From: Planctomycetota bacterium | GTDB lineage: Bacteria; Planctomycetota; B15-G4; SIAN01 | NCBI GenBank assembly: GCA_031409275.1 | Contig: JANNXA010000042.1 | Span: 1 to 58,864 of the forward strand | DNA length: 58,864 nucleotides | Direction of reading: 5' to 3' | Part shown: in pieces, positions 1 through 58,864 of the stretch | Layout of the letters: each line of letters begins with the position of its first letter | Position numbering within the stretch: the first letter of the stretch is position 1 | The notes under the pieces: generated by a model | What the model was told of the DNA's origin: nothing | What the model saw: only the letters and a program-made list of their open reading frames with translations | The model's database searches: none | Position numbers and translations under genes: made by a program

Positions 1-49
1 GCGACGACCCACTGGCGAAGAGGACACCCTGCTCGCTACTGTCGTGCAC
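1..49 (-). CDS. 5' end of a gene running off the window; possibly ribose-phosphate pyrophosphokinase
   Basis: GTG at 49 opens VHDSSEQGVLFASGSS, resembling the Prs N-terminal 'lfsGss' motif; only 16 codons visible. Confidence 0.25.
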   Translation of the reverse strand, partial: MHDSSEQGVLFASGSS

Positions 50-143
50 GCTGAAAGCCCCTCGAATGCCTCGGATCAGCTGTGGTAGGCCGATTCGTAC
101 GCATCGAGGGCTTTCGCGTTTCAGGGATTACGAATAATCCGGG

Positions 144-1157
144 TTAGCGGAGTTCTCTCAGGAACTGCAGCAGCTTCGCCATGTCCTCTTCGAGCGGACA
201 TTCGAAGTCGAGTTCGCGGCCATCGATCGGATGCTCGAAGCGCAGCCGAGCGGCGTGCAGCGCCTGTCGGTTGAAGTTCGGCACCGGCAGCCCCTCCGCC
301 TTGCGCTCGGCGATCATTCGGTAGTACTGACCCACCGCCTGGCGACCGTAGATCGGATCGGCGATGCACGGGTGGCCAAGATGGCCGAGGTGCAGCCGGA
401 TCTGGTGGGTGCGGCCCGTCAACGGCGAGCAGCGCAGGTAGGTGTAGCCCGGCAGCCGCTCGATCACTTCGTAGAAGGTCGAGGCGGGCTTGCCAGCGAC
501 GAGATCGATGCGCTGGCGGTCGAACTGCTTGGGGTCGGGGCCGATGGGCAGATCGATGTAGTCCGACTGCAGCGCCATCTTCCCGACGACGATGGCGTGG
601 TACTCCTTCTTCACCGTCCGCGCCTTGAACTGCTGCACGAGCTTGTATCGCGCCGCGTTCGACAGGGCGACGACCATGAGCCCGGAGGTGTCGCGGTCGA
701 GGCGATGGACGACGCCGGGCCGCTCGGGCGCGCCGACCTCGCGGATATGCGGCCAGCGGTGCAGGAGGCCGTTCGCCAACGTGCCGGCGCTGCGCCCGGC
801 GCCGGGGTGGACCGCGAGGCCGAGCGGCTTCTTCACGACGGCGAGGTGGGGATCCTCGTAGAGCACGTCGAAGGCGATCGCTTCGGGCTGGAGAGACCGG
901 TCGGGCGGCGGCGTCGGGTCGAATTCGACCTTGGCCCCCTCGACCAGCGTGTGAGCCGGGCGAACGCACAACCCGTTGACGCGCACCGCGCCGGCCTCGA
1001 TGCGACCGACCAGGAAGGAACGCGAATAGGCCGGGCGCAGCTGGTTGCCGAGCCAGCGGTCCAACCGCTCGCCCGCCGCGGTCGCGTCGACGGTGAAACG
1101 CACCGGTTCGAGCGACGGCTCACCGACCGCGTCGTCCGCTTCGATCTCTTCGCTCAC
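144..1157 (-). CDS. rluD: RluA/RluD family 23S rRNA pseudouridine synthase
   Basis: S4-like N-terminus (ERLDRWL..YSRS), KPLGLAVHPG, catalytic VHRLDRDTSG, TGRTHQIRLH, RQALHA; GTG 1157 chosen (ORF open to 1223). Confidence 0.9.
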   Translation of the reverse strand: MSEEIEADDAVGEPSLEPVRFTVDATAAGERLDRWLGNQLRPAYSRSFLVGRIEAGAVRVNGLCVRPAHTLVEGAKVEFDPTPPPDRSLQPEAIAFDVLYEDPHLAVVKKPLGLAVHPGAGRSAGTLANGLLHRWPHIREVGAPERPGVVHRLDRDTSGLMVVALSNAARYKLVQQFKARTVKKEYHAIVVGKMALQSDYIDLPIGPDPKQFDRQRIDLVAGKPASTFYEVIERLPGYTYLRCSPLTGRTHQIRLHLGHLGHPCIADPIYGRQAVGQYYRMIAERKAEGLPVPNFNRQALHAARLRFEHPIDGRELDFECPLEEDMAKLLQFLRELR

Positions 1158-1382
1158 GCCGTCTCCACGTCCCGGAAGCAGGCCCCGCGTCGGATTCCCG
1201 CCCCCATCGGGCGAGCGGTCCAAACGGTGCTATTCCCGGCCACTCAATTGATGTTCTCGCAGCGGGGAGCTACGTTCCCCCGCTCGGTTCCAGGCCGCAC
1301 CGATCATTCGTACCGAAGCTCTCGACCGGATCAGGGGGGTCGGATCATCGAAGCGCCTTCCGGAAGTTGTATCAGGCCGAGC

Positions 1383-2345
1383 GTGCTGGTCGTCGATGAC
1401 GATCCGGCGATCTTGGAATTGATCGCGGCTCGGCTGCAGGCCGAATTCGACGTCGTCCACACCAGCGACCCCTTCGAGGCCAGCGACCTCGCCCGCAGCC
1501 GGCGCTTCGATCTGCACCTCTACGACCTGTCGATGGAGCCGCTGCCGGGGCTCGAGCTGCTGCTGCTGACTCTGGCTCACGCCTCCGACGCCGCGGTCGT
1601 GCTGATGACCGGCGAACCGTCGATCGAGCGGGCGGTCGAGGCCCTGCGCGCCGGCGCGACCGACATGCTGCTCAAGCCCCTTCGTTTCGACGATCTGCCG
1701 GCGACGCTGTGGCGCGCCCTGCAGAAAGCCAAGGCGCGCGGCGTGAACCAGGGAGTGCGGGTCGCAGCGGTCCACGACGCGTTGACGCGCGCGGTCGAAG
1801 CCAAGGACCCGACCACGTCCGGCCACGGCGAGCGCGTGCGCCACCTTTGTCGCCGCGTCGGTGAGGCGTTCGGACTCGCGCCGGCCGATCTGGAGGTCCT
1901 CGACAGTGCGGCGGCGCTGCATGACATCGGCAAGATCGGCGTTCCAGATGCGGTGCTGAGCAAGCCCGGTGCGCTCACGCCGGTCGAGTTCGACATGATC
2001 AAGAAGCACCCGGAAGTCGGCTTCCGCATCCTCGAACCGGTGCCAGGACTCGACGCGGTGCGCCGCTGCGTGGTGGAGCACCACGAGCGCTGGGATGGCA
2101 AGGGCTATCCCTACGGTCGCCGCTCGACCGAGATCTCGATGCCCGGCCGCGTGCTGATCCTGGCGGAGGTGTTCGACGCCCTCTCCCATGCCCGCTCCTA
2201 CAAGAGCGCCTGGTCGCGACCGCAGATCGAGGGCTTCTTTCGCGACGCTCGCGGCAGCCATTTCGATCCGGAACTGACCGATTCGTTCCTCGGCCTGATC
2301 GAGCGCGACTTCGAGCTCCTCGTCCAGCCGAATGGGGCTCGTTGA
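1383..2345 (+). CDS. Response regulator with HD-GYP cyclic-dinucleotide phosphodiesterase domain (RpfG-like)
   Basis: REC domain (VLVVDDD, YDLSM, MTG, KP) then HDIGKIG, HHERWDGKGYP; start could instead be ATG 1251. Confidence 0.9.
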   Translation: MLVVDDDPAILELIAARLQAEFDVVHTSDPFEASDLARSRRFDLHLYDLSMEPLPGLELLLLTLAHASDAAVVLMTGEPSIERAVEALRAGATDMLLKPLRFDDLPATLWRALQKAKARGVNQGVRVAAVHDALTRAVEAKDPTTSGHGERVRHLCRRVGEAFGLAPADLEVLDSAAALHDIGKIGVPDAVLSKPGALTPVEFDMIKKHPEVGFRILEPVPGLDAVRRCVVEHHERWDGKGYPYGRRSTEISMPGRVLILAEVFDALSHARSYKSAWSRPQIEGFFRDARGSHFDPELTDSFLGLIERDFELLVQPNGAR

Positions 2346-2571
2346 CGAAGAGCCCCTCGTGGGGCCGCGTTACCGAGAGCGGAACGCGGCGTAGCCATTG
2401 GGTCCGGCCGACTCCAACCGATGCGGTCGGCAGCGCCTCCAGGGGCTGCACGCCTTGTGCCTCTCCGGGGGGCCGTTATGGTTCCGCGCTCGATTTGCGC
2501 CTAGACGTAGCTGGCGGTCCATCTCCCCGTGCCTCGGACCGGGACGCGTGAGCCGCTTGCGGAGGACCGAG

Positions 2572-4548
2572 ATGCTGCTTCGCTTCGCGAGGAAGCCGGC
2601 CAGTTTGGCCGTCATCGCCGCCCTGCTCCCGCCGATCGGCCTCCCCCCCACTGGCGAGCCCGCTCCCAAGGCGGCGCCCGGACTGCGCACCGACTGCCGC
2701 AGCCACACGAATGGCGCGACCACCGGAGCGGTTCCCACCAACATGGTGCTGGTTCCGGGTGGCTCGTTCACGATGGGCATGTCCGAGAAGCTGCTGTCGA
2801 AGTGGCTCGAAGGGGACAGCGACACGCGCAGCCAGGCGGCCGAACACCTCGTCGCCGTCTATCCCGACCACAACGAGGTCTGCGAGGACCTGCTGGTCGA
2901 CAAGTTCGAGTCGTCGAACCTCCAGTACAAGACCTGGCTCGACGCGCACGGCAAGCAGCCTGACGAACTCACCATCAAGTACAACTGGAGCAGCTTCAAG
3001 AACGGCAAGCAGGTCGAGGGGCTCCCGCCCGGCCAGGAACAGCACCCGATCCGCTGCATCTCCGCGGAAGAGGCTCGCGAGAGCCTGCGCTGGATCGGCA
3101 AGCGGCTGCCGACCGAATTGGAGTGGGCCTACGTCGTGACGCGCGGCCTCAAGCCGGATCAGGCCTATCCGTGGGGCGGCGCGATCGGCACCTGGGACCC
3201 GACCAAGTGCGCCAACTCGTCCAACTCCGCGCGCGGCGCCCAGGGGCCTCAGAGCTTCCCGCCCGGTTCGTGGAAAGAGGACGTCACCGTCGACGGCATC
3301 CTCGACATGTGCGGCAACGTCTGCGAATGGACGAGTTCGCCGTTCGTGCAGTACCCCGGGTTCCAGCCGCTCGAGATCAAGGACGTCAAGGACGGCAAGA
3401 ACAAGAAGCTCAAGCTCAGCGGTCGCTTCAGCGCCGATGAGTTCGTCGTGCGTGGCGGCTCCTTCTTCGGCAACCACATCACGAACAATGTCTTCTGGCG
3501 CAAGGGTGAGAACCCGATGCAGCGCCTCGAGGGCGTCGGCTACCGCGGCGTGATGTCGGCGCTGCCCGGCATCGACGCTCTGGCCGACGCGCAGAAGTCG
3601 CTGACCCTGTTGGCCACCGACTTCAAGGGACGACTCGAGCTGACCAAGGACGGCGTCGCCGGACAGGTGCTGCAGTACGTCGACCCGGAGACCAACGTCC
3701 TTCGCGGCGGCAAGCACCTCGCATTCACGCGCGTCACCTCGATCCTCGCCCCGCTGATGAAGGTCGAGCGCGACTCGGTCGACAAGCCGGTCCTGCTCGG
3801 CATCCTCACGGTCTCTTCGCCGATCGCCCACCCGAACCTTCCAGCGGGCAACTACGGCCTCTACTTCAAGGGAAAGGGCACTTCGGACGAGCAGAAGAAG
3901 GCGCTCGAAGATGCCAAGAAGCACGAGAAGGCCGGCGGCAAGGAGAAGAAGGCCGGCGATCCGAAGGACGACCCCAAGTCCGATCCGAAGGATGGCGACA
4001 AGAAGGGCGACAAGAAGAAGGACGACAAGAAGTCCGGCAAGGCCGACAAGGCCGACAAGGCCGACAAGGACGCGAAGGACGGCGGCAAGAAGGGCGACGA
4101 CAAGAAGGACGAGCCGAAGCCCGCCGATGCGGCCGACCCGAAGAAGGACGAGAAGAGCGCGGATGAACTCGCCGCGGAAGCGGCTGATGCCGCCACGAAG
4201 AAGGCGCTCGAGGACATTGGCGCGGTCAAGGCCACGGAAGTGTCGCTCGTGGATGTTCCGACCGATCGCGCGGTGATCCTCTTCAAGAACGAGGCCGACC
4301 GCATCGTGGGGTTCATCGACGCGAAGTTCCTCGCCGACCAGGCGCCCCATGCCGTACGACTGACCTACAAGCCCAGCGCAGCGGGTTCTGCCAAGAGCAC
4401 CGCGGCAGCCGGCGGATCACCGATGGTGGTCGCCGCCCACGACCTCGCCCGGCTCGTCTTCACGGTGAAGATGGGCACCGGGACGCGCTTCCCTGAGTTC
4501 GACCTCCCGCTCGAGTTCGCGGCGGGGAGCTTTGAGCCGATCGAATAG
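2572..4548 (+). CDS. Secreted FGE-sulfatase (SUMF1/EgtB/PvdO) domain protein with Lys/Asp-rich low-complexity insert
   Basis: MVLVPGGSFTMG, KRLPTELEW, YPWG, DMCGNVCEW, VVRGGSF; hydrophobic N-terminus; K/D-rich tract about 3890-4200. Confidence 0.85.
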   Translation: MLLRFARKPASLAVIAALLPPIGLPPTGEPAPKAAPGLRTDCRSHTNGATTGAVPTNMVLVPGGSFTMGMSEKLLSKWLEGDSDTRSQAAEHLVAVYPDHNEVCEDLLVDKFESSNLQYKTWLDAHGKQPDELTIKYNWSSFKNGKQVEGLPPGQEQHPIRCISAEEARESLRWIGKRLPTELEWAYVVTRGLKPDQAYPWGGAIGTWDPTKCANSSNSARGAQGPQSFPPGSWKEDVTVDGILDMCGNVCEWTSSPFVQYPGFQPLEIKDVKDGKNKKLKLSGRFSADEFVVRGGSFFGNHITNNVFWRKGENPMQRLEGVGYRGVMSALPGIDALADAQKSLTLLATDFKGRLELTKDGVAGQVLQYVDPETNVLRGGKHLAFTRVTSILAPLMKVERDSVDKPVLLGILTVSSPIAHPNLPAGNYGLYFKGKGTSDEQKKALEDAKKHEKAGGKEKKAGDPKDDPKSDPKDGDKKGDKKKDDKKSGKADKADKADKDAKDGGKKGDDKKDEPKPADAADPKKDEKSADELAAEAADAATKKALEDIGAVKATEVSLVDVPTDRAVILFKNEADRIVGFIDAKFLADQAPHAVRLTYKPSAAGSAKSTAAAGGSPMVVAAHDLARLVFTVKMGTGTRFPEFDLPLEFAAGSFEPIE

Positions 4549-4728
4549 GCGCTTGCAGCGGACGAGCGAAGCTCGCCGCTGAAGCGCGCGATCGGCTGAC
4601 GAAGGCGCCGCGTGAGCGGTTCGCCGCTCGAACACCTTTCGCCCGGCGCCTTCGCAGCACGATCGAACACTGCAGCTGACGGCCGCCGGTGGCGGCCGCA
4701 GCTGAGTGGGCCGCTGGGAGGGTGGTGG

Positions 4729-4937
4729 GGCGAGCGGCTGCGGGTACGCAGCGCTCGGCGACCGTGGCGAGGCGAGCGGCGCGAACGAGCGGCCGCGGCG
4801 CGGCGCTCGATGACGGGGGCGGGGCGCGCGAGCGGCCGCTGCGCGGCGCTCGATGACGGCGGTGAGGCGAGCGACCGCGGCGCGGTGCTCGATGAAGGCG
4901 GTGAGGCGAGCGGCTGCGGGTACGCAGCGCTCGGCGA
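4729..4937. repeat. Array of about 5 palindromic REP-like units between convergent genes
   Basis: Units CGAGCG-[GCCGCGGCGCGG or GCTGCGGGTACGCAG]-CGCTCG at about 4729, 4786, 4828, 4867 and 4906. Confidence 0.8.
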
Positions 4938-4969
4938 AGAGGGGCGAGGAGACGGGAAGCGGGCGGCGG

Positions 4970-7723
4970 TCAGCCAGCCAGCTCCTTCAGCTGAGCGGCG
5001 ACCTTCGACTGCTCGTCACGCAGCTGGCCCATGCGCTCGCGCTCGCGGGCGACGACGTCGGCGGGGGCGCGCGCCACGAAGCCCTCGTTGGCGAGCTTCG
5101 CCTCGATCTGCGCGACCTGCTTGGCGATCTCCTCGCATCGCTTGGCGAGTTCCTTCGAACGCGCCACCTTGTCGACGAGGCCGGCCAGCGGCAGGTAGAG
5201 CTCGGCGGCGCCAAACGGCTGCACGGGCACGACGGCAGCGTCGGAGTCGGCCGGACGGGCGAGGTCCGTCGCGAACGCGGCGAGGTTGCAGCGGGCGAGC
5301 CGCTCGAACCACGGCTGCGCTTCCTTCAGCACCGCGACGAGTCGCGCGTCGGGCAGCTTCACGTGCGCTGCCACCACGGCGTGCTCGGCGATCTTGTTCT
5401 CCGCGCGCAACTTGCGCAGCGCCGAGGTGATCTCCTGCAGGCCGGCCATCGCGGCAGCCGCCTCGTCATTGCGCGCCGTGCGCGGCGGCAGTGCCGACGC
5501 CTGCGGCCATGGCGCGACGATCAGGTCGGGGGCCGCGGTCGGCACGAAGCCGGCGCTCTTCAGGTGGCCCCACAGCGACTCGGTGACGAAGGGCGCCATC
5601 GGGTGGAGCAGGTGGAGCAGCGTCTCGATCACCTGGACCGCGATGGCGCTGGCCATCCGCCGCGACGCGGGATCGGCGGCGGCGTCGAGGCGCACCTTGG
5701 CGATCTCGACGTACCAATCGCAGAGGTCGTTCCAGGTGAAGCGGCGCAGCGCGTGGCTCGCCTCGTGGAAGCGGCAGGCGGGGATCGCGGCGGTCACCGT
5801 CTCCACCGTCTCGCGCAAGCGCGCCAGGATCCAGCGATCCTCGAGGCGCGTGGCCTGCGCGAGATCGACGCCGACGACGTCCTCCTTCGCGACCTTCTGC
5901 AGGACGAAGCGCGTCGCGTTCCAGAACTTGTTGACGAAGTTGCGCGCCTCCTCGACGCGCTGCTCGCTGAAGCGGATGTCCTGGCCCTCGACGGTCAGCA
6001 GCATCAGCGACACGCGCATCGCGTCGGCGCCGTACTTGTCGATCATGTCGATCGGGTCGATGCCGTTGCCGAGCGACTTGCTCATGCGCCGGCCCTGGCC
6101 GTCCAGCACGGTGGCGTTGATGTAGCAGACGTCGAACGGGCAGCGCTGGTCGAACGGCAGGTGGTCGGCGAAGGCGTAGCCCGCCATGACCATGCGCGCG
6201 ACCCACAGGTAGATGATCTCGCGCGCCGTCGACAGGAACTGCGTCGGGTAGTAGCGCGCAAGGTCGTCGGTCTTGCGGGGCCAGCCCAGCGTCGCGAGCG
6301 GCCACAGCCAGCTCGACGCCCAGGTGTCCAGCACGTCGGGGTCCTGACGGACGATGGGCTTGCCGCTCTTGGGATGGCGGTCGCCGATCGAAAGCTCGGT
6401 GCGCGACGCGACGGCGAGCCCGTCGGCGTCGTACCAGACCGGAATGCGGTGGCCCCACCACAGCTGGCGGCTGATGCACCAGTCGCGGACGTTCTCGAGC
6501 CAGTCGAGATAGACCTTGCTCCAGCGCTCCGGCACGAAGCGCAGCTTGCCGCTCTTCACTGCATCGATGGCGGGCTTGGCGAGCGGCTCCATCTGAACGA
6601 ACCACTGCTCGCTGATGCGCGGCTCGATGACCGAGCCGGAGCGGTCCGAGAGCGCGACCGACATCTCGTGGTCTTCGGTCTTCTCCAGGAGCCCCGCCGC
6701 GTCGAGGTCGGCGATCAGCCGCTTCCGCGCCTCTTCGCGCGAGAGCCCCTGGTAGCGGCCGCCATGCTCGTTGATGCGGCCCGCGTCGGTCAGCACCGAG
6801 ATCACCGGCAGCTTGAAGCGCTGGCCGCGCGCGTAGTCGTTGGGATCGTGGCCCGGCGTCACCTTCACCGCGCCCGTCCCGAAGCCGAGCTCGACGGTGT
6901 CGTCGGCCAGCACCGGGATCGACCGTTCCATCAGCGGCAGGATCACGCGCTTGCCGATCAGGTGCTTCCAGCGCGGCTCGTCGGGATGCACCACGACCGC
7001 CGTGTCGCCGAGCATCGTCTCGGGACGCGTGGTCGCCACGACGATGAACTCGCCGGGCGTCCCTTCCACCGGATAGCGCAGGTGCCAGAGCTTGCCCTTG
7101 CGCGTCTCGTGGTTGATCTCGTCGTCGCCGACCGCGGTCTGCAGCACGCAGTCCCAGTTCACCAGGCGTGGCCCGCGGTAGATCAGCCCCTGCTCGAAGA
7201 GGCGCACGAAGCTCTCGCGCACGGCGGCGGAGAGGTCTTCGTCCATCGTGAACTTCTGGCGCGTGTAGTCGGCCGAGCAGCCCATGCGGCGCAACTGCTC
7301 GACGATGCGGCTGCCGTACTGCTCTTTCCACTTCCAGACTTCTGCCAGGAACGCCTCGCGACCGAGCTGCTCGCGCGTCTGGTTCTTCTCCTTGAACAGC
7401 TTCTTCTCGACGACGGCCTGCGTGGCGATGCCGGCGTGGTCGGTGCCCGGCACCCACAGCGTCTCCTTGCCGCTCTTGCGGTGGAAACGGACCATCGCGT
7501 CCTGCACGCTGTTGTTGAGCGCGTGGCCCATGTGCAGCGAGCCGGTGACGTTGGGCGGCGGGATCATCACGACGAAGCGACCGCCGCGATCGGCGGCCGC
7601 CGCATCTCCGCGGCCGCCGGTGGCGTTTCGATCGGGCTGGAATGCGCCCGACTGCTCCCAACGGGCGAAGAGCGGCGACTCCGACTCTTCGGGGGAAAAG
7701 CGGTTCTGGATCTCGAAAGCCAT
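4970..7723 (-). CDS. valS: Valine--tRNA ligase
   Basis: PPPNVTGSLHMGH, PGTDHAGIATQ, ATTRPETMLGD, WCISRQLWWGH, RMSKS, C-terminal coiled coil (KLANEGFVARAP); ATG 7723. Confidence 0.97.
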   Translation of the reverse strand: MAFEIQNRFSPEESESPLFARWEQSGAFQPDRNATGGRGDAAAADRGGRFVVMIPPPNVTGSLHMGHALNNSVQDAMVRFHRKSGKETLWVPGTDHAGIATQAVVEKKLFKEKNQTREQLGREAFLAEVWKWKEQYGSRIVEQLRRMGCSADYTRQKFTMDEDLSAAVRESFVRLFEQGLIYRGPRLVNWDCVLQTAVGDDEINHETRKGKLWHLRYPVEGTPGEFIVVATTRPETMLGDTAVVVHPDEPRWKHLIGKRVILPLMERSIPVLADDTVELGFGTGAVKVTPGHDPNDYARGQRFKLPVISVLTDAGRINEHGGRYQGLSREEARKRLIADLDAAGLLEKTEDHEMSVALSDRSGSVIEPRISEQWFVQMEPLAKPAIDAVKSGKLRFVPERWSKVYLDWLENVRDWCISRQLWWGHRIPVWYDADGLAVASRTELSIGDRHPKSGKPIVRQDPDVLDTWASSWLWPLATLGWPRKTDDLARYYPTQFLSTAREIIYLWVARMVMAGYAFADHLPFDQRCPFDVCYINATVLDGQGRRMSKSLGNGIDPIDMIDKYGADAMRVSLMLLTVEGQDIRFSEQRVEEARNFVNKFWNATRFVLQKVAKEDVVGVDLAQATRLEDRWILARLRETVETVTAAIPACRFHEASHALRRFTWNDLCDWYVEIAKVRLDAAADPASRRMASAIAVQVIETLLHLLHPMAPFVTESLWGHLKSAGFVPTAAPDLIVAPWPQASALPPRTARNDEAAAAMAGLQEITSALRKLRAENKIAEHAVVAAHVKLPDARLVAVLKEAQPWFERLARCNLAAFATDLARPADSDAAVVPVQPFGAAELYLPLAGLVDKVARSKELAKRCEEIAKQVAQIEAKLANEGFVARAPADVVARERERMGQLRDEQSKVAAQLKELAG

Positions 7724-7776
7724 CGCCTCGATCTCGCTTGGAACTCCGGCAGCGCCGGAATGCAAAGCGCGACAGG

Positions 7777-7944
7777 CTAGCAGCCCATTCGAGAACTCTC
7801 CGAGTCGCCCGGCGGCGTCTTTCGAGCCGGTACTTCGTCGGACGTTCTCGACAACTCTCAGGGGAGTTGGCTTCGAACCTCCTCCTCGTCCCGACTCGAA
7901 ATCCACTCCCCGGACTCGCGGCGACTTCTCCAACGGGCTGCTAG
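7777..7944 (-). repeat. 168-bp inverted-repeat-bounded long-hairpin element (MITE-like or structured RNA), copy 1
   Basis: Ends CTAGCAGCCCATTCGAGAACTC / GACTTCTCCAACGGGCTGCTAG; its reverse complement aligns without gaps to 38870-39037. Confidence 0.85.
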
Positions 7945-7990
7945 CAGGCGCGCCGACCAAGTCGGGACGATGCCGCTCGCGGCGCGGCGT

Positions 7991-9205
7991 TCAGGCGCGC
8001 GCGCCGCGGCCGATCGGCTTGGCGAACCAGCCTTGCAGCGCTCCCGCACTCGCCAGCTGCAGGTCGGCCGCCAGCGCCGAGCTCTCGGTGAAGCGACGCT
8101 CGCGCACGCCAGCGAGACCGGCGCCGTAGAGCGCGAAGGGGACCGGACCGGCCGCGGTCGCCCGCGTCTCGACGGCCGTCGAGTGGTCGGAAGTGACCAG
8201 CAGCCGGCGTTCGAGCGGCGCCGCGTCGATCCACGCCAGCAGCGGCGCGACGATCTCGCGATCGACACGCTCGATCTGCGCCACCTTGCGGCGAGCATCG
8301 CCGCTGCGGGACGCCTCGTTCACCGCCGCGACGTGGACCACCGTCAGCGCGTGGCTGTCGACGAGCGCCAACGCCGCCTGCGCCTTCGCGGCGAGGTCGG
8401 AGCGCTCGTCAGCGGTGGTGCCGGCCACCCGCGGCGCACTGAAGCCGGCGCCGAGCGCGAGCCCTCGCACCAGCGGCGCCGCGGCGACGAACGCGACGCT
8501 CGCGCCGAACGGTCCCGCCGTGCGCGGCAGGCTGCACGCACTGCCTTCGCCCCACGGCCACACGGCGTCTGCCGGGTTCTCGCCGAGATCGACGCGAACG
8601 CGATTCACTTCGTGCGGCCGCAGCTTCGCCCACGCCGCCTCGATGAATCCCCGCAACGCCATCGAATCGCGGCCGTGCGGCAGGTGAGCCGCGAGCGGCT
8701 GGCCCAGCACGACATGCGGTGGAACCGTCTCGATGGCATGGAGCGCGCCGCCGGGAAGGAGCAGCAGATGGCGGTAGCCCGAGCCGGCGATCAACCGCCA
8801 GCCTGCCGGCAGCACGTCAGGCGCACGCAGCACTTCGAGCAGCAGATTCGCCTCATGATCGGTGACGTGGCCGGCACGCGTGTCGGCCAACGCCCCTTCG
8901 AACGTCGAGACGAAGTTCACGCGCAGCGCGAGGTCGTCCGGCGCCAGCTCGACGCCAAGTCCGAGCGCTTCGAGCGGGCCGCGTCGCAGATCGAGCGCCG
9001 CCGCGTCCCAGCCGAGCAATGCCGGCAGTCCCGTCACCGCGCTCGGCGACGCGCCTGGAACGGTCAGGTCGACGCTGCCCATCCGCCCGCGCGTCGCCAA
9101 CGCGTCGAGCGCGGGGTGGTCGGCCACCTCGAGCGGCGTCTTGCCCTCGAGCGCCTGCAACGGCCGCTCGGCGAGGCCCGGGATCACGATCATCAGCGCG
9201 CGCAT
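7991..9205 (-). CDS. ApgM-family (cofactor-independent phosphoglycerate mutase-like) protein with degenerate active site
   Basis: LEGKTPLEVA, RGPLEALGLG, LALRVNFVS, GSGYRHLL, HEVNRVR..G.NPADAVWPWGEG, TSDHST, PVPF. Confidence 0.8.
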   Translation of the reverse strand: MRALMIVIPGLAERPLQALEGKTPLEVADHPALDALATRGRMGSVDLTVPGASPSAVTGLPALLGWDAAALDLRRGPLEALGLGVELAPDDLALRVNFVSTFEGALADTRAGHVTDHEANLLLEVLRAPDVLPAGWRLIAGSGYRHLLLLPGGALHAIETVPPHVVLGQPLAAHLPHGRDSMALRGFIEAAWAKLRPHEVNRVRVDLGENPADAVWPWGEGSACSLPRTAGPFGASVAFVAAAPLVRGLALGAGFSAPRVAGTTADERSDLAAKAQAALALVDSHALTVVHVAAVNEASRSGDARRKVAQIERVDREIVAPLLAWIDAAPLERRLLVTSDHSTAVETRATAAGPVPFALYGAGLAGVRERRFTESSALAADLQLASAGALQGWFAKPIGRGARA

Positions 9206-9343
9206 GGCGGCCCCCCCTCCGCGTGAACGATGCGCCGCGACGTTACGGCCCGCCAGGCGGCGCGTCCACGCGAGAGGAGAGCCGAGGAACGCGACGGCGC
9301 CGGGCCGCGTGTGCGACCCGGCGCCGTTTCATCGATCGTTCGG

Positions 9344-12229
9344 TCACTCGCCTTCGATGCTCTCGAGCGGGCCATTCTCCGGCATCACCTGAAGCGTCTT
9401 CAGGAAGTCGATGACGCAGGCGGCGTTCGCCTCCGAGAGCGCCGCGTACGCATCGCGCGCGGCCTGCGCCTCGCCACCGTGCATGAGGATGGCGTCGGCG
9501 ATGGTCAGCGCCCGGCCGTGGTGCATGAAGGGCGGCTCGCTGGCGAAGCCCCAGAGCTTCTTGGTGAGGAACTGCGAGGTCGGCACGCCGCCCTGGACGA
9601 GCGTCTCGTTGTTGAGCTCGGCGCCCATGTCGTGGCGCTTCAGGTCGGTGTAGGCCGGGACGCGCACGCTGCCATCGGTCTCCGGCGCGAGGTGCGGACC
9701 GGGGCCGTGAGCGGTCAGGTCGACCTCGAAGGGCGCCGCCACATCCGCCACCGCTAGGTTGCCCGACGGGTTGAAGGGGTTGGGCTCGCTGAAGAGCGGG
9801 CTGTCGAGTGCGAGCTCGGGCACGTGACAGGTCGCGCAACCGAGCGACGCGAAGAGCTTCTCACCGCGCTCCACGGCCTTCTGTCGCTTGCCCTGCGCCG
9901 GCAGGACGCGGCCCGGCACCGGCAGGAGCGCCTGGTAGAGCGTCGTCGCCGTGACGTCGCCGCGCGAGAGCTCGTCGAGCACGCCATCGCTGTCGGCATC
10001 GACGCCGTCGCCGAACCGCTCGGACGGCTGCATGCCGTGGTGGTGGTTCATCGCGTTGTTGGTGAACTCGCGCAGCGAAACCACGACGCCCTTCTGGTGG
10101 AACGGGCGCACGATCAGGTCCGCGTTGACGCCCTGGACTCCGCTCGTGTCGACCGAGCCGTTGGCGTGCGCGGTCAGGGTGCCGAAGGAGACGCCCTTGG
10201 TCACGAGATCGACCGTCACGTCCGCGTTGTCGTTCGCCGCCTGCGCGATCGCGGCGACGCGCTGTGCGATCAGCTCCGTCGACATCTCGCGCGAGAGCAG
10301 CTCGATGAAGCCGGCGCCCCACATGCCGAGCGTGTTGCGCTCGTTGGCGGCCTGTTCGAGCGTCGGCGTCAAGCTCAAGTCATCGAGCCCGCCGTTGAAG
10401 CGCAGGAACGGGAAGCGCTGTCCGAGCACGAAGACGTTGGCGACGTTGTCGCCGCCGCCGCCCGAACGCGGCAGGTTGTGGCAGCCGCCGCAGCTGTTGG
10501 CGTCGGGGGCCGAGATGCGGTTGAAGTTCTCGGGCACCGCGTGAGCCGTGCGCGCCGAACCGGTGCCAGTGGTGGTCGGACGCCCCTGGCCGTCGAGCGT
10601 GTTGAAGAAGGCATTGAAGCCGACCTTGCCGATCGCGAAGAGCGCCTCCGGCGTGTAGACGCCCGCGTCGATGTCATCCTGATCGATGTGGCCACCGGCA
10701 AGCGCCGGCTCGTCGCCGATCGTTCCCGAGGGCGCGCCGATCACGACGCTCGACGTCGCGTCTTCCGGCAGCACCTGCAAGGTCTTCAGGAACTCGACGA
10801 TCTTCTTCTGGTCGTTGGCGGACAGCGCTTCGTACGCGAGCCGCGCGGCATCCCCTTCGCCGCCATGCATGCGGATCGCCTCGTCGATCGTCGTGGCGCG
10901 GCCATGGTGCATGAACGGTGGCTCGTTGCTCATTCCCCACAGCTTCTTGGTGAGGAAGAGGTTCCCCGCGACGCCCGCCTGCACCAGCGGCTCGGCGAGG
11001 CCGGAGCCCATGTCGTGGCGCTTCAAGTCGGTGTAGGCGCGCACCTTCACGCTGCCATCGGACTCGCGCGGCAGATGCGGCGCGGGGCCTTCCGTGGTGA
11101 GGTCGACGGTCACCGGATCGATGACGTCGACGAGGCGCAGGTTGCCGGCCGGGTTGAACGGGTTGGGCTCGCTGAAGAGCGGACTGTCGAGCGTGAGCTC
11201 GGGGACGTGGCACACGGCGCAGCCGGCCGTCGCGAAGAGCTGTTCACCGGCGATCACGGCATCGAGCTCGACGCCAGCCGGACCGGGCAGGAGCTGGCCC
11301 GGCGCGGGCAGCGTCGCTTGCCACAACGTCGCCGCGGTGATGTCGCCGGGCGTCAGCTCGTCGGCCATGCCGTCGGCATCGGCGTCGACGCCAGCGCCGA
11401 AGCGCTCCGACGACTGCATGCCGTGGTGGTGGTTCATGGCGTTGTTGGTGAACTCGCGCAGCGACGTGACCACGCCCTTCTGGTGGAACGGCTTGATCAC
11501 CAGCGTGGTGTCGACCCCCGCGACGGCGCTCGTGTCGAGCGAGCCGTTGGCGTGCGCCGTGATCGAACCGAAACCGACTCCCTTGGCGACGAGCGGCAAC
11601 GTGACATCGCTGCCCGCCGTCGCCGCCTGATCGATCGCATCGTCTCGGATCGCCTGCAGCTCGGTCGTCATCTCGCGGGCGAGCAGCTCGATGAAGCCGG
11701 CACCGAACATCCCGAGCGTGTTGCGCTCGTTGGCGACATCCTGAAGCGTGTGGGTCTGATTGCCGTCGCCGATGCCGCCGTCGAAGTTGACGAACTCGAA
11801 GCGCTGCCCGAGCACGAAGACGTTGGCGACGTTGTCACCGCCGCCGCCGACGCGAGGGATGCTGTGGCAACCGGCGCAGGAGTTGGCGTCCGGGCCCGAG
11901 ATGCGGTTCATCTTCTGCGTGCCTTCGCGGCGGTTGCGCGCGACACCAGTACCCGTCGTCTCGGGTCGCATCGCGCCGTCGAGTTCGTTGAAGCTGCCCG
12001 CGAAGAGGAGCGCGCCGGCATCGAGCACCTGCTCGAGCGGCACGCGGCCAAGCTCGAGCGCGCGCTGGTCGAGGTGACTCCCGAGCACGCCGCTGTCGCC
12101 TTGCGCGGTGAAAGGCGTCTCCTCGTGACTGCTCTTGCGCCAGCAACCCGCGGCGAGTGCCGCAGTGGAAAGGAGCAGGAGTCGAGAATTCCCGCGTCGA
12201 ACGCTGCGGACCGCACGAACATGAACCAT
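9344..12229 (-). CDS. Lipoprotein with two tandem di-haem oxidoreductase (DHOR-like) modules, 4 CxxCH
   Basis: LAAGC lipobox; CAGCH, CAVCH, CGGCH, CATCH; duplicated RNTLGM.GAGFIE, YTDLKRHDMG, LWG, PPFMHHGRA. Confidence 0.85.
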   Translation of the reverse strand: MVHVRAVRSVRRGNSRLLLLSTAALAAGCWRKSSHEETPFTAQGDSGVLGSHLDQRALELGRVPLEQVLDAGALLFAGSFNELDGAMRPETTGTGVARNRREGTQKMNRISGPDANSCAGCHSIPRVGGGGDNVANVFVLGQRFEFVNFDGGIGDGNQTHTLQDVANERNTLGMFGAGFIELLAREMTTELQAIRDDAIDQAATAGSDVTLPLVAKGVGFGSITAHANGSLDTSAVAGVDTTLVIKPFHQKGVVTSLREFTNNAMNHHHGMQSSERFGAGVDADADGMADELTPGDITAATLWQATLPAPGQLLPGPAGVELDAVIAGEQLFATAGCAVCHVPELTLDSPLFSEPNPFNPAGNLRLVDVIDPVTVDLTTEGPAPHLPRESDGSVKVRAYTDLKRHDMGSGLAEPLVQAGVAGNLFLTKKLWGMSNEPPFMHHGRATTIDEAIRMHGGEGDAARLAYEALSANDQKKIVEFLKTLQVLPEDATSSVVIGAPSGTIGDEPALAGGHIDQDDIDAGVYTPEALFAIGKVGFNAFFNTLDGQGRPTTTGTGSARTAHAVPENFNRISAPDANSCGGCHNLPRSGGGGDNVANVFVLGQRFPFLRFNGGLDDLSLTPTLEQAANERNTLGMWGAGFIELLSREMSTELIAQRVAAIAQAANDNADVTVDLVTKGVSFGTLTAHANGSVDTSGVQGVNADLIVRPFHQKGVVVSLREFTNNAMNHHHGMQPSERFGDGVDADSDGVLDELSRGDVTATTLYQALLPVPGRVLPAQGKRQKAVERGEKLFASLGCATCHVPELALDSPLFSEPNPFNPSGNLAVADVAAPFEVDLTAHGPGPHLAPETDGSVRVPAYTDLKRHDMGAELNNETLVQGGVPTSQFLTKKLWGFASEPPFMHHGRALTIADAILMHGGEAQAARDAYAALSEANAACVIDFLKTLQVMPENGPLESIEGE

Positions 12230-12293
12230 CGCTGGATCCCCTGATGAAGCCGGCGTGCCCGAAAGGAGCTGGGCGGCCGGGCCTCTGGACATA

Positions 12294-12308
12294 GCACGTT
12301 CGGCACCA
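12294..12308 (-). promoter_or_regulatory. Possible sigma-54 promoter of the DHOR gene
   Basis: TGGTGCCGAACGTGC: GG-N10-GC spacing, about 65 bp upstream of ATG 12229. Confidence 0.3.
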
Positions 12309-12398
12309 AATGGCCGCCAACTGGAATGAACGGCCGATCGGGAACGGTGACTCAGTCGCGTGGGGACAGGAAGTCCCTCAGTGCCCCGATCCGACGGG

Positions 12399-13343
12399 TC
12401 ATCCAGCCCGATCGGCAGCGACGACAACCTTGGCTAGCTCGGCCAACGCCGCGGGCAAAGGCTGCGGCTCCGGCAACCCCTCCGACGCGATTCGATCGCT
12501 CGCCAACGAGACGTCGCGCGGCCGGCCGCCGCCGAGCTCGGACTGCGCGGCGGGGACAAGGCGGCGCAACGGCGCGCCGGCGGCCACCGGAAACGCCGCA
12601 TCGATCGCCTGGCCGAGCGCGAAGCGGTCGATCCGCGTCGGCCCCGCCACATGCAACGTGCCCGTCAACCGCTTCGCCAGCGCCGCATCGACCACGCGCG
12701 CGAGGTCGAGCACCGAGACCGGCGTGCGCCACTCGTCGGTGAAGAGTCGCACCTCGCGCTCCGCCGGTGCGTGACGCACGAAGTCGAGCGCACCGCTCGC
12801 TCCGTCAGCCGACGGCGCCAGCACCAACGCGGTCCGCAGCACCAACGCGTCCGCGCCGCTCGCCACGAGCGCCTGCTCCGCGGCGACCTTGCTGGCGCCA
12901 TACGCGTGCAGCGGCGCCGGTGCGTCCGCTTCGCGATAGCCCGGAGCGCGGCCCTCCTGCCACGTGCGATCGCCAGCGAAGACCTGGTCGGTCGAGAAGA
13001 GGATGAAGTGCGCGCCGTCGCGCGCCGCACCACGCGCCAGTCGAGTCGTCGTGGCGACGTTCATCCGCTGTGCGAGTGGAGGATCGCGCGCGCAATCGGG
13101 CAGCGAGGCGAGCGCGGCGAGGTGGACGATCGCCTGCGGCTCGACCTGCTCGAGCAGCGACTCGATCGCGCCCGGAGCGAGCAGATCGCACGCCAGCGCC
13201 TGGTCCCCGCGACGCAGCGGCGCCGGCGCGCGTCGACGATGGGTGACGACGACGACTCGCCAGCGCGCGAACGCATGCCGGTAGAGCGGCGCACCGACCA
13301 ATCCGGTGGCGCCAGTGAGCAGCAGCGTCGGTTGCGTCCCCAT
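12399..13343 (-). CDS. Extended SDR, dTDP-4-dehydrorhamnose reductase (RmlD)-like
   Basis: LLTGATGLVG, IVHLAA, FSTDQVF, YGASK (YxxxK), LFTDEWRTP, RPRDVSL. Confidence 0.85.
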   Translation of the reverse strand: MGTQPTLLLTGATGLVGAPLYRHAFARWRVVVVTHRRRAPAPLRRGDQALACDLLAPGAIESLLEQVEPQAIVHLAALASLPDCARDPPLAQRMNVATTTRLARGAARDGAHFILFSTDQVFAGDRTWQEGRAPGYREADAPAPLHAYGASKVAAEQALVASGADALVLRTALVLAPSADGASGALDFVRHAPAEREVRLFTDEWRTPVSVLDLARVVDAALAKRLTGTLHVAGPTRIDRFALGQAIDAAFPVAAGAPLRRLVPAAQSELGGGRPRDVSLASDRIASEGLPEPQPLPAALAELAKVVVAADRAG

Positions 13344-13386
13344 CAGCTCCAGCCACGAGAGCGGGCGACGATACAATCCCGCCCCC

Positions 13387-14265
13387 ATGACTCCTGCCGC
13401 CGCCGCCCGTACTGCCAGGATCCGCGACCTCGTCGTCGGAGCCAATCGACCGCTCGCGCTGCTGGCCGGCCCCTGCGTCGTCGAAGGCGAAGCGATCACG
13501 CTGCGCATCGCCGAGCGCGTGATCGCGCAGGCCCGCGCCGCCGGACTGCCGATCGTCTTCAAGGCCTCCTTCGACAAGGCCAATCGCACTTCGGGCAAGT
13601 CGTTCCGCGGCCTCGGCGCCGACGCGGCGCTCGCGGTCCTCGCGAAGGTGAAGCGCACCTTCGACGTGCCGTTGGTCACCGACATCCACTTGCCCGAGCA
13701 CGCCGCGCTGGCGGCCCAGGTGGTCGACCTGCTGCAGATCCCGGCCTTCCTGTGCCGGCAGACCGACCTGTTGCTGGCCGCCGCCGCCGCTTCCGTCGCG
13801 ACCGGTTGCGCCATCAACGTCAAGAAGGGGCAGTGGCTCTCGCCCGAGGAGATGGAGCACGTCGTGCGCAAGCTGCGCGACGCGGGTGCCAAGGAGGTGA
13901 TCGTCACCGACCGCGGCACCTTCTTCGGCTACCACCGCCTCGTGAACGACTTCGCCTCGATCCCGATCATGCAGCGCCACGGAGTGCCGGTCTGCTTCGA
14001 CGCGACCCACTCGGTGCAGCAGCCCGGCGGCGCCGGCGACAAGAGCGGCGGCAATCGCCGCATGGCGCCGACGCTCGCGCGCGCCGCCGTCGCCGTGGGC
14101 GCCGACCTCGTCTTCATGGAAGTGCACGAGAATCCGGACGCCGCGCTTTCGGACGGCCCGAACTCGCTTCCGCTCGAAGTGCTGCCGCGCGTCTTCGCCG
14201 CCCTGCGTCGACTGCGCGAGCAGGCCCTGGCCGATCCGCCCGGCAGCGAGTTCGACGGTGAATGA
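13387..14265 (+). CDS. kdsA: KDO8P synthase
   Basis: AGPCVVE, FKASFDKANRTS, LQIPAFLCRQTDL, NVKKGQW, FDATHSVQQPGG, MEVHENPD, SDGPN. Confidence 0.96.
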   Translation: MTPAAAARTARIRDLVVGANRPLALLAGPCVVEGEAITLRIAERVIAQARAAGLPIVFKASFDKANRTSGKSFRGLGADAALAVLAKVKRTFDVPLVTDIHLPEHAALAAQVVDLLQIPAFLCRQTDLLLAAAAASVATGCAINVKKGQWLSPEEMEHVVRKLRDAGAKEVIVTDRGTFFGYHRLVNDFASIPIMQRHGVPVCFDATHSVQQPGGAGDKSGGNRRMAPTLARAAVAVGADLVFMEVHENPDAALSDGPNSLPLEVLPRVFAALRRLREQALADPPGSEFDGE

Positions 14266-16711
14266 CGGCCCCGATGCATCCGCCGAGCGGCTCCCGCTGC
14301 AGGAGCTGGTCGGCACCGTGCTCGGCGAGTACACGATCCGCCGCATCCTCGGATTCGGATCGATGGGCGTCGTCTTCGAGGCGCACCACACCAAGCTCGA
14401 TCGCCGCGTCGCGCTGAAGGCGCTGCCGCCGGGGCTCGGCGCCACGGAGAAGGCGATCCAGCGCTTCCTGCGCGAGGCGCAGGCGGTGGCGCAGCTCACG
14501 CACGAGCACATCGTCCCGATCTACGAGATCAGCCAGACCGGCGCGATCCACTGGTACGCGATGCGCTTCCTCGACGGCGAGCCGCTCGACCGCACGCTGA
14601 AGCGCGGACGCCTCGACCCAAACGAGGCGGCGCGCCTCCTGCAGACGGCCGCGCGCGCGATCCACTTCGCCCACCAGCACGGGATCATCCACCGCGACAT
14701 CAAGCCGGCGAACATGATCGTCGAGCACGACGGCAAGCTCGTCATCACCGACTTCGGCCTCGCGCGCCCCGAGCAAGGCGGCGGCATCACCGATTCGGGC
14801 GCGATGGTCGGCACGCCGCGCTACATGAGCCCGGAACAGATCCGCGCGCGCAAGGGCGAGGTCGACCGGCGCACCGACATCTGGTCGCTAGGCGCCACGC
14901 TCTACGAGGCGGTTGCGGGCGAGCCGCCCTTCCCCGGCGAGTCGACACAGGAGATCCTGCAGCAGATCCTCGACGTCGATCCGCGCTCGCCGCGCAGCCT
15001 GCGCCCCGACCTGCCGTTCGACCTCGAGGTCATCATCCTCAAGGCGATGGAGAAGGAACCCAAGCGCCGCTACGCCTCCGCACTCGCTTTCGCGCAGGAC
15101 CTCGAGCGCTTCCTCGAGGGCGAGCCGATCGTGGCGCGGCGCACCTCCATCGTGAAGCGCTCGCTGCGCCGCCTCTCCAAGCACAAGGCGATCGTCGGCC
15201 TCACCGCGGCGATCGTCCTCATCGTGCTGACGTTCGGTTGGATCACCAAGCGGTCGCGCGATCAGCAGAATGACCGCATGTTCCGCGACAAGCTCGAGCA
15301 GGCGCGCGGAAGCTTCGCGGACGAGAACTTCGCGGACGCCGACCAGAACTACGACGACGCGCTGCGCCTGCGCGCGAACGATGTCGAGGCACTGCTCGGC
15401 CGCGCGCGCGCCCGCTGCTTCCTCTCCCAGGAATGGGAACGCGAGCTCGCCGCCGATCCGAACGCGCTCCCGACGCTGAAGCAGGCGTGGGGATCGCCCG
15501 ACAAGCTCTACGCCGCGGCGTTTCGCGATCTCGAAGCCGTCGAGAGGGACCTGCCCGACCAGCCGCTCGCCTGCTTCTATCGCGGGTTCCTGCGCTGGCG
15601 CTCGCGCGTGGCGCTGGAGCGTGACCGCGGCTTCGAGGACCTCTTCCGCGCCGAGACGCTGGGCGCGGGAGATTGGGAGACGCAGCTCGAGTTCGCCCGT
15701 TTCCGCTTCGGGCTCGCGCGCGATGAACGGCGCGACGAGAGCCAGCGCGGCGAGTTGTTGCAGCATGCGCTCACCAACGCGACGCGCGCCGTGCAGATGC
15801 TGGAGGACGCCTCGACGCACCACCCGACCGCCTTGCTCGACCGCTGGCGGTTCCGCGCGCACAAGCTGCGCGCCGACGTCTACCAGCGCCTCTACGAGTC
15901 GGGCGGCAACCTGAAGACCTACCTCGAGCTGGCGCTGAGCGACCTCGTCGCCGCGTTGGCGATCGACCGCGAGCGAGACGTGCTGACGCGGCAACAGCGC
16001 GACTTCGTGAAGGGGCTGCTCGACGAAGCGGCCCGCCCCGCCCCGACGAGCAGCGGCGTAGCCCAGATGCGTCCCGACGCGCGGCCGCTGCCAGGCATCG
16101 CGCGCGATCTGCTCAAGCTGTTCGACTCGGCGCCGATGAGCGAGAAGAGCGAGACGATCGCCAAGCTGCTGAAGAGCGGTGGCGCGGCGCTCTCGCCCCT
16201 CGTCGATCCGCTGCTCGAAAACGTCGGCACCTTGCGGGAAGGGTTGATGGACCGCTTCATCAACCCGTTCCTCCCCGCCGGCGCGACGGTCAGCGATGCG
16301 GCCCGCACGACCGCCGAGACCAGCGCCCAGAAGGCGCGCCACCTGTTGCAGGAAGCGCTGAAGAGCGGGACGGTGACGCGCGCCGTGCGCGAGCAGGCGC
16401 GCGATCATCTGCGCGCTGCCGCCGCCGCCAACCCGCGCAACGCGCAGTACCACTTCGAGCTCGCCGTCGTCGAGCAGGACCTCGGCGAGCTGGTCGACGC
16501 GCGCAGCCATCTCGAGCGCGCCACCGCCATCGCGCCGAGCAACCCGCTCTTCTTCAGCCAACTGGCGCTGGTCTGCGAAGGGCTCGATGACTTCGCCAAG
16601 GCCATCGAGCACGCCCACCAGGCGGCGCTGCTCGCGCCTGGGATCGCGGAGTTCCAGGCGCTCGAAACGCGGCTGCGCGACGATGCCGCGACGCAGCAGC
16701 AGGACGGCTGA
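14258..16711 (+). CDS. Membrane-anchored Hanks-type Ser/Thr protein kinase with TPR-like C-terminal region
   Basis: GFGSMG, VALK, HRDIKPAN, DFGLA, GTPRYMSPEQ, TDIWSLG; TM helix; helical TPR-like repeats; overlaps kdsA stop. Confidence 0.92.
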   Translation: MNDGPDASAERLPLQELVGTVLGEYTIRRILGFGSMGVVFEAHHTKLDRRVALKALPPGLGATEKAIQRFLREAQAVAQLTHEHIVPIYEISQTGAIHWYAMRFLDGEPLDRTLKRGRLDPNEAARLLQTAARAIHFAHQHGIIHRDIKPANMIVEHDGKLVITDFGLARPEQGGGITDSGAMVGTPRYMSPEQIRARKGEVDRRTDIWSLGATLYEAVAGEPPFPGESTQEILQQILDVDPRSPRSLRPDLPFDLEVIILKAMEKEPKRRYASALAFAQDLERFLEGEPIVARRTSIVKRSLRRLSKHKAIVGLTAAIVLIVLTFGWITKRSRDQQNDRMFRDKLEQARGSFADENFADADQNYDDALRLRANDVEALLGRARARCFLSQEWERELAADPNALPTLKQAWGSPDKLYAAAFRDLEAVERDLPDQPLACFYRGFLRWRSRVALERDRGFEDLFRAETLGAGDWETQLEFARFRFGLARDERRDESQRGELLQHALTNATRAVQMLEDASTHHPTALLDRWRFRAHKLRADVYQRLYESGGNLKTYLELALSDLVAALAIDRERDVLTRQQRDFVKGLLDEAARPAPTSSGVAQMRPDARPLPGIARDLLKLFDSAPMSEKSETIAKLLKSGGAALSPLVDPLLENVGTLREGLMDRFINPFLPAGATVSDAARTTAETSAQKARHLLQEALKSGTVTRAVREQARDHLRAAAAANPRNAQYHFELAVVEQDLGELVDARSHLERATAIAPSNPLFFSQLALVCEGLDDFAKAIEHAHQAALLAPGIAEFQALETRLRDDAATQQQDG

Positions 16712-16821
16712 GCGGCAGGAGAACAAAAGGAGCGCGCCGAGCCCTCTCCTGCGAGATGACCCGGCGCGCTGCGATGCAGTCCATCAATTCCGGCCGCGAC
16801 TCGACGTCGCGCCGAAGTGTC

Positions 16822-17670
16822 TCAGAAGCGCAAGACGACTCCGGCCCAGTAGCCGTCGACGTCACCGGTGTTCTTGCCGTCGAGCGTCGTCTTCCAGCCG
16901 AGCGTGACACCAACCGTGTCGTTCAGGCGCGCGTAGAGCGACACGCCGGCGCGATCCGATTCCTCCTGGACGGCAGGGAAGTCACCCTGGCCGATGTCGA
17001 TGTCGCCATCGCTGGTGACGGTGCTGTAGAAGGGCATGACCGTCACGTACTGGGTGACCGGAACACCGAGCGTCAGGTTGAGCGGGACCTCGTTGCCCGG
17101 CTGTTCGGTGCGATAGTCGAAACCGCCTTCGAGCGCGAGGAAGACGCCGAAGTCGAAGCGGTACTGGGCGATGGCGCGCGCCCGATAGTCGATCTGGCCG
17201 TCGCCAAGCGCAGTGACCGCGTTGGCCTGGTAGTGGCTCATCGGGATCTTGACCGACGGCGCCGCCAGGAAGGAGAAGGCGCCGGGACCGAGGCGCTGCT
17301 CGAAGACGCGCCACTTGACGCCGAGCGACATGTCCTGCAGCTGGCGCTCATCGCGGAAGTTCGCGGTGCCGTCGTTCTCCGCTTCGACCAGCGCGAACGA
17401 ACCGACGAGGTCGAGATCTTCGCGCAGGCCGTGCGCCACATAGAGGTTGAGCGACTCGCGAGTGACCTCGCCGACGCCCGGATCCTTCACCTTGTTGTCG
17501 CCGACCCAGAAGTGGTCGTACGAGTCCATCGCGTAGGTGATGGCGACGTCCGTGCGACCGGTGCCGCGGAGGAAGCCGTTGTCGCCCTGCGCGACAGCGC
17601 GCCCGGAAATCGCCGCCACCGCGGCGGCCAGCGTGAACGCCACGCGAGAGTTCGAACCCAGTCGATTCAT
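16822..17670 (-). CDS. Outer-membrane beta-barrel protein (MetA-pathway/transporter-like)
   Basis: Signal peptide ending AVA-Q; DMSLGVKWR, alternating beta strands, C-terminal YWAGVVLRF. Confidence 0.65.
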   Translation of the reverse strand: MNRLGSNSRVAFTLAAAVAAISGRAVAQGDNGFLRGTGRTDVAITYAMDSYDHFWVGDNKVKDPGVGEVTRESLNLYVAHGLREDLDLVGSFALVEAENDGTANFRDERQLQDMSLGVKWRVFEQRLGPGAFSFLAAPSVKIPMSHYQANAVTALGDGQIDYRARAIAQYRFDFGVFLALEGGFDYRTEQPGNEVPLNLTLGVPVTQYVTVMPFYSTVTSDGDIDIGQGDFPAVQEESDRAGVSLYARLNDTVGVTLGWKTTLDGKNTGDVDGYWAGVVLRF

Positions 17671-17754
17671 GGAACGGTTCCTTACCGAAGAGTCGGCGCG
17701 ACCCGCGCCCACGGCACAACGATCGTGACCCTTCACGACCGCGTCGGGAGCTTG

Positions 17755-17769
17755 GCGAACGGGGTGCCA
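17755..17769 (-). promoter_or_regulatory. Probable sigma-54 (-24/-12) promoter of the beta-barrel gene
   Basis: TGGCACCCCGTTCGC matches TGGCAC-N5-TTGC with one mismatch, about 85 bp upstream of ATG 17670. Confidence 0.5.
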
Positions 17770-17963
17770 CACCGTCAACTGCGGGCGCAGGGAGGCGCCC
17801 CGAAATGGCATGGCCCGCACGGGACTCTTCGGCTCACGCATTGACGCCGAACCGGCCGATCTGACCCGCGGCCGTCGGAGATCCGACGCGCCACTCCGGC
17901 AATCCGCCTCGGCGCGCGATCTGCATTGGCCCGCCCATTCCAAGTTCCAGGGAGCCTCGTTCC

Positions 17964-19313
17964 ATGCGCATCGGTTTCTCGTCCACCTTGATCGCCGTCG
18001 CCCTGTGCTGCAGCACCGGGTGCCAGCGCGTCAGCCACGACCGCGCCCCGACCTCGGAGGCGACGGCGCAGTTCGACGCCAGCGTCGCCACGCGCTGGAT
18101 GCAGACGCTCTACGACGTGGTGAAGACCAACGCCGGCCTTTCTCCGCCGGTCGCGTCGCGCGCCTACGGCTACGCGGGCGTGACGCTCTGGGAGTGCGTG
18201 GTGCCAGGCATGCCGGGCCATCAGTCGCTCGCCGGTCAGCTGAACGAGTTCACCGGCGTGCCGCAGCCTTCCGGAATCGTCGACTACCGCGCGGTCGCCA
18301 ACACCGCGCTCGCCGCGGTGATCCAGGGCGGGATCATCCCGGCCATCAACGGCACGAACGTCACGCGCGTCACGGACCTCGAAGCGGACATCAACGGCGA
18401 GCTCGCGCTCGAAGTCGATCCCAGCGTCCTCCAGCGCTCGAACGACCTCGGTGCCGACATCGCGGCCGCGATCCTGACCTGGGTCGCGGGCGATGGCTTC
18501 ACGATCTTCAACAACTGCACCTACACGCCGCCGGTCGGCCCCGGTCTTTGGGTGGCGCTCAGCGGACAGACGGCGCTGCAGCCGTGCTGGGACCTGATTC
18601 GCCCCTTCGTGCTGCTGCCGGCCAGCGAGTGCGCTCCGATCGCCCATCCGACCTTCAGCGAGACGCTCGGTTCCGCGTTTCGCAACGAGGCGCAGGAAGT
18701 CGTCGACACGTGCGGTGACGCCGGCGCGGGCCTGACGGTCGATCAAGACGCAATCGCCCGCTTCTGGGCCGACGGCCCCGGAGCCACCGGCACGCCGCCG
18801 GGCCACTGGATCTCGATCACCGCGCAGATCTGCGACGACGATGGCGAGACGCTCGCGGTGGCCGCCGAGGCCTACGCGAAGCTCGGCATCGCGGTCGCCG
18901 ACGCGTTCATCTCCTGCTGGCAGACCAAGTACCAGTACAACCTCGAGCGGCCGATCACCTACATCCAGCGCGTCATCGACGCGAACTGGGATCCGCTGCT
19001 GGCGACGCCGGGCTTCCCCGAATACACGTCGGGCCACTCGGTGCAGTCCGGCGCGGCTGCAACGGTGCTGACCAACGTGCTCGGCGCGCGTGCCTTCACC
19101 GACAACACCCACACGATCCACAATGACTTGGTCGGCGCCGGCAACACGGTCCCGCCCGCGCGCAACTTCACCGACTTCGACACCGCCGCGCAGGAAGCTG
19201 CCGATTCGCGCCTGTTCGGCGGCATCCACTTCCGTGCCGCCATCGACAACGGCGTCGCGCAAGGCGTCTGCGTCGGGACCGAAGTGCTCGACAACCTGCA
19301 ATTCCTGAAGTGA
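17964..19313 (+). CDS. Vanadium-dependent haloperoxidase-like (PAP2 superfamily) lipoprotein
   Basis: SPPVASRAY, TPPGHW, WQTKYQYNLERP, TPGFPEYTSGHS, SRLFGGIHF; Cys-containing signal peptide. Confidence 0.88.
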   Translation: MRIGFSSTLIAVALCCSTGCQRVSHDRAPTSEATAQFDASVATRWMQTLYDVVKTNAGLSPPVASRAYGYAGVTLWECVVPGMPGHQSLAGQLNEFTGVPQPSGIVDYRAVANTALAAVIQGGIIPAINGTNVTRVTDLEADINGELALEVDPSVLQRSNDLGADIAAAILTWVAGDGFTIFNNCTYTPPVGPGLWVALSGQTALQPCWDLIRPFVLLPASECAPIAHPTFSETLGSAFRNEAQEVVDTCGDAGAGLTVDQDAIARFWADGPGATGTPPGHWISITAQICDDDGETLAVAAEAYAKLGIAVADAFISCWQTKYQYNLERPITYIQRVIDANWDPLLATPGFPEYTSGHSVQSGAAATVLTNVLGARAFTDNTHTIHNDLVGAGNTVPPARNFTDFDTAAQEAADSRLFGGIHFRAAIDNGVAQGVCVGTEVLDNLQFLK

Positions 19314-19423
19314 GACCTGCCCGGTCCTGAGAAGGGGTGGGAACGGGGGCTGCGGCACGGACCACCCTGGCCGTGCCGTGGCGCCTCGCGAGAGCTGCCT
19401 GCGCGACCGGGCAGCCCTCGGCT

Positions 19424-19462
19424 GCGGGCGCTGCCTGGGAAACCGGGCGGCGCCTGCTTTTT
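19424..19462 (+). terminator. Intrinsic terminator after the haloperoxidase gene
   Basis: 15-bp stem GCGGGCGCTGCCTGG-GAAA-CCGGGCGGCGCCTGC (with G-U pairs) followed by TTTTT. Confidence 0.7.
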
Positions 19463-19481
19463 CCTGCGCGCACTGCCGGCG

Positions 19482-20984
19482 CTACTTGCCCGCGTAGCCC
19501 AGGGCGTGCAGCGCCTCGCTGTCGAGCGCTTCGAGCTCGCGCGCGTTGCTGCCCACCGGCGGCGGTAGCTCGCGCATCTGGCGCAAGGCCTCGTCGCGCA
19601 GCGTCGCGGCGCGCTCCGGTTGCGCCGCAGCGAGGTCGCGCTTCTCGCCTGGATCGAGTTCGAGGTCGTAGAGCTCGACCTTGACGGGCTCGTTGGCCCG
19701 ATCGAGCGTCACGATCACCTTGAAGCGCTCGCTGCGCAGCCCGATCAGCGAGTTCGGTACCACGTTGATCTGCCGCTCGCGCAGCGCTTCGAGCAGGATC
19801 TCGCCCGGCGCTTCCGCCGCCGCGCGACGCGCCGGATCGGCGTCCGTGAAGGACAGCAACGAGCGCCCCTGCATCGCGGGCTCCGGCGGGAGTCGCAACC
19901 ACTCGAGCACCGTCGGCGCGACATCGAGCGTCCGGACCAGCGGCGCCACCCGCTCGCCGCGCGCGCTGGCGTCGGGACGCCGCACGATCAGCGGCACGCG
20001 CATCACTTCGTCGTAGATCTCGCTGTTGTGCTCGAAGATCTGCTTGTGCTCGCCGAGCGCCTCGCCGTGATCCGCCACCACCACGATCAGCGTCTCGTCG
20101 AAACGCCCCACCTTGCGCAGCCCGTCGAGCAGCCGGCCGAGCTGTTCGTCCTGCCACGCAAGTTCACCGTCGTAGAGCGCCGACATGTGCTCGCGATCGC
20201 CGGCGCCGAGCTGCCCGCGCTTGTAGAGCTGCCAGAACTTGCGCTGGTCGCCATCCATCGGGCCGCGGTAGTCGGGATCGAAGGCGCGATCCCACGGCGG
20301 CGGCGGCTGATAGGGCTGGTGGGCGTCGAAGTAGTGCACCCACAGGAAGAAGGGCTGCTGGCCGAGGCCGGAGAGCCAGTCGAGCGCCGCGTTGGTCGTC
20401 GAGTCGCCGCTCCGTTGATAGGCGGTGGCGATCGTCGCTTCCCACTTCTTGCGATCCTCGGCAAGGTCCTTCGGCAGCTTGCTCACGTCGAACTTCATCA
20501 GCGGCGTGTCGACGTGGTCGTCGTACGCGGCGAAGCCCTGGTCGAGGCCGAACTGGGAGTCGAGCACGAACGCGGAGACGAAGGCGCCGGTCGCGTAGCC
20601 ACGCGCCTGCAGCAGTTCGGCGAGCGTCGTCTGCTCGGCGCCGAGGAAATAGACCGCGTTGTCGTGGACGCCGTGGCTCTGCGGATAGCGGCCGGTGAAG
20701 AGCGAGGAATGGCTCGGGAACGTGGACGGAATCGGCGTGAACGCGCGCTCGAAGGTCGTCCCCTCCGCCGCGAGCGCATCGAGGCGCGGCGTCTTCGCCG
20801 CCTTGAAGCCGTAGGGGCCGAGCCGGTCGGCTCGCGTCGTGTCGAGCGAGACGACGAGCACATTGACGGGCTGCCCCACCGGCTGTGTGGGCAGACGCGA
20901 CGGCGGCTCGTCACCGCAACTCGCGAGGAGCGCTGGCAGCAGCGGGAGGAGTGACGCCGTTATCGTGCCGCGGTGGCCATTCAT
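19482..20984 (-). CDS. Sulfatase-fold (alkaline phosphatase superfamily) lipoprotein with Thr at the nucleophile position
   Basis: LLASC lipobox, VSLDTTRAD, STFPSHSSLFTG, WVHYFDAHQPY, ADHGEALGEH, ELYDL..DPGE, LHALGY. Confidence 0.88.
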   Translation of the reverse strand: MNGHRGTITASLLPLLPALLASCGDEPPSRLPTQPVGQPVNVLVVSLDTTRADRLGPYGFKAAKTPRLDALAAEGTTFERAFTPIPSTFPSHSSLFTGRYPQSHGVHDNAVYFLGAEQTTLAELLQARGYATGAFVSAFVLDSQFGLDQGFAAYDDHVDTPLMKFDVSKLPKDLAEDRKKWEATIATAYQRSGDSTTNAALDWLSGLGQQPFFLWVHYFDAHQPYQPPPPWDRAFDPDYRGPMDGDQRKFWQLYKRGQLGAGDREHMSALYDGELAWQDEQLGRLLDGLRKVGRFDETLIVVVADHGEALGEHKQIFEHNSEIYDEVMRVPLIVRRPDASARGERVAPLVRTLDVAPTVLEWLRLPPEPAMQGRSLLSFTDADPARRAAAEAPGEILLEALRERQINVVPNSLIGLRSERFKVIVTLDRANEPVKVELYDLELDPGEKRDLAAAQPERAATLRDEALRQMRELPPPVGSNARELEALDSEALHALGYAGK

Positions 20985-22922
20985 CGCGCGGAGCATATCG
21001 ACGGCGCGACAGCGCGACCCGCAACGGGCCGACGCTGGCGCGCGTGGATTGGCGGGCTGCTGCTGGTCGCGGCGCTCGTCGGCTCGGCGCAGGTCCGTCT
21101 TCGCGTCGCCCGCGCCGATCCCGGCTTCGACGCGAGCGATCCGCGCCGCGTGCTGTGGAGCGACCCGGCGCTCCTCTACTACTTCACCGAGCGCATCGTG
21201 GAGAACGGCGGCAGCGCCCCCGCCGACCTGCGCGCCGACCCGAGCTTCCAATGGCCCGACCGCGTCGACGCGATCGCGTTCGAGACCGTGGGTCAGGAGT
21301 ACGTCGCGGCGGCCTGGCACCGCTGGTTCGGGGCGGGGCAGTCGCTGCACGTGAGCTGTCTCGAATCGATGAGCTGGTCGGCGAGCGCGGTCGCGATCGG
21401 CATCTTCCTGCTGGCCGCAGAGGTGACCAGGAGCGCGCTGCTGGGCGGCTTCGCGGCGCTGCTCTACGCGCTGCTTCCCACCAGCTACCGCACGCTCGGG
21501 ATCATGCTGCTGCGCGAGGATTTCGCGCTGCCGTGGTTCGCCCTCCACCTGGGCCTGCTCGCCATCGCCGCGCGCCGCCGCACCGCGAGCTGGTTCGTGG
21601 CGAGCGGACTGGCGCTGCTGCTGGCGCTGGCGACCTGGCACGCGATGGGCTTCGTCGTCGCGATGGAGGCGGCCGTCGTCCTCGCGTGGTACCTGCGCAG
21701 CGGCGACAACCCGTTCACGGTCCCGCGCGCGTGGCTGCTTCCAGCCGTCGTCGCGGCCGGCTCGTTCGTGGTGCCGGTGCTGCGCGCGAAACTCGCCGTC
21801 TTGTCGCTGCCGATGCAGGCCGTCGCCGGCCTGCTCGCGGCGCACGTCGTGATGCGGCGCGCCGGCGCGAAGCCGTGGCACGGCCGCGCGGCAGCGCTGG
21901 CAGGCACCGCGGCGGCGGCGTTGACGGCGATGGCGTTGTCGAGCGCGCTCGGCGGCGGTCTTGGCGACTACTCGCACGTGGTGCGGCTGCTGCTGGCGAA
22001 AGCGCGCTTCCTCGGCCAGTTGCCCGCCGATCCGCGCGCGCTCGATTTCGAGGCGCGCCTCCTGTGGCAAGGTCCGTTCGAAACCAGCAGTGTCGCCGCG
22101 CTGGTCAGCGGCATGGGCATCACGCTGATCGCCGTGGCGTTGCTGCTGCTTCGCCGGATCCCCGATTGGGTTCGCGGTCGCGGCGAGCGACGCGAAGCGC
22201 TGTTGGCGGCGTTCTCGGCCGTGACGCTGGTCGCCGCATGGTTGGTGGCGCGCACGGAAGTGGTCGCCGGGATGGCGGCGCCGGTGGCGGCAGCCGTCGT
22301 GGTCGGCTGGCTGCGACCGCGCCTGGCGCAAGCGCTGGTCGCCGCGCTCGCACTGGCCATCGCCGGTTTCCAGCTCGAGCCCTTCCTGACCCACCACCGC
22401 ATCGACTGGTACTCGGTCCCGCGTCGCTCCGCCGACGGCAGCGTCTCCCTCGTCGCCCATCCCCGCCAGAATCACCTGCCGCGGCTGCTCACGTTCATCG
22501 ACGCCAACGTGCCGAAGGGCGCCGCCGTCGCCGCGGACATGGTCACCTCGACGGCGATCCTCGCCCACACGCGCCACCCGATCCTGCTGCAGCCGAAGTA
22601 CGAGTCGCGCGAGAGCCGCCGCCGCATCGAGGAGTTCCTCGACACCTTCTTCCGCGGCACGCCCGCCGACCTCGCCGCCTGGCTGCGCCGCTACGACTGC
22701 CGCTGGTTCGCGTGCGACGTGAAGACGCTGGGCCTCGGGTCGCCCTACCTCGCCGGGTTCAAGGACGACGGCAGCGAGCCGCCCGCGCCCGGCACCGCCG
22801 CCGCCGCCTTCCTCGCGCCCGAGCCACCGGCAGAGATTTCCGGGCTCACACTGCGCTGGCGCTCCTCCGTCGACCCGCGCGCTGAGCTCTATCGCGTCTA
22901 CGAGCTGACCAGCGATTCGTGA
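20973..22922 (+). CDS. GT-C membrane glycosyltransferase, DPY19-like (STT3-related)
   Basis: About 12-13 TM segments plus soluble C-terminal domain; WSDPALLYYF, LLREDFALPW, DYSHVVRLLLAK..DFEARL, AVAADMVTSTAILAHTRHPILLQPKYESRESRRR; start approximate. Confidence 0.75.
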   Translation: MAIHRAEHIDGATARPATGRRWRAWIGGLLLVAALVGSAQVRLRVARADPGFDASDPRRVLWSDPALLYYFTERIVENGGSAPADLRADPSFQWPDRVDAIAFETVGQEYVAAAWHRWFGAGQSLHVSCLESMSWSASAVAIGIFLLAAEVTRSALLGGFAALLYALLPTSYRTLGIMLLREDFALPWFALHLGLLAIAARRRTASWFVASGLALLLALATWHAMGFVVAMEAAVVLAWYLRSGDNPFTVPRAWLLPAVVAAGSFVVPVLRAKLAVLSLPMQAVAGLLAAHVVMRRAGAKPWHGRAAALAGTAAAALTAMALSSALGGGLGDYSHVVRLLLAKARFLGQLPADPRALDFEARLLWQGPFETSSVAALVSGMGITLIAVALLLLRRIPDWVRGRGERREALLAAFSAVTLVAAWLVARTEVVAGMAAPVAAAVVVGWLRPRLAQALVAALALAIAGFQLEPFLTHHRIDWYSVPRRSADGSVSLVAHPRQNHLPRLLTFIDANVPKGAAVAADMVTSTAILAHTRHPILLQPKYESRESRRRIEEFLDTFFRGTPADLAAWLRRYDCRWFACDVKTLGLGSPYLAGFKDDGSEPPAPGTAAAAFLAPEPPAEISGLTLRWRSSVDPRAELYRVYELTSDS

Positions 22923-23087
22923 GCGCGACGGGGGACGCGTCGCTGCGCCGCGCTCGAGCACACCTCTTTCCCGCCGCCGCGCCCGACCGATAGGGGGTGG
23001 AGCCGTAGACAACGCCCCCTCGAATGCTGATCCTCTGCGCCTCATTTTTCGCCGGGACGGTGAACGCCGTACCGGCAGTCGTCACGA

Positions 23088-24245
23088 ATGGACCTGCTGA
23101 TGCTGCAAGCTTTCATCCCCCGGGAAAGCGAGCCGGGCGAAACACGCGTCGCCGCGACGCCCGAGACCGTGAAGAAGTTGATGGCGTGCGGACTCGCCGT
23201 CGCGATCGAGAAGGGGGCCGGCGAACGCGCCTCCTTCGTCGACGCCGCCTACGTCGCGGCCGGAGCGACGCTCGTCGCCGACCGTGCGAGCGGACTCGCG
23301 GGCGCCGACCTCGTCCTGCAGCTGCAGCCGCCGCGCCACGAGGCGGAACTGCCACGGAGCGGCGCCACCCTCGTCTCCTTCCTCTATCCATCGGCGCGGC
23401 TGCCGATGGTCCGGCTGCTGGCCCAGCGGCCGGTGACCGCGTTCGCGATGGAGCTGATCCCGCGGATCTCGCGCGCGCAGCGCATGGACGCACTCTCCTC
23501 GCAGAGCAACATCGCCGGCTACAAGGCGGTGCTGATGGCGGCGGCGCAGCTCGGCAAGCTGATGCCGATGCTGATGACCGCGGCCGGCACCATCACGCCG
23601 GCGCGGGTCGTGATCCTCGGCGCCGGCGTCGCCGGACTGCAGGCGATCGCCACCGCTCGGCGCCTCGGCGCGCTCGTCGAGGTCTCCGACATCCGGCCGG
23701 CCGTGAAAGAGCAGGTCGAGAGCCTCGGCGCGAAGTTCATCGAAGTCGCGGTGAAGCAGGACGCTGAAGACAAGGGCGGCTACGCGAAAGAGGCCTCCGC
23801 CGAGTTCAGGAAGGCGCAGGAGGAGGCGTTGCGAAAGCGCGTCGCCGAGGCGGACATCGTGATCTGCACCGCGCTGATCCCCGGCCGACCCGCGCCGAAG
23901 CTCTTGCCCGCTTCGATGGTGGAAGCGATGCGGCCGGGATCCGTGGTGGTCGACCTCGCCGCCGAGCAGGGCGGCAACTGCGAGCTGACACGCCCCGGCG
24001 AAACCGCCATCACGAAGAACGGCGTCACCATCCTCGGCGTGAAGAACGTTCCGGCATTGGTGCCGGTGCACGCCAGCGACATGTACGCGAAGAACGTCCT
24101 CTACTTCGTCCAGCACCTCGTCAAGGACGGGAAGCTCAACATCGACGTTCAGGACGAGATCACCGCCGGTTGCCTCGTGACGCGCGGCGGCCAGGTCGTC
24201 CACGCGGCGACGGCGGCGCAGATCCCCGAAGGAGTCGCCACGTGA
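23088..24245 (+). CDS. pntAa: NAD(P) transhydrogenase subunit alpha part 1
   Basis: GETRVAATPE, IPRISRAQRMDALSSQSNIAGYKAV, GAGVAGLQAIATA, GGYAK, ALIPGRPAP. Confidence 0.96.
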   Translation: MDLLMLQAFIPRESEPGETRVAATPETVKKLMACGLAVAIEKGAGERASFVDAAYVAAGATLVADRASGLAGADLVLQLQPPRHEAELPRSGATLVSFLYPSARLPMVRLLAQRPVTAFAMELIPRISRAQRMDALSSQSNIAGYKAVLMAAAQLGKLMPMLMTAAGTITPARVVILGAGVAGLQAIATARRLGALVEVSDIRPAVKEQVESLGAKFIEVAVKQDAEDKGGYAKEASAEFRKAQEEALRKRVAEADIVICTALIPGRPAPKLLPASMVEAMRPGSVVVDLAAEQGGNCELTRPGETAITKNGVTILGVKNVPALVPVHASDMYAKNVLYFVQHLVKDGKLNIDVQDEITAGCLVTRGGQVVHAATAAQIPEGVAT

Positions 24246-24580
24246 TCGCATTCCTCACGACGTTGCCGCTCGCGTTGCCCGGTGCGGCGGAAGGCGGCCA
24301 TACGCTGCAACTGCTGACCGAGCTGACCGTCTTCGTGCTCGCCGTCTTCATCGGCTTCGAAGTGATCAACAAGGTGCCACCGACTCTGCACACGCCGCTG
24401 ATGTCGGGCAGCAACGCGATCTCCGGGATCACCATCGTCGGCGCGATGCTCTCCGCCACCACCGGCGCCGCGACGCTCGCCAACGTGCTTGGCGCCGTCG
24501 CCATCGCGGCCGCGATGATCAACGTCGTCGGCGGCTTCCTGGTCACCGACCGCATCCTTCGCTTCTTCAAGAAGCGCTGA
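24242..24580 (+). CDS. pntAb: NAD(P) transhydrogenase subunit alpha part 2
   Basis: KVPPTLHTPLMSGSNAISG, INVVGGFLVTDRIL; GTGA overlap with the upstream stop. Confidence 0.95.
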   Translation: MIAFLTTLPLALPGAAEGGHTLQLLTELTVFVLAVFIGFEVINKVPPTLHTPLMSGSNAISGITIVGAMLSATTGAATLANVLGAVAIAAAMINVVGGFLVTDRILRFFKKR

Positions 24581-24598
24581 GCGAAAGAACGCCGCCCC

Positions 24599-26026
24599 AT
24601 GAACGAGACGCTCGCATCGCTGTGCTATCTGCTCGCATCCGTCGCCTTCATCCTCGGCCTGAAGATGATGTCGACGGTCAAGGGGGCACGCCGCGGCAAC
24701 GGAGTCGCCGGCGTCGGCATGGCCATCGCCATCCTCGGCACGCTCCTTCACGCAGGCTCGATCGACTACCGTTGGATCGTGGGCGGCGCGGCGGTCGGTT
24801 CGATCCTCGGCGCCTGGCTCGCCTACCGCGTGCCGATGACCTCGATGCCCGAGTTCGTCGCCATCTTCAACGGACTCGGCGGCCTCTCATCGACCCTGGT
24901 CGCGTTGTGCGACTTGCTGCACTGGTCGGAGTCGACGCGCAACATCGACATCACCTGCGCCTCCGCGCGCGGCTGGGACTGGACCATCGCCCTCGAGCTC
25001 AGCCTCGTGGTCGGAGCCATCACCTTCACCGGCAGCATGGCCGCGTGGCTCAAGCTCGCCGGCAAGATCCGCAAGGGCGAGCCTGTGCTGTTGCCCGGCC
25101 GCCACGCGATCAATCTGGCGCTCGCGGCACTGATCTTCGCCGCATCGATCTGGCTCGGCGGCTATGCCGTCGATCACGGAACGCAGCAGATGGCGGCGCT
25201 GCTGATCGCCGCCCTCGGCGGCGTGCTCGGCTGGCTCCTCGTCCTGCCGATCGGCGGCGCCGACATGCCGGTCGTCATCTCGCTGCTGAACAGCTACTCG
25301 GGAATCGCCGCGGCGACCACCGGTTTCGTGCTCGGAAACGACTGCCTCATCATCAGCGGCGCATTGGTCGGCGCGTCGGGGATCATCCTGACGCAGATCA
25401 TGTGCAAGGCGATGAATCGGTCGATCGGCAACGTGCTGATCGGCGGCTTCGGCCAGGTCTCGGGCGGTGACGGCGAGAAGAAGAAGTCGTCCTACACCAA
25501 GGTGAAGAGCTGTGCCGCCGAGGAAACGGTGTCGATCCTCGAAGCCGCGCGCAGCGTCGTCTTCGTGCCGGGCTACGGCCTCGCCGTCTCGCAGGGCCAG
25601 CACGCGATCCGCGAGCTCGCCGACCTGCTCGAGGCCAAGGGCATCCAGTGCCGCTATGCGATCCATCCGGTCGCCGGCCGCATGCCGGGCCACATGAACG
25701 TGCTGCTCGCCGAGGCCAACGTGCCCTACGAGAAGCTGATCGAGATGGACCAGATCAACTCCGATTTCAAGGAGACCGACGTCGTCATCGTGGTCGGAGC
25801 CAACGACGTCGTGAACCCGGTCGCCCGCGACCAGAAGGGCAGCCCGATCTACGGCATGCCGATCTTGAACGTCGACGAGGCGCGCACGATCTTCGTGATC
25901 AAGCGCAGCCTCGCGCCCGGCTTCGCGGGGATCGACAACCCGCTGTTCGAGACCGACCGCACGTTGATGATCTTCGCCGACGCCAAGGAGGCGCTGCTCG
26001 CCATGGCGAAGGGGCTGAAGGGCTGA
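24599..26026 (+). CDS. pntB: NAD(P) transhydrogenase subunit beta
   Basis: MTSMPE, IGGADMPVVISLLNSYSG, MCKAMNRS, PGYGLAV, HPVAGRMPGHMNVLLAEA, GANDVVNP. Confidence 0.97.
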   Translation: MNETLASLCYLLASVAFILGLKMMSTVKGARRGNGVAGVGMAIAILGTLLHAGSIDYRWIVGGAAVGSILGAWLAYRVPMTSMPEFVAIFNGLGGLSSTLVALCDLLHWSESTRNIDITCASARGWDWTIALELSLVVGAITFTGSMAAWLKLAGKIRKGEPVLLPGRHAINLALAALIFAASIWLGGYAVDHGTQQMAALLIAALGGVLGWLLVLPIGGADMPVVISLLNSYSGIAAATTGFVLGNDCLIISGALVGASGIILTQIMCKAMNRSIGNVLIGGFGQVSGGDGEKKKSSYTKVKSCAAEETVSILEAARSVVFVPGYGLAVSQGQHAIRELADLLEAKGIQCRYAIHPVAGRMPGHMNVLLAEANVPYEKLIEMDQINSDFKETDVVIVVGANDVVNPVARDQKGSPIYGMPILNVDEARTIFVIKRSLAPGFAGIDNPLFETDRTLMIFADAKEALLAMAKGLKG

Positions 26027-26183
26027 TCGACGCGGATCGGCAGAGCCGCCGGCTCCTCCGTCGGCGCGCCGCGCTCAGAGCCTGAGCTGGAATCCTGGAT
26101 CGAGCCCGACGAAGCTCCGCGCCCGCATGGCAACGCGGGATGCGCCGCGAGTCGGGCGACGGGAGGGGTTTCTTCTCAGGCTC

Positions 26184-27551
26184 TCAGCGGTTGAAGGGCG
26201 TCTCGTTGATCCAGCGGAAGCCGCGGTCGAGCAGCAGCCAGCTCCGCTCGGGCGCGAGCTTGAGTTCCACGCGCAGCGCGCGGCCGTCCATCGTGCCGTC
26301 GATCCTCAGTCGGTCGAGCGACGGCTGCTCGAACGTGAACTCCGCTTTCCAATCGGGCTGGCCGTAGCGGGTCAGGACGAGCGTCCGCTGGTCGAAGTCG
26401 AAGGCGGTTCCGTAACGTTCGTACGGGTCACCGACGGTGACCAGCGCGGCGCGCCGCGGATAGCTCACGATCAGCTGCCGCCAGCAGGCTGGCTCCGCCG
26501 CGAAGCCGTCGCCTGGACGGCCGTCGACGACGCAGGTGGTCACGTCCCAGATCCCGCGCAGCGGCGACTGGTTCGCCGGGTCGTGGAAGCTCTGCTCCTG
26601 CTGCCGGGCCGCTCCGAGCGTCTGCCAGAGAGCCCAACCGACCACGACGTAGCGCACGACGAATCCCGGCGCCCGCAGCCAGCGCGACTCAAACAGCCGA
26701 TCGAAGTGCAGCGGCCCGATGCTGCCGCGCGCCGCCAGCAGCCGCAGCAGCGCCATCGCATCCGGCAACGCGATCAGCAACGCCATCAGCAGCAGGTGGC
26801 TCGAGTAGAGCTTCACCGGAACGTCGAAGAAGTAGTTGAAGGCGGCGACGTTCAACATCACCCCGCCGCCGACCAGCGCGCCGAGCGTCGCGGTGCGTCG
26901 CTGCAGCAGCAGCAGGCCGGCGAAGATCTCGGCGCAGCCGGAGAAGCGCTCGAACGCGGGTACGGCGCCGATGAAGGTCCAGAGCAGCCCCATCGGCGAG
27001 CTCTCGCCGTACGGCTGCGCCAGTCGCTCGAGATCGGGCAGGGGCATCTGCGCCGGGATCACCTTGTAGGCGCCGTAGCCCAGCAGCGCGAGCGCCAGGA
27101 CATAACGCAGCTGCCAGCGAAACCACGCGAAGAGGCGCGGGGAAGCGGTTCGTCGTGCGAAGAGCGACCAGAGCCCGGCTAGCAGCAGCGCGGCGGTGAG
27201 CGTGCACGCCAACTGGACATAGTTCCAGGTGGTGTCGCCGCTGCCCATCGGGCCGACCGTGACCGACACCCGCAGCACGTGCTCGCCAACCCAGCGCACG
27301 ACGCGATCGACCCCCGTCTGCCACGGCGCGAAGACCCAGGTCGAGAGCGCTTCGGCGAAGCGTCCCACCGCCGCGCTCCACGGCAGCTTGTCGTGGCCAA
27401 TCAACCCGAACGGAATCGCACCCAGCGGAAACGGGAAGCTGTAGAGCAGGAAGTAGACCACGCCGAAGCGCAGCAGGAACCGCCGCGGCGCGCTCCACTC
27501 GAGCGGCACGGCCTTCGGAGGCGGCGGCGTCGAAGAGACGGGATCGTCCAC
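26184..27551 (-). CDS. DoxX-like multi-pass membrane protein
   Basis: GSGDTTWNY, YGAYKVIPAQMP, SPMGLLWTFIG, NYFFDVPVK, LLDRGFRWINETPFNR. Confidence 0.7.
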   Translation of the reverse strand: MDDPVSSTPPPPKAVPLEWSAPRRFLLRFGVVYFLLYSFPFPLGAIPFGLIGHDKLPWSAAVGRFAEALSTWVFAPWQTGVDRVVRWVGEHVLRVSVTVGPMGSGDTTWNYVQLACTLTAALLLAGLWSLFARRTASPRLFAWFRWQLRYVLALALLGYGAYKVIPAQMPLPDLERLAQPYGESSPMGLLWTFIGAVPAFERFSGCAEIFAGLLLLQRRTATLGALVGGGVMLNVAAFNYFFDVPVKLYSSHLLLMALLIALPDAMALLRLLAARGSIGPLHFDRLFESRWLRAPGFVVRYVVVGWALWQTLGAARQQEQSFHDPANQSPLRGIWDVTTCVVDGRPGDGFAAEPACWRQLIVSYPRRAALVTVGDPYERYGTAFDFDQRTLVLTRYGQPDWKAEFTFEQPSLDRLRIDGTMDGRALRVELKLAPERSWLLLDRGFRWINETPFNR

Positions 27552-27562
27552 GACCACCTCGC

Positions 27563-28975
27563 TCAGAACTGGAAGTAGATGAAGGCGCGACCGTCGTCCT
27601 TCGAAAGCTGAACCAGCAGGCCGACCAGGATCCCGAACAGGATCCAGCGCCAGACGCGCAGCCAGCGCGCCGCGCGCGGCCCGGCACGCTCGAGCAGGAA
27701 ATGGAGCGCCCACGGCGCCGCGAAACCGGCCGCCTGCAGCAGCGACCTTCCGGCGCTGGCGAACTCGAACGAACGCAGCGCCGGATCGCCCTGCCCGAGG
27801 CCGGCGACGACCGCGTGACCGAGCCAGTGCAGGCTCTCCGCGCGAAAGAAGCTGAACAGCAGCGTGACCGTGGTGAAGGTCGCCGCCCACGACAGGAGGC
27901 CCTGCCAGGCGTGGCGCGGCTGCCAGCGCCGATCGAGCCCGAGTTGCCGCGAGATCCAGACCGCGAATCCGTGGCCGAGCCCCCAGACGATGAAGGTCCA
28001 CGCGGCGCCATGCCAGAGGCCCGACAGCCCCATCGTCGCCAGCAGCACCGCGAGCAGGCGCCAGCGGCCGCCCTCGCGCGAGCCGCCGAACGGGATGAAC
28101 ACGTAGTCGCGAATCCACCCCGACAACGAGACGTGCCAGCGCCGCCAGAATTCCGGCAGCGTGCGCGCGAGGAAGGGCGCGTCGAAGTTCACCATCAGCT
28201 CGAAGCCGAGCAGCCGCGCGATGCCGCGCGCCATGTCGCTGTAGCCGGAGAAGTCGGCGAAGATCTGCAGGCTGAAGAGGATCGAACCGGCGATCAGCAG
28301 CGGCAGCGACGGCTCATGCAGCGCGAAGATGCGGTCGACGCCGGGCGCGATCGAGTCGGCGAAGATCAGCTTCTTCCAGAAGCCGATCAGGAGCAGCGGC
28401 CACGCGCTGCGCATTCGCGCGAGGTCGAAGCGGCGCGGCTTCTCGATCTGGGTCAACAGGTTCGAGGCGCGCTCGATCGGACCCGCGACCAGCTGCGGAA
28501 AGAAGGAGACGAAGAGCGCGAAGTCGATCAGGTTGCGGCGAGCCTTGAGATCGCCGCGCCACACGTCGATCGTGTAGCTCATGGTCTGGAACGTATAGAA
28601 GCTGATGCCGACCGGCAGCATCAGCGCCAGCGCCGGAAGCTCGATCTGGAGGCCGAGTCGCTGCGCCGCGAGGTGCACGTTCTCGGCGAAGAAGCCCCAG
28701 TACTTGTAGAAGCCGAGCAGCCCGAGATTCCCGCACAGGCTCGCGACGAGGAAGAGGTTGCGCCGCCGCGGCCAGCGCTCGATGCCGAGCGAGCAGCCGT
28801 AGTCGAGGAAGGACGAGGCGAGCAGCAGCGTCAAGAACCACGGATGGACCCATCCGTAGAAGACGAAGCTCGCGGCCAGCAGCAGCACGTTCTGCCACGC
28901 GACCCGGCGCAACGCCCAATAGAGCGGTGCGACGATCGCGAAGAAGGCGAGGAACTCGGGCGTCGTGAAGAGCAT
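27563..28975 (-). CDS. MBOAT O-acyltransferase (AlgI/PatA-like)
   Basis: LPVGISFYTFQTMSY, FFPQLVAGPIER, DFSGYSDMA, FWRRWHVSLS, SGLWHGA, C-terminal FIYFQF. Confidence 0.94.
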   Translation of the reverse strand: MLFTTPEFLAFFAIVAPLYWALRRVAWQNVLLLAASFVFYGWVHPWFLTLLLASSFLDYGCSLGIERWPRRRNLFLVASLCGNLGLLGFYKYWGFFAENVHLAAQRLGLQIELPALALMLPVGISFYTFQTMSYTIDVWRGDLKARRNLIDFALFVSFFPQLVAGPIERASNLLTQIEKPRRFDLARMRSAWPLLLIGFWKKLIFADSIAPGVDRIFALHEPSLPLLIAGSILFSLQIFADFSGYSDMARGIARLLGFELMVNFDAPFLARTLPEFWRRWHVSLSGWIRDYVFIPFGGSREGGRWRLLAVLLATMGLSGLWHGAAWTFIVWGLGHGFAVWISRQLGLDRRWQPRHAWQGLLSWAATFTTVTLLFSFFRAESLHWLGHAVVAGLGQGDPALRSFEFASAGRSLLQAAGFAAPWALHFLLERAGPRAARWLRVWRWILFGILVGLLVQLSKDDGRAFIYFQF

Positions 28976-29164
28976 CGAGCGGTGCGAGTCCTCGCCAGTC
29001 GAACGAAGCGCGTCTGACCTGCGCCGATCCGCGGTCGCGGGATGATCGCGGCGCCCGCGCGCGATCGCAAGCAACGGCGGTCCTGCGGACCGGCGAATCG
29101 GGGCTATTCCCTGGTGCGGCGGCAACTGCCTGGATGGCCGTCGGCATCAGGAGGAGCACTCGAC

Positions 29165-30352
29165 ATGGGACGGAATGGGGTGACGTCACGACGAGGCGCC
29201 GGCCGGAGCGGCTGGCGCGGATGGCGGACCGGTCTCCTGTTGCTGATGGCGAACTGCGGCACGACGCCAGCCGTCGACCCGGCCGGCGATCCGCGAGATC
29301 TGTCACGCCGGATCGCGACCACGGTGACGCGCGTGCTCAACGAACGGCAGATCCCCGGTGCAGTGGTCAGTGTCGGACAGGGCCACCACTTCCTCCAGCA
29401 GTACGCCTTTGGGTGGCGCGACCTCGCTCTGCATGAACCGATGACATGCGACACGCTCTTCCCGGTGGGTTCGATCACCAAGCCGATGACCTCCGCCGCG
29501 TTGGCGAGCCTGATCGAACAGGGCCGCCTGACGTGGGAGACCCCGCTCCGCGAGGCGCTTTCCCCAGGCCTCGAGCTGCCAGCGGAGGTCGGCGCGATCA
29601 CGTTGCGGCAGCTCGCCGCGCACACGTCGGGATTGCCGGCGCTGCCCCACAACTGGACGACGTCCGTGAAACCGCTCGCGGCGGACGGCGCCGCTCCGCA
29701 CGCGTACACGAACCACGACCTGATCGAGGCACTGCGCACGGCGACGCTTGCGCCCGTCGCTCGCGGCAAGTGCAGCTACTCCAACTTTGGCTCGGCGCTG
29801 CTCGGCGTCGTGCTCGAGCAGGCGAGCGGCCGTTCGTTCGCCGCGGCGTTGGAAGCGTTGCTCTTCGAGCCGGCGGGCATGCGCGAGAGCGGCATCGCGG
29901 CCGGCCCCGCCCACGCGGCTCGCATGGCTCACGGCTACTCATGGGGCGAACGGCGCCTCGTGGCGCAGTCGCACACGACGTTCGGCGACGTCGCCTCGGT
30001 CGGCGGCGTCTACTCGAGCGCGGCCGACCTCACCCGTTTCTGCGCGGCGCAGCTCGATGGCGGCCCGTGGCGCCGCGAGACGCTCGCCGACCTGCACCGA
30101 CCGATCGCGAGCGTCCAGGGCTTCGCCGGCCGCGCCTCCACCACCGGTTGGTTCCTCGAGACCATCGACGGCTTCGGCCACCTGCTCGCCCACGTCGGCG
30201 AGATCGACGGCATCAGCAGCTGCATCGCCATCGACCTCGCGACCGGCACCCACCTCGTCATCCTCGCCAACGCCGACGGAAACGCCGCCGAGCTGATCGC
30301 CCGCGCGCTGATGCAACAGCTCGGGCGCAGCGACGGGACGTGGCGGCTGTAG
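29165..30352 (+). CDS. Serine hydrolase, class C beta-lactamase family
   Basis: FPVGSITK (SxxK), LAAHTSG, YSN, GGVYSSAADL, HVG; start uncertain. Confidence 0.88.
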   Translation: MGRNGVTSRRGAGRSGWRGWRTGLLLLMANCGTTPAVDPAGDPRDLSRRIATTVTRVLNERQIPGAVVSVGQGHHFLQQYAFGWRDLALHEPMTCDTLFPVGSITKPMTSAALASLIEQGRLTWETPLREALSPGLELPAEVGAITLRQLAAHTSGLPALPHNWTTSVKPLAADGAAPHAYTNHDLIEALRTATLAPVARGKCSYSNFGSALLGVVLEQASGRSFAAALEALLFEPAGMRESGIAAGPAHAARMAHGYSWGERRLVAQSHTTFGDVASVGGVYSSAADLTRFCAAQLDGGPWRRETLADLHRPIASVQGFAGRASTTGWFLETIDGFGHLLAHVGEIDGISSCIAIDLATGTHLVILANADGNAAELIARALMQQLGRSDGTWRL

Positions 30353-30404
30353 GAACGGTCGAATCGGCGAACGGCGAGGTCGCGCCGCGGTGCGCCACGG
30401 GAGG

Positions 30405-31166
30405 TCAGCCCGCGCGCGGACGAGCGAGGATCACGCGATTCATGCGCGTGATCTCCGGCGAGACGCTCGACCAGCGCACGTGGAAGCCCGCCGCCTCCAG
30501 CCGATAGGTCCGGTCGACGTCGACGGCCAACGCTCCGAGCGCCTGCTTCAGCGCCGGTGGCGCCGCCGACGTGCCGACCGGGTGGCAGCAGGGCATCAGC
30601 GCGACCGGCATGCGAGTGGCGATCGCGAGGTCGATCACTCGATCGCTCTTCTCGCCGCACGCATGCACCGCCACCAACCCGGCCGTCGGCGGGATGCGCT
30701 TCGACGCATTGCGCAGCTGCGCCTCGACGTAGTCGATGCGTCCCGCCGTCCATGGCGCCGTTGCGGCCGCCGCCGCGAGGATGCGATCGAAGCTACCCGG
30801 CCGCCGGCGATCGAGCACCAGCGCCCGGTCGACGGTCGGCTCGAACATGACGAAGAGCGCTGCGACCAGGCCGTGCCCGCCGCACAAGTCGGCGACGACC
30901 GGTGCGCGCACGTGCTTGCGCGCCAGCGCGAAGAACTCGAAGGCCTCGACGATCTCGCGGAACACCGTGGCCCGGTGCGCACACAACTCGCGCGCGAAGC
31001 GGTCGGCGAGGCCGTCGCCCGGGAAGTCGACCGCGTCGCTGGGCGCGACTCGCCGGCGCCGATCGACGCCCTTCGCGTTGGCGGGATCGTTGAACTGCTT
31101 CAGGAAGCGGAAGCTGGCGCCCCCCTGCAGCTCATCCGCGACGCCATCGACGACGGTGGCGCGCAT
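30405..31166 (-). CDS. SAM-dependent methyltransferase-domain protein
   Basis: VADLCGGHGL, AVHACGEKSD, LMPCCH; TGATG overlap with upstream gene. Confidence 0.75.
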   Translation of the reverse strand: MRATVVDGVADELQGGASFRFLKQFNDPANAKGVDRRRRVAPSDAVDFPGDGLADRFARELCAHRATVFREIVEAFEFFALARKHVRAPVVADLCGGHGLVAALFVMFEPTVDRALVLDRRRPGSFDRILAAAAATAPWTAGRIDYVEAQLRNASKRIPPTAGLVAVHACGEKSDRVIDLAIATRMPVALMPCCHPVGTSAAPPALKQALGALAVDVDRTYRLEAAGFHVRWSSVSPEITRMNRVILARPRAG

Positions 31167-32113
31167 CACTTGCGGGGCGTGCCTGGCTCGACGACCCCGT
31201 TGGTCGTGAGCAGTTGGAAGTGATGGACGCGATGCGGCCCCGTGTAGCTCCAGACGACGCGCTTCTCGGGCGTCACTTCGAACAGCTTTATGCCATTCGC
31301 CGCCGTCTGCGCGTAGCAGGCGACCGCGGTGTTGCCGTTGGCGAGCCGTTGCACGCCGCAGGCATCGGCGATCGGAGCGCCGGGCAGATCGCCGTTGTCG
31401 AGCCGCCAAGCGACCTTGCCGGACGGATCGAACTCGACCACCTTGTTGCCGTGCGTGAGCCCGACCAAGGTGTTGCCGGAGTCGAGGCGGATCGCCGTGA
31501 ACGGCCAGTTCTCCGCCGCCCGGCCACCGAGCTCCGGGAGGTCCGTGCGCAGCGTCGCCACGACGGAGCCGTTGGCCGCGTACTCCTTCACCTGGAACGC
31601 CAGCAGGTGCGGGACAAGGTAGCTGCCCGACGCCAACTGGCGAGCCATGCGCGTCTGCATGTGGGCGTTGTCGGTCTCAGGCTGCAGCGCGACGGTGACC
31701 ACCGCCTTGCCCGCCGCGTCGACTTCAAGAAGGCGCGGGGACTTGCCGAGCTCGGTCACCAGGGTCCGGCCCGATGGCAGCCGCTGCGCGGTGCCGATCT
31801 CCTGGTTGTCCGCTGACAAGTCGTAACGGAACACGAGCTCGCCCTGCGGCGTCGTCTCGACGACGAACTTGGCGAACGCCACCAGCACGTGGCCATTCGG
31901 CAGCACCCAACCATCGCGGGCGCCCGGCTGCAGCGCGTCCCACTGATCGCGCCCGTCCTCACCGACGATGCCGGTGAAGTCGGGGCCGGCGACGAAGAAC
32001 GAGTGGGCGATCGGCGCCGCGAGCGGCGCAGCCGGCGGCGGCTCTTGCGCCGGCGCGCCCGATTCGCGCGACCCCACGAGACCGGCGAGCAAGATCGACA
32101 AGGCGACGCGCAT
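31166..32113 (-). CDS. Secreted beta-propeller protein (PQQ-like/arylsulfotransferase-like)
   Basis: Signal peptide; repeated 'RL.(N/S)GNTL' and 'E.d..GKV.W' blades. Confidence 0.65.
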   Translation of the reverse strand: MRVALSILLAGLVGSRESGAPAQEPPPAAPLAAPIAHSFFVAGPDFTGIVGEDGRDQWDALQPGARDGWVLPNGHVLVAFAKFVVETTPQGELVFRYDLSADNQEIGTAQRLPSGRTLVTELGKSPRLLEVDAAGKAVVTVALQPETDNAHMQTRMARQLASGSYLVPHLLAFQVKEYAANGSVVATLRTDLPELGGRAAENWPFTAIRLDSGNTLVGLTHGNKVVEFDPSGKVAWRLDNGDLPGAPIADACGVQRLANGNTAVACYAQTAANGIKLFEVTPEKRVVWSYTGPHRVHHFQLLTTNGVVEPGTPRK

Positions 32114-32232
32114 GGCCGAGCACGATAGCCGTCGAGCAGCGAGTGGCGTCGCGCTGCAGTCCGCACCACCAGGTCGCGAGCGAGCGCCTAGCGGAACTGG
32201 CTCGTTCGCTCGGACGCGTGGATCACGCGGTG

Positions 32233-33423
32233 CTACTCAGGATCGAAGGTCGGCACGTCCAATTGCACACCGCCCTGCAGCGCCGACTCATGCGCGACGA
32301 TGCCGGGCACCGTCATCGCGAGTGACTCGTAGACGTCGATCACCGGCTCGCGATCCTCGGCGAGCGCGCTCACGAACTCGTGAGTGAGGTGCGGATGCGA
32401 GCCGCCGTGATGGCTGCCGACACGCAGCGGCTCCGGCAAAGACGCGGAGCGGTCGGGCAAGACGTCGCTCGTCGTGCCGTCCGCGGCGACGATGCGGAAC
32501 GGCTGGCCGCCTGACCCGGCCATGTAGAGCGACAGCGAGTCACCGAGCCACTGCGCGCGCTCGCCGTCGGCATTCACTTGCCAGAAAACGTTGCAGCGGC
32601 AAACGAATCCACGGCTGGTCCGGAAGAGCGCGGAGCCGTTCCAGAACGGATTCTTGTAGGCATTGTCGGCGAGCGCGTCATCGCCACTCCCCCAACCGAG
32701 CGCCGAGACCTTGGTCAACCGTTCGCCCGACACGCCCACCAGGAATGCGGTGGAGTGCGTCGGATAGAGCATCGGCGGATAGCCGTAGCGCCAGGTACGC
32801 TCGCCGTTCCAATGGGAGAGCTCATGGGTGTTGTGACCGATCCCGGGGTGGTAGTACTCGACCTCGGTGTAGACCAGCCGGCCGAACGCGCCCTGCTGAT
32901 GCAGCTCGCGCGCAAGGAGCGCCTCCGGTCGATACCAGCTCGTCTCGGCCATCATGTATTTGCGGCCGGTCCGCTTCTTGGCAGCAAGCACGGCTCGGCA
33001 TCCTTCGAGCGTATGCGCGACTGGCACGGCGGAGATCACGTGCTTTCCCGCCTCCATGCTCTGCACGACGTGATCGGCGTGGTTCGGCGCCTCCGTGAAG
33101 ATCGCCACGGCATCGAGCGAGTCGTCCTTGAGCAGCTCCGTCAACGACGGATAGACGACGTCGCAGCCATAGACACGCCTCAGGCGAGCGCGACGGTCCT
33201 CGCGCAGATCACTCACCGCCGCCACTTTGCAAAGCGGGTGGAGATGCCACTGGAACTCGGCGCCAAAACCGCCGCCCACGACGCCGAGCCGCACCGGCGG
33301 ACGAGGTCCAGAATGCAACGTCCGCGGCTGCACGACGATCGATGGAACGGTCGAGGCGACGGCGAGTGCACCCGCCTCACCGAGAAACTGCCTGCGCGAC
33401 AGAGAACGGCTCGAGTGATGCAT
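32233..33423 (-). CDS. Tat-exported Gfo/Idh/MocA oxidoreductase
   Basis: SRRQFL Tat motif, LGVVGGGFG, LDAVAIFT, GKHVISAVP, MMAET, YPTHS, HGGSH. Confidence 0.88.
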   Translation of the reverse strand: MHHSSRSLSRRQFLGEAGALAVASTVPSIVVQPRTLHSGPRPPVRLGVVGGGFGAEFQWHLHPLCKVAAVSDLREDRRARLRRVYGCDVVYPSLTELLKDDSLDAVAIFTEAPNHADHVVQSMEAGKHVISAVPVAHTLEGCRAVLAAKKRTGRKYMMAETSWYRPEALLARELHQQGAFGRLVYTEVEYYHPGIGHNTHELSHWNGERTWRYGYPPMLYPTHSTAFLVGVSGERLTKVSALGWGSGDDALADNAYKNPFWNGSALFRTSRGFVCRCNVFWQVNADGERAQWLGDSLSLYMAGSGGQPFRIVAADGTTSDVLPDRSASLPEPLRVGSHHGGSHPHLTHEFVSALAEDREPVIDVYESLAMTVPGIVAHESALQGGVQLDVPTFDPE

Positions 33424-33820
33424 GCGATCCTCCGGTTCGAAGCAAAGTCGCTGGGTGAGATCTCACAGCCTAATCCAGCTTCGCGCGCTGCTCGATCGCC
33501 CGCTCGATCTGGGCACGCCGCGACGCCGTCGCACCATTCGGTGGAGCCCGGAGGCAGCAGCGCCACCCGTCGGTCGGGAGGCTCGTTCGGCTCGGTGACG
33601 TGGCGAGTTGCTTCAGGCTCGTCGAGGCGCTGGACGGCGCTCTCCCTGACCTGTCCCTGATCGTTGCACCACACCTCAAATTGGACTCCGCGGGGGGCAC
33701 GGGTCCGGTGCGTTCGACGTCGGCGAACGACGCACCCTGCATCGGCGACGCAGCGGCGTTAGCGTGCTCCGGCTCGCAGGAACAACCGTCCCGAGCTCGG
33801 AGCCGACCGTGACCACGCGA

Positions 33821-34291
33821 ATGCAGAAGCGAATCGTGCTGTGCATCGCCGCAGGCGTGACCGGTGCAGGTCTTGCCGGCGCGTTCTTCTTCGGCTGTGC
33901 CGCACCTCGACCCTCGAATCTGGGGGCGCGGGCGGGACGGCTTTCGCCGTGCCCCGATTCCCCCAACTGCGTCTCGAGCGAGGCGGCGACGTCGAGTGAA
34001 CGCTACGTCCCGCCGCTCTCCTTCGAAGGCGGCGCGAATGACGCGTGGCAGCGCGCGCGAGAGGCGGCGCTTTCGCTGCCGGGGGCGCAGCTGGTCGAAG
34101 AGCGCGATGACTACCTCTGGATCGAGGTCACGACGCGTGCGCTGCGTTTCGTCGACGACCTCGAACTCCTGCTCGACGCCAACGAGCGGCGCATCGACGT
34201 GCGCTCGTCCTCGCGCGTCGGTTACTCGGACCTCGGCGCGAACCGGCGGCGCGTCGAAGCGCTGCGCGAGGAGTTCGAGCGGCAGCGTTGA
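33821..34291 (+). CDS. DUF1499 family protein
   Basis: LSPCPDSPNCVSS, FVDDLE, IDVRSSSRVGYSDLGANRRR. Confidence 0.9.
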   Translation: MQKRIVLCIAAGVTGAGLAGAFFFGCAAPRPSNLGARAGRLSPCPDSPNCVSSEAATSSERYVPPLSFEGGANDAWQRAREAALSLPGAQLVEERDDYLWIEVTTRALRFVDDLELLLDANERRIDVRSSSRVGYSDLGANRRRVEALREEFERQR

Positions 34292-34368
34292 GCCGCGAGT
34301 CGCACGCGCCCTCAACGAACGCCGACGCCGCCATCACCTGCCGAGCCACTCCGCGCACCGCCCCACCA

Positions 34369-34445
34369 TGGTGGACCCGCTGGGAGTCGAACCCAGCCAC
34401 TGCCGATTATGAGTCGGCTGCTCTGACCAACTGAGCTACGGGTCC
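34369..34445 (-). tRNA. tRNA with CAT anticodon, most likely tRNA-Ile2 (lysidine)
   Basis: GGACCCGTAGCTCAGTTGGTCAGAGCAGCCGACTCATAATCGGCAGTGGCTGGGTTCGACTCCCAGCGGGTCCACCA folds as a full cloverleaf with encoded CCA; C4:G69, C5:G68 and GACTCATAATC are Ile2-like. Confidence 0.93.
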
Positions 34446-34657
34446 GGGGCGCGCGTTCGCGAGAGGCTGGTTCATAGCGGGTCGGGCGCGAAGGCGAGCG
34501 GGAGCCGCGGCGTCGCGGCGACGAAACCGACCGCGATGGTCACAGTCGCGGCGCGGCTGCGTACGTGCGGGTCTTGCGGCAACGGGGCCGGCCTCGATCG
34601 ACGAGGGGCCGCGGATGCCGTCGTCGATTCGTCCCACCTGGACTAGGAGATCCGCTC

Positions 34658-35740
34658 ATGCGCCTGTTTTCGTTCCTGTTCGTGGCCGCCCTGGCGGCGC
34701 CCGCGAACGCCCAGACCGGCTCGCTCTTCACGATGACCAACGACGCGACGGCCAACGAAGTGGTCGTCTTCGCGCGCGCCAGCGACGGTTCGCTCGCCGA
34801 GACCTATCGCATCGCGACCGGTGGCCGCGGCAGCGGCGCCGGCCTCGGATCGCAGGGCGCCCTGGTACGCACTGACGATGGGCTCCACCTGCTGGCCGTC
34901 AACGCGGGCAGCAACGACCTCTCGGTCTTCGCCATCTCGGATGGACTGGTCCTCGAACTGCGCGAGATCGAACCGTCGATGGGAACGATGCCGACGAGCG
35001 TCTCGGCGCGCGGCGACCTCGTCTACGTACTGAACGCGGGCGGCACCAACAACGTCTCCGGCTTCCGTTTGTCGAACCTCGGCGACCTCACGCCGATCGC
35101 CGGATCGACCACGTTGCTCAGCGCCGCGAGCACGGCGCCAGCGCAGGTCGAGATCTCGCCCACCGGCGGCCGCGTTGTCGTGACGGAGCGCGCCACCAAC
35201 AAGATCGACCTGTTCGAGATCGACGCGAACGGCAAGCTCGGCATGCGAGTCGAGAACGCCTCGACCGGCGCGACGCCGTTCGGATTCGCCTACGCCAAGC
35301 GCGGCGTGCTGGTCGTCTCCGAGGCTTTCGGCGGCGCGCCAGGCCTGAGCGCCATGTCGACCTACCGGACGCGCGACGATGAGACGTTGAGCAACATCTC
35401 GGCGTCGGTCGGGACGCTGCAGAGCGCGGCGTGCTGGGTGGTCTTGACCCGCGACTTCCGCTTCGCCTACACGTCGAACACGGGCAGCGGGTCGATCACC
35501 GGCTACTCGATGACGCGCGACGGCGTGCTGCAGCGCCTCGATGCGAGCGGTGTCACCGGATCCACGGGACCGGGAAGCGGGCCGCTCGATATGGCGTTCA
35601 GCAACGGCGACGGCTTCCTCTACTCGCTCAACAGCGACGGGACGCTGAGCTCGTTCGCCGTGGAGTCGGACGGCAAGTTGACCGCGCTCGGGACCGTGGT
35701 TGGGCTGGCGCGCGGGATGGCCGGACTCGTCGCGCGCTGA
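34658..35740 (+). CDS. Secreted lactonase-family 7-bladed beta-propeller protein
   Basis: AGGAGA SD; signal peptide; TGGRG..LGSQG, LAVNAGSNDLSVF, VYVLNAGG, AACWV, AYTSNTGS. Confidence 0.85.
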   Translation: MRLFSFLFVAALAAPANAQTGSLFTMTNDATANEVVVFARASDGSLAETYRIATGGRGSGAGLGSQGALVRTDDGLHLLAVNAGSNDLSVFAISDGLVLELREIEPSMGTMPTSVSARGDLVYVLNAGGTNNVSGFRLSNLGDLTPIAGSTTLLSAASTAPAQVEISPTGGRVVVTERATNKIDLFEIDANGKLGMRVENASTGATPFGFAYAKRGVLVVSEAFGGAPGLSAMSTYRTRDDETLSNISASVGTLQSAACWVVLTRDFRFAYTSNTGSGSITGYSMTRDGVLQRLDASGVTGSTGPGSGPLDMAFSNGDGFLYSLNSDGTLSSFAVESDGKLTALGTVVGLARGMAGLVAR

Positions 35741-35764
35741 CGATCGCGGCGGTAAAGGATCACG

Positions 35765-35806
35765 AACGGGGAGCGGGGAAGACGAGCCCGCTCCTCGTTT
35801 TCGTTT
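35765..35806 (+). terminator. Intrinsic terminator between convergent genes
   Basis: Stem AACGGGGAGCGGG / CCCGCTCCTCGTT followed by TTCGTTT. Confidence 0.6.
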
Positions 35807-35810
35807 CCGG

Positions 35811-36623
35811 TCAGCGCCCCCACCACTCGCGGGACTGGTCGCGCAGCATCTCGAGCTTCATGCGCTCCATCGGCAGGATCGCCTCTTCCCGCCTTTGCGC
35901 TTCCACGCTCGACTCGAAGCGGCGCCACCCCGGCCGGACGCGCGCGCTCGATCCGGCTGCACTGACGATTTCGACCTCGCCTTCGAGCACGCACACGCAC
36001 GTCGTCTCCTGCTCGCGCCGGACGGCGAGCGTCGTTCCGACCACTCGAACGGTTGCCTCGCGACTCGTGACCTCGAGGGTCGCGCCACCGAAGCGCGGCC
36101 CCGAGGTGATTCGCACTTCGCCAGCGATCATCCGAATCGTGCCGCGCCGTCCCCACCATCGCGCAGGACGCTCGATCAGTTCGATTTCGGTGTCGCGAGC
36201 CAGCACCAGCGCGAGCTCTCCCGGCAACTGCAGCGTCAGCTCCGCATCGTGCGGCGAGCGCAAGGTCACTCCGTCGACGAGCCGCCGCGCCAGCTCGCCT
36301 TCGCTTCCGGCGACGTCCACGCCATCGACCTGCACGCGCCCGCCGACCTCGAGCGCTGCGACCTGCCACGGCTGCGGACGATTGGCCACGTAGCCCGTCG
36401 TCGCACCTCCGAGCAGCAGCGCCGCGGCGGCGACGCGCCAAAGTCGATGCGCGCTCGACGGCCGGACGGGCACCGGCACGGCCGACGCCGCCAGGAACTG
36501 CGCCTTCATGCGCGACTTGAAGTCCGGATCGGGGCGCTCGTCCGGCAGATGCGCGATCGCATCGCGCAGGCGCGGGTCGAGCGCGCTCTCGTCGCCATCT
36601 CGTGGATTGAGGTTGTCGCTCAC
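35811..36623 (-). CDS. FecR-domain anti-sigma factor
   Basis: Short N-terminus, TM helix, then GEVRI, VTSREATVRVVGT, VCVLEGEV; overlaps the ECF stop. Confidence 0.75.
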   Translation of the reverse strand: MSDNLNPRDGDESALDPRLRDAIAHLPDERPDPDFKSRMKAQFLAASAVPVPVRPSSAHRLWRVAAAALLLGGATTGYVANRPQPWQVAALEVGGRVQVDGVDVAGSEGELARRLVDGVTLRSPHDAELTLQLPGELALVLARDTEIELIERPARWWGRRGTIRMIAGEVRITSGPRFGGATLEVTSREATVRVVGTTLAVRREQETTCVCVLEGEVEIVSAAGSSARVRPGWRRFESSVEAQRREEAILPMERMKLEMLRDQSREWWGR

Positions 36624-37288
36624 GAGCGCATCCTCGCCAGCATGCGGCCCAACGCGTGAACGGCACGCGAATAGGCCTTCCGCGTCGCGGCCGGGGTCGC
36701 GCCGGTCTGCGCGGCCACCTCCTCGTGCGTCAGATTCGCGTAGTCGTGCATGAGGATCGCGGCTCGCGCCGGACCGGGCAACTCATGAAGCGCGGCACGC
36801 ACCTGCTCGATCTCCTCGCGACTCATCGCTCCCTCGACGGGAGTGGCGGCGCTCGTCGCCAGGTTCGCGGCAGCCGCCGGTGCTCCTTCCAGCGAACGGG
36901 AGCGGCGCTCGATTTGAGCGATCGCCGAACGTTGGTGATCACGGAAGGCGTTGCACGCGATCGTCACCAGCCACGGCCACGGATCGCGAGCGGGATCGAG
37001 CGACGCGCTGCCGCGCTGGACGCGCAGGAAGGTCTCCTGCGTGAGATCCTCGGCGGCATGCACGGAACCGGTCAGATGACGCGCCAACGCGTACAGACGA
37101 TCGAAGTAGCGCTCGAAGAACGCCGCCATGGCCATGCCATCGCGCGCACGGACCCCATGCAGATCGAGTGTGGCGGTAGTGACCACTTCGGGAGGGTGTA
37201 CGAGGCGCGCTCGCGAATGGGACAGGTCCGCCTGCGCGCGACCGCTTCGCAGAGGGGTTCCGTCCGGAATCGCCTCCGCGTCGCTCAC
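36620..37288 (-). CDS. ECF RNA polymerase sigma factor
   Basis: AEDLTQETFLRV, WPWLVTIACN, ALHELP, LTHEEVA, SRA; GTGA coupling to upstream gene (alternative start 37186). Confidence 0.9.
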   Translation of the reverse strand: MSDAEAIPDGTPLRSGRAQADLSHSRARLVHPPEVVTTATLDLHGVRARDGMAMAAFFERYFDRLYALARHLTGSVHAAEDLTQETFLRVQRGSASLDPARDPWPWLVTIACNAFRDHQRSAIAQIERRSRSLEGAPAAAANLATSAATPVEGAMSREEIEQVRAALHELPGPARAAILMHDYANLTHEEVAAQTGATPAATRKAYSRAVHALGRMLARMRS

Positions 37289-38118
37289 TCGAGGCTCTCG
37301 ATGCGGCGCGCAGCGGCTTCGATGCGCGCGCGGCGGGCGGCGTCGTCGCCGGCCGCGACCCGCGCACGAACGAGCAATCGTCGGGCGGAGAGGCGATCCC
37401 CATTGGCGGCGTCGAGCCGCGCGGCGTTCACCAACGCGCCGACGTGAGCGGGGTCGAGGTCGACGGCTCGTGCATAGCGCAGGCGGGCGCTGGCGGCGGT
37501 GCCGTTGCACTCGTCGATGAATCCCTGCTGGAACCACGCTTCGGCGCTTGGAGTGGCGCCGTCGAGCCACGGCGCGACGCGCGCGGCAGCGGCGGCGAGG
37601 TCGGGCGGATCCTGGGAAAGGTCGAGCGCAGCAAGGGCCAGCGCGGGGCGCGACTCGTCGGGCGCCAGCGCCGCCGCCGCGGCAAAGTCGGCACGCGCCT
37701 TCCCGCGCTCGCCCAGATGGGTCTGCAGCTCACCCGATTCGTACGCGAGCGCTGCATCACTCGGCGCCTGTTCGCGACGTCGAGTCACCAGCGCGAGAGC
37801 TTCGCGCTCGCGTCCGAGATGGCGCAAGAGCGCCGTCTTCTGGTCGAGCCAGCCGGCATCGCCGGGCGCGCTCGCAAGTTGCTCGTCGACCAGAGCGAGA
37901 GCGGCGCGAAAGCGACGCTGAGTGATCGCTTCGGCGACGGTCGCCTCGACACTGGCACGATCGGTCATGACCGGCGGCGGTGGCGGCGGCACTCCTTGGC
38001 AAGCCGAGAACGCCGCCATCGACACGAGCACGCCCGACCGCAGCGCGGCCCATGCGGCGCGTCGTGTCGTCGCCGTCCCGCTAGAACGCTTGCCGTTGCC
38101 GCCGTCGTTGCCGCTCAT
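37285..38118 (-). CDS. TPR lipoprotein
   Basis: FSAC lipobox, poly-Pro linker, TPR-like repeats (AAALAPD, AVDLDPAH). Confidence 0.7.
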   Translation of the reverse strand: MSGNDGGNGKRSSGTATTRRAAWAALRSGVLVSMAAFSACQGVPPPPPPVMTDRASVEATVAEAITQRRFRAALALVDEQLASAPGDAGWLDQKTALLRHLGREREALALVTRRREQAPSDAALAYESGELQTHLGERGKARADFAAAAALAPDESRPALALAALDLSQDPPDLAAAAARVAPWLDGATPSAEAWFQQGFIDECNGTAASARLRYARAVDLDPAHVGALVNAARLDAANGDRLSARRLLVRARVAAGDDAARRARIEAAARRIESLE

Positions 38119-38148
38119 GGGCGGCCATTGTGCCCGGTGGAGGCTCGC

Positions 38149-38841
38149 GTGTCGCGCGTTCGCGCCCTCTTCCTCGACGCCCACCACACCCTCTTTCGTG
38201 AATCGCCGCCGCGCGCGGCGATCTACGCCGAGGTGGCGCAGCGCCACGGCCTGAAGGTCGACCCGGCGGCGATCGCGAGGGCGATGCAGCACGCCTACGC
38301 GACGCTGCCGCAGCGCATCGGCGCCGCCTACCGTTACACGCGGCCGTGGTTCGTCCACTTCATCGATGCCGTCTTCGCGCAGGTAGGTGTGGCCGCGACC
38401 GATGCGCTGCGAGCGGACCTCTTCGAGCGGTTCGGCCGCGAGACCACCTTCGCCCTCTATCCCGACGTGTTGCCGCTGCTGCGCATGGCGCGCCCGCGCC
38501 TCGCGGTGATCGGCGTCATCAGCAACTGGGCTCCGACCCTCCCGGAGCTCCTGGAGCGACTCCAACTCGCAACGTGGTTCGACGTCGTCGTCGCCTCGGC
38601 AAGCGAGGAGTGCGAGAAGCCGGAGCGCAAGCTGTTCGAGCTCGCGCTTCAGCGCAGCGGCATCGCGCCGCATGAGGCGCTGCACGTGGGCGACCACCCC
38701 GTGAATGACCTCGCTGGCGCACGCAGTGCCGGAATGGAGGCGCGCCTGCTGCTGCGAGGCGTCGCGCTCGAAGCGGGCCGCGAAGCCGTGCCGCCCGGCG
38801 ACACGATCGCGACGCTCGCGGAACTCGACGCGCTGCTGTGA
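38149..38841 (+). CDS. HAD-IA hydrolase (REG-2/HDHD3-like)
   Basis: FLDAHHTL, VISNW, EKPERKLF, LHVGDHPVNDLAGA. Confidence 0.88.
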   Translation: MSRVRALFLDAHHTLFRESPPRAAIYAEVAQRHGLKVDPAAIARAMQHAYATLPQRIGAAYRYTRPWFVHFIDAVFAQVGVAATDALRADLFERFGRETTFALYPDVLPLLRMARPRLAVIGVISNWAPTLPELLERLQLATWFDVVVASASEECEKPERKLFELALQRSGIAPHEALHVGDHPVNDLAGARSAGMEARLLLRGVALEAGREAVPPGDTIATLAELDALL

Positions 38842-38869
38842 CGCGGACGGGAGTCGGCGGCCAACGGGC

Positions 38870-39037
38870 GGAGCCGCCCGTTGGAGAACTCGCCGCGAGT
38901 CGGGCGAGTGGATTTCGGGTCGGGACGAGGAGGAGGTTCGAAGCCAACTCCCCGGTGAGTTGTCGAGGAGCTCTGACGAAGTCTCGGCTTGAAAGACACC
39001 GCCGGGCGACACGGAGAGTTCTCCGACGGGCGGTTAG
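38870..39037 (+). repeat. 168-bp inverted-repeat-bounded long-hairpin element, copy 2
   Basis: AGCCGCCCGTTGGAGAACTC...GAGTTCTCCGACGGGCGGTT; colinear with the reverse complement of 7777-7944. Confidence 0.85.
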
Positions 39038-39047
39038 AAGGGGTCGC

Positions 39048-40316
39048 GTGCAAACTCTCACTGGCGATCTGCCCGGCACTGGTGGCCGGCTGAAGGCGAC
39101 CCCCGAGGACTTCCGCGTCGAGGAGGTCCCGCTCTACGACGCGAGCGGCGAAGGGGGGCACCTGCTGCTTCACGTCGAGAAGCGCGGCATGACCACGCAC
39201 GAGGCGGTGCAGCAGCTCGCACGCGCGCTGCGCGTCCCCGACCGCGACGTCGGCTACGCCGGCATCAAGGATGCGCGCGCGGTCACGACGCAGTGGATCT
39301 CGGTGCCCGCGGCGTGCGAGAGCCGGTTGGCCGACTTCGCTCATCCCTGGCTCAAGGTGCGCGCAATGCAGCGCCACTCGAGCAAGCTGCGCGCCGGCGA
39401 GCTGGCCGGCAACCGCTTCATCATCGTGCTGCGCGACGTCGGCGAGGACGCGCTGGCGCGGGCGCAGGCGATCCTCGCTGTGCTGTCGAAACGCGGGGTG
39501 CCCAACTGGTTCGGGGCGCAGCGCTTCGGCACCAAGGGCGACAGCGACCGCCTCGGCCGCGCGCTGGCGCACAACGACTGCGTCGAGGCGCTCGCGCTCT
39601 TCCTCGGCCGGCCGTCGCCGCTTGAACAGGACCCGCGCATCCGTGCCGCTCGGCAGGCGTTCGACGAAGGGCGTTACGAAGAGGCGGCCGCGGGACTGCC
39701 GCCGCGCATGCGGCTCGAATCGGTGGTGTTGCATGCCTACCGCGAGCATGGCGACCCGTTCCGCGCGCTCTTCAAGATCCCCAAGCGCCTGCGCCTGCTC
39801 TTCCTCTCGGCCTACCAGTCGCGCCTGTTCAACCGCTGCCTCGAAGCGCGCTTCGCCACGCTCGATCGCCTGCAGGAGGGCGACGTCGCGGTGCGCCACG
39901 AGATCGACAAGGCCTATCCCGTGCTCGATCCGGCGCGCGAGCAGCCGCTTGCCGACGCCTTCACGCTCTCGCCGGCCGGGCCGATCTTCGGGCCGGGACT
40001 GCTCCGTGCGCGCGCTGGCGTCGCGGCGATGGAAGAGGCGATCTTCGCGGCCGAAGGGATCAGCCTCGAGCACCGCACGCAGCCGTTCCCCGACCTCCAC
40101 CTGCGCGGCGAGCGACGCGCCTATCGCTTTCCGCTGCGCGATGCGACAGCAGCGCTCCAGGACGACGGCGGCCTGCGCCTCACGTTCGAGCTGCCGCGCG
40201 GTTGCTACGCGACCAGCGTGCTGGCGGAGGTGACCAAGACCACCGCGAGCGGCGCCGAAGAGAGCGCCGAAACGACGTCGGCGGATGGCGCGCAAGCACC
40301 ACCCGCCGACGATTGA
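39048..40316 (+). CDS. truD: tRNA pseudouridine(13) synthase
   Basis: KATPEDFRVEE, YAGIKDARAVTTQW, GNRF, PNWFGAQRFG, SAYQSRLFN, GERR, FELPRGCYATSVL. Confidence 0.95.
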   Translation: MQTLTGDLPGTGGRLKATPEDFRVEEVPLYDASGEGGHLLLHVEKRGMTTHEAVQQLARALRVPDRDVGYAGIKDARAVTTQWISVPAACESRLADFAHPWLKVRAMQRHSSKLRAGELAGNRFIIVLRDVGEDALARAQAILAVLSKRGVPNWFGAQRFGTKGDSDRLGRALAHNDCVEALALFLGRPSPLEQDPRIRAARQAFDEGRYEEAAAGLPPRMRLESVVLHAYREHGDPFRALFKIPKRLRLLFLSAYQSRLFNRCLEARFATLDRLQEGDVAVRHEIDKAYPVLDPAREQPLADAFTLSPAGPIFGPGLLRARAGVAAMEEAIFAAEGISLEHRTQPFPDLHLRGERRAYRFPLRDATAALQDDGGLRLTFELPRGCYATSVLAEVTKTTASGAEESAETTSADGAQAPPADD

Positions 40317-40338
40317 AACCGTACGGTCAGCGCCTCGC

Positions 40339-41715
40339 TCAAAAGAAGACGAAGGTCACGACGACGAAGAGCGGGATCAAGAAGGCGAGGCTCCAGGCCA
40401 TGTAGCCGAAGAAGCTCGGCATCTTCACACCCGACTGCTCGGCGATCGCCTTCACCATGAAGTTCGGGCCGTTCCCGATGTAGGTGTTGGCGCCCATCAT
40501 CACGGCGCCGCACGAGATGGCGGCGAGGATCTTGGCCGCCTCCTCGCCGAGCCCGAGGTAGTGGGAGAGATCGTCGGCCGTCATCCCCTTCAAGCCCGCC
40601 GCGACCGACGCGAAGGTGAGGTAGGTCGGCGCGTTGTCGAGGAACGACGAGAGCACGCCCGAGGCCCAGAAGAAGGAGCGAGCGGTCGCCACCCCGAGGT
40701 CGGCACCGCGCGCGTTCAGGATCTTCAGCGCCGGGATCATCGCCAGGAAGATGCCGATGAAGAGGCACGCCACCTCGATGATCGGGCCGTAGGAGAACTG
40801 GTTCTTGGTCCGGATCGCCTTCGACGTCGTGAAGATCGACGTCAACGCCAGGACCAGCATCACCGCTTCCTGCGCACCGGTCGGCCAATGGAACTGGCCC
40901 GAGCAGTAGATCGTCGCGACGACGCCCGCCAGCAGGAGGAAGTTGAAGCCGCCCTCGAGTCCGAACGGCTCGCGCGCCTTCTCCACGGCCTCATCGAGGT
41001 CGGTCGACTTGTCCTGCACGTCCTCGCGGTGGAAGAAGTGGCTGTCGAGGAAGTGGAAGATGATCAGCAGCGCGCCGTTCACCAGCGCCCACTCCTTCCA
41101 GAGCTGCAGCGTCCAGCCGAACGGGACGCCGCGCAGGAAGCCGAGGAAGAGCGGCGGATCGCCCAGCGGCGTGAGCAGGCCGCCGCAGTTCGAGACGATG
41201 AAGATGAAGAAGACCACCACGTGGACCTTCTTCTTGCGGACCGCATTCGCGCGCAGCAGCGGACGGATCAGCAGCATCGACGCGCCGGTGGTGCCGACGA
41301 TCGACGCGATCGCGGCGCCGATGGCGAGGATGCCGGTGTTCACCGACGGCGTGCCGGCCAGCGTCCCGCGCACGTAGATGCCGCCCGAGATGGCGAAGAG
41401 CGCGAACAGCAGCAGGATGAAGGCGACGTACTCGTGCATCGAGCTCAGCACCGGGTGCTCGTGCAGCGTCAGCGGGATGTGCCGCGCGCTCGCCTCCATG
41501 AACATGAAGATGCCGATCGGCAGGCCGAGCAGCATCGACACGATCAGCTTGTTCTTGTTGTGCTCCCACCAATGGGAGAAGGTCAGCGGCAGGATCGCGA
41601 TGCAGAGCAGGAGCACTGCGAACGGGATCACCGACCAGATCGGCAGCCCGCTCCAATCGACCGGTTCCCCTGAACTCATCGCCAGCAGTGGCAGCGACAC
41701 CAGATCGCTCTGCAT
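40339..41715 (-). CDS. IT-superfamily putative Na+/H+ antiporter or carboxylate transporter
   Basis: VGTTGASMLLIRP, SNCGGLLTPLGDPPLFLGFL, SSFLDNAPTY, GANTYIGNGPNFMVK. Confidence 0.88.
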   Translation of the reverse strand: MQSDLVSLPLLAMSSGEPVDWSGLPIWSVIPFAVLLLCIAILPLTFSHWWEHNKNKLIVSMLLGLPIGIFMFMEASARHIPLTLHEHPVLSSMHEYVAFILLLFALFAISGGIYVRGTLAGTPSVNTGILAIGAAIASIVGTTGASMLLIRPLLRANAVRKKKVHVVVFFIFIVSNCGGLLTPLGDPPLFLGFLRGVPFGWTLQLWKEWALVNGALLIIFHFLDSHFFHREDVQDKSTDLDEAVEKAREPFGLEGGFNFLLLAGVVATIYCSGQFHWPTGAQEAVMLVLALTSIFTTSKAIRTKNQFSYGPIIEVACLFIGIFLAMIPALKILNARGADLGVATARSFFWASGVLSSFLDNAPTYLTFASVAAGLKGMTADDLSHYLGLGEEAAKILAAISCGAVMMGANTYIGNGPNFMVKAIAEQSGVKMPSFFGYMAWSLAFLIPLFVVVTFVFF

Positions 41716-41890
41716 GCACGCGCTCCCCAATTGGACTCGATCGCTCCGCGGCGGCGATCTGCCTGCGATCGGCGCCGCGCCGATCCATCCGCATTCGAGC
41801 AACTCCGAGGGCGCCCGGTTCTACGGGGTGCCCCGAAGCGGAACCACTATCTGCGCAAGCGGTGGCAGGTGACGCCGTAGAACGACGGCG

Positions 41891-42409
41891 TCAGCGCGCC
41901 ACTTCGAAGCGCAGTCGCCCGTATTCGTTGCCCCACTGGAAGAGCAGCGCGAATCCTCCCTCCGGCGCCGGGAGCAGCGTGAAGCTGAGGTAGGGGAAAC
42001 GCTGCTCCGTCTCGGCGAGATCGAGCGGGAAGCGGACGTAGTCGTGGTCGACGAGGAGCGCGAACTCGTAGGCGCCCGACGCGTCCATCCACAGCCCGAA
42101 GCGATAGGTATCGGGCTCGAGTCGCTTGCCGCCGATGCTCAATGCGACCGGAGTTTCGAACTGGCTCTGCAGCCCGACCGGGAGGCGCTGATTCATCTGC
42201 TCGCGGATGGCCGGGTCGCCGCGCATCCGTGCCGCGCCCTCATCCGACCAGGCGATGGTCCGATACTGCAGCGACACCGACTTGCCGGGCGCGAGTTCGA
42301 TGGCGGCGCGCGCCACAGTCTCGCGCGTCGCATCGAACCCGCCGCGCTCCTGCCACGCCAACCACGGCAACAGGAGCAGCAGCGCGGCAGCCAGCAGCGA
42401 CTTCGCCAT
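41891..42409 (-). CDS. Secreted DUF2911-like protein
   Basis: Signal peptide; VSLQY, FETPVALSIGGKRLEPDTY, LLFQWGN. Confidence 0.55.
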   Translation of the reverse strand: MAKSLLAAALLLLLPWLAWQERGGFDATRETVARAAIELAPGKSVSLQYRTIAWSDEGAARMRGDPAIREQMNQRLPVGLQSQFETPVALSIGGKRLEPDTYRFGLWMDASGAYEFALLVDHDYVRFPLDLAETEQRFPYLSFTLLPAPEGGFALLFQWGNEYGRLRFEVAR

Positions 42410-42470
42410 CGTCATCTCCGCGCCGAATCGTCCGGTGCCGACGCGACTCGGCGATGCGTCCCTTCGCCTC

Positions 42471-42875
42471 TCAGTGCTTCTCGTCGCCGAACTTGGGTGC
42501 TTCCGAGGGCAGGTCGTCGATCGAGATGCCGGTCGCCGCGGCCGCGAGGTCGGAGCGATCGACGATGGCGGCGGCATTCACGCCCAGCGTGACCGCGATC
42601 GTCTCGCTGATCTCGCCGCGCGTCGCGCCGTACTTGACCGCCTTCTTCAGGTGGCCTTCGAGGCACCCCTTGCAGTTGGAGACCAGCGACGCCGCGATGG
42701 CGATCAACTCCTTGGTCTTGCGGTCGAGGTGGCCGCGCTCGTACGTCGCCTTATAGAAGCGCATGTACGGGTGCATGATCTCGGGCTCGATCAGCGCGTA
42801 CGACTTCACCGCCTTGCTCGCCGCGCGTCCGTCCACGGCACCTTCGGCGGCGGGCTTCGAATCCTTGGCGTCCAT
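42471..42875 (-). CDS. Carboxymuconolactone decarboxylase/AhpD family protein
   Basis: LDRKTKELIAIAAS..NCKGCLEGH..A...GAT..EI.E; GGAGG SD. Confidence 0.9.
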   Translation of the reverse strand: MDAKDSKPAAEGAVDGRAASKAVKSYALIEPEIMHPYMRFYKATYERGHLDRKTKELIAIAASLVSNCKGCLEGHLKKAVKYGATRGEISETIAVTLGVNAAAIVDRSDLAAAATGISIDDLPSEAPKFGDEKH

Positions 42876-42918
42876 CCAATCCTCCGGGGGCGTCACCTCG
42901 AGCCAATGCGGCGGACCC

Positions 42919-44004
42919 TTATACGACCGCGCCGTCGCGAGGATCCCGATCGTTCCCGCGCCCCATTTTTCGCGCCACCGCCCAGACGAAGAGCAGCGCC
43001 GCCGTCAGCAACGCCCCATCGATCAGCCATTCGACCAGATCGATCGCGCTGCGGGTGTCGCCCCGTTCCTCGGTCCCGTAGAGGCGTACCAACCGCGTCC
43101 GGAGCGCTTCGGCGGCGGCGCGATCGAACGCCAGCGGCGCGGCGACGACTCGCTGCTGCCACGGCAGCGCGCCCGTCGGCAAAGGGCCGAGCGGCTCGAG
43201 GTCGAGCGCCGCCACGACGCCGGCTGCGAGTACCGGCTCGAAACGCGCGTCGAACCACGCGCGCGCGGCCCCGCTCGCCTCGCGGCTGACCGCGGCGGCG
43301 AGTTCGAACGCGACGAACCCCTCGGCCGGACGGCCCCAATCGACCAGCGCCCCCTCGCCCTGAGCTGCGACGGCCGCGCGCACCGGCGCGAGCGTGACCA
43401 TCCCGGGAGGCAAGCGGCGCAGCAGCTCGCGCAACGATCGACCCGCTGGCTGCAACGTGCTGTTGTCATCGGAGGCCAGCACCAACCCCTTCAGCCACGT
43501 CTCCTCGTCGAGCCGCAACTCCGCCGCCACCGCTCCCAGCAGCAGCCCCTCGGGGCTCTCGAGCGTCGGGCGCCGCAGCCACACCCGTCCCATGAACGCC
43601 CCTTCGGCGAGTTCGCGAAAGCTGCGACAGATCGCCGGCGCGGCAGCGGGTGCCACACTCCACACGGGTGCCCACGACTCGCGCGCGAAGGGACGCGGCG
43701 ACGCCAGGAGGAGCCCGTCGCGCTCCATCGTCTGCAGCAGTCCGAACTCGTAACCGAGCAGCAACGTGTCCCCCGCCACGTCGCGGCGCGTCGGCGTCAA
43801 GATGCGCAACACATGCGCGTCGGCTCCCCAATCGGCGGCGTGGCTGTTCCAGGCCGCCTGCAACGCGGACACCTCCCGCCCGTCGAATGGAACGAGGACG
43901 CGCAGCGCGGGCCGCTCCTCCGCGCTCGCCGCGCTCGCCGCGCCGGCAGCGAGCGGCGTGAGCCACGCGAACAGGGGCGCCATCAGCAGGGCCCGCTGGC
44001 TCAT
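42919..44004 (-). CDS. Exported protein, degenerate type-2 solute-binding-like fold with C-terminal TM anchor
   Basis: Signal peptide MSQRALL..ASA; SFRELAEGAFMGRVWLRRP, WGRPAEG; hydrophobic C-terminus; ATGA overlap with the MFS stop. Confidence 0.5.
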   Translation of the reverse strand: MSQRALLMAPLFAWLTPLAAGAASAASAEERPALRVLVPFDGREVSALQAAWNSHAADWGADAHVLRILTPTRRDVAGDTLLLGYEFGLLQTMERDGLLLASPRPFARESWAPVWSVAPAAAPAICRSFRELAEGAFMGRVWLRRPTLESPEGLLLGAVAAELRLDEETWLKGLVLASDDNSTLQPAGRSLRELLRRLPPGMVTLAPVRAAVAAQGEGALVDWGRPAEGFVAFELAAAVSREASGAARAWFDARFEPVLAAGVVAALDLEPLGPLPTGALPWQQRVVAAPLAFDRAAAEALRTRLVRLYGTEERGDTRSAIDLVEWLIDGALLTAALLFVWAVARKMGRGNDRDPRDGAVV

Positions 44005-45275
44005 CCGGCGGCTCCCGGCGCCGCGGGCTCGACGAGTCGCCATGCCAGCGTGCCGGCGACCAGCGTGCAGCCGATCGACAACGACGCGAGCGGCCACAGG
44101 CCAAAGGGCGCCTCGCTGCCCGCCGCATCGAGCCCGCGCACCAACGCGATGCCGGCGAACTGCCCGCAGCTGATGCCGAGCTGCGAGCTGATCAAGATGC
44201 GCGCCGAAAAACGACCGCGCCCGCGCTGATCGGCGAGGAAGGACGCAAGGGCCTGGAATGGCCCTTGGCGCACCGTCGAGACCAATCCGAGCAGCGCGGC
44301 GAGCGCGACGTATCCCGCGGCGTTGCTCCACGGCAGCAGCGCCGTCAACAACGCGAACAGGAACAGCGCGACGAGCAGCGTGCGACGCCGCCCGAGCCGA
44401 TCGGCCACGAGGCTCGACAACAGGCCACCGGCCACGCTCGCGACGCCGAGCACGATCAGCAGCTGCGCGCGGCCGCTTGGCGCAAAGTGGAGCGTCCGTG
44501 CCGCATAGGGATCGGCCGAGACGATCAGTGGAAAGACCGCGAGCGGCATGAGGAACGACGTGGCGTAGACCCACCACGTCGCGCGCAACGGAGGCAGCGC
44601 CGCCGCGGCGGCCGGCTCGCGAGTGGCCTCGTCGCGGCCATTCGTCTCGATGGCCGGCTCCGGCACGGCGCGCAGCACCGCGCCGCACGCGATCAGGCCG
44701 GCCAGCAACGCTACCGCCGCATACGGCTCGCCCAACCACGGCCGCCACGCTTCCGGCAACCTGGCGAACCACGGCCCGAGCAGGAGCGGCAGCGGGACGC
44801 CGACCACCAACGCCAGTGGCACTCCGAGCCATACCAGACTCATCGCGCGACCGCGTTGCTCGGGCGCGTAGAGCAGGCTGCCAAGCGCATTGGCGCTGAC
44901 GGTGATGGCGCCGCCGGCGAGACCCGCCACGATGCGCAGGACCAGGAAGCTCCCCCAGCGCGGCGCGTGCAGCGCGTCCGAAAGCGGCGCGGCGATCAGC
45001 AGCAGGGCGTGCGCCACGGTGAAGACGACGACCCCGACCGAGAGGCTGCGCCGCAGGCCGCGCCGATCGCCGAGCGAGCCGACCCACGCGTAGGCGACGA
45101 CGGCCGCCAGCGCGAAGACGGCCATCAGCAGCGCCATGCGACCGCCGTCGGGCGGCATCTGCAGAGCGCGCGCGAGTTCGCCGCGGCCGGCGTTCAGCCC
45201 ATGGGTGCCAAACGCTGGGAGGAACATCGCCAGCCCAAGCGCGACTGCCGGCCGCAGGCTCCGTGGCTCGTGCAA
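44001..45275 (-). CDS. MFS transporter
   Basis: Motif A twice (GSLGDRRGLRR, LVADRLGRRR), LRIVAGLAGG, QRGRAMS; start approximate. Confidence 0.85.
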   Translation of the reverse strand: MHEPRSLRPAVALGLAMFLPAFGTHGLNAGRGELARALQMPPDGGRMALLMAVFALAAVVAYAWVGSLGDRRGLRRSLSVGVVVFTVAHALLLIAAPLSDALHAPRWGSFLVLRIVAGLAGGAITVSANALGSLLYAPEQRGRAMSLVWLGVPLALVVGVPLPLLLGPWFARLPEAWRPWLGEPYAAVALLAGLIACGAVLRAVPEPAIETNGRDEATREPAAAAALPPLRATWWVYATSFLMPLAVFPLIVSADPYAARTLHFAPSGRAQLLIVLGVASVAGGLLSSLVADRLGRRRTLLVALFLFALLTALLPWSNAAGYVALAALLGLVSTVRQGPFQALASFLADQRGRGRFSARILISSQLGISCGQFAGIALVRGLDAAGSEAPFGLWPLASLSIGCTLVAGTLAWRLVEPAAPGAAG

Positions 45276-45387
45276 GGTGGGCGTCGCCTCGAGTTCTTGA
45301 AGGTCGATCCGCCGAGGGCGGACAGGGCGCGCAGTATAAGGGCGCCCCGCGCGTGCGACCCGGCCGTGTCGGAACGGAGCTTCCTCG

Positions 45388-46701
45388 ATGAGCGTCGCGA
45401 TCCTCGGTGCCGGCATCTCGGGACTCGTCGCCGCGCGCCGGCTGCTCGAACGCGGGATCGCCGTCGAGATCCTCGAATCCGACTCGCGGCCCGGCGGGCT
45501 CTGCCAGAGCGACACCGTCGACGGCTACGTGATGGATCGCTCGGGCGGCCACATCGTCTTCTCCAAGTCGGAGAAGGCGATGCGCTACTACCACGACCTC
45601 TTCCGCGACGAGCCGCTGGTCGAAAGCGAGCGCAACACCCGCATCCTCCTGGGCGGGCGCTACGTCCCCTATCCGTTCGAGAACGGCCTGAACGCGCTGC
45701 CTCCTGACGCGCGGGCGCGCTGCGTCGAGGGGCTCGCGCGCGCTGCGTTGGCGCGCGCGCTGGGGGCGAAGAAGCCGCGGACGTTCGGCGACTGGATCCG
45801 CTGGCACGTCGGCGACGGCATCGCCGACCAGTTCATGCAGCCCTACAACCAGAAGATCTGGAAGCTCGCCGACTTGAACCAGATGGGGATCGACTGGGTC
45901 GACGGTCGCGTGCCCGAAGCGCCGCTTTCCGATGCGATCCAGGCGGCGCTCGGCACCGCAACGGTCGGCTACGCCCATCAGGCTCGCTTCTGGTACCCGC
46001 GCACCGGCGGCTTCCAGGCGATCACCGACCGCCTCGCGCAGATCGTGGCGCCGTCGCTGCGACTGAAGACGCCAGTGACCGACATCGTCCGCACCGACGG
46101 TCGCGTACGCGTGAACGGACGGCCCTACGACGCCGTGATCTCGACGATCCCGCTGCCCCTTGCGGCGACGCTCGCGCGCGACCTCGATGGCGCCACGCGC
46201 GCGGCCGCGACCGGCCTGCAGTCGATCCGCCTCGCCTGTTTCCTCTTCGGCATCGCAGCGCAGGACGTGCAGCCCTACTCCTGGATCTACCTGCCCGAAG
46301 CGTCGCAGGGGCCGGCCAATCGCATCACCTATCTGTCGAACTACAGCCCCCACAACGCGCCGACCGGCCGCGGCTCGCTGATCGCCGAGGTGACCTACCG
46401 CGGCGAGCTCAACGTGGACGGCGCCTACGTGCGCGCGCTGCAGAAGAACCTCGCGCAGCAGGGGCTCTTCCGCGAGGAGAACGTCGCCGTCACCGCGTGG
46501 CGCGACAACCGGCACGCGTACATCCACTTCGATCCGGAGTTCGCGCCGCGCCGCGCGCAAGCGATCGCCGGTTTCGAGGCCTACGGGGTGGTGCCGCTCG
46601 GCCGCTTCGGCCGCTTCAACTACTACAACACCGACCTCTGCATCCTCGAGGCGCTCGAGCACGCCGACGCATTGGCCGACCGCCTCGCCGGCAAGAGCTG
46701 A
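45388..46701 (+). CDS. FAD-dependent oxidoreductase, UDP-galactopyranose mutase-like (eukaryote-type motifs)
   Basis: GAGISG, GGHIVFS, VPYPFEN, FMQPYNQKIW, WVDGRVP, FWYPRTGG, GRFGRFNYYNTD. Confidence 0.7.
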   Translation: MSVAILGAGISGLVAARRLLERGIAVEILESDSRPGGLCQSDTVDGYVMDRSGGHIVFSKSEKAMRYYHDLFRDEPLVESERNTRILLGGRYVPYPFENGLNALPPDARARCVEGLARAALARALGAKKPRTFGDWIRWHVGDGIADQFMQPYNQKIWKLADLNQMGIDWVDGRVPEAPLSDAIQAALGTATVGYAHQARFWYPRTGGFQAITDRLAQIVAPSLRLKTPVTDIVRTDGRVRVNGRPYDAVISTIPLPLAATLARDLDGATRAAATGLQSIRLACFLFGIAAQDVQPYSWIYLPEASQGPANRITYLSNYSPHNAPTGRGSLIAEVTYRGELNVDGAYVRALQKNLAQQGLFREENVAVTAWRDNRHAYIHFDPEFAPRRAQAIAGFEAYGVVPLGRFGRFNYYNTDLCILEALEHADALADRLAGKS

Positions 46702-46712
46702 GCCGCGCCGCG

Positions 46713-47672
46713 ATGGACGTTTCGGTGGTGATCCCGGTGAGGAACGGTGGCCCGCGGTTGCGCCGCGTGCTGGAGCAGGTGCGCGCGCAGCGACACGACC
46801 TCGCGGTCGAGCACGTCGTCATCGATTCGCGCTCGGGCGATGGCAGCGACGACGCGGCTCGAAGCGCCGGGTTCCGCGTGATGACCGTCGAGCCGCGCGA
46901 CTTCAACCACGGCGCGACGCGCGATCAGGCGATCGCCGCGACGTCCGGCCGCGTCGTCGTGCTGCTGGTGCAGGACGCGCTGCCCGCCAACGACCGGTGG
47001 CTCGAAGCGCTGGCCGCTCCGCTGCTGGCCGACCCGGATTCGGCGGGCAGCTTCAGCCGTCAGCGTCCGATCCCCTGCGGCAACCCGATCCTCGAAGCGC
47101 GCCTTGCCGGATGGATCGCGGGGCAACCGATCGCGCGGCGCGCGCAGCTCGATCCGGCGCGGCCTTGGGAGACGCTGACTCCGTTTCAGCGGCTCGAGCT
47201 GGTGGCCTTCGACAACGTCTCCTCGTGCATCCGCCGCGACCTCTGGCGCATCCACCCGTTCGGGCACCGTCCGTTCGGCGAGGACCTCGGCTGGTCGACC
47301 TGGGCGATCCGCAACGGGTACGCGATCCGCTTCGAGCCCGACTCGCTGGTCGAGCATTCGCACGACCGCAGCGCGCTGCATGAAGCGCGCCGCATCTACT
47401 GCGACCACCGCAACCTCCACCAGCTGCTCGGCATGCGTTTGGTGCCGACGTTCGCCGCCGCGATGGCGGGACGGCGCGGCGCGCTGGCCCACTACCTCGC
47501 GCTGATCGCGAAAGCGGGGCTGCCGCCCGACGCGGCGGCGCGCCGGCGTCGCTTCGCGCACGGCTACGCGCTGGGCGAGGCGCTGGCGCAATGGCTCGCG
47601 CCGATCGTCAATGAACATGGCGAGCGCGGGTTGCTCGGCTGGCTCGATCAGCGCATCCGTCGCGGAATCTGA
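46713..47672 (+). CDS. GT2 glycosyltransferase (rhamnosyltransferase-like)
   Basis: SVVIPVRNG, IDSRSGDGS, FNHGATR, LVQDALP, SRQRP, FDNVSSCIRR, GED, VEHSH. Confidence 0.9.
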   Translation: MDVSVVIPVRNGGPRLRRVLEQVRAQRHDLAVEHVVIDSRSGDGSDDAARSAGFRVMTVEPRDFNHGATRDQAIAATSGRVVVLLVQDALPANDRWLEALAAPLLADPDSAGSFSRQRPIPCGNPILEARLAGWIAGQPIARRAQLDPARPWETLTPFQRLELVAFDNVSSCIRRDLWRIHPFGHRPFGEDLGWSTWAIRNGYAIRFEPDSLVEHSHDRSALHEARRIYCDHRNLHQLLGMRLVPTFAAAMAGRRGALAHYLALIAKAGLPPDAAARRRRFAHGYALGEALAQWLAPIVNEHGERGLLGWLDQRIRRGI

Positions 47673-47720
47673 ATCGCGGCAGCTGCGCTCAAAGCGGCGC
47701 TGGCCGCGGCTGCCCGCGCT

Positions 47721-48968
47721 TCAAACGAATCCGGAGAGACGCTGCCGCAACGGCGGCGCCTGCAGGTGGCGAATCGCGCGGCATTGGAGCTGCCGGACCC
47801 GTTCGCGCGACACGTTCAGCTGCCGGCCGAGTTCCTCGAGCGTGCACGGCTCGTCGCCGGTGAGCCCGAAGCGGCGCTCGAGGATCTGCCGTTCGAGCGG
47901 CGGCAGGTCGCACAGGACTTCGTCGACGCGCCGCTGCAGCAGCGGGAACTCGAGTTCCGGCGCAGCACCCGTCGGCTGATCCGCCAACAGCGACGCGAAC
48001 GTCTCGCCGCCTTCGTCGACGGCGACGTCGAGCGAGTAGTGGGCGCGCTGCGTCTGCAGCAGGTGCGACGCGACCTCGCGCTTGACGGCGAACGCTTGCG
48101 AAACTTCACCGAGCGAGGATTCGCGATCGCGCTTGGGCAAGACGCCTTCGCGACGCAGGCGCCGCATCTTCTGCTGAAGGTAGTTCGGAACGCGGACGAT
48201 GCCTTTGGTGAAGGCGATCGAGCGTTCGACGGCCTGGCGAATCCAGAACGTCGCATAGGTGTTGAAGCGAACGTCCTTTCTCCAGTCGAACTTCTCGACC
48301 GCGCGAATCAGCGCTCCGTTGCCCTCCTGGATCAGGTCCATCAGCGGGACGCCGTAGGTTCGGTAGGTGAGCGCGAGATCGGCGACGACGATCAGAGCCC
48401 GCTCGACGAACTGCGCCCTGACGCGATTCATCTCGGCCGCGCGCGCTTCGATCTGGCGCCGGCGATCGACCGCGAGCGGCGCGTCGAAGCTCCCACCACT
48501 CGCGTCCGAGGGCAGGCCGAGATCCTCGGCGCAATGACGGGTGAGGCCAGTGCCCAGCATCGCCCGCAGCCGTTCGTGGCCGACCTGGGCGGACGTGACG
48601 ACCATCGCGAAGCGACGGCGAACGAACTCGTAGCGCTTGGCGAGGCGCCCCTCTTCCGCTTTCTCGAGCCGTGGCTGTGCATGGATCGAGCGGAGGTAGT
48701 GGCGCAGGCTGTCGTCATCCGCTCGGGCGGGCACCCGCGGCGGCACGACGTGCGGCAAGAGCGACATCGGACACGGGCCGCCGTCGTCCACCGACCGCCC
48801 GATCGGGGTGTTTCCGAGCGCCTCGATCAGGGCGCCAACGCGCTCCTCGAACTGCGAGCTGGGTTCAAGGAAGCGATCAAGCTCCGCTTCCTCGAGTCGG
48901 CCGGCGCGACGTGCCGCGACCGCGACCGCGCGTGCCAGCTCGGGCACGCCCTGCAGCGACTTCTTCAC
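47721..48968 (-). CDS. Sigma-70 family (RpoD/RpoS-like) alternative sigma factor
   Basis: Region 1.2 DSLRHYLRSI; region 2 DLIQEGN..AVEKFD..YATFWIRQ; VRVP; region 4 TLEELGRQLNVSRERVRQ. Confidence 0.92.
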   Translation of the reverse strand: MKKSLQGVPELARAVAVAARRAGRLEEAELDRFLEPSSQFEERVGALIEALGNTPIGRSVDDGGPCPMSLLPHVVPPRVPARADDDSLRHYLRSIHAQPRLEKAEEGRLAKRYEFVRRRFAMVVTSAQVGHERLRAMLGTGLTRHCAEDLGLPSDASGGSFDAPLAVDRRRQIEARAAEMNRVRAQFVERALIVVADLALTYRTYGVPLMDLIQEGNGALIRAVEKFDWRKDVRFNTYATFWIRQAVERSIAFTKGIVRVPNYLQQKMRRLRREGVLPKRDRESSLGEVSQAFAVKREVASHLLQTQRAHYSLDVAVDEGGETFASLLADQPTGAAPELEFPLLQRRVDEVLCDLPPLERQILERRFGLTGDEPCTLEELGRQLNVSRERVRQLQCRAIRHLQAPPLRQRLSGFV

Positions 48969-49798
48969 GTGGAACGACCTTTCCCGGGCGCTCGTGGGCC
49001 AGCGCCGCAGAACCAGGCAGCAACGCCGCCGCCGGCGACCTCTTGAGAGGGCGAAGCGGCACCGTCACTCGGGGGGACCAGGAGTCATGGTGCACGGCGC
49101 CGAGCCGTGCACCGGGAAAAGCTCAGTGAAGGACGGGAGTTGGCCGGCGGCGCGCAGAAGACCGCGGACGGGCTGGGTCGCGGCAAGAGCGATCGCGCGA
49201 GAGGCCGCGTGCGGACGGCGCGAACTTACCACCGGTTGGAAGAGCGGCAACTTGCGCGCGCGCCCACGTGAAGTGCCCACTCAACGCCGCTCGAACCGCG
49301 CTCGAAACATGCATCGTTTCGCTTCCTGCGGTGGACAAACGGTGCCCGGCACAAGCTGCCATTTCGATGGAACTTGGCCGAAACAGCGCGCCGTCCAAAG
49401 GGCGCCCCAGGGCGTGGCGTCGTTGTTCGGGACGCTTCGTACCTCAGCTCACTTCGGTCGGCAAGCCTCTCTCGGTGCCGATTTGGCGGTGGCGCGTACG
49501 AATCCACGCGAAAGCACTTCCGATCTCTGGAGGAACGGCAGGATCAGGACTTCAGCTCGGCCCCGATTCGGGCGATCCGAGGCTCTCGGTTACGGTCGTA
49601 CAACTCATCGATCATGGGCCGAATTCGTCGGGCAACCGACGGGAAGAAGCCCAGAGAAAGCTCGCGACGTGGGCACCGGCGCGGGCTTTTTCTTTTTTGC
49701 GCCCGAGAGATTTTTTGGGGCCTAGTCGCCACCGCCGCGCCAGGGGTCGCGTCCTTGCGCAACGTCGCGCCCCGTCGCCGCCGCCGGTCCATGCTCTC

Positions 49799-49840
49799 GC
49801 CTCGAAGCGCTCGCCTCGAAGCGCTTGCCTCGAAGCGCTC
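49799..49840. repeat. 3 x 14-bp tandem repeat GCCTCGAAGCGCTY
   Basis: Units at 49799, 49813 and 49827, abutting the DUF5658 gene stop. Confidence 0.85.
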
Positions 49841-50345
49841 AGAGCCCGCCGAGCCACCCCGATTCATGCGCGAACGCCATGAGCTGCAGGACGACGTGAT
49901 AGATGCCGAGCAGGAAATAGAACCCAAAGCCGATCGTCAGCGCGACCCGGCCGTAGCGGTAGTTCTTGTGGATCATGACGAACAGCAGCAGCAGCGCCGT
50001 CGGCAGCCCCTTCCCTAGCACGAAGAAGATTCGCCCCTGCCGCAGCAGCCAGTCGGCCACCGGGTTCCACTCAGAACCCTCGACGTGATCGATGTAGTAG
50101 ACGGTGGCGATCGCGTCGAACACCGTCAGCCCGAAGAAGACGAGCACCAGGATCGCCGAGCGCGTGTCGTACACGTCGACGTAGGACTCGTCCGGGCGCA
50201 AGGCGGCGGCTCCGCGGCGACCGCCGATGAAGGACCAGCGACTCAGCATCGGCGTTGGTCGGCGCCGGCGCTCCACGAAGCCGGGCGTGCCAGGCAGGTT
50301 GCGCGGCGGCGCGCTTGGGTCGGCAGGCGGCGACGGCTCAGTCAA
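49839..50345 (-). CDS. DUF5658-like small membrane protein
   Basis: ERRRRPTPMLSRWSFIGGRR, YVDVY, FDAIAT, EWNPVADW, FVLGK; three TM helices; start uncertain. Confidence 0.65.
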   Translation of the reverse strand: MTEPSPPADPSAPPRNLPGTPGFVERRRRPTPMLSRWSFIGGRRGAAALRPDESYVDVYDTRSAILVLVFFGLTVFDAIATVYYIDHVEGSEWNPVADWLLRQGRIFFVLGKGLPTALLLLFVMIHKNYRYGRVALTIGFGFYFLLGIYHVVLQLMAFAHESGWLGGL

Positions 50346-50450
50346 ACGGGACCCTCTGCAACGCCGAGTGGGCGGAGCTTGAAGTTGCCGCATAGATCGG
50401 CATTTCGACCGCAGACAGCCCAGCCGAAAACGCGCTTCGCCGCCGGCGCC

Positions 50451-50478
50451 TCAAGGGAATTCCCGCAACGGCCGATCT
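50451..50478 (+). promoter_or_regulatory. Possible sigma-28 (FliA-type) promoter upstream of the pilT-like gene
   Basis: TCAAG-N15-GCCGATCT resembles TAAA/TCAAG..GCCGATAA. Confidence 0.4.
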
Positions 50479-50523
50479 AACGGGGACGCCCCTCTCGCCA
50501 GGGCGCGAGGGGATCGCCGCCAT

Positions 50524-51792
50524 ATGAGTAGTTCCACCGATTCGACGGTCACGATGCTGCAACTCTTCGAGGCGATGGTCGTCGCGCACGCGTCGGACCT
50601 GCACCTCAAAGTCGGTTGCCCACCGGGGCTGCGCATCGATGGACATCTCGCGCCACTCGAGGGGATCGTGCCGCTGACGGCCAGCGACCTCGAGCGACTC
50701 CTTGGCGAGATCACGTCGCAGGAGAAGCTCGCCGAGCTCAAGCGGCGCGGCGACCTCGAGTTCGCCCACTCGGTGCAACAGGCGTCGCGCTACCGAGTCA
50801 GTCTGGTCTATCAACGCGGCACCATCAGCGCGGTGCTGCGGCGAATTCCGACGGAAGTCCCCGACATCGATCGCCTCGGCCTGCCGCCGATCGTCAAGAA
50901 GCTCGCCACGTTGCCGCGCGGACTGGTGCTGGTCACGGGCCCCACCGGTTCGGGCAAGTCGACGACCCTGGCCGGGATGATCGACTTCCTGAACCGCGAA
51001 GGGGGCGGCCACATCCTCACGATGGAGGATCCGGTCGAATACGTGCATCGCGACCAGCGCTGCTTCATCACGCAGCGCGAGATCGGGACCGATTGCGAGA
51101 GCTTCGGCCAGGCACTGCGCCGCGCGCTGCGCCACGATCCCGACGTGATCATGATCGGGGAGTTGCGCGACCGCGAGACGATCTCGCTGGCGCTGACCGC
51201 CGCCGAAACCGGCCACCTCGTCCTGGCGACCGTGCACACCCCCGGCGCCGTGCAGACGATCGACCGCATGCTCGACGCCTTCCCCAGCGACGAGCGCAGC
51301 GATGCGCGCGGCCGCCTGGCGTGCTCGCTGCAAGGGATCCTGTCGCAGACGTTGGTGAGCCGCGTCGGCGGTGGACGCGTCGCGGCGCTCGAGATCCTCG
51401 TCATCACGGAAGCGATCCGCAGTTGCATCCGCGAGGGCAAGACCCACCAGATCGCGAGCCAGATCCAGACCGGATCGGTGCACGGCATGCAGACGCAGGC
51501 CAACGGGCTCGCCGAACTCGTGCGACACGGCATCGTGTCGGAGGACGCCGCCATCGGCGTCGCCAACAACCTCGAGGAACTGCGCAACCAGATCACCAGC
51601 GGCGGCGCCGTACTGCGCGTTGCGCGCCCGAACCTGCCGCAGGGACTGCGCCGCTCGCCGTCCGCTCCGGTCGAGCCGCTCAACGCCGGTGAGGCTCCCA
51701 CGCCAGCCGCCCTACCGGCCTTCGGCGCACCGCCGCCCTCCAGCCACACCACCAGCCATCAGCAACTGCTGGAGCGCCTGCGCCGCAGTTGA
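50524..51792 (+). CDS. pilT: PilT/PilU-family type IV pilus retraction ATPase
   Basis: ASDLHL, GPTGSGKSTT, EDPVEY, QREIG, ALRHDPDVIMIGELRD, AAETGHLV.ATVH, AIRSCIRE. Confidence 0.9.
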   Translation: MSSSTDSTVTMLQLFEAMVVAHASDLHLKVGCPPGLRIDGHLAPLEGIVPLTASDLERLLGEITSQEKLAELKRRGDLEFAHSVQQASRYRVSLVYQRGTISAVLRRIPTEVPDIDRLGLPPIVKKLATLPRGLVLVTGPTGSGKSTTLAGMIDFLNREGGGHILTMEDPVEYVHRDQRCFITQREIGTDCESFGQALRRALRHDPDVIMIGELRDRETISLALTAAETGHLVLATVHTPGAVQTIDRMLDAFPSDERSDARGRLACSLQGILSQTLVSRVGGGRVAALEILVITEAIRSCIREGKTHQIASQIQTGSVHGMQTQANGLAELVRHGIVSEDAAIGVANNLEELRNQITSGGAVLRVARPNLPQGLRRSPSAPVEPLNAGEAPTPAALPAFGAPPPSSHTTSHQQLLERLRRS

Positions 51793-51833
51793 CGTGCGCC
51801 GCGCTGAAACCAGCGACCGTCACTTGCTGACGG

Positions 51834-52283
51834 TCACTTGCTGGAGTCGTGCACCTTCACCGAATGGCACTTCGCGCAGTTCTTCTTGGGGGCGAACGCC
51901 TTGTGCTTCACGCCCTCGGCCGGCGCGTCCGTGTGGCAGGTGCCGCAGAACAGCCCCTTGTTGATGTCGGCCATCTTGAACTTGTTGGCGTCGAGCTTCT
52001 TCTTGAAGACCGTCTCGTGGCAGTCGTCGCACTCCATTCCCGCCTTCAGATGGGTCTCGTGGCGATAGAGCACGGAGAACTTCTGCGTCTTGCTCGTGAC
52101 GCGGAAGAGGATGTCGCCGCCGTCCTCCTCCGGTTCCTCCGGTTTGGCGGCAGGCGCTTCCTGCGTGGTGGCGTTCGCGGCCGGACGAAACGTGGCCACG
52201 GCGACGCCGCAGACTGCCAGGACCATCCAATGGAGCAGGCGAACGCGACGGAGAGCGAAGCGCGAGCGATCGGCAAGCGACAT
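51834..52283 (-). CDS. c7-type trihaem cytochrome c
   Basis: Signal peptide; YRHETH, CDDCH, FKMADINKG, CGTCH, CAKCH. Confidence 0.88.
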   Translation of the reverse strand: MSLADRSRFALRRVRLLHWMVLAVCGVAVATFRPAANATTQEAPAAKPEEPEEDGGDILFRVTSKTQKFSVLYRHETHLKAGMECDDCHETVFKKKLDANKFKMADINKGLFCGTCHTDAPAEGVKHKAFAPKKNCAKCHSVKVHDSSK

Positions 52284-52456
52284 GAGCGGTTTCCTGCAGA
52301 GCCAGACGAAGGAGCAGAGCGGGCCCTATTCTTGCGCTCGCAGCGTCCAAAGCACAACCCGCCCACCCTCGCGGACCCGGCATGCCACGCCCGCGCGATC
52401 GCCGCCAATCGCATCTCCCGACGCCGCCCGCCGCCGTGCCGATCACGCCCGGCGCG

Positions 52457-54154
52457 ATGGCGCCGCCGCGCGGACGCGCTCGCGCCACCGCGTTCGCGCT
52501 CGTCCTGCTCGCGCTGCTCGCGTTCGCCAACGGGTTGCGCGGCGAGTTCGTCTACGACGACCTGCCCTATGTCGCCGACAACCCGCAAGTTCAGCAACCG
52601 ACCTTCTCCCGCCTCTTCCTCGAACCGCTGACGAACCGTCCGGAACTCGGCCTCCATCGACCGCTGCCGCTGCTGACCTATGCCCTGCAAGCGAACGGTC
52701 GCGGCCGCGAGGCCCCCACCTGGCCGTTCCACGCGCTGAACGTAGCGCTCCATGCTGGCGTGACGCTGCTGGTATGGCGCCTCTTCCTGCGCATGCGCGT
52801 CGGCGACGCCACTGCGTGGCTTGCGGCGGCGCTCTTCGCGGCCCATCCCTGCCACCTTGAAGCGGTCGTCTGGATCGTGGGTCGCGCCGAGTTGCTCGCC
52901 GCTCTTTTCGGGATCGGCTACCTGCTCCTCGAACTGCGCGAATCAGCGCGCGTGCGCGATCGTGCCGCGGCAGCGTTGCTGCTGCTGCTCGCCGGATGGT
53001 CGAAGGAAAGTACGTTCGTGCTGCCGGCGCTGCTGATCGTGCTGCAGACCGCGCTCGCCGGGACTTCGACGTGGACTGGGTGGTGGCGCGTGACGCGGCG
53101 GCAATGGCCGGCGGCATTGGTGCTGCTCACGTTGCTGCTCGTCCGTTACGCCGCCATGGGAACGCTCGCTCCCGACCGCGCCCTCGCGACCTATCGCCAC
53201 CTCGCCTGGTTCGAGCGGCTCGGCGTCGCGTTCCAGCTCTTCGGCGAGTACTTCGCGCGTTCGTTGGCGCCGCTCACGCCGCGACTCTTCTTCCACGAAT
53301 CGGAGTTCACGCAGCCGCGCGCGCTGGCGCTGCTCGGCTCGGCGAGCTGGATCGCGGCACTCTGGTTCGCGCGCCGCCGTCCCCCGCTGCGCGCCGCACT
53401 GCTCGCCTTCCCGCTCGCGCTCGCGACAGTCCTGAACGTCGTGCCGATCCAGGAGTCGTTCGCGCAGCGCTTCCTCTACCTTCCCAGCGCGTTCGCGCTG
53501 CTGCTGCCGGCCACCGCGCTCGCGGCGTGGCTGGCGCGCGAACGTCGACGAAGCGGTCGGATCGGCGCATCGCTCGCGGCGCCCGCGGTCGCCATCGCGC
53601 TGCTGGCGGGTTCGACGCTGCGATTCAATCCGCTCTTCGACGACGCGCTCACGCTGTGGCGCCACAACGTCGCGCAGGCCCCCGACGTCCCGTTCGTCCA
53701 CTACCAGTTCGCCTACTTCCTCCACGATCACGGCCTCTACCTTCGGCGCGACGCCGAGACTCCGGGCGCGCTCGACGAGTACGAAGCGGCACTGGCCGCC
53801 AACCAGAAGATCGTGGCGCGAGGCGAGCGCGGAATGCCGCCCGACCAGCTCGCGCGCGCATGGCTCTCGATTGGCACCATCTGCCGCGTCCTCGCGCCGC
53901 CGGCTCGCCGCAACCCGCGGCGCGCGAAGGAGGCGCTCGAGCAGGCGATCGCGGTCGGCGAGCGCATCGAACAGCTCGACCTCGAGCTCGGGCGCGCCTA
54001 CTTCCAGTTCGCGCAGCTGAGCGCGGACCACGTCGGAGTGACGCCCGACCTCGCCGAGCGGGCGCTGCGTCGCGCACTGCAGCTTCGACTTCCCGACGCC
54101 TTGCGCCAGTCGATCGAAGAGGAGCTCGCGCAACGAGTGGCGGAGCGCGGCTGA
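52457..54154 (+). CDS. TMTC-like GT-C protein O-mannosyltransferase homologue with C-terminal TPR-like region
   Basis: FVYDD, HRPLPLLT, FHALNVALH, LFAAHP.HLEAV.WIVGRAELL, SKE, QRFLYLPS, LW..TPR-like helices. Confidence 0.85.
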   Translation: MAPPRGRARATAFALVLLALLAFANGLRGEFVYDDLPYVADNPQVQQPTFSRLFLEPLTNRPELGLHRPLPLLTYALQANGRGREAPTWPFHALNVALHAGVTLLVWRLFLRMRVGDATAWLAAALFAAHPCHLEAVVWIVGRAELLAALFGIGYLLLELRESARVRDRAAAALLLLLAGWSKESTFVLPALLIVLQTALAGTSTWTGWWRVTRRQWPAALVLLTLLLVRYAAMGTLAPDRALATYRHLAWFERLGVAFQLFGEYFARSLAPLTPRLFFHESEFTQPRALALLGSASWIAALWFARRRPPLRAALLAFPLALATVLNVVPIQESFAQRFLYLPSAFALLLPATALAAWLARERRRSGRIGASLAAPAVAIALLAGSTLRFNPLFDDALTLWRHNVAQAPDVPFVHYQFAYFLHDHGLYLRRDAETPGALDEYEAALAANQKIVARGERGMPPDQLARAWLSIGTICRVLAPPARRNPRRAKEALEQAIAVGERIEQLDLELGRAYFQFAQLSADHVGVTPDLAERALRRALQLRLPDALRQSIEEELAQRVAERG

Positions 54155-54181
54155 GTTTGCTGCGCGCGCCCGCCGTGACGG

Positions 54182-54760
54182 CTACTCGAGGTGGTCTTCA
54201 TCCGGATCCTGCGACTCGCCGCCCTCTTCCTGGCCGACGAGCCCGGCAAGCAGCCGAGCGAACGCGAGCGGATCGAAGCCCAGCGTGAGCCCCACCAGGG
54301 CCAGGTGGACCTGCGCCGAGAACTGGCTCCCGCGCTCGGCCGCAAGATCGCCGCGCCACTGCGCGAGCCCGCCGCCGCGGATCGCGAAGTCGGAGGTGTA
54401 CCAAGGCGACAAACCGTACTCCGCCCCGCGCAACGACTCGCTGCGCCAGGCGCCCGCGCGCAATCCGGCGGCGAACTCGGGGAGCGCGGTCACGTTCGAG
54501 TCGATCTCGGCGGAACCGATTGCGAGCGCCCCTGCCTGCAGGTAGCGCGTCGCGGTCACGCGCGCTCCGAGGCCAGGACCGAACAACAGCTCACAGTCGA
54601 AGGAGGCTCGCAGCTCGGCGGCGCGGCGCTGCCAGAACGTCGGCCGCGCGCCGGGGTCGACCGGCGCCTGACAACCGGCCAGCGATGCCATCAGCAGCAG
54701 CGCCGCTGGCGCGCAACGAGCCGCCGAAGAACGGCGCGGTGGAAGAGCGAGTGGCGTCAT
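54182..54760 (-). CDS. Hypothetical lipoprotein
   Basis: LAGC lipobox; GPGLGARV, GFDPLAF; ATGA coupling to the sulfatase-like gene. Confidence 0.65.
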   Translation of the reverse strand: MTPLALPPRRSSAARCAPAALLLMASLAGCQAPVDPGARPTFWQRRAAELRASFDCELLFGPGLGARVTATRYLQAGALAIGSAEIDSNVTALPEFAAGLRAGAWRSESLRGAEYGLSPWYTSDFAIRGGGLAQWRGDLAAERGSQFSAQVHLALVGLTLGFDPLAFARLLAGLVGQEEGGESQDPDEDHLE

Positions 54761-56532
54761 CGATTTCCTGCCCGGAGTTCGTCGAGGCGACGCTTGGCCC
54801 ACTCGACCTGAGTGGCCGGAGCCGCCGTCCCGCTTCCGACGGCGCGCAGGAACCGTTCGATCGCTCCCGCGGCATCGGATTCGCCCATGCGGTCGGCAAC
54901 CTGCGCGATCTCGAATAGCAGCGTCACCGAGTCACCGATGAGCTGCATGGCAATCCGGAGCTCGTTCAGCGCGACCACTCCATCGCCACGCGCCGCAGCG
55001 CGACGCCCGGCGCTCCAGTGCTCGGAGGCGTGCATGCCGACGACGCCGCCCACCGGCCCCGCGACGTAGCCGCTCCGGCGCAGGTCGGCGAGCGCGCCTT
55101 CATCGGGCGGCGCATCGACCGTCAGATCACCAGGCAGTTCCTCGAACGGCGCGGTGGCGAGCAGTTCGTCGAGCGCGCGCTGCAACTGGAGTTGGCGCTC
55201 GGGAACGATCGCATCGATCGCCGTCTCGCGGCCATCGGCGTCGACCCGCCACATCGAATCGCCGCCCGGTTCAAGGCGCAGCAGCTTCTCGCCGCCGCCA
55301 CTCCCGTCCGCTCGAAACGCCGCGAAGCGACGGCGATCGATCGCGGTCACGTCGCCGCCCGCGCTGGCGACGAGGTCGACGAGGTCGACCGGTCGGTGGT
55401 ACTGCGCGATCGCCGCCGTCGGCATGCGATCCGGCGGCGGGGACCAATCGGGCACGCGCCCCTCGCTCACGTCCTCGATCCACAGTTTCAGCTCGGTGAG
55501 CAGCACCGGTTCGGGGATGCGGGCCGGATTGACGCGTCCCGGAAAGCGAACGACCAGCGGCACGCGCAACAACGACTCTGCCAGTGACAACTGATGGTCG
55601 ACGAGCCCTTGTTCGCCGAGCTGTTCACCGTGGTCCGAGGTGACGATCACCAGCGTGTCCTCGGCGAGATCGAAGCGGTCCAGGAGGTCGAGCAGTTCGC
55701 CCAGACGCGCATCGGCCGCACGAATCTCGCCGTCGTAGAGCGCGGAGAGGCCCGGCGTATCGGCGGACGTCACGCGCTCCTGCCCGAGCAGCGTCTTCTG
55801 CAGCAGGTCGCCTTGCGCCGCAAGGCCATGCGCTCGCTCGTCGGCGACTCCGAACTGCGTGTCGAACGGTGGCGGCGGCGCATACGGGAGATGGGCGTCG
55901 GCGTAGTTCACGAACAGGAAGAACGGAGTCCGGTCGTCCCGCCGCTCGAGCCAGGCGCGGATCTCCGCGTTCGCGATCCCGGAGTCATCGAGGCCACGGT
56001 GGTCGGCGCGCCGGCTCCAGGTTTCGACGAAGGTCTCGAATCCTTGGTCGAGGTGATAGAGCGACGAGGCGTTGGCGTTCGTGGTGACGCCGAACGTCTC
56101 GCGGCCGGCGCTCGCAAGGCGCTCCGCCATCGTCTCGAACCGGCCGAGCAGCCAGCGGTGCTCGAAGGTGCAGCCGTGCTGCGACGGCGCCAGCCCGGTG
56201 AAGAGCGAGGCGTGGCTCGGCAGCGTCCACGGAGCGACCGTCCGCGCCTGCTCGAAGAGGAGCCCCTCCGCCGCCAGCGCCGTGAGCCGGGGCGTCGTAC
56301 GCTTGGGGTACCCGTACGCCGAACAGTGGTTCGACCCCACCGTGTCGAGGACGACCAGGACCACGGAAGTCGGGCGATGCGGCCGCTGGATGAGGCCGAC
56401 CACGACCAGTCCGATCACCAGCAGCCCCACCATCCAGAGCGCGACCCCGAGCAGGCCGACGCCCGCGCGGAGTCGGGCTCCGGGGGAGCGCCGGAATTGA
56501 CGAAGCGGGGCGCTTCGTGCAAACTGCCGCAC
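54757..56532 (-). CDS. Membrane-anchored sulfatase-fold protein with Thr at the nucleophile position and C-terminal helical extension
   Basis: N-terminal TM helix, VVLDTV, APWTLPSHASLFTG, FVNYADAHLPY, TSDHGE, LRRSGY; start approximate. Confidence 0.87.
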   Translation of the reverse strand: MRQFARSAPLRQFRRSPGARLRAGVGLLGVALWMVGLLVIGLVVVGLIQRPHRPTSVVLVVLDTVGSNHCSAYGYPKRTTPRLTALAAEGLLFEQARTVAPWTLPSHASLFTGLAPSQHGCTFEHRWLLGRFETMAERLASAGRETFGVTTNANASSLYHLDQGFETFVETWSRRADHRGLDDSGIANAEIRAWLERRDDRTPFFLFVNYADAHLPYAPPPPFDTQFGVADERAHGLAAQGDLLQKTLLGQERVTSADTPGLSALYDGEIRAADARLGELLDLLDRFDLAEDTLVIVTSDHGEQLGEQGLVDHQLSLAESLLRVPLVVRFPGRVNPARIPEPVLLTELKLWIEDVSEGRVPDWSPPPDRMPTAAIAQYHRPVDLVDLVASAGGDVTAIDRRRFAAFRADGSGGGEKLLRLEPGGDSMWRVDADGRETAIDAIVPERQLQLQRALDELLATAPFEELPGDLTVDAPPDEGALADLRRSGYVAGPVGGVVGMHASEHWSAGRRAAARGDGVVALNELRIAMQLIGDSVTLLFEIAQVADRMGESDAAGAIERFLRAVGSGTAAPATQVEWAKRRLDELRAGNR

Positions 56533-56635
56533 CCTTTTTTCCACGGCGCAGCCCGACCGCTGCGCCCCGGGGCCGCGCGAGTCCTGATTCGACGGGGTGG
56601 GCTCCCCCTGCGGTCTCTTTTCCCCGAGGTTCGTC

Positions 56636-58750
<2,115 letters not shown>

Positions 58751-58864
58751 GCGGCACCGGCCGCTGATCGAACGCGATGAACGAAGCGGGGCGGGGCGGG
58801 GGCAAGCACACCACGCCCCCCGACCCAATCAACACCCAGCGGCCCGTCGCGGCCAAACCCGGCC

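Follow-up and report, generated by a model that had tools for sequence, protein, structure and literature searches.

Within the window, the whole 58,864-nucleotide stretch of DNA analysed here, a gene for a membrane glycosyltransferase stands back to back with a gene for a predicted lipoprotein:

20973..22922, + strand: DPY19-family GT-C glycosyltransferase gene of clade A; 649 aa, a multi-pass membrane part and a C-terminal alpha/beta 'dome'
19482..20984, - strand: divergent neighbour, a predicted lipoprotein of the sulfatase/alkaline-phosphatase superfamily (Pfam Sulfatase, E 3e-46), with T-x-P-x-H at its nucleophile site

The 20973..22922 open reading frame begins with GTG and has no internal stops. 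At its predicted start it runs ca. 12 bases into the divergent sulfatase-like gene, as counted from the likely ATG of the latter, so that one of the two starts may be slightly off. The neighbours of the DPY19-like gene are bacterial, as is the source of the gene itself, and the host genome (5.6 Mb) has a completeness of 93% and a contamination of 1.6%. Genome-wide, there are 32 matches to GT2 and 15 to PMT_2, and a Dol-P-Man-synthase-like GT2 is encoded (E 1.6e-24).

A conserved clade A operon was considered and rejected, with neighbours found to differ between loci. Of 55 homologous loci, 8 have a sulfatase-like T-x-P-x-H gene within 1 kb, as compared with 68 of the 2355 genes of this genome; such a gene is a recurrent, not an obligatory, neighbour. 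In sub-branch C of the family, the gene is found downstream of genes for TMEM260-like protein O-mannosyltransferases in 5 of 6 loci, one of these being headed by a pilin gene; such an operon comprises a pilin, a small gene, two TMEM260-like genes and the DPY19-like gene.

Assignment to the DPY19 family

The 649-aa protein is a member of the DPY19 family, as profile matches, structure and tree all agree, and the family proposed in the sequence-only reading is thereby upheld, with tryptophan C-mannosylation itself still a candidate activity. The Pfam Dpy19 profile (PF10034) scores 54.9 bits against a gathering cut-off of 27.2 (E 6e-15), and no other family, STT3 included, appears at E<=1 in the Pfam search. 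A profile built from bacterial sequences only matches C. elegans DPY-19 with an E of 1.5e-16, compared with 0.011 for STT3B. Among 26 relatives, Pfam STT3 occurs as a secondary match, under the protein's own Dpy19 score, in two, and as a weak match alone in one. Sequence identity to animal DPY19 is ca. 15%; a PDB search with the single sequence returned nothing significant, and no family for the protein was found in NCBIfam.

The AlphaFold model (pLDDT 95.6, pTM 0.94) aligns with DPY-19 over 588 residues (Z 27.9, rmsd 3.6), which Foldseek places at ranks 1-3 (TM 0.73-0.75). The Z scores to other GT-C proteins are 26.0 for STT3B, 23.6 for AglB, 17.5 for PglB and 16.1 for ArnT, such that the lead of DPY-19 over STT3B is narrow (less than 2 Z). 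The profile and structure comparison suggested earlier thus has DPY19, rather than AglB, PglB or ArnT, as its top match.

In common with DPY19 and DPY19L1-L4 (PF10034, CAZy GT98; PDB 7ZLG-7ZLJ), tryptophan C-mannosyltransferases that use a lipid-P-Man donor without a metal, the protein has the same fold over its whole length with a collinear alignment, a base in the first external loop, and neither WWDYG nor DxE. Unlike these, it is bacterial, has an Asp-Pro rather than a Glu at the clade A base, lacks the disulfide between EL5 and the dome, and contains a conserved 9-residue EL5 insert; clade B carries TPR tails. The oligosaccharyltransferases STT3, AglB and PglB (PF02516, GT66) share the overall architecture reflected in their Z scores, the Asp-Pro at the base, and the Arg/Glu/Arg and Trp of the external loops, but the WWDYG motif, the DxE metal site and a Pfam STT3 match are all missing here and a fully supported branch lies between, and the protein is not an OST. 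The TMTC1-4/TMEM260 protein O-mannosyltransferases, of which full-length TMTC homologues in prokaryotes have been noted (PMC7801869), combine GT-C and TPR architecture as in clade B, and genes of the TMEM260-like type are found in the operons of branch C; however, they belong to other Pfam families and form O-links, and the 649-aa protein has no TPR. ArnT and the mycobacterial Aft/Emb enzymes have the GT-C core and a polyprenyl-phosphate sugar in common with it, but their structural match is much weaker (Z 16 or less) and their acceptors are lipid or glycan.

In the tree, which has an outgroup without eukaryotic STT3 proper and an ingroup without alveolate or choanoflagellate DPY19, animal DPY19 groups with clades A and B against 10 STT3/AglB-like outgroups with a support of 100/99 (99 under a mixture model). 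Trees were built with FastTree and with smaller sequence sets, and the eukaryotic rows comprise named animal L3 proteins together with metagenome L1- and L3-type sequences. Joining animal DPY19 to an archaeal-virus AglB is rejected (p-AU 0.018). The stem leading to the eukaryotes is long, at 1.5-1.9 changes per column, bacterial sequences are absent from within the eukaryotic clade, and the trees fit animal DPY19 either as the sister of the bacterial group or as nested within it. The earlier suggestion of an 'OST-to-DPY19 intermediate' survives only in part, in the OST-like Asp-Pro at the base, whereas in the tree the protein sides with DPY19.

The bacterial relatives number in the hundreds and form clade A, which contains the present gene and spans Planctomycetota and Myxococcota, clade B, often TPR-fused, and sub-branch C. 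TPR fusions were found in 12 of 14 second-tier relatives scanned. None of the matches listed has an RNA holder, no viral or plasmid copies were found with the queries used, and no archaeal members are named among the matches listed or the Atlas Dpy19 clusters, the archaeal genomes searched being 4 controls. Reviews describe the DPY19 family as confined to animals and alveolate protists, a claim overturned by a diverse bacterial family whatever its activity, and this family is a possible source of the patchy eukaryotic enzyme. Automatic Pfam Dpy19 labels on bacterial proteins already exist; a literature search, thin on subscription journals, found neither bacterial DPY19 nor bacterial tryptophan C-glycosylation.

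Counterparts of the DPY-19 active site

Conservation was counted over 114 clade A, 80 clade B and 131 eukaryotic sequences (325 in total). By alignment, the catalytic acid, W262, the arginines that bind phosphate and the Trp-binding P-x-Y-E-x4-R loop of DPY-19 all have putative counterparts that hardly vary. The segments concerned, which between them hold counterparts of R211, R219-E220, W262, H375, K383, F390, R471, P576, Y578, E579 and R584, are:

21156..21200, + strand: first external loop, residues W62-V76, in which D64 occupies the column of Glu71, the catalytic base of DPY-19
21489..21536, + strand: R173 (Arg211) and R181-E182 (Arg219-Glu220); Leu180 where the DxE motif of OSTs has its metal-binding Asp
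21636..21644, + strand: W222 (Trp262, donor phosphate contact) and A224 in place of Phe264, by alignment
21966..22079, + strand: EL5 loop D332-F369; H335 = His375, K343 = Lys383, F359 = Phe390
22251..22262, + strand: R427 (Arg471, phosphate salt bridge), with E429 and V430, by alignment, where the +3 pocket for the WxxW/C sequon of DPY19 has Lys473 followed by Leu474 or Tyr
22533..22550, + strand: A521-S526 (A-D-M-V-T-S), at the place of the OST WWDYG, which is absent
22590..22619, + strand: dome loop Q540-R549 (His575-Arg584); P541 = Pro576, Y543 = Tyr578, E544 = Glu579, R549 = Arg584

All of the blocks quoted in the sequence-only reading are found in the protein in order (residues 62, 179, 332, 358 and 505), and the DPY19 motifs that it set beside them (RTEMGLYYSY, PLRESF, DAHIFDIL..K and IVNHPHYE) are present in 7ZLG. 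It was also right that an STT3-type motif is missing, WWD being absent from the protein, and that both key sites have acidic counterparts, namely D64 for Glu71 and E544 for Glu579.

The Glu71 column is occupied by Asp in 113 and Glu in 1 of the 114 clade A sequences, and by Glu in 77/80 of clade B. In DPY-19, the Glu71Asp substitution causes an activity loss of only 20%, and human DPY19L4 has Asp (PMC10154233). The counterparts of R211, E220, W262 and R471 are invariant in clade A; E220 is kept in 114, 77 and 131, and R471 in 114, 79 and 131, of the clade A, clade B and eukaryotic sequences, respectively, and W262, E579 and R584 in 325/325. As R211, E220 and R471 are common to STT3 as well (PMC6801728), they are no pointer to C-glycosylation. 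The dome loop reads Q-P-K-Y-E-x4-R here and H-P-H-Y-E-x4-R in DPY19, both His (H575 and H577) being replaced, by Q and K. Its Pro (P576 column) is found throughout clade A (114/114) and in 16/80 of clade B, while the Y578 column contains Tyr (110) or Trp (4) in clade A and mostly Phe (72, with Tyr in 6) in clade B. D522 is specific to clade A (Asp in 112, Glu in 2).

Other features of DPY-19 are not kept. K473, L474 and F264 are changed, and probably also Y395, the column of which is Leu or Met in bacteria; in the alignment, the columns of Tyr395 and Phe401, which in DPY-19 form the aromatic cage of Trp(0), are each missed by one position by W365 and F369, both invariant. No conserved Cys corresponding to the Cys407-Cys630 disulfide was found in the invariant or near-invariant columns, nor any Cys at the aligned places. 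The OST metal-binding DxE/DxH motif is absent, with L-R-E as in DPY19.

Proposed function and alternatives

On balance, we favor for the product of 20973..22922 a tryptophan C-glycosyltransferase that uses a lipid-phosphate sugar and recognises a sequon different from WxxW. Such an enzyme would likely take one sugar, plausibly mannose, off its polyprenyl-phosphate carrier and transfer it to exported proteins, and the link would most probably be carbon-carbon to tryptophan. By analogy with the DPY-19 structure, TM1 would orient the protein with its loops and dome on the outer side of the inner membrane, the lipid phosphate would be bound by R173, R427 and W222, the indole would be caged by the P541-x-Y543-E544 loop with F369/W365, and its C2 proton would be taken by D64 after electrophilic attack. 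Metal would not be required, as the OST DxE aspartate is gone, and the remodelled +3 pocket (K473 and L474 replaced) suggests that the sequon differs.

A protein O- or N-linker (Ser, Thr, Tyr or Asn) on the DPY19 scaffold, possibly transferring an oligosaccharide, with C-glycosylation having arisen along the long branch to the eukaryotes, is a serious though rather unlikely alternative. It would accommodate the clade A Asp-Pro, as in STT3/AglB, the length of the eukaryotic stem, the loss of K473, Y395, F264 and the disulfide, the operons that branch C shares with O-mannosyltransferase homologues, and the failure to find an STT3-family gene in the 93%-complete host genome. However, WWDYG and the DxE metal site, both required for Asn glycosylation by OST, are absent, and clade A retains, with hardly any change, the loop with which DPY-19 stacks on and hydrogen bonds the indole. 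A cross-ring loss of 120 Da is typical of C-glycosides. We regard as improbable a GT-C acting, like ArnT, Aft or ALG, on a cell-surface glycan or glycolipid: the paralogue on contig C16 of this genome is the last gene of a GT4/GT2 run, an arrangement compatible with a glycan or oligosaccharide role as well, other GT-C families (7/55) and the sulfatase-like genes (8/55) recur within 1 kb of homologous loci, and the GT2 and PMT_2 matches in the genome are numerous, but protein-modifying enzymes (DPY-19, STT3, AglB, PglB and Pmt) are structurally nearer than ArnT, ALG and Aft, most loci have no adjacent glycan cluster, and the TPR fusions and the TMEM260-like/pilin operons of branch C hint at a protein acceptor. 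That the gene was recently acquired from an animal or protist, or is a contaminant or an inactive relic, is very improbable. Despite a patchy spread, with strong matches in 8/301 genomes of the phylum and 5/42 of the order, clades A and B are 23% identical, below the 30% of the animal L1 and L3 types, the eukaryotic clade is free of bacterial sequences, and intact full-length genes with invariant catalytic residues occur in 56/101 genomes of one family.

Tryptophan C-glycosylation, if correct, would be a kind of protein glycosylation new to bacteria and would supply glyco-engineering with single-chain bacterial enzymes that follow new sequon rules; O- or N-links would instead reveal the few residues that turn this scaffold into a carbon-carbon-bond-forming enzyme.

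Sequon and candidate acceptors

In DPY-19, K473 holds the Trp(+3) and is required for activity. This residue is Lys in 131/131 eukaryotic sequences and outside the top five residues in clades A and B, and its loss, together with the uncertain Y395, makes WxxW an unlikely sequon for the present enzyme. WxxW is enriched 1.29-fold in exported and membrane proteins here and 1.37-fold in 2.0 Mb of a comparison genome without a strong match, gene and signal-peptide calls being crude, and the enrichment was rejected as a substrate signal because it is generic. Neither the WxxW counts nor the pilins of three clade A genomes yielded a clade A acceptor, and pilin Trp54 was rejected as a clade A substrate (0/7 pilins in these genomes).

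A broader scenario, which we put forward tentatively and consider possible rather than probable, is that tryptophan C-glycosylation is a bacterial invention acting on exported proteins in several uncultured lineages (in one myxobacterial branch, on type IV pilins at W-x-x-F/Y), from which animal and alveolate DPY19 descended by gene transfer. Position 54 of the pilin is Trp within W-x-x-F/Y in 8/8 branch C genomes, a set from one lineage picked by similarity to a W-bearing query; in 21 genomes that gave no strong match, it is so in 0/29 pilins.

A bacterial branch of the DPY19 family

The following ORF is genuine and intact. It encodes a DPY19-family protein from a bacterial branch that is undescribed, and not an oligosaccharyltransferase (OST):

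20973-22922, + strand: DPY19-like ORF, 649 residues (translation)

Dpy19 is the sole family in a Pfam scan of the protein (54.9 bits; cut-off 27.2), and an NCBIfam scan returned zero families. A profile of the bacterial group to which it belongs (clade A; 114 bacterial sequences, no eukaryotes) matched C. elegans DPY-19 over ca. 500 residues with an E-value of 1.5e-16, the next match being STT3B at 0.011, and profile-profile comparison with two mollusc DPY19L3 proteins gave a probability of 95.9 over 507 columns. The AlphaFold model (pLDDT 95.6, pTM 0.94) superposes on DPY-19 with Z 27.9 (588 residues, rmsd 3.6), compared with Z scores of 26.0 for STT3B, 23.6 for AglB, 17.5 for PglB and 16.1 for ArnT, and three DPY-19 structures head the Foldseek matches by a narrow margin. 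The family proposed in the sequence-only reading, DPY19, is borne out by the best Pfam, profile and structure matches; the sequence blocks it cited begin at residues 62, 179, 332, 358 and 505, and WWD is absent from the protein. In the alignment, neither of the OST features WWDYG and DxE is present. Reviews confine DPY19 to animals and alveolate protists. The literature searched yielded no paper on bacterial DPY19, although subscription papers and supplements (e.g. family tables) could mention it.

In the main tree (IQ-TREE, LG+G4, 46 rows; bootstrap not fully settled), animal-type DPY19, clade A and a second bacterial group, clade B, fall on one side of ten outgroups (seven bacterial STT3-like, two haloarchaeal AglB and one archaeal-virus AglB) with support of 100/99, and clade A and the eukaryotes each receive 100/100. 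These trees comprise neither eukaryotic STT3 nor alveolate DPY19. Clades A and B group together at 77/66 in one analysis, and a mixture model with 28 rows makes the eukaryotes sister to clade A (82). The joining of eukaryotic DPY19 to archaeal-virus AglB was rejected (p-AU 0.018). Mean identity is 23% between clades A and B and 15% between clade A and eukaryotes, versus 30% between the L1 and L3 types, and the bacterial family is therefore old and not recently acquired from animals. A Nitrosopumilaceae spindle-shaped virus carries a gene (L231:1642-3435) for a compact AglB/STT3-like protein of 597 aa that has WWDYG.

Active-site residues and predicted activity

Residues were counted in 325 sequences (114 clade A, 80 clade B, 131 eukaryotic), with DPY-19 numbering and with roles taken from the available text of Bloch et al. 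(PMC10154233). The column of the base, Glu71, holds Asp in 113/114 clade A and Glu in 77/80 clade B sequences; in DPY-19, Glu71Asp lowers activity by only 20%, according to the same text (PMC10154233). Trp262, Glu579 and Arg584 are present in all 325 sequences; the sequence-only reading regards the Glu at the Glu579 position as important for activity. Conservation in clades A and B, respectively, is 114/114 and 74/80 for Arg211, 114/114 and 77/80 for Glu220, 114/114 and 79/80 for Arg471, 114/114 and 73/80 for His375, and 113/114 and 78/80 for Lys383; Arg211, Glu220 and Arg471 are shared with STT3 (PMC6801728). Pro576, whose carbonyl binds indole N1 in DPY-19, is kept in 114/114 clade A but 16/80 clade B sequences, and the column of Tyr578, the residue stacked on the acceptor Trp, is Tyr (110) or Trp (4) in clade A and mainly Phe (72) or Tyr (6) in clade B (roles from the available text of PMC10154233).

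Several changes count against a DPY19-like specificity. Lys473, found in 131/131 eukaryotic sequences, is outside the five commonest residues in both bacterial clades, the Leu474 column is mostly Val, and the Phe264 column is Ala in clade A. From these counts and changes, the chemistry-bearing parts of DPY19 look to be kept in bacteria and the +3 pocket altered. Also counting against such specificity, Leu or Met occupies the Tyr395 column; an invariant Trp follows that column by one residue, and an invariant Phe lies one residue ahead of the Phe401 column. Unlike DPY19, the bacterial protein lacks both the Lys473 pocket and the disulfide, the latter being missing in the bacterial sequences.

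Since the pocket and disulfide are missing, the label 'WxxW C-mannosyltransferase' is unwarranted. Among exported and membrane proteins of the source genome (bacterial, 5.6 Mb, 93% complete), WxxW exceeds other Trp spacings 1.29-fold (interval 1.15-1.44), versus 1.37-fold (1.13-1.64; 2.0 of 5.3 Mb) in a same-order genome without a strong match; such similar enrichment in the two genomes leaves WxxW targets unsupported. On balance, we favor a DPY19-like, metal-independent tryptophan C-glycosyltransferase that would use a sequon other than WxxW. O- or N-linked transfer to protein is less likely, and glycan or lipid acceptors are less likely still. Lipid-phosphate sugar donors are plausible from gene content: the source genome has a short GT2 that, among solved structures, matches Dol-P-Man synthase best (E 1.6e-24), together with one TMEM260-like gene and, in all, 32 matches to GT2 and 15 to PMT_2. 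No STT3 match was found in this 93% complete genome.

Gene surroundings

The window is contig C42 of the source genome. The gene is flanked by a divergent sulfatase-like lipoprotein gene and transhydrogenase genes. A paralogue (41% identity) on contig C16 comes last in a run of genes (G000:C16:158828-169027), after GT4, a gene of 1525 aa that contains GT2, and a further GT2 gene whose stop it overlaps. Other features of the window are:

9344-12088, - strand: di-haem oxidoreductase-like protein, two tandem DHOR units
17964-19313, + strand: predicted PAP2-superfamily lipoprotein, Pfam PAP2 marginally below cut-off; resembles vanadium haloperoxidases
19482-20984, - strand: sulfatase-superfamily protein
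52436-54154, + strand: 572-aa membrane protein, TMTC-type GT-C likeness by eye, no Pfam match at 1e-4
54757-56433, - strand: sulfatase-superfamily protein

T-x-P-x-H occurs in 29 of the 57 sulfatase-superfamily proteins of the source genome in place of the usual Cys/Ser-x-P-x-R signature, which raises the possibility that they act as phospho-transferases or phosphodiesterases and not as sulfatases.

No operon is common to 55 clade A loci. A sulfatase-like gene lies within 1 kb in eight, against a background of 2.9%, and a different GT-C family does so in seven, kin in both counts not being independent. In one lineage the DPY19-like gene comes after genes for a GGDEF protein and a stand-alone MreB-like actin, and it is followed by an FHA-sigma54 activator and then a Ser/Thr kinase.

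L016, L019, L020, L022, L026, L050, L057, same strand, abutting clade A gene: unnamed ca. 600-aa GT-C family, PMT_2 borderline at most
L013, L014, L024, L044, L045, L047, L056, L058, L073: GGDEF/MreB/FHA-sigma54 arrangement

Distribution and branch C

A protein search (8000 candidates scored) gave 135 relatives, and an exhaustive search found 671 representatives with E<=0.001, of which 144 reached 1e-30. Clade A (signatures S-D-P-A-L-L-Y-Y and Q-P-K-Y-E) has 73 GTDB loci, 58 labelled Planctomycetota or subgroups and 15 Myxococcota, Deltaproteobacteria, Thermodesulfobacteriota, Acidobacteriota, unnamed bacteria and one 'Glaciecola' bin (L008), which is remote from the other hosts and whose contig is possibly mis-binned. 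Clade B (T-E-x-A-x-H-Y and H-x-K-F-E) carries host names of Elusimicrobia, Krumholzibacteria and a Deltaproteobacterium; 14/14 second-tier proteins scanned exceed the Dpy19 cut-off and 12/14 contain TPRs. The Atlas holds more bacterial Dpy19 clusters, most commonly Verrucomicrobiota (59 members) and Lentisphaerota (158). The distribution is patchy: strong matches occur in 8/301 genomes of the studied gene's phylum, 5/42 of its order (all within its own family), 56/101 of one other family and 2/251 of a Desulfobacterota-type phylum, and 0/14 control genomes gave a Dpy19 match.

A further sub-branch, C, occurs in 8/151 genomes of the phylum reached via a Myxococcales record, where clade A is found in three. 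Its gene directly follows TMEM260-like genes in five of six loci fetched (four of these have two such genes confirmed, and the fifth has one), and in one (L357) a type IV pilin gene heads the run. The arrangement suggests a locus for pilin glycosylation whose enzymes are homologues of two families of animal ER mannosyltransferases.

L357:1574-9131 (G809:C10), also L353-L356: small ca. 300-aa gene (no Pfam match), two TMEM260-like genes, DPY19-like gene

In mature pilins, position 54 holds Trp, within W-x-x-F/Y, in 8/8 branch C genomes; these are the nearest relatives of the query, probably belong to a single lineage, and thus provide about one independent contrast. Trp stands there in 0/29 pilins (mostly Phe or Tyr) from 21 genomes without a strong match and in 0/7 pilins from three clade A genomes. 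A low level of C-mannosylation has been recorded for sites with Phe at +3 (PMC12990085). The signal does not directly concern the studied clade A protein, and branch C offers the best acceptor lead.

Clade A and clade B genes coexist in one Desulfosudaceae-labelled genome (L227 and L228; G301), the latter after a membrane TPR gene resembling TMTC; the available text of PMC7801869 notes prokaryotic TMTC homologues. At G651:C3:39979-41789 a clade A gene is split between two frames that overlap, through either a frameshift or an error of assembly.

Follow-up and report, generated by a model that had tools for sequence, protein, structure and literature searches.

Introduction

Formylglycine in S1-family sulfatases arises from a C/S-x-P-x-R motif. 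To our knowledge, those Thr members of the same superfamily that have been characterised biochemically move phospho groups. Agl7 (HVO_2046) of the haloarchaea is a protein that we take to be annotated as a sulfatase. It is needed to sulfate DolP-linked hexose (PMC3892788). In a further report, Agl30 (VNG1056C) and Agl31 (VNG1057C) of Halobacterium are sulfatase-like proteins of the alkaline phosphatase (AP) superfamily encoded in glycosylation clusters, the deletion of which lowers glycan sulfation 50–300-fold and the expression of which in Haloferax adds sulfate (PMC11980604). According to that report, sulfation takes place on the dolichol-linked glycan, and Agl31 is a soluble protein (PMC11980604). 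For the DPY19 C-mannosyltransferases, the accessible part of a 2026 review lists C-mannosylation for mammals, insects, mussels, apicomplexans, and a virus, and bacteria are not among them (PMC12990085). In a literature search that covered few subscription journals, we found no description of a bacterial DPY19, nor of the Thr-enzyme family described below, including its motif, its Thr nucleophile, and its LGY tail.

Here, we analyzed a 58,864-nucleotide stretch of DNA from a Planctomycetota bacterium (contig JANNXA010000042.1, hereafter the window), in which two sulfatase-fold proteins, S1 and S2, lie next to two GT-C genes, GT1 and GT2. We give an even chance to the interpretation that S1 and S2 belong to an exported, Thr-nucleophile branch of the sulfatase fold that moves sulfate onto cell-envelope glycans, including sugars probably installed by GT-C enzymes like those encoded next to them.

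Results

S1 and GT1 form a divergent pair

Genes were called with a codon model of our own. The features of the first pair are as follows.

19482..20984, minus strand: S1, predicted exported lipoprotein with an S1-sulfatase scaffold and a Thr nucleophile; start at 20984 or 20996; PF00884 (E 3e-46), lipobox LLASC
20709..20723, minus strand: T-F-P-S-H motif of S1, replacing C/S-x-P-x-R; Thr codon at 20723
19494..19511, minus strand: C-terminal L-x-x-L-G-Y tail of S1, from the translation and the tail survey; low-confidence end of the model, likely mobile
20973..22922, plus strand: GT1, bacterial DPY19-like GT-C glycosyltransferase; PF10034 Dpy19 (E 6e-15); start overlaps that of S1

As the preliminary description had stated, the DPY19-like gene is head-to-head with an exported sulfatase-fold lipoprotein, and the start codons overlap by 12–24 nt. 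M-H opens both reading frames at about the same place in the orthologous loci L014, L015, L093, and L094. The predicted structure of S1 has a pLDDT of 92.7 overall, and of 49–56 in the last two blocks; the tail reads LHALGY. The top structural matches of the model are S1-family sulfatases (Z 43, rmsd 2.5, 358 aligned residues; Foldseek E 3e-29).

S2 and GT2 are convergent

The second pair comprises three genes.

52436..54154, plus strand: GT2, TMTC-like GT-C protein with a TPR-like C-terminus; start at 52436 or 52457; homologues with PF08409 and TPR families
54182..54760, minus strand: small lipoprotein with an LAGC lipobox; convergent with GT2; translational coupling to S2 is likely
54757..56433, minus strand: S2, membrane-anchored sulfatase-fold protein with TLPSH; PF00884 (E 3e-35); Thr codon at 56226

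The T-x-P-S-H motif is thus found in both sulfatase-fold proteins, as had been noted. GT2 itself matched no Pfam family. The label "TMTC-like" is kept because its homologues are TPR proteins, several of which carry PF08409 (TMTC_DUF1736). A GT2 paralogue has both features too. The arrangement proposed earlier, a TMTC-like gene facing an operon of the lipoprotein and S2, was also correct, except for the start of S2, which is likely at 56433 and not at 56532; from there, the N-terminus is one anchor helix without a lipobox. The S2 stop overlaps the probable lipoprotein start in an ATGA at 54757–54760. The S2 tail is the variant LRRSGY, followed by about 100 further residues. A GT2 match was present in 41 of 41 genomes searched and S2 relatives in 13 of 13, and S2 groups with haloarchaeal WTLPSH-type proteins (tree support 93/88). 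A lipoprotein homologue was detected by blastp between GT2 and S2 in L229, L230, and L232, and after GT2 in L219. GT2 and S2 are adjacent only in family f1 (0 of 20 loci outside it), and the idea that the TMTC/S2 pairing recurs was not borne out beyond that family.

The Thr nucleophile is the genome default

Thr occupies the nucleophile position in 52 of the 54 sulfatase-fold domains of this genome, and C/SxPxR occurs in none (0/54); two Thr enzymes in one window are therefore unremarkable. The 54-domain set left out two sulfatase matches shorter than 250 aa, one of which (C4:13441) is a cytoplasmic Thr enzyme. The His of HxPY is present in 54/54 domains, D-H in 53/54, and the Lys/His of GKWH in 0/54. 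The GKWH columns are filled by A/G and V/T/S, and a His lies downstream of DHGE where the late sulfate-binding Lys is expected. Residues D16, T56, H190, D273, H274, and H287, the predicted nucleophile and metal site, are nearly invariant in 69 sequences. Most Thr enzymes are predicted to be exported, and some paralogues have 3–5 helices.

A pattern search of the 4,092 called genes of this 92.9% complete genome revealed neither a C/SxP[SA]R gene nor a catalytic FGE motif, and the genome, at the same completeness, had no TIGR03942 match for an anSME-type maturase. Judging from the sequences, none of the Thr proteins can be a formylglycine sulfatase. We also considered, and rejected, a radical SAM enzyme that would mature the Thr: a radical SAM gene lies next to one Thr enzyme, but it reaches 34 bits where the cut-off is 349, and no such maturase emerged from the search of the genome.

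Haloarchaeal relatives share the Thr site and a C-terminal tail

The top plasmid matches of S1 were haloarchaeal. The haloarchaeal contrast comprised eight regions hand-picked from 558 records, with one catabolic cluster only. In the glycan-synthesis clusters, the motif was readable in 12 of the 16 proteins, with Thr in 11 and Ser in 1, and the strict LxxLGY tail was present in 12 of the 16, whereas in the catabolic cluster all 11 proteins had C/SxPxR and none of the 11 had the tail. In the tree, all 12 Cys-type rows fell on one side of a branch with 100/100 support, and the planctomycete and haloarchaeal Thr enzymes were interleaved on the opposite side.

The published cloning primers of Agl30 and Agl31 both encode LxxLGY ends. 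Neither protein was matched among 120 hits; their presumed kinship with the Thr enzymes is based on the tail, the BLAST/InterPro description in that paper, and the cluster context.

A tail near the end of the protein was found in 43 genes, and 37 of these were Thr enzymes (32), other AP-fold proteins (2), or proteins of the sat-cysC operon (3), compared to about 5 expected by chance. In the APS-kinase copies, the tail often has Phe in place of Tyr. For this reason, a role of the tail in docking is preferred over the alternative that the tail Tyr of the Thr enzymes would carry sulfate.

Thr enzymes and the sulfate-activation operon

Small proteins of the sat-cysC operon carry the LxxLGY tail. 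Also encoded in the operon are an alkaline-phosphatase-fold protein with a membrane anchor, for which a cytoplasmic orientation is predicted, a small membrane protein, and one or two paralogues that are exported. In 11 of the 12 genomes of the sister family f4, sat and cysC flank a cytoplasmic Thr enzyme; in the twelfth, a contig end interrupts the region. In the genome of the window, no exported-type Thr enzyme lies closer than 9 kb to cysC. Of 31 genomes searched, 2 had a PAPS reductase, and this genome, in which none was detected, encodes five PF13469 PAPS-dependent sulfotransferases; these could alone explain the PAPS operon. Two Paenibacillus Thr enzymes beside cysC, in a sugar-uptake cluster, are without the tail. 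An aryl-sulfate sulfotransferase (ASST) was discarded as a partner, the single PF14269 match being sub-threshold.

Thr enzymes are loosely linked to GT-C genes

The preliminary description had proposed a recurring pairing of GT-C genes with Thr enzymes, to be checked by gene-neighbourhood and fusion analysis. Among the 34 GT-C genes, 8 have a Thr enzyme no more than two genes away, compared to 163 of 4,006 other genes (4%; p 6e-5), an approximately 5-fold enrichment over this background. Other membrane proteins showed the same adjacency in 5 of 164 cases (p 2e-4 against the GT-C genes), and without the two GT-C genes of the window the count was 6 of 32 (p 0.002). For these counts, a false MraY-like GT-C (C36) had been dropped beforehand, and the gene set lacks a call for one PF13231 hit (C12). 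In addition, one GT-C/Thr-enzyme fusion is present in this genome, and the fused domain is AftB-like. Conversely, only 10 of the 52 Thr enzymes have a GT-C gene within two genes, and 42 have none that near. The neighbours of the Thr enzymes include BNR-repeat proteins.

For the DPY19-like genes, a sulfatase-fold enzyme is adjacent in 10 of 57 genome loci and in 47 none is. The DPY19-like tree requires nine state changes in adjacency, with partners from at least five enzyme lineages. The long DPY19-like hits P0030, P0047, and P0050 were rejected as fusions, because they appear to be read-through extensions, and a sulfatase domain was absent from all 131 new proteins of the representative search. 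These results indicate that the link between GT-C genes and Thr enzymes exceeds chance, modestly, and is loose; the DPY19-like pair does recur, with several enzyme lineages.

GT1 resembles DPY19

The GT1 model (pLDDT 94.3) has a GT-C fold with a luminal dome and is closest to DPY19 both by fold (best Foldseek hit CeDPY19, TMq 0.75) and by profile (7ZLG, E 2e-16, vs STT3B, 0.013). In the profile alignment, R211, R471, P576, and Y578 of CeDPY19 correspond to R173, R427, P541, and Y543 of GT1, and F401 corresponds to F369, matched by eye across a one-residue gap. The equivalents of these five residues are retained in 111–117 of 117 homologues. The position of Y395, in the Trp(0) groove, is L364 or W365 in GT1, and that of K473, in the Trp(+3) pocket, is variable among the homologues. 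The N-terminal profile of GT1 gave no alignment to 7ZLG; the equivalent of the catalytic acid E71, assigned by position alone, is D64, present in 114 of 117 homologues. WxxW occurs 569 times compared to 405 expected, which is not diagnostic, because other spacings give 429–519. From its alignments and predicted structure, GT1 probably glycosylates proteins in the manner of DPY19. For both GT1 and GT2, "mannosyltransferase" denotes the family, and their donor sugar is putative.

Discussion

Sulfuryl rather than phospho transfer is favoured by the scaffold, by the relatives of the enzymes, by the C-terminal tail that they have in common, and by the operon link to sulfate activation. In the mechanism that we propose, a metal-activated Thr would take a sulfuryl group from a donor, forming Thr-O-sulfate, which would hand the group to a sugar hydroxyl in a ping-pong manner; formylglycine maturation would not be required. 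PAPS from the sat-cysC operon might be relayed outward via the AP-fold and membrane proteins of the operon, a purely conjectural step, and the LxxLGY helix may be a docking tag. The approximately 50 paralogues would each act on a sugar or position of their own, in keeping with the frequent but non-obligate GT-C neighbourhood, and S1 could act on the product of GT1 by a hand-over. A bolder version, which we regard as unlikely and offer tentatively, is a formylglycine-free envelope sulfation in bacteria, in which membrane-anchored and exported AP-fold proteins relay PAPS to dozens of exported, docking-tagged Thr enzymes and GT-C-placed glycans are sulfated, including those placed by a bacterial DPY19 that C-glycosylates tryptophan. 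Against sulfuryl transfer by S1 stand its export, in contrast to the soluble Agl31, and the cytoplasmic location of PAPS.

Phospho chemistry, which had been suggested at the outset, becomes the second choice. The Thr enzymes would then be phospho-form transferases or phosphodiesterases similar to EptA, LtaS, or GacH, adding phosphoethanolamine, phosphoglycerol, or a similar group to GT-C-made glycans. The D/T/H/D/H/H site, with the Thr nucleophile, the conserved D, H(xPY), and DHGE, and the downstream His, does read like EptA/LtaS, and weak NCBIfam EptA/LtaS matches exist (E 5e-5 to 1e-9; 18–37 bits vs cut-offs of 400–1250). The enzymes are mostly exported to where phospholipid donors exist, and the GT-C linkage fits equally. 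However, the S1 fold is nearer to S1-family sulfatases than to LtaP (Z 32), EptA (28), and NPP (27), and neither S1, a lipoprotein, nor S2, with its one anchor helix, has the multi-helix lipid-donor domain of EptA/LtaS. The tail, moreover, is common to sulfate-activation proteins and Agl30/Agl31, and a Thr enzyme lies inside the sat-cysC operon. Taken together, we consider phospho transfer rather unlikely.

It is improbable that the family has some envelope role and the two pairs of the window are incidental, two abundant families (52 Thr enzymes and 34–35 GT-C genes) that meet in envelope islands without passing on a substrate. In line with such clustering, GT2 and S2 are convergent and confined as a pair to one family, neither the second DPY19-like gene of this genome nor that of G006 has an adjacent partner, and 8 of 301 genomes of the phylum have a DPY19-like gene, compared to the ubiquity of S2 relatives in the genomes searched. 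The enrichment, which also holds against other membrane proteins, the fusion, and the repeated recruitment of different enzyme lineages argue against it, as does the density of 15–21 per 100 kb within 500 nt of a DPY19-like gene, compared to 0.6–2.5 at 5–9 kb. That the enzymes are hydrolases, either formylglycine-independent sulfatases or phosphoesterases, trimming or scavenging substituents of own or foreign glycans, is very doubtful: the S1-sulfatase scaffold, the BNR-repeat neighbours, and the Paenibacillus pair in its uptake cluster would agree with it, but GKWH and the sulfate-binding Lys set are lost, in haloarchaea the enzymes of the catabolic cluster are of the C/SxPxR type and those of the biosynthetic clusters of the Thr type, and deletion of Agl30/Agl31 reduces sulfation.

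Sulfuryl transfer remains the preferred reading. Of the envelope glycan system postulated earlier, the envelope setting is supported, most of the proteins looking exported and their relatives lying in glycan-biosynthesis clusters, and the GT-C pairing is looser than postulated. Genes of this kind carry sulfatase annotations and might be taken to reflect an ability to break down sulfated polysaccharides; 52 of the 54 here cannot encode sulfatases of the formylglycine type. Should they prove to be sulfotransferases, the annotated reaction would run the wrong way, and bacteria would be able to make sulfated surface glycans without the PAPS-binding sulfotransferase fold. The proposed mechanism, if true, would also offer archaeal Agl30/Agl31 a testable scheme, with a Thr-sulfate intermediate and a donor, and the conserved tryptophan groove of a bacterial DPY19 would open prokaryotic C-glycosylation to direct tests.

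Comparison with known systems

Compared with the S1 formylglycine sulfatases and phosphonate monoester hydrolases (6HR5, 4UPL, 6PT4, and 4UPH), the Thr enzymes share the whole fold (Z up to 43), the N-terminal metal Asp, and the DHG motif, and differ in having Thr for Cys/Ser and His or another residue for Arg. They differ further in the absence of GKWH, the His for the late Lys, the added LxxLGY tail, and the lack of a maturase among those sought in the genome. With EptA/MCR-1, LtaS/LtaP, NPP, and BcsG they have in common an unmodified hydroxyl nucleophile, an apparently similar His/Asp set, and an extracytoplasmic location; however, these proteins reach only Z 23–32 against S1, and the family scores far under the NCBIfam cut-offs.

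GT1 has its best match in the DPY19 C-mannosyltransferase (CeDPY19, 7ZLG) and retains most of the tryptophan-pocket residues, at only about 15% identity, with K473 not retained and Leu or Trp at Y395. GT2 resembles the protein O-mannosyltransferases TMTC1–4 through the DUF1736 and TPR repeats of its homologues, and differs in that its own sequence scores no Pfam family.

Agl30 and Agl31 are described as having a sulfatase-like AP-superfamily core and an LxxLGY end, as S1 does, S2 having the tail variant. The haloarchaeal cluster proteins interleave with the Thr enzymes of this genome on the tree. In contrast to Agl30, Agl31, and Agl7, the S1/S2 family is bacterial, is exported as lipoproteins or anchored proteins, and has approximately 50 paralogues, and its members are linked to GT-C genes rather than cytoplasmic GT2/GT4 genes.

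The Window Encodes Two GT-C Glycosyltransferase Loci with Thr-Type Sulfatase-Fold Proteins

All of the parts named in the preliminary description (S1, GT1, GT2, a lipoprotein, and S2) were present, as judged from the sequence and Pfam matches:

19482-20984/20996, minus strand: S1, PF00884, TFPSH motif
20973-22922, plus strand: GT1, Dpy19 family match, start overlapping that of S1
52436-54154, plus strand: GT2, TMTC-like as judged from homologues, opposite the lipoprotein and S2
54757-56433, minus strand: S2, PF00884, TLPSH motif

These motifs occupy the C/S-x-P-x-R site of solved sulfatases, and close homologues of the window parts came from Planctomycetota genomes. Convergent with S1 is a lipoprotein with a weak PAP2 match (17964-19313, plus), which resembles vanadium haloperoxidases; its synteny is kept in close relatives. 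The PF03781 (FGE-sulfatase domain) protein at 2572-4548 (plus) lies outside the catalytic FGE pattern and is likely non-catalytic. Upstream of a Ser/Thr kinase-TPR gene, the stretch 4970-16711 is occupied by several long genes, for which our own gene calls give 917, 404, and 914 aa.

The Thr Motif Is the Default in This Genome

The genome carrying the window (5.59 Mb, 92.9% complete, 4,092 called genes) has 56 PF00884 matches, 54 of them long. The Thr motif is the default of its sulfatase-fold genes: the nucleophile position of the long domains holds Thr in 52, Gly in one, and Ser in one. His was found at +4 in 33 of the 54, and the Lys/His of GKWH in none. Pattern searches of the called genes of this 92.9% complete genome yielded neither a canonical sulfatase motif nor a catalytic FGE motif, and a search for an anaerobic sulfatase maturase found none. 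By these sequence features, the 52 proteins (Thr enzymes) are not S1 sulfatases. A rough pattern test placed a lipobox or strongly hydrophobic segment N-terminal to the domain in 37 of them.

Relatives, Tail, and Sulfate Activation Favor Sulfo Transfer

The S1 model fits best to the S1-sulfatase scaffold (Z = 43, vs 32 for LtaP, 28 for EptA, and 27 for NPP). The Thr enzymes, whose type of nucleophile the preliminary description linked to phosphodiesterases and phospho-form transferases, conserve a D/T/H/D/H/H residue set, which is compatible with phospho as well as sulfo transfer. They depart from EptA/LtaS in two of the three traits that define membership of that group.

The 13 top-ranked plasmid matches of S1 were all haloarchaeal, and eight regions, chosen from 558 records, were compared. 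In the six haloarchaeal regions of glycosylation type (16 proteins), the 12 readable motifs contained Thr in 11 and Ser in one; in the single catabolic cluster, all 11 sulfatase-fold proteins carried C/SxPxR, and most carried GKxH. The eighth region, from a Paenibacillus plasmid (L271:7980-14754), has two tail-less Thr enzymes flanking cysC in a sugar-uptake cluster (sugar ABC transporter, Gfo/Idh oxidoreductases). In a 39-row tree, a 100/100 branch sets all 12 Cys-type rows apart, and the planctomycete and haloarchaeal Thr enzymes interleave, with bootstrap values not fully settled.

A C-terminal LxxLGY tail was seen in 38/52 Thr enzymes vs 19/1,368 genes of similar size, in 120/120 haloarchaeal homologues (118 of them TxPxH), and in 12/16 glycan-cluster proteins vs 0/11 Cys-type proteins of the catabolic cluster. 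The cloning primers of Agl30 and Agl31 both encode LxxLGY at the protein end (PMC11980604). Within the last 45 residues, the tail occurs in 43 genes of the genome, among them 32 Thr enzymes, two other proteins of the alkaline-phosphatase (AP) fold, and three sat-cysC operon proteins (~5 genes of these kinds expected by chance).

C49:44674-56192 (L302): sat-cysC operon, including three PF01663 proteins with S-P-V-A-W (Ser-type)

One of these three has a signal peptide, a helix, and a basic stretch, with its catalytic domain predicted to be cytoplasmic, and the remaining two look exported. Homologues of the predicted cytoplasm-facing protein were found at 20/31 cysC loci. The operon also encodes a lipoprotein and two small proteins (81 and 66 aa), all of which bear the tail, as well as a membrane protein of 281 aa. 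In 11/12 family-f4 genomes, a short, predicted cytoplasmic Thr enzyme (WTAPSH/WTGPSH) lies between sat and cysC (e.g., L277:7915-8871); the copy in the window's genome is displaced from the operon (C4:13441-14388). PAPS reductase was found in only 2/31 genomes, and the window's genome is without cysH; given this rarity, PAPS is likely spent on sulfation. The operon is a candidate trans-envelope sulfuryl relay, with a putative step to the periplasm. Five ordinary PAPS sulfotransferases in the genome count against its link to the Thr enzymes.

Because of the relatives, the shared tail, and the sulfate-activation operon, we favor sulfate over phospho groups, and regard phospho-form transfer by the Thr enzymes as a possible but rather doubtful alternative.

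GT-C Genes Are Associated with Thr Enzymes

Since Thr enzymes are so abundant, the recurring GT-C pairing previously proposed must be weighed against that abundance. GT-C genes were collected from Pfam seeds and iterative profiles irrespective of position, giving 34 genes and one fusion. A Thr enzyme directly adjoins 4/34 GT-C genes vs 84/4,006 other genes (p = 0.006), and lies within two genes of 8/34 vs 163/4,006 (p = 6e-5); the latter count was 5/164 for other membrane proteins (p = 2e-4), and remained 6/32 after removal of the window's two GT-C genes (p = 0.002). The association is therefore real, but looser than "pairing" implies, since only 10/52 Thr enzymes have a GT-C gene within two genes. 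The 80 neighbors scanned also include glycosyltransferases of families GT4 and GT2, SGNH proteins, MurJ, and an epimerase, besides numerous genes unrelated to these.

In the fusion (C55:445381-449091, equal to L248:9382-13092; 1,236 aa), the GT-C domain is AftB-like and is joined to a Thr enzyme; the run around it holds two further Thr enzymes, one more GT-C, and a PF01663 protein. Separately, a glycan island at C51:279000-303000 (L246, L247) holds four Thr enzymes, an epimerase, an SGNH protein, a GT4, two of the counted GT-C genes, and two further likely ones.

DPY19-like genes are patchy (5/41 relatives; 8/301 phylum genomes). We identified 78 such loci in genomes, 57 of which had 1.5 kb on each side. 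A sulfatase-fold gene adjoins in 10/57 and lies somewhere within the fetched flank in 19/57; the binomial p for adjacency (3e-7 at a 2.1% base rate, 5e-4 at 5%) is overstated, related genomes not being independent. Sulfatase-fold density was 15-21 per 100 kb at <500 nt from the DPY19-like gene and fell to 0.6-2.5 at 5-9 kb. On a FastTree of 141 DPY19-like proteins, of which 17 were scored as adjacent and 72 as non-adjacent (the flanks of the other 52 were too short to score), the adjacency state changed nine times, and the partners belong to at least five enzyme lineages in a quick tree. L043, L048, and L140-type loci have the order enzyme, DPY19-like, enzyme, GT-C, GT-C. An adjacent sulfatase-fold partner is absent at the GT1 orthologue of the relative G006. 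The genome's second DPY19-like gene (C16:167150-169027, 45% identical to GT1) has no adjoining Thr enzyme, the nearest being ~11 kb off on either side.

The GT2/S2 pair is weaker: its convergent arrangement is kept in four family-f1 genomes (G002, G004, G005, and G006), and outside this family adjacency was seen at 0/20 GT2 loci, 12 of which have some sulfatase-fold gene 3.9-7 kb off, beyond intervening genes. That the window's two pairs are incidental appears improbable.

GT1 Is a Likely Bacterial DPY19

The best match of the predicted GT1 structure (pLDDT 94.3) was CeDPY19 (TMq 0.75, E = 2e-15), closely followed by STT3; profile comparison separated them widely (E = 2e-16 for DPY19, 0.013 for STT3). 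In CeDPY19, R211 and R471 are the donor-phosphate arginines, and P576 and Y578 form the Trp(0) groove (PMC10154233). These four residues correspond to GT1 R173, R427, P541, and Y543 by profile alignment, and F401 to F369 by eye; all five are conserved in 111-117 of 117 homologues, whereas K473 of CeDPY19 is not conserved. D64 (114/117) is likely the catalytic acid, as assigned by position only. The DPY19-type fold, the profile match, and the kept residues therefore suggest that GT1 is likely a protein glycosyltransferase, with Trp possibly the acceptor. Bacterial C-mannosylation is absent from the organisms listed in a 2026 review (PMC12990085). More distant DPY19-like proteins (P0477-P0491; 780-940 aa, with apparent C-terminal TPR repeats) look like a further, prokaryotic subfamily.

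Proposed Chemistry and Known Systems

The most probable reading, to which we give an even chance, is that the Thr enzymes transfer sulfuryl groups to envelope glycans by a ping-pong reaction, in which the Thr would take up the sulfuryl group and then hand it to the glycan, a relay starting from PAPS would feed the enzymes, and the LxxLGY tail would serve as a docking tag. That they are instead hydrolases is the least probable reading. The value of the finding would lie in a probable reversal of the annotated sulfatase reaction, and in a bacterial DPY19. In a literature search covering few subscription journals, we found no paper describing this family. Two sulfatase-like Halobacterium proteins, Agl30 and Agl31, are required for glycan sulfation and confer sulfation on Haloferax (PMC11980604), and Agl7 is likewise required (PMC3892788). 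Agl30/Agl31 are the known system closest in working to the Thr enzymes, which are as yet putative rather than proven members.
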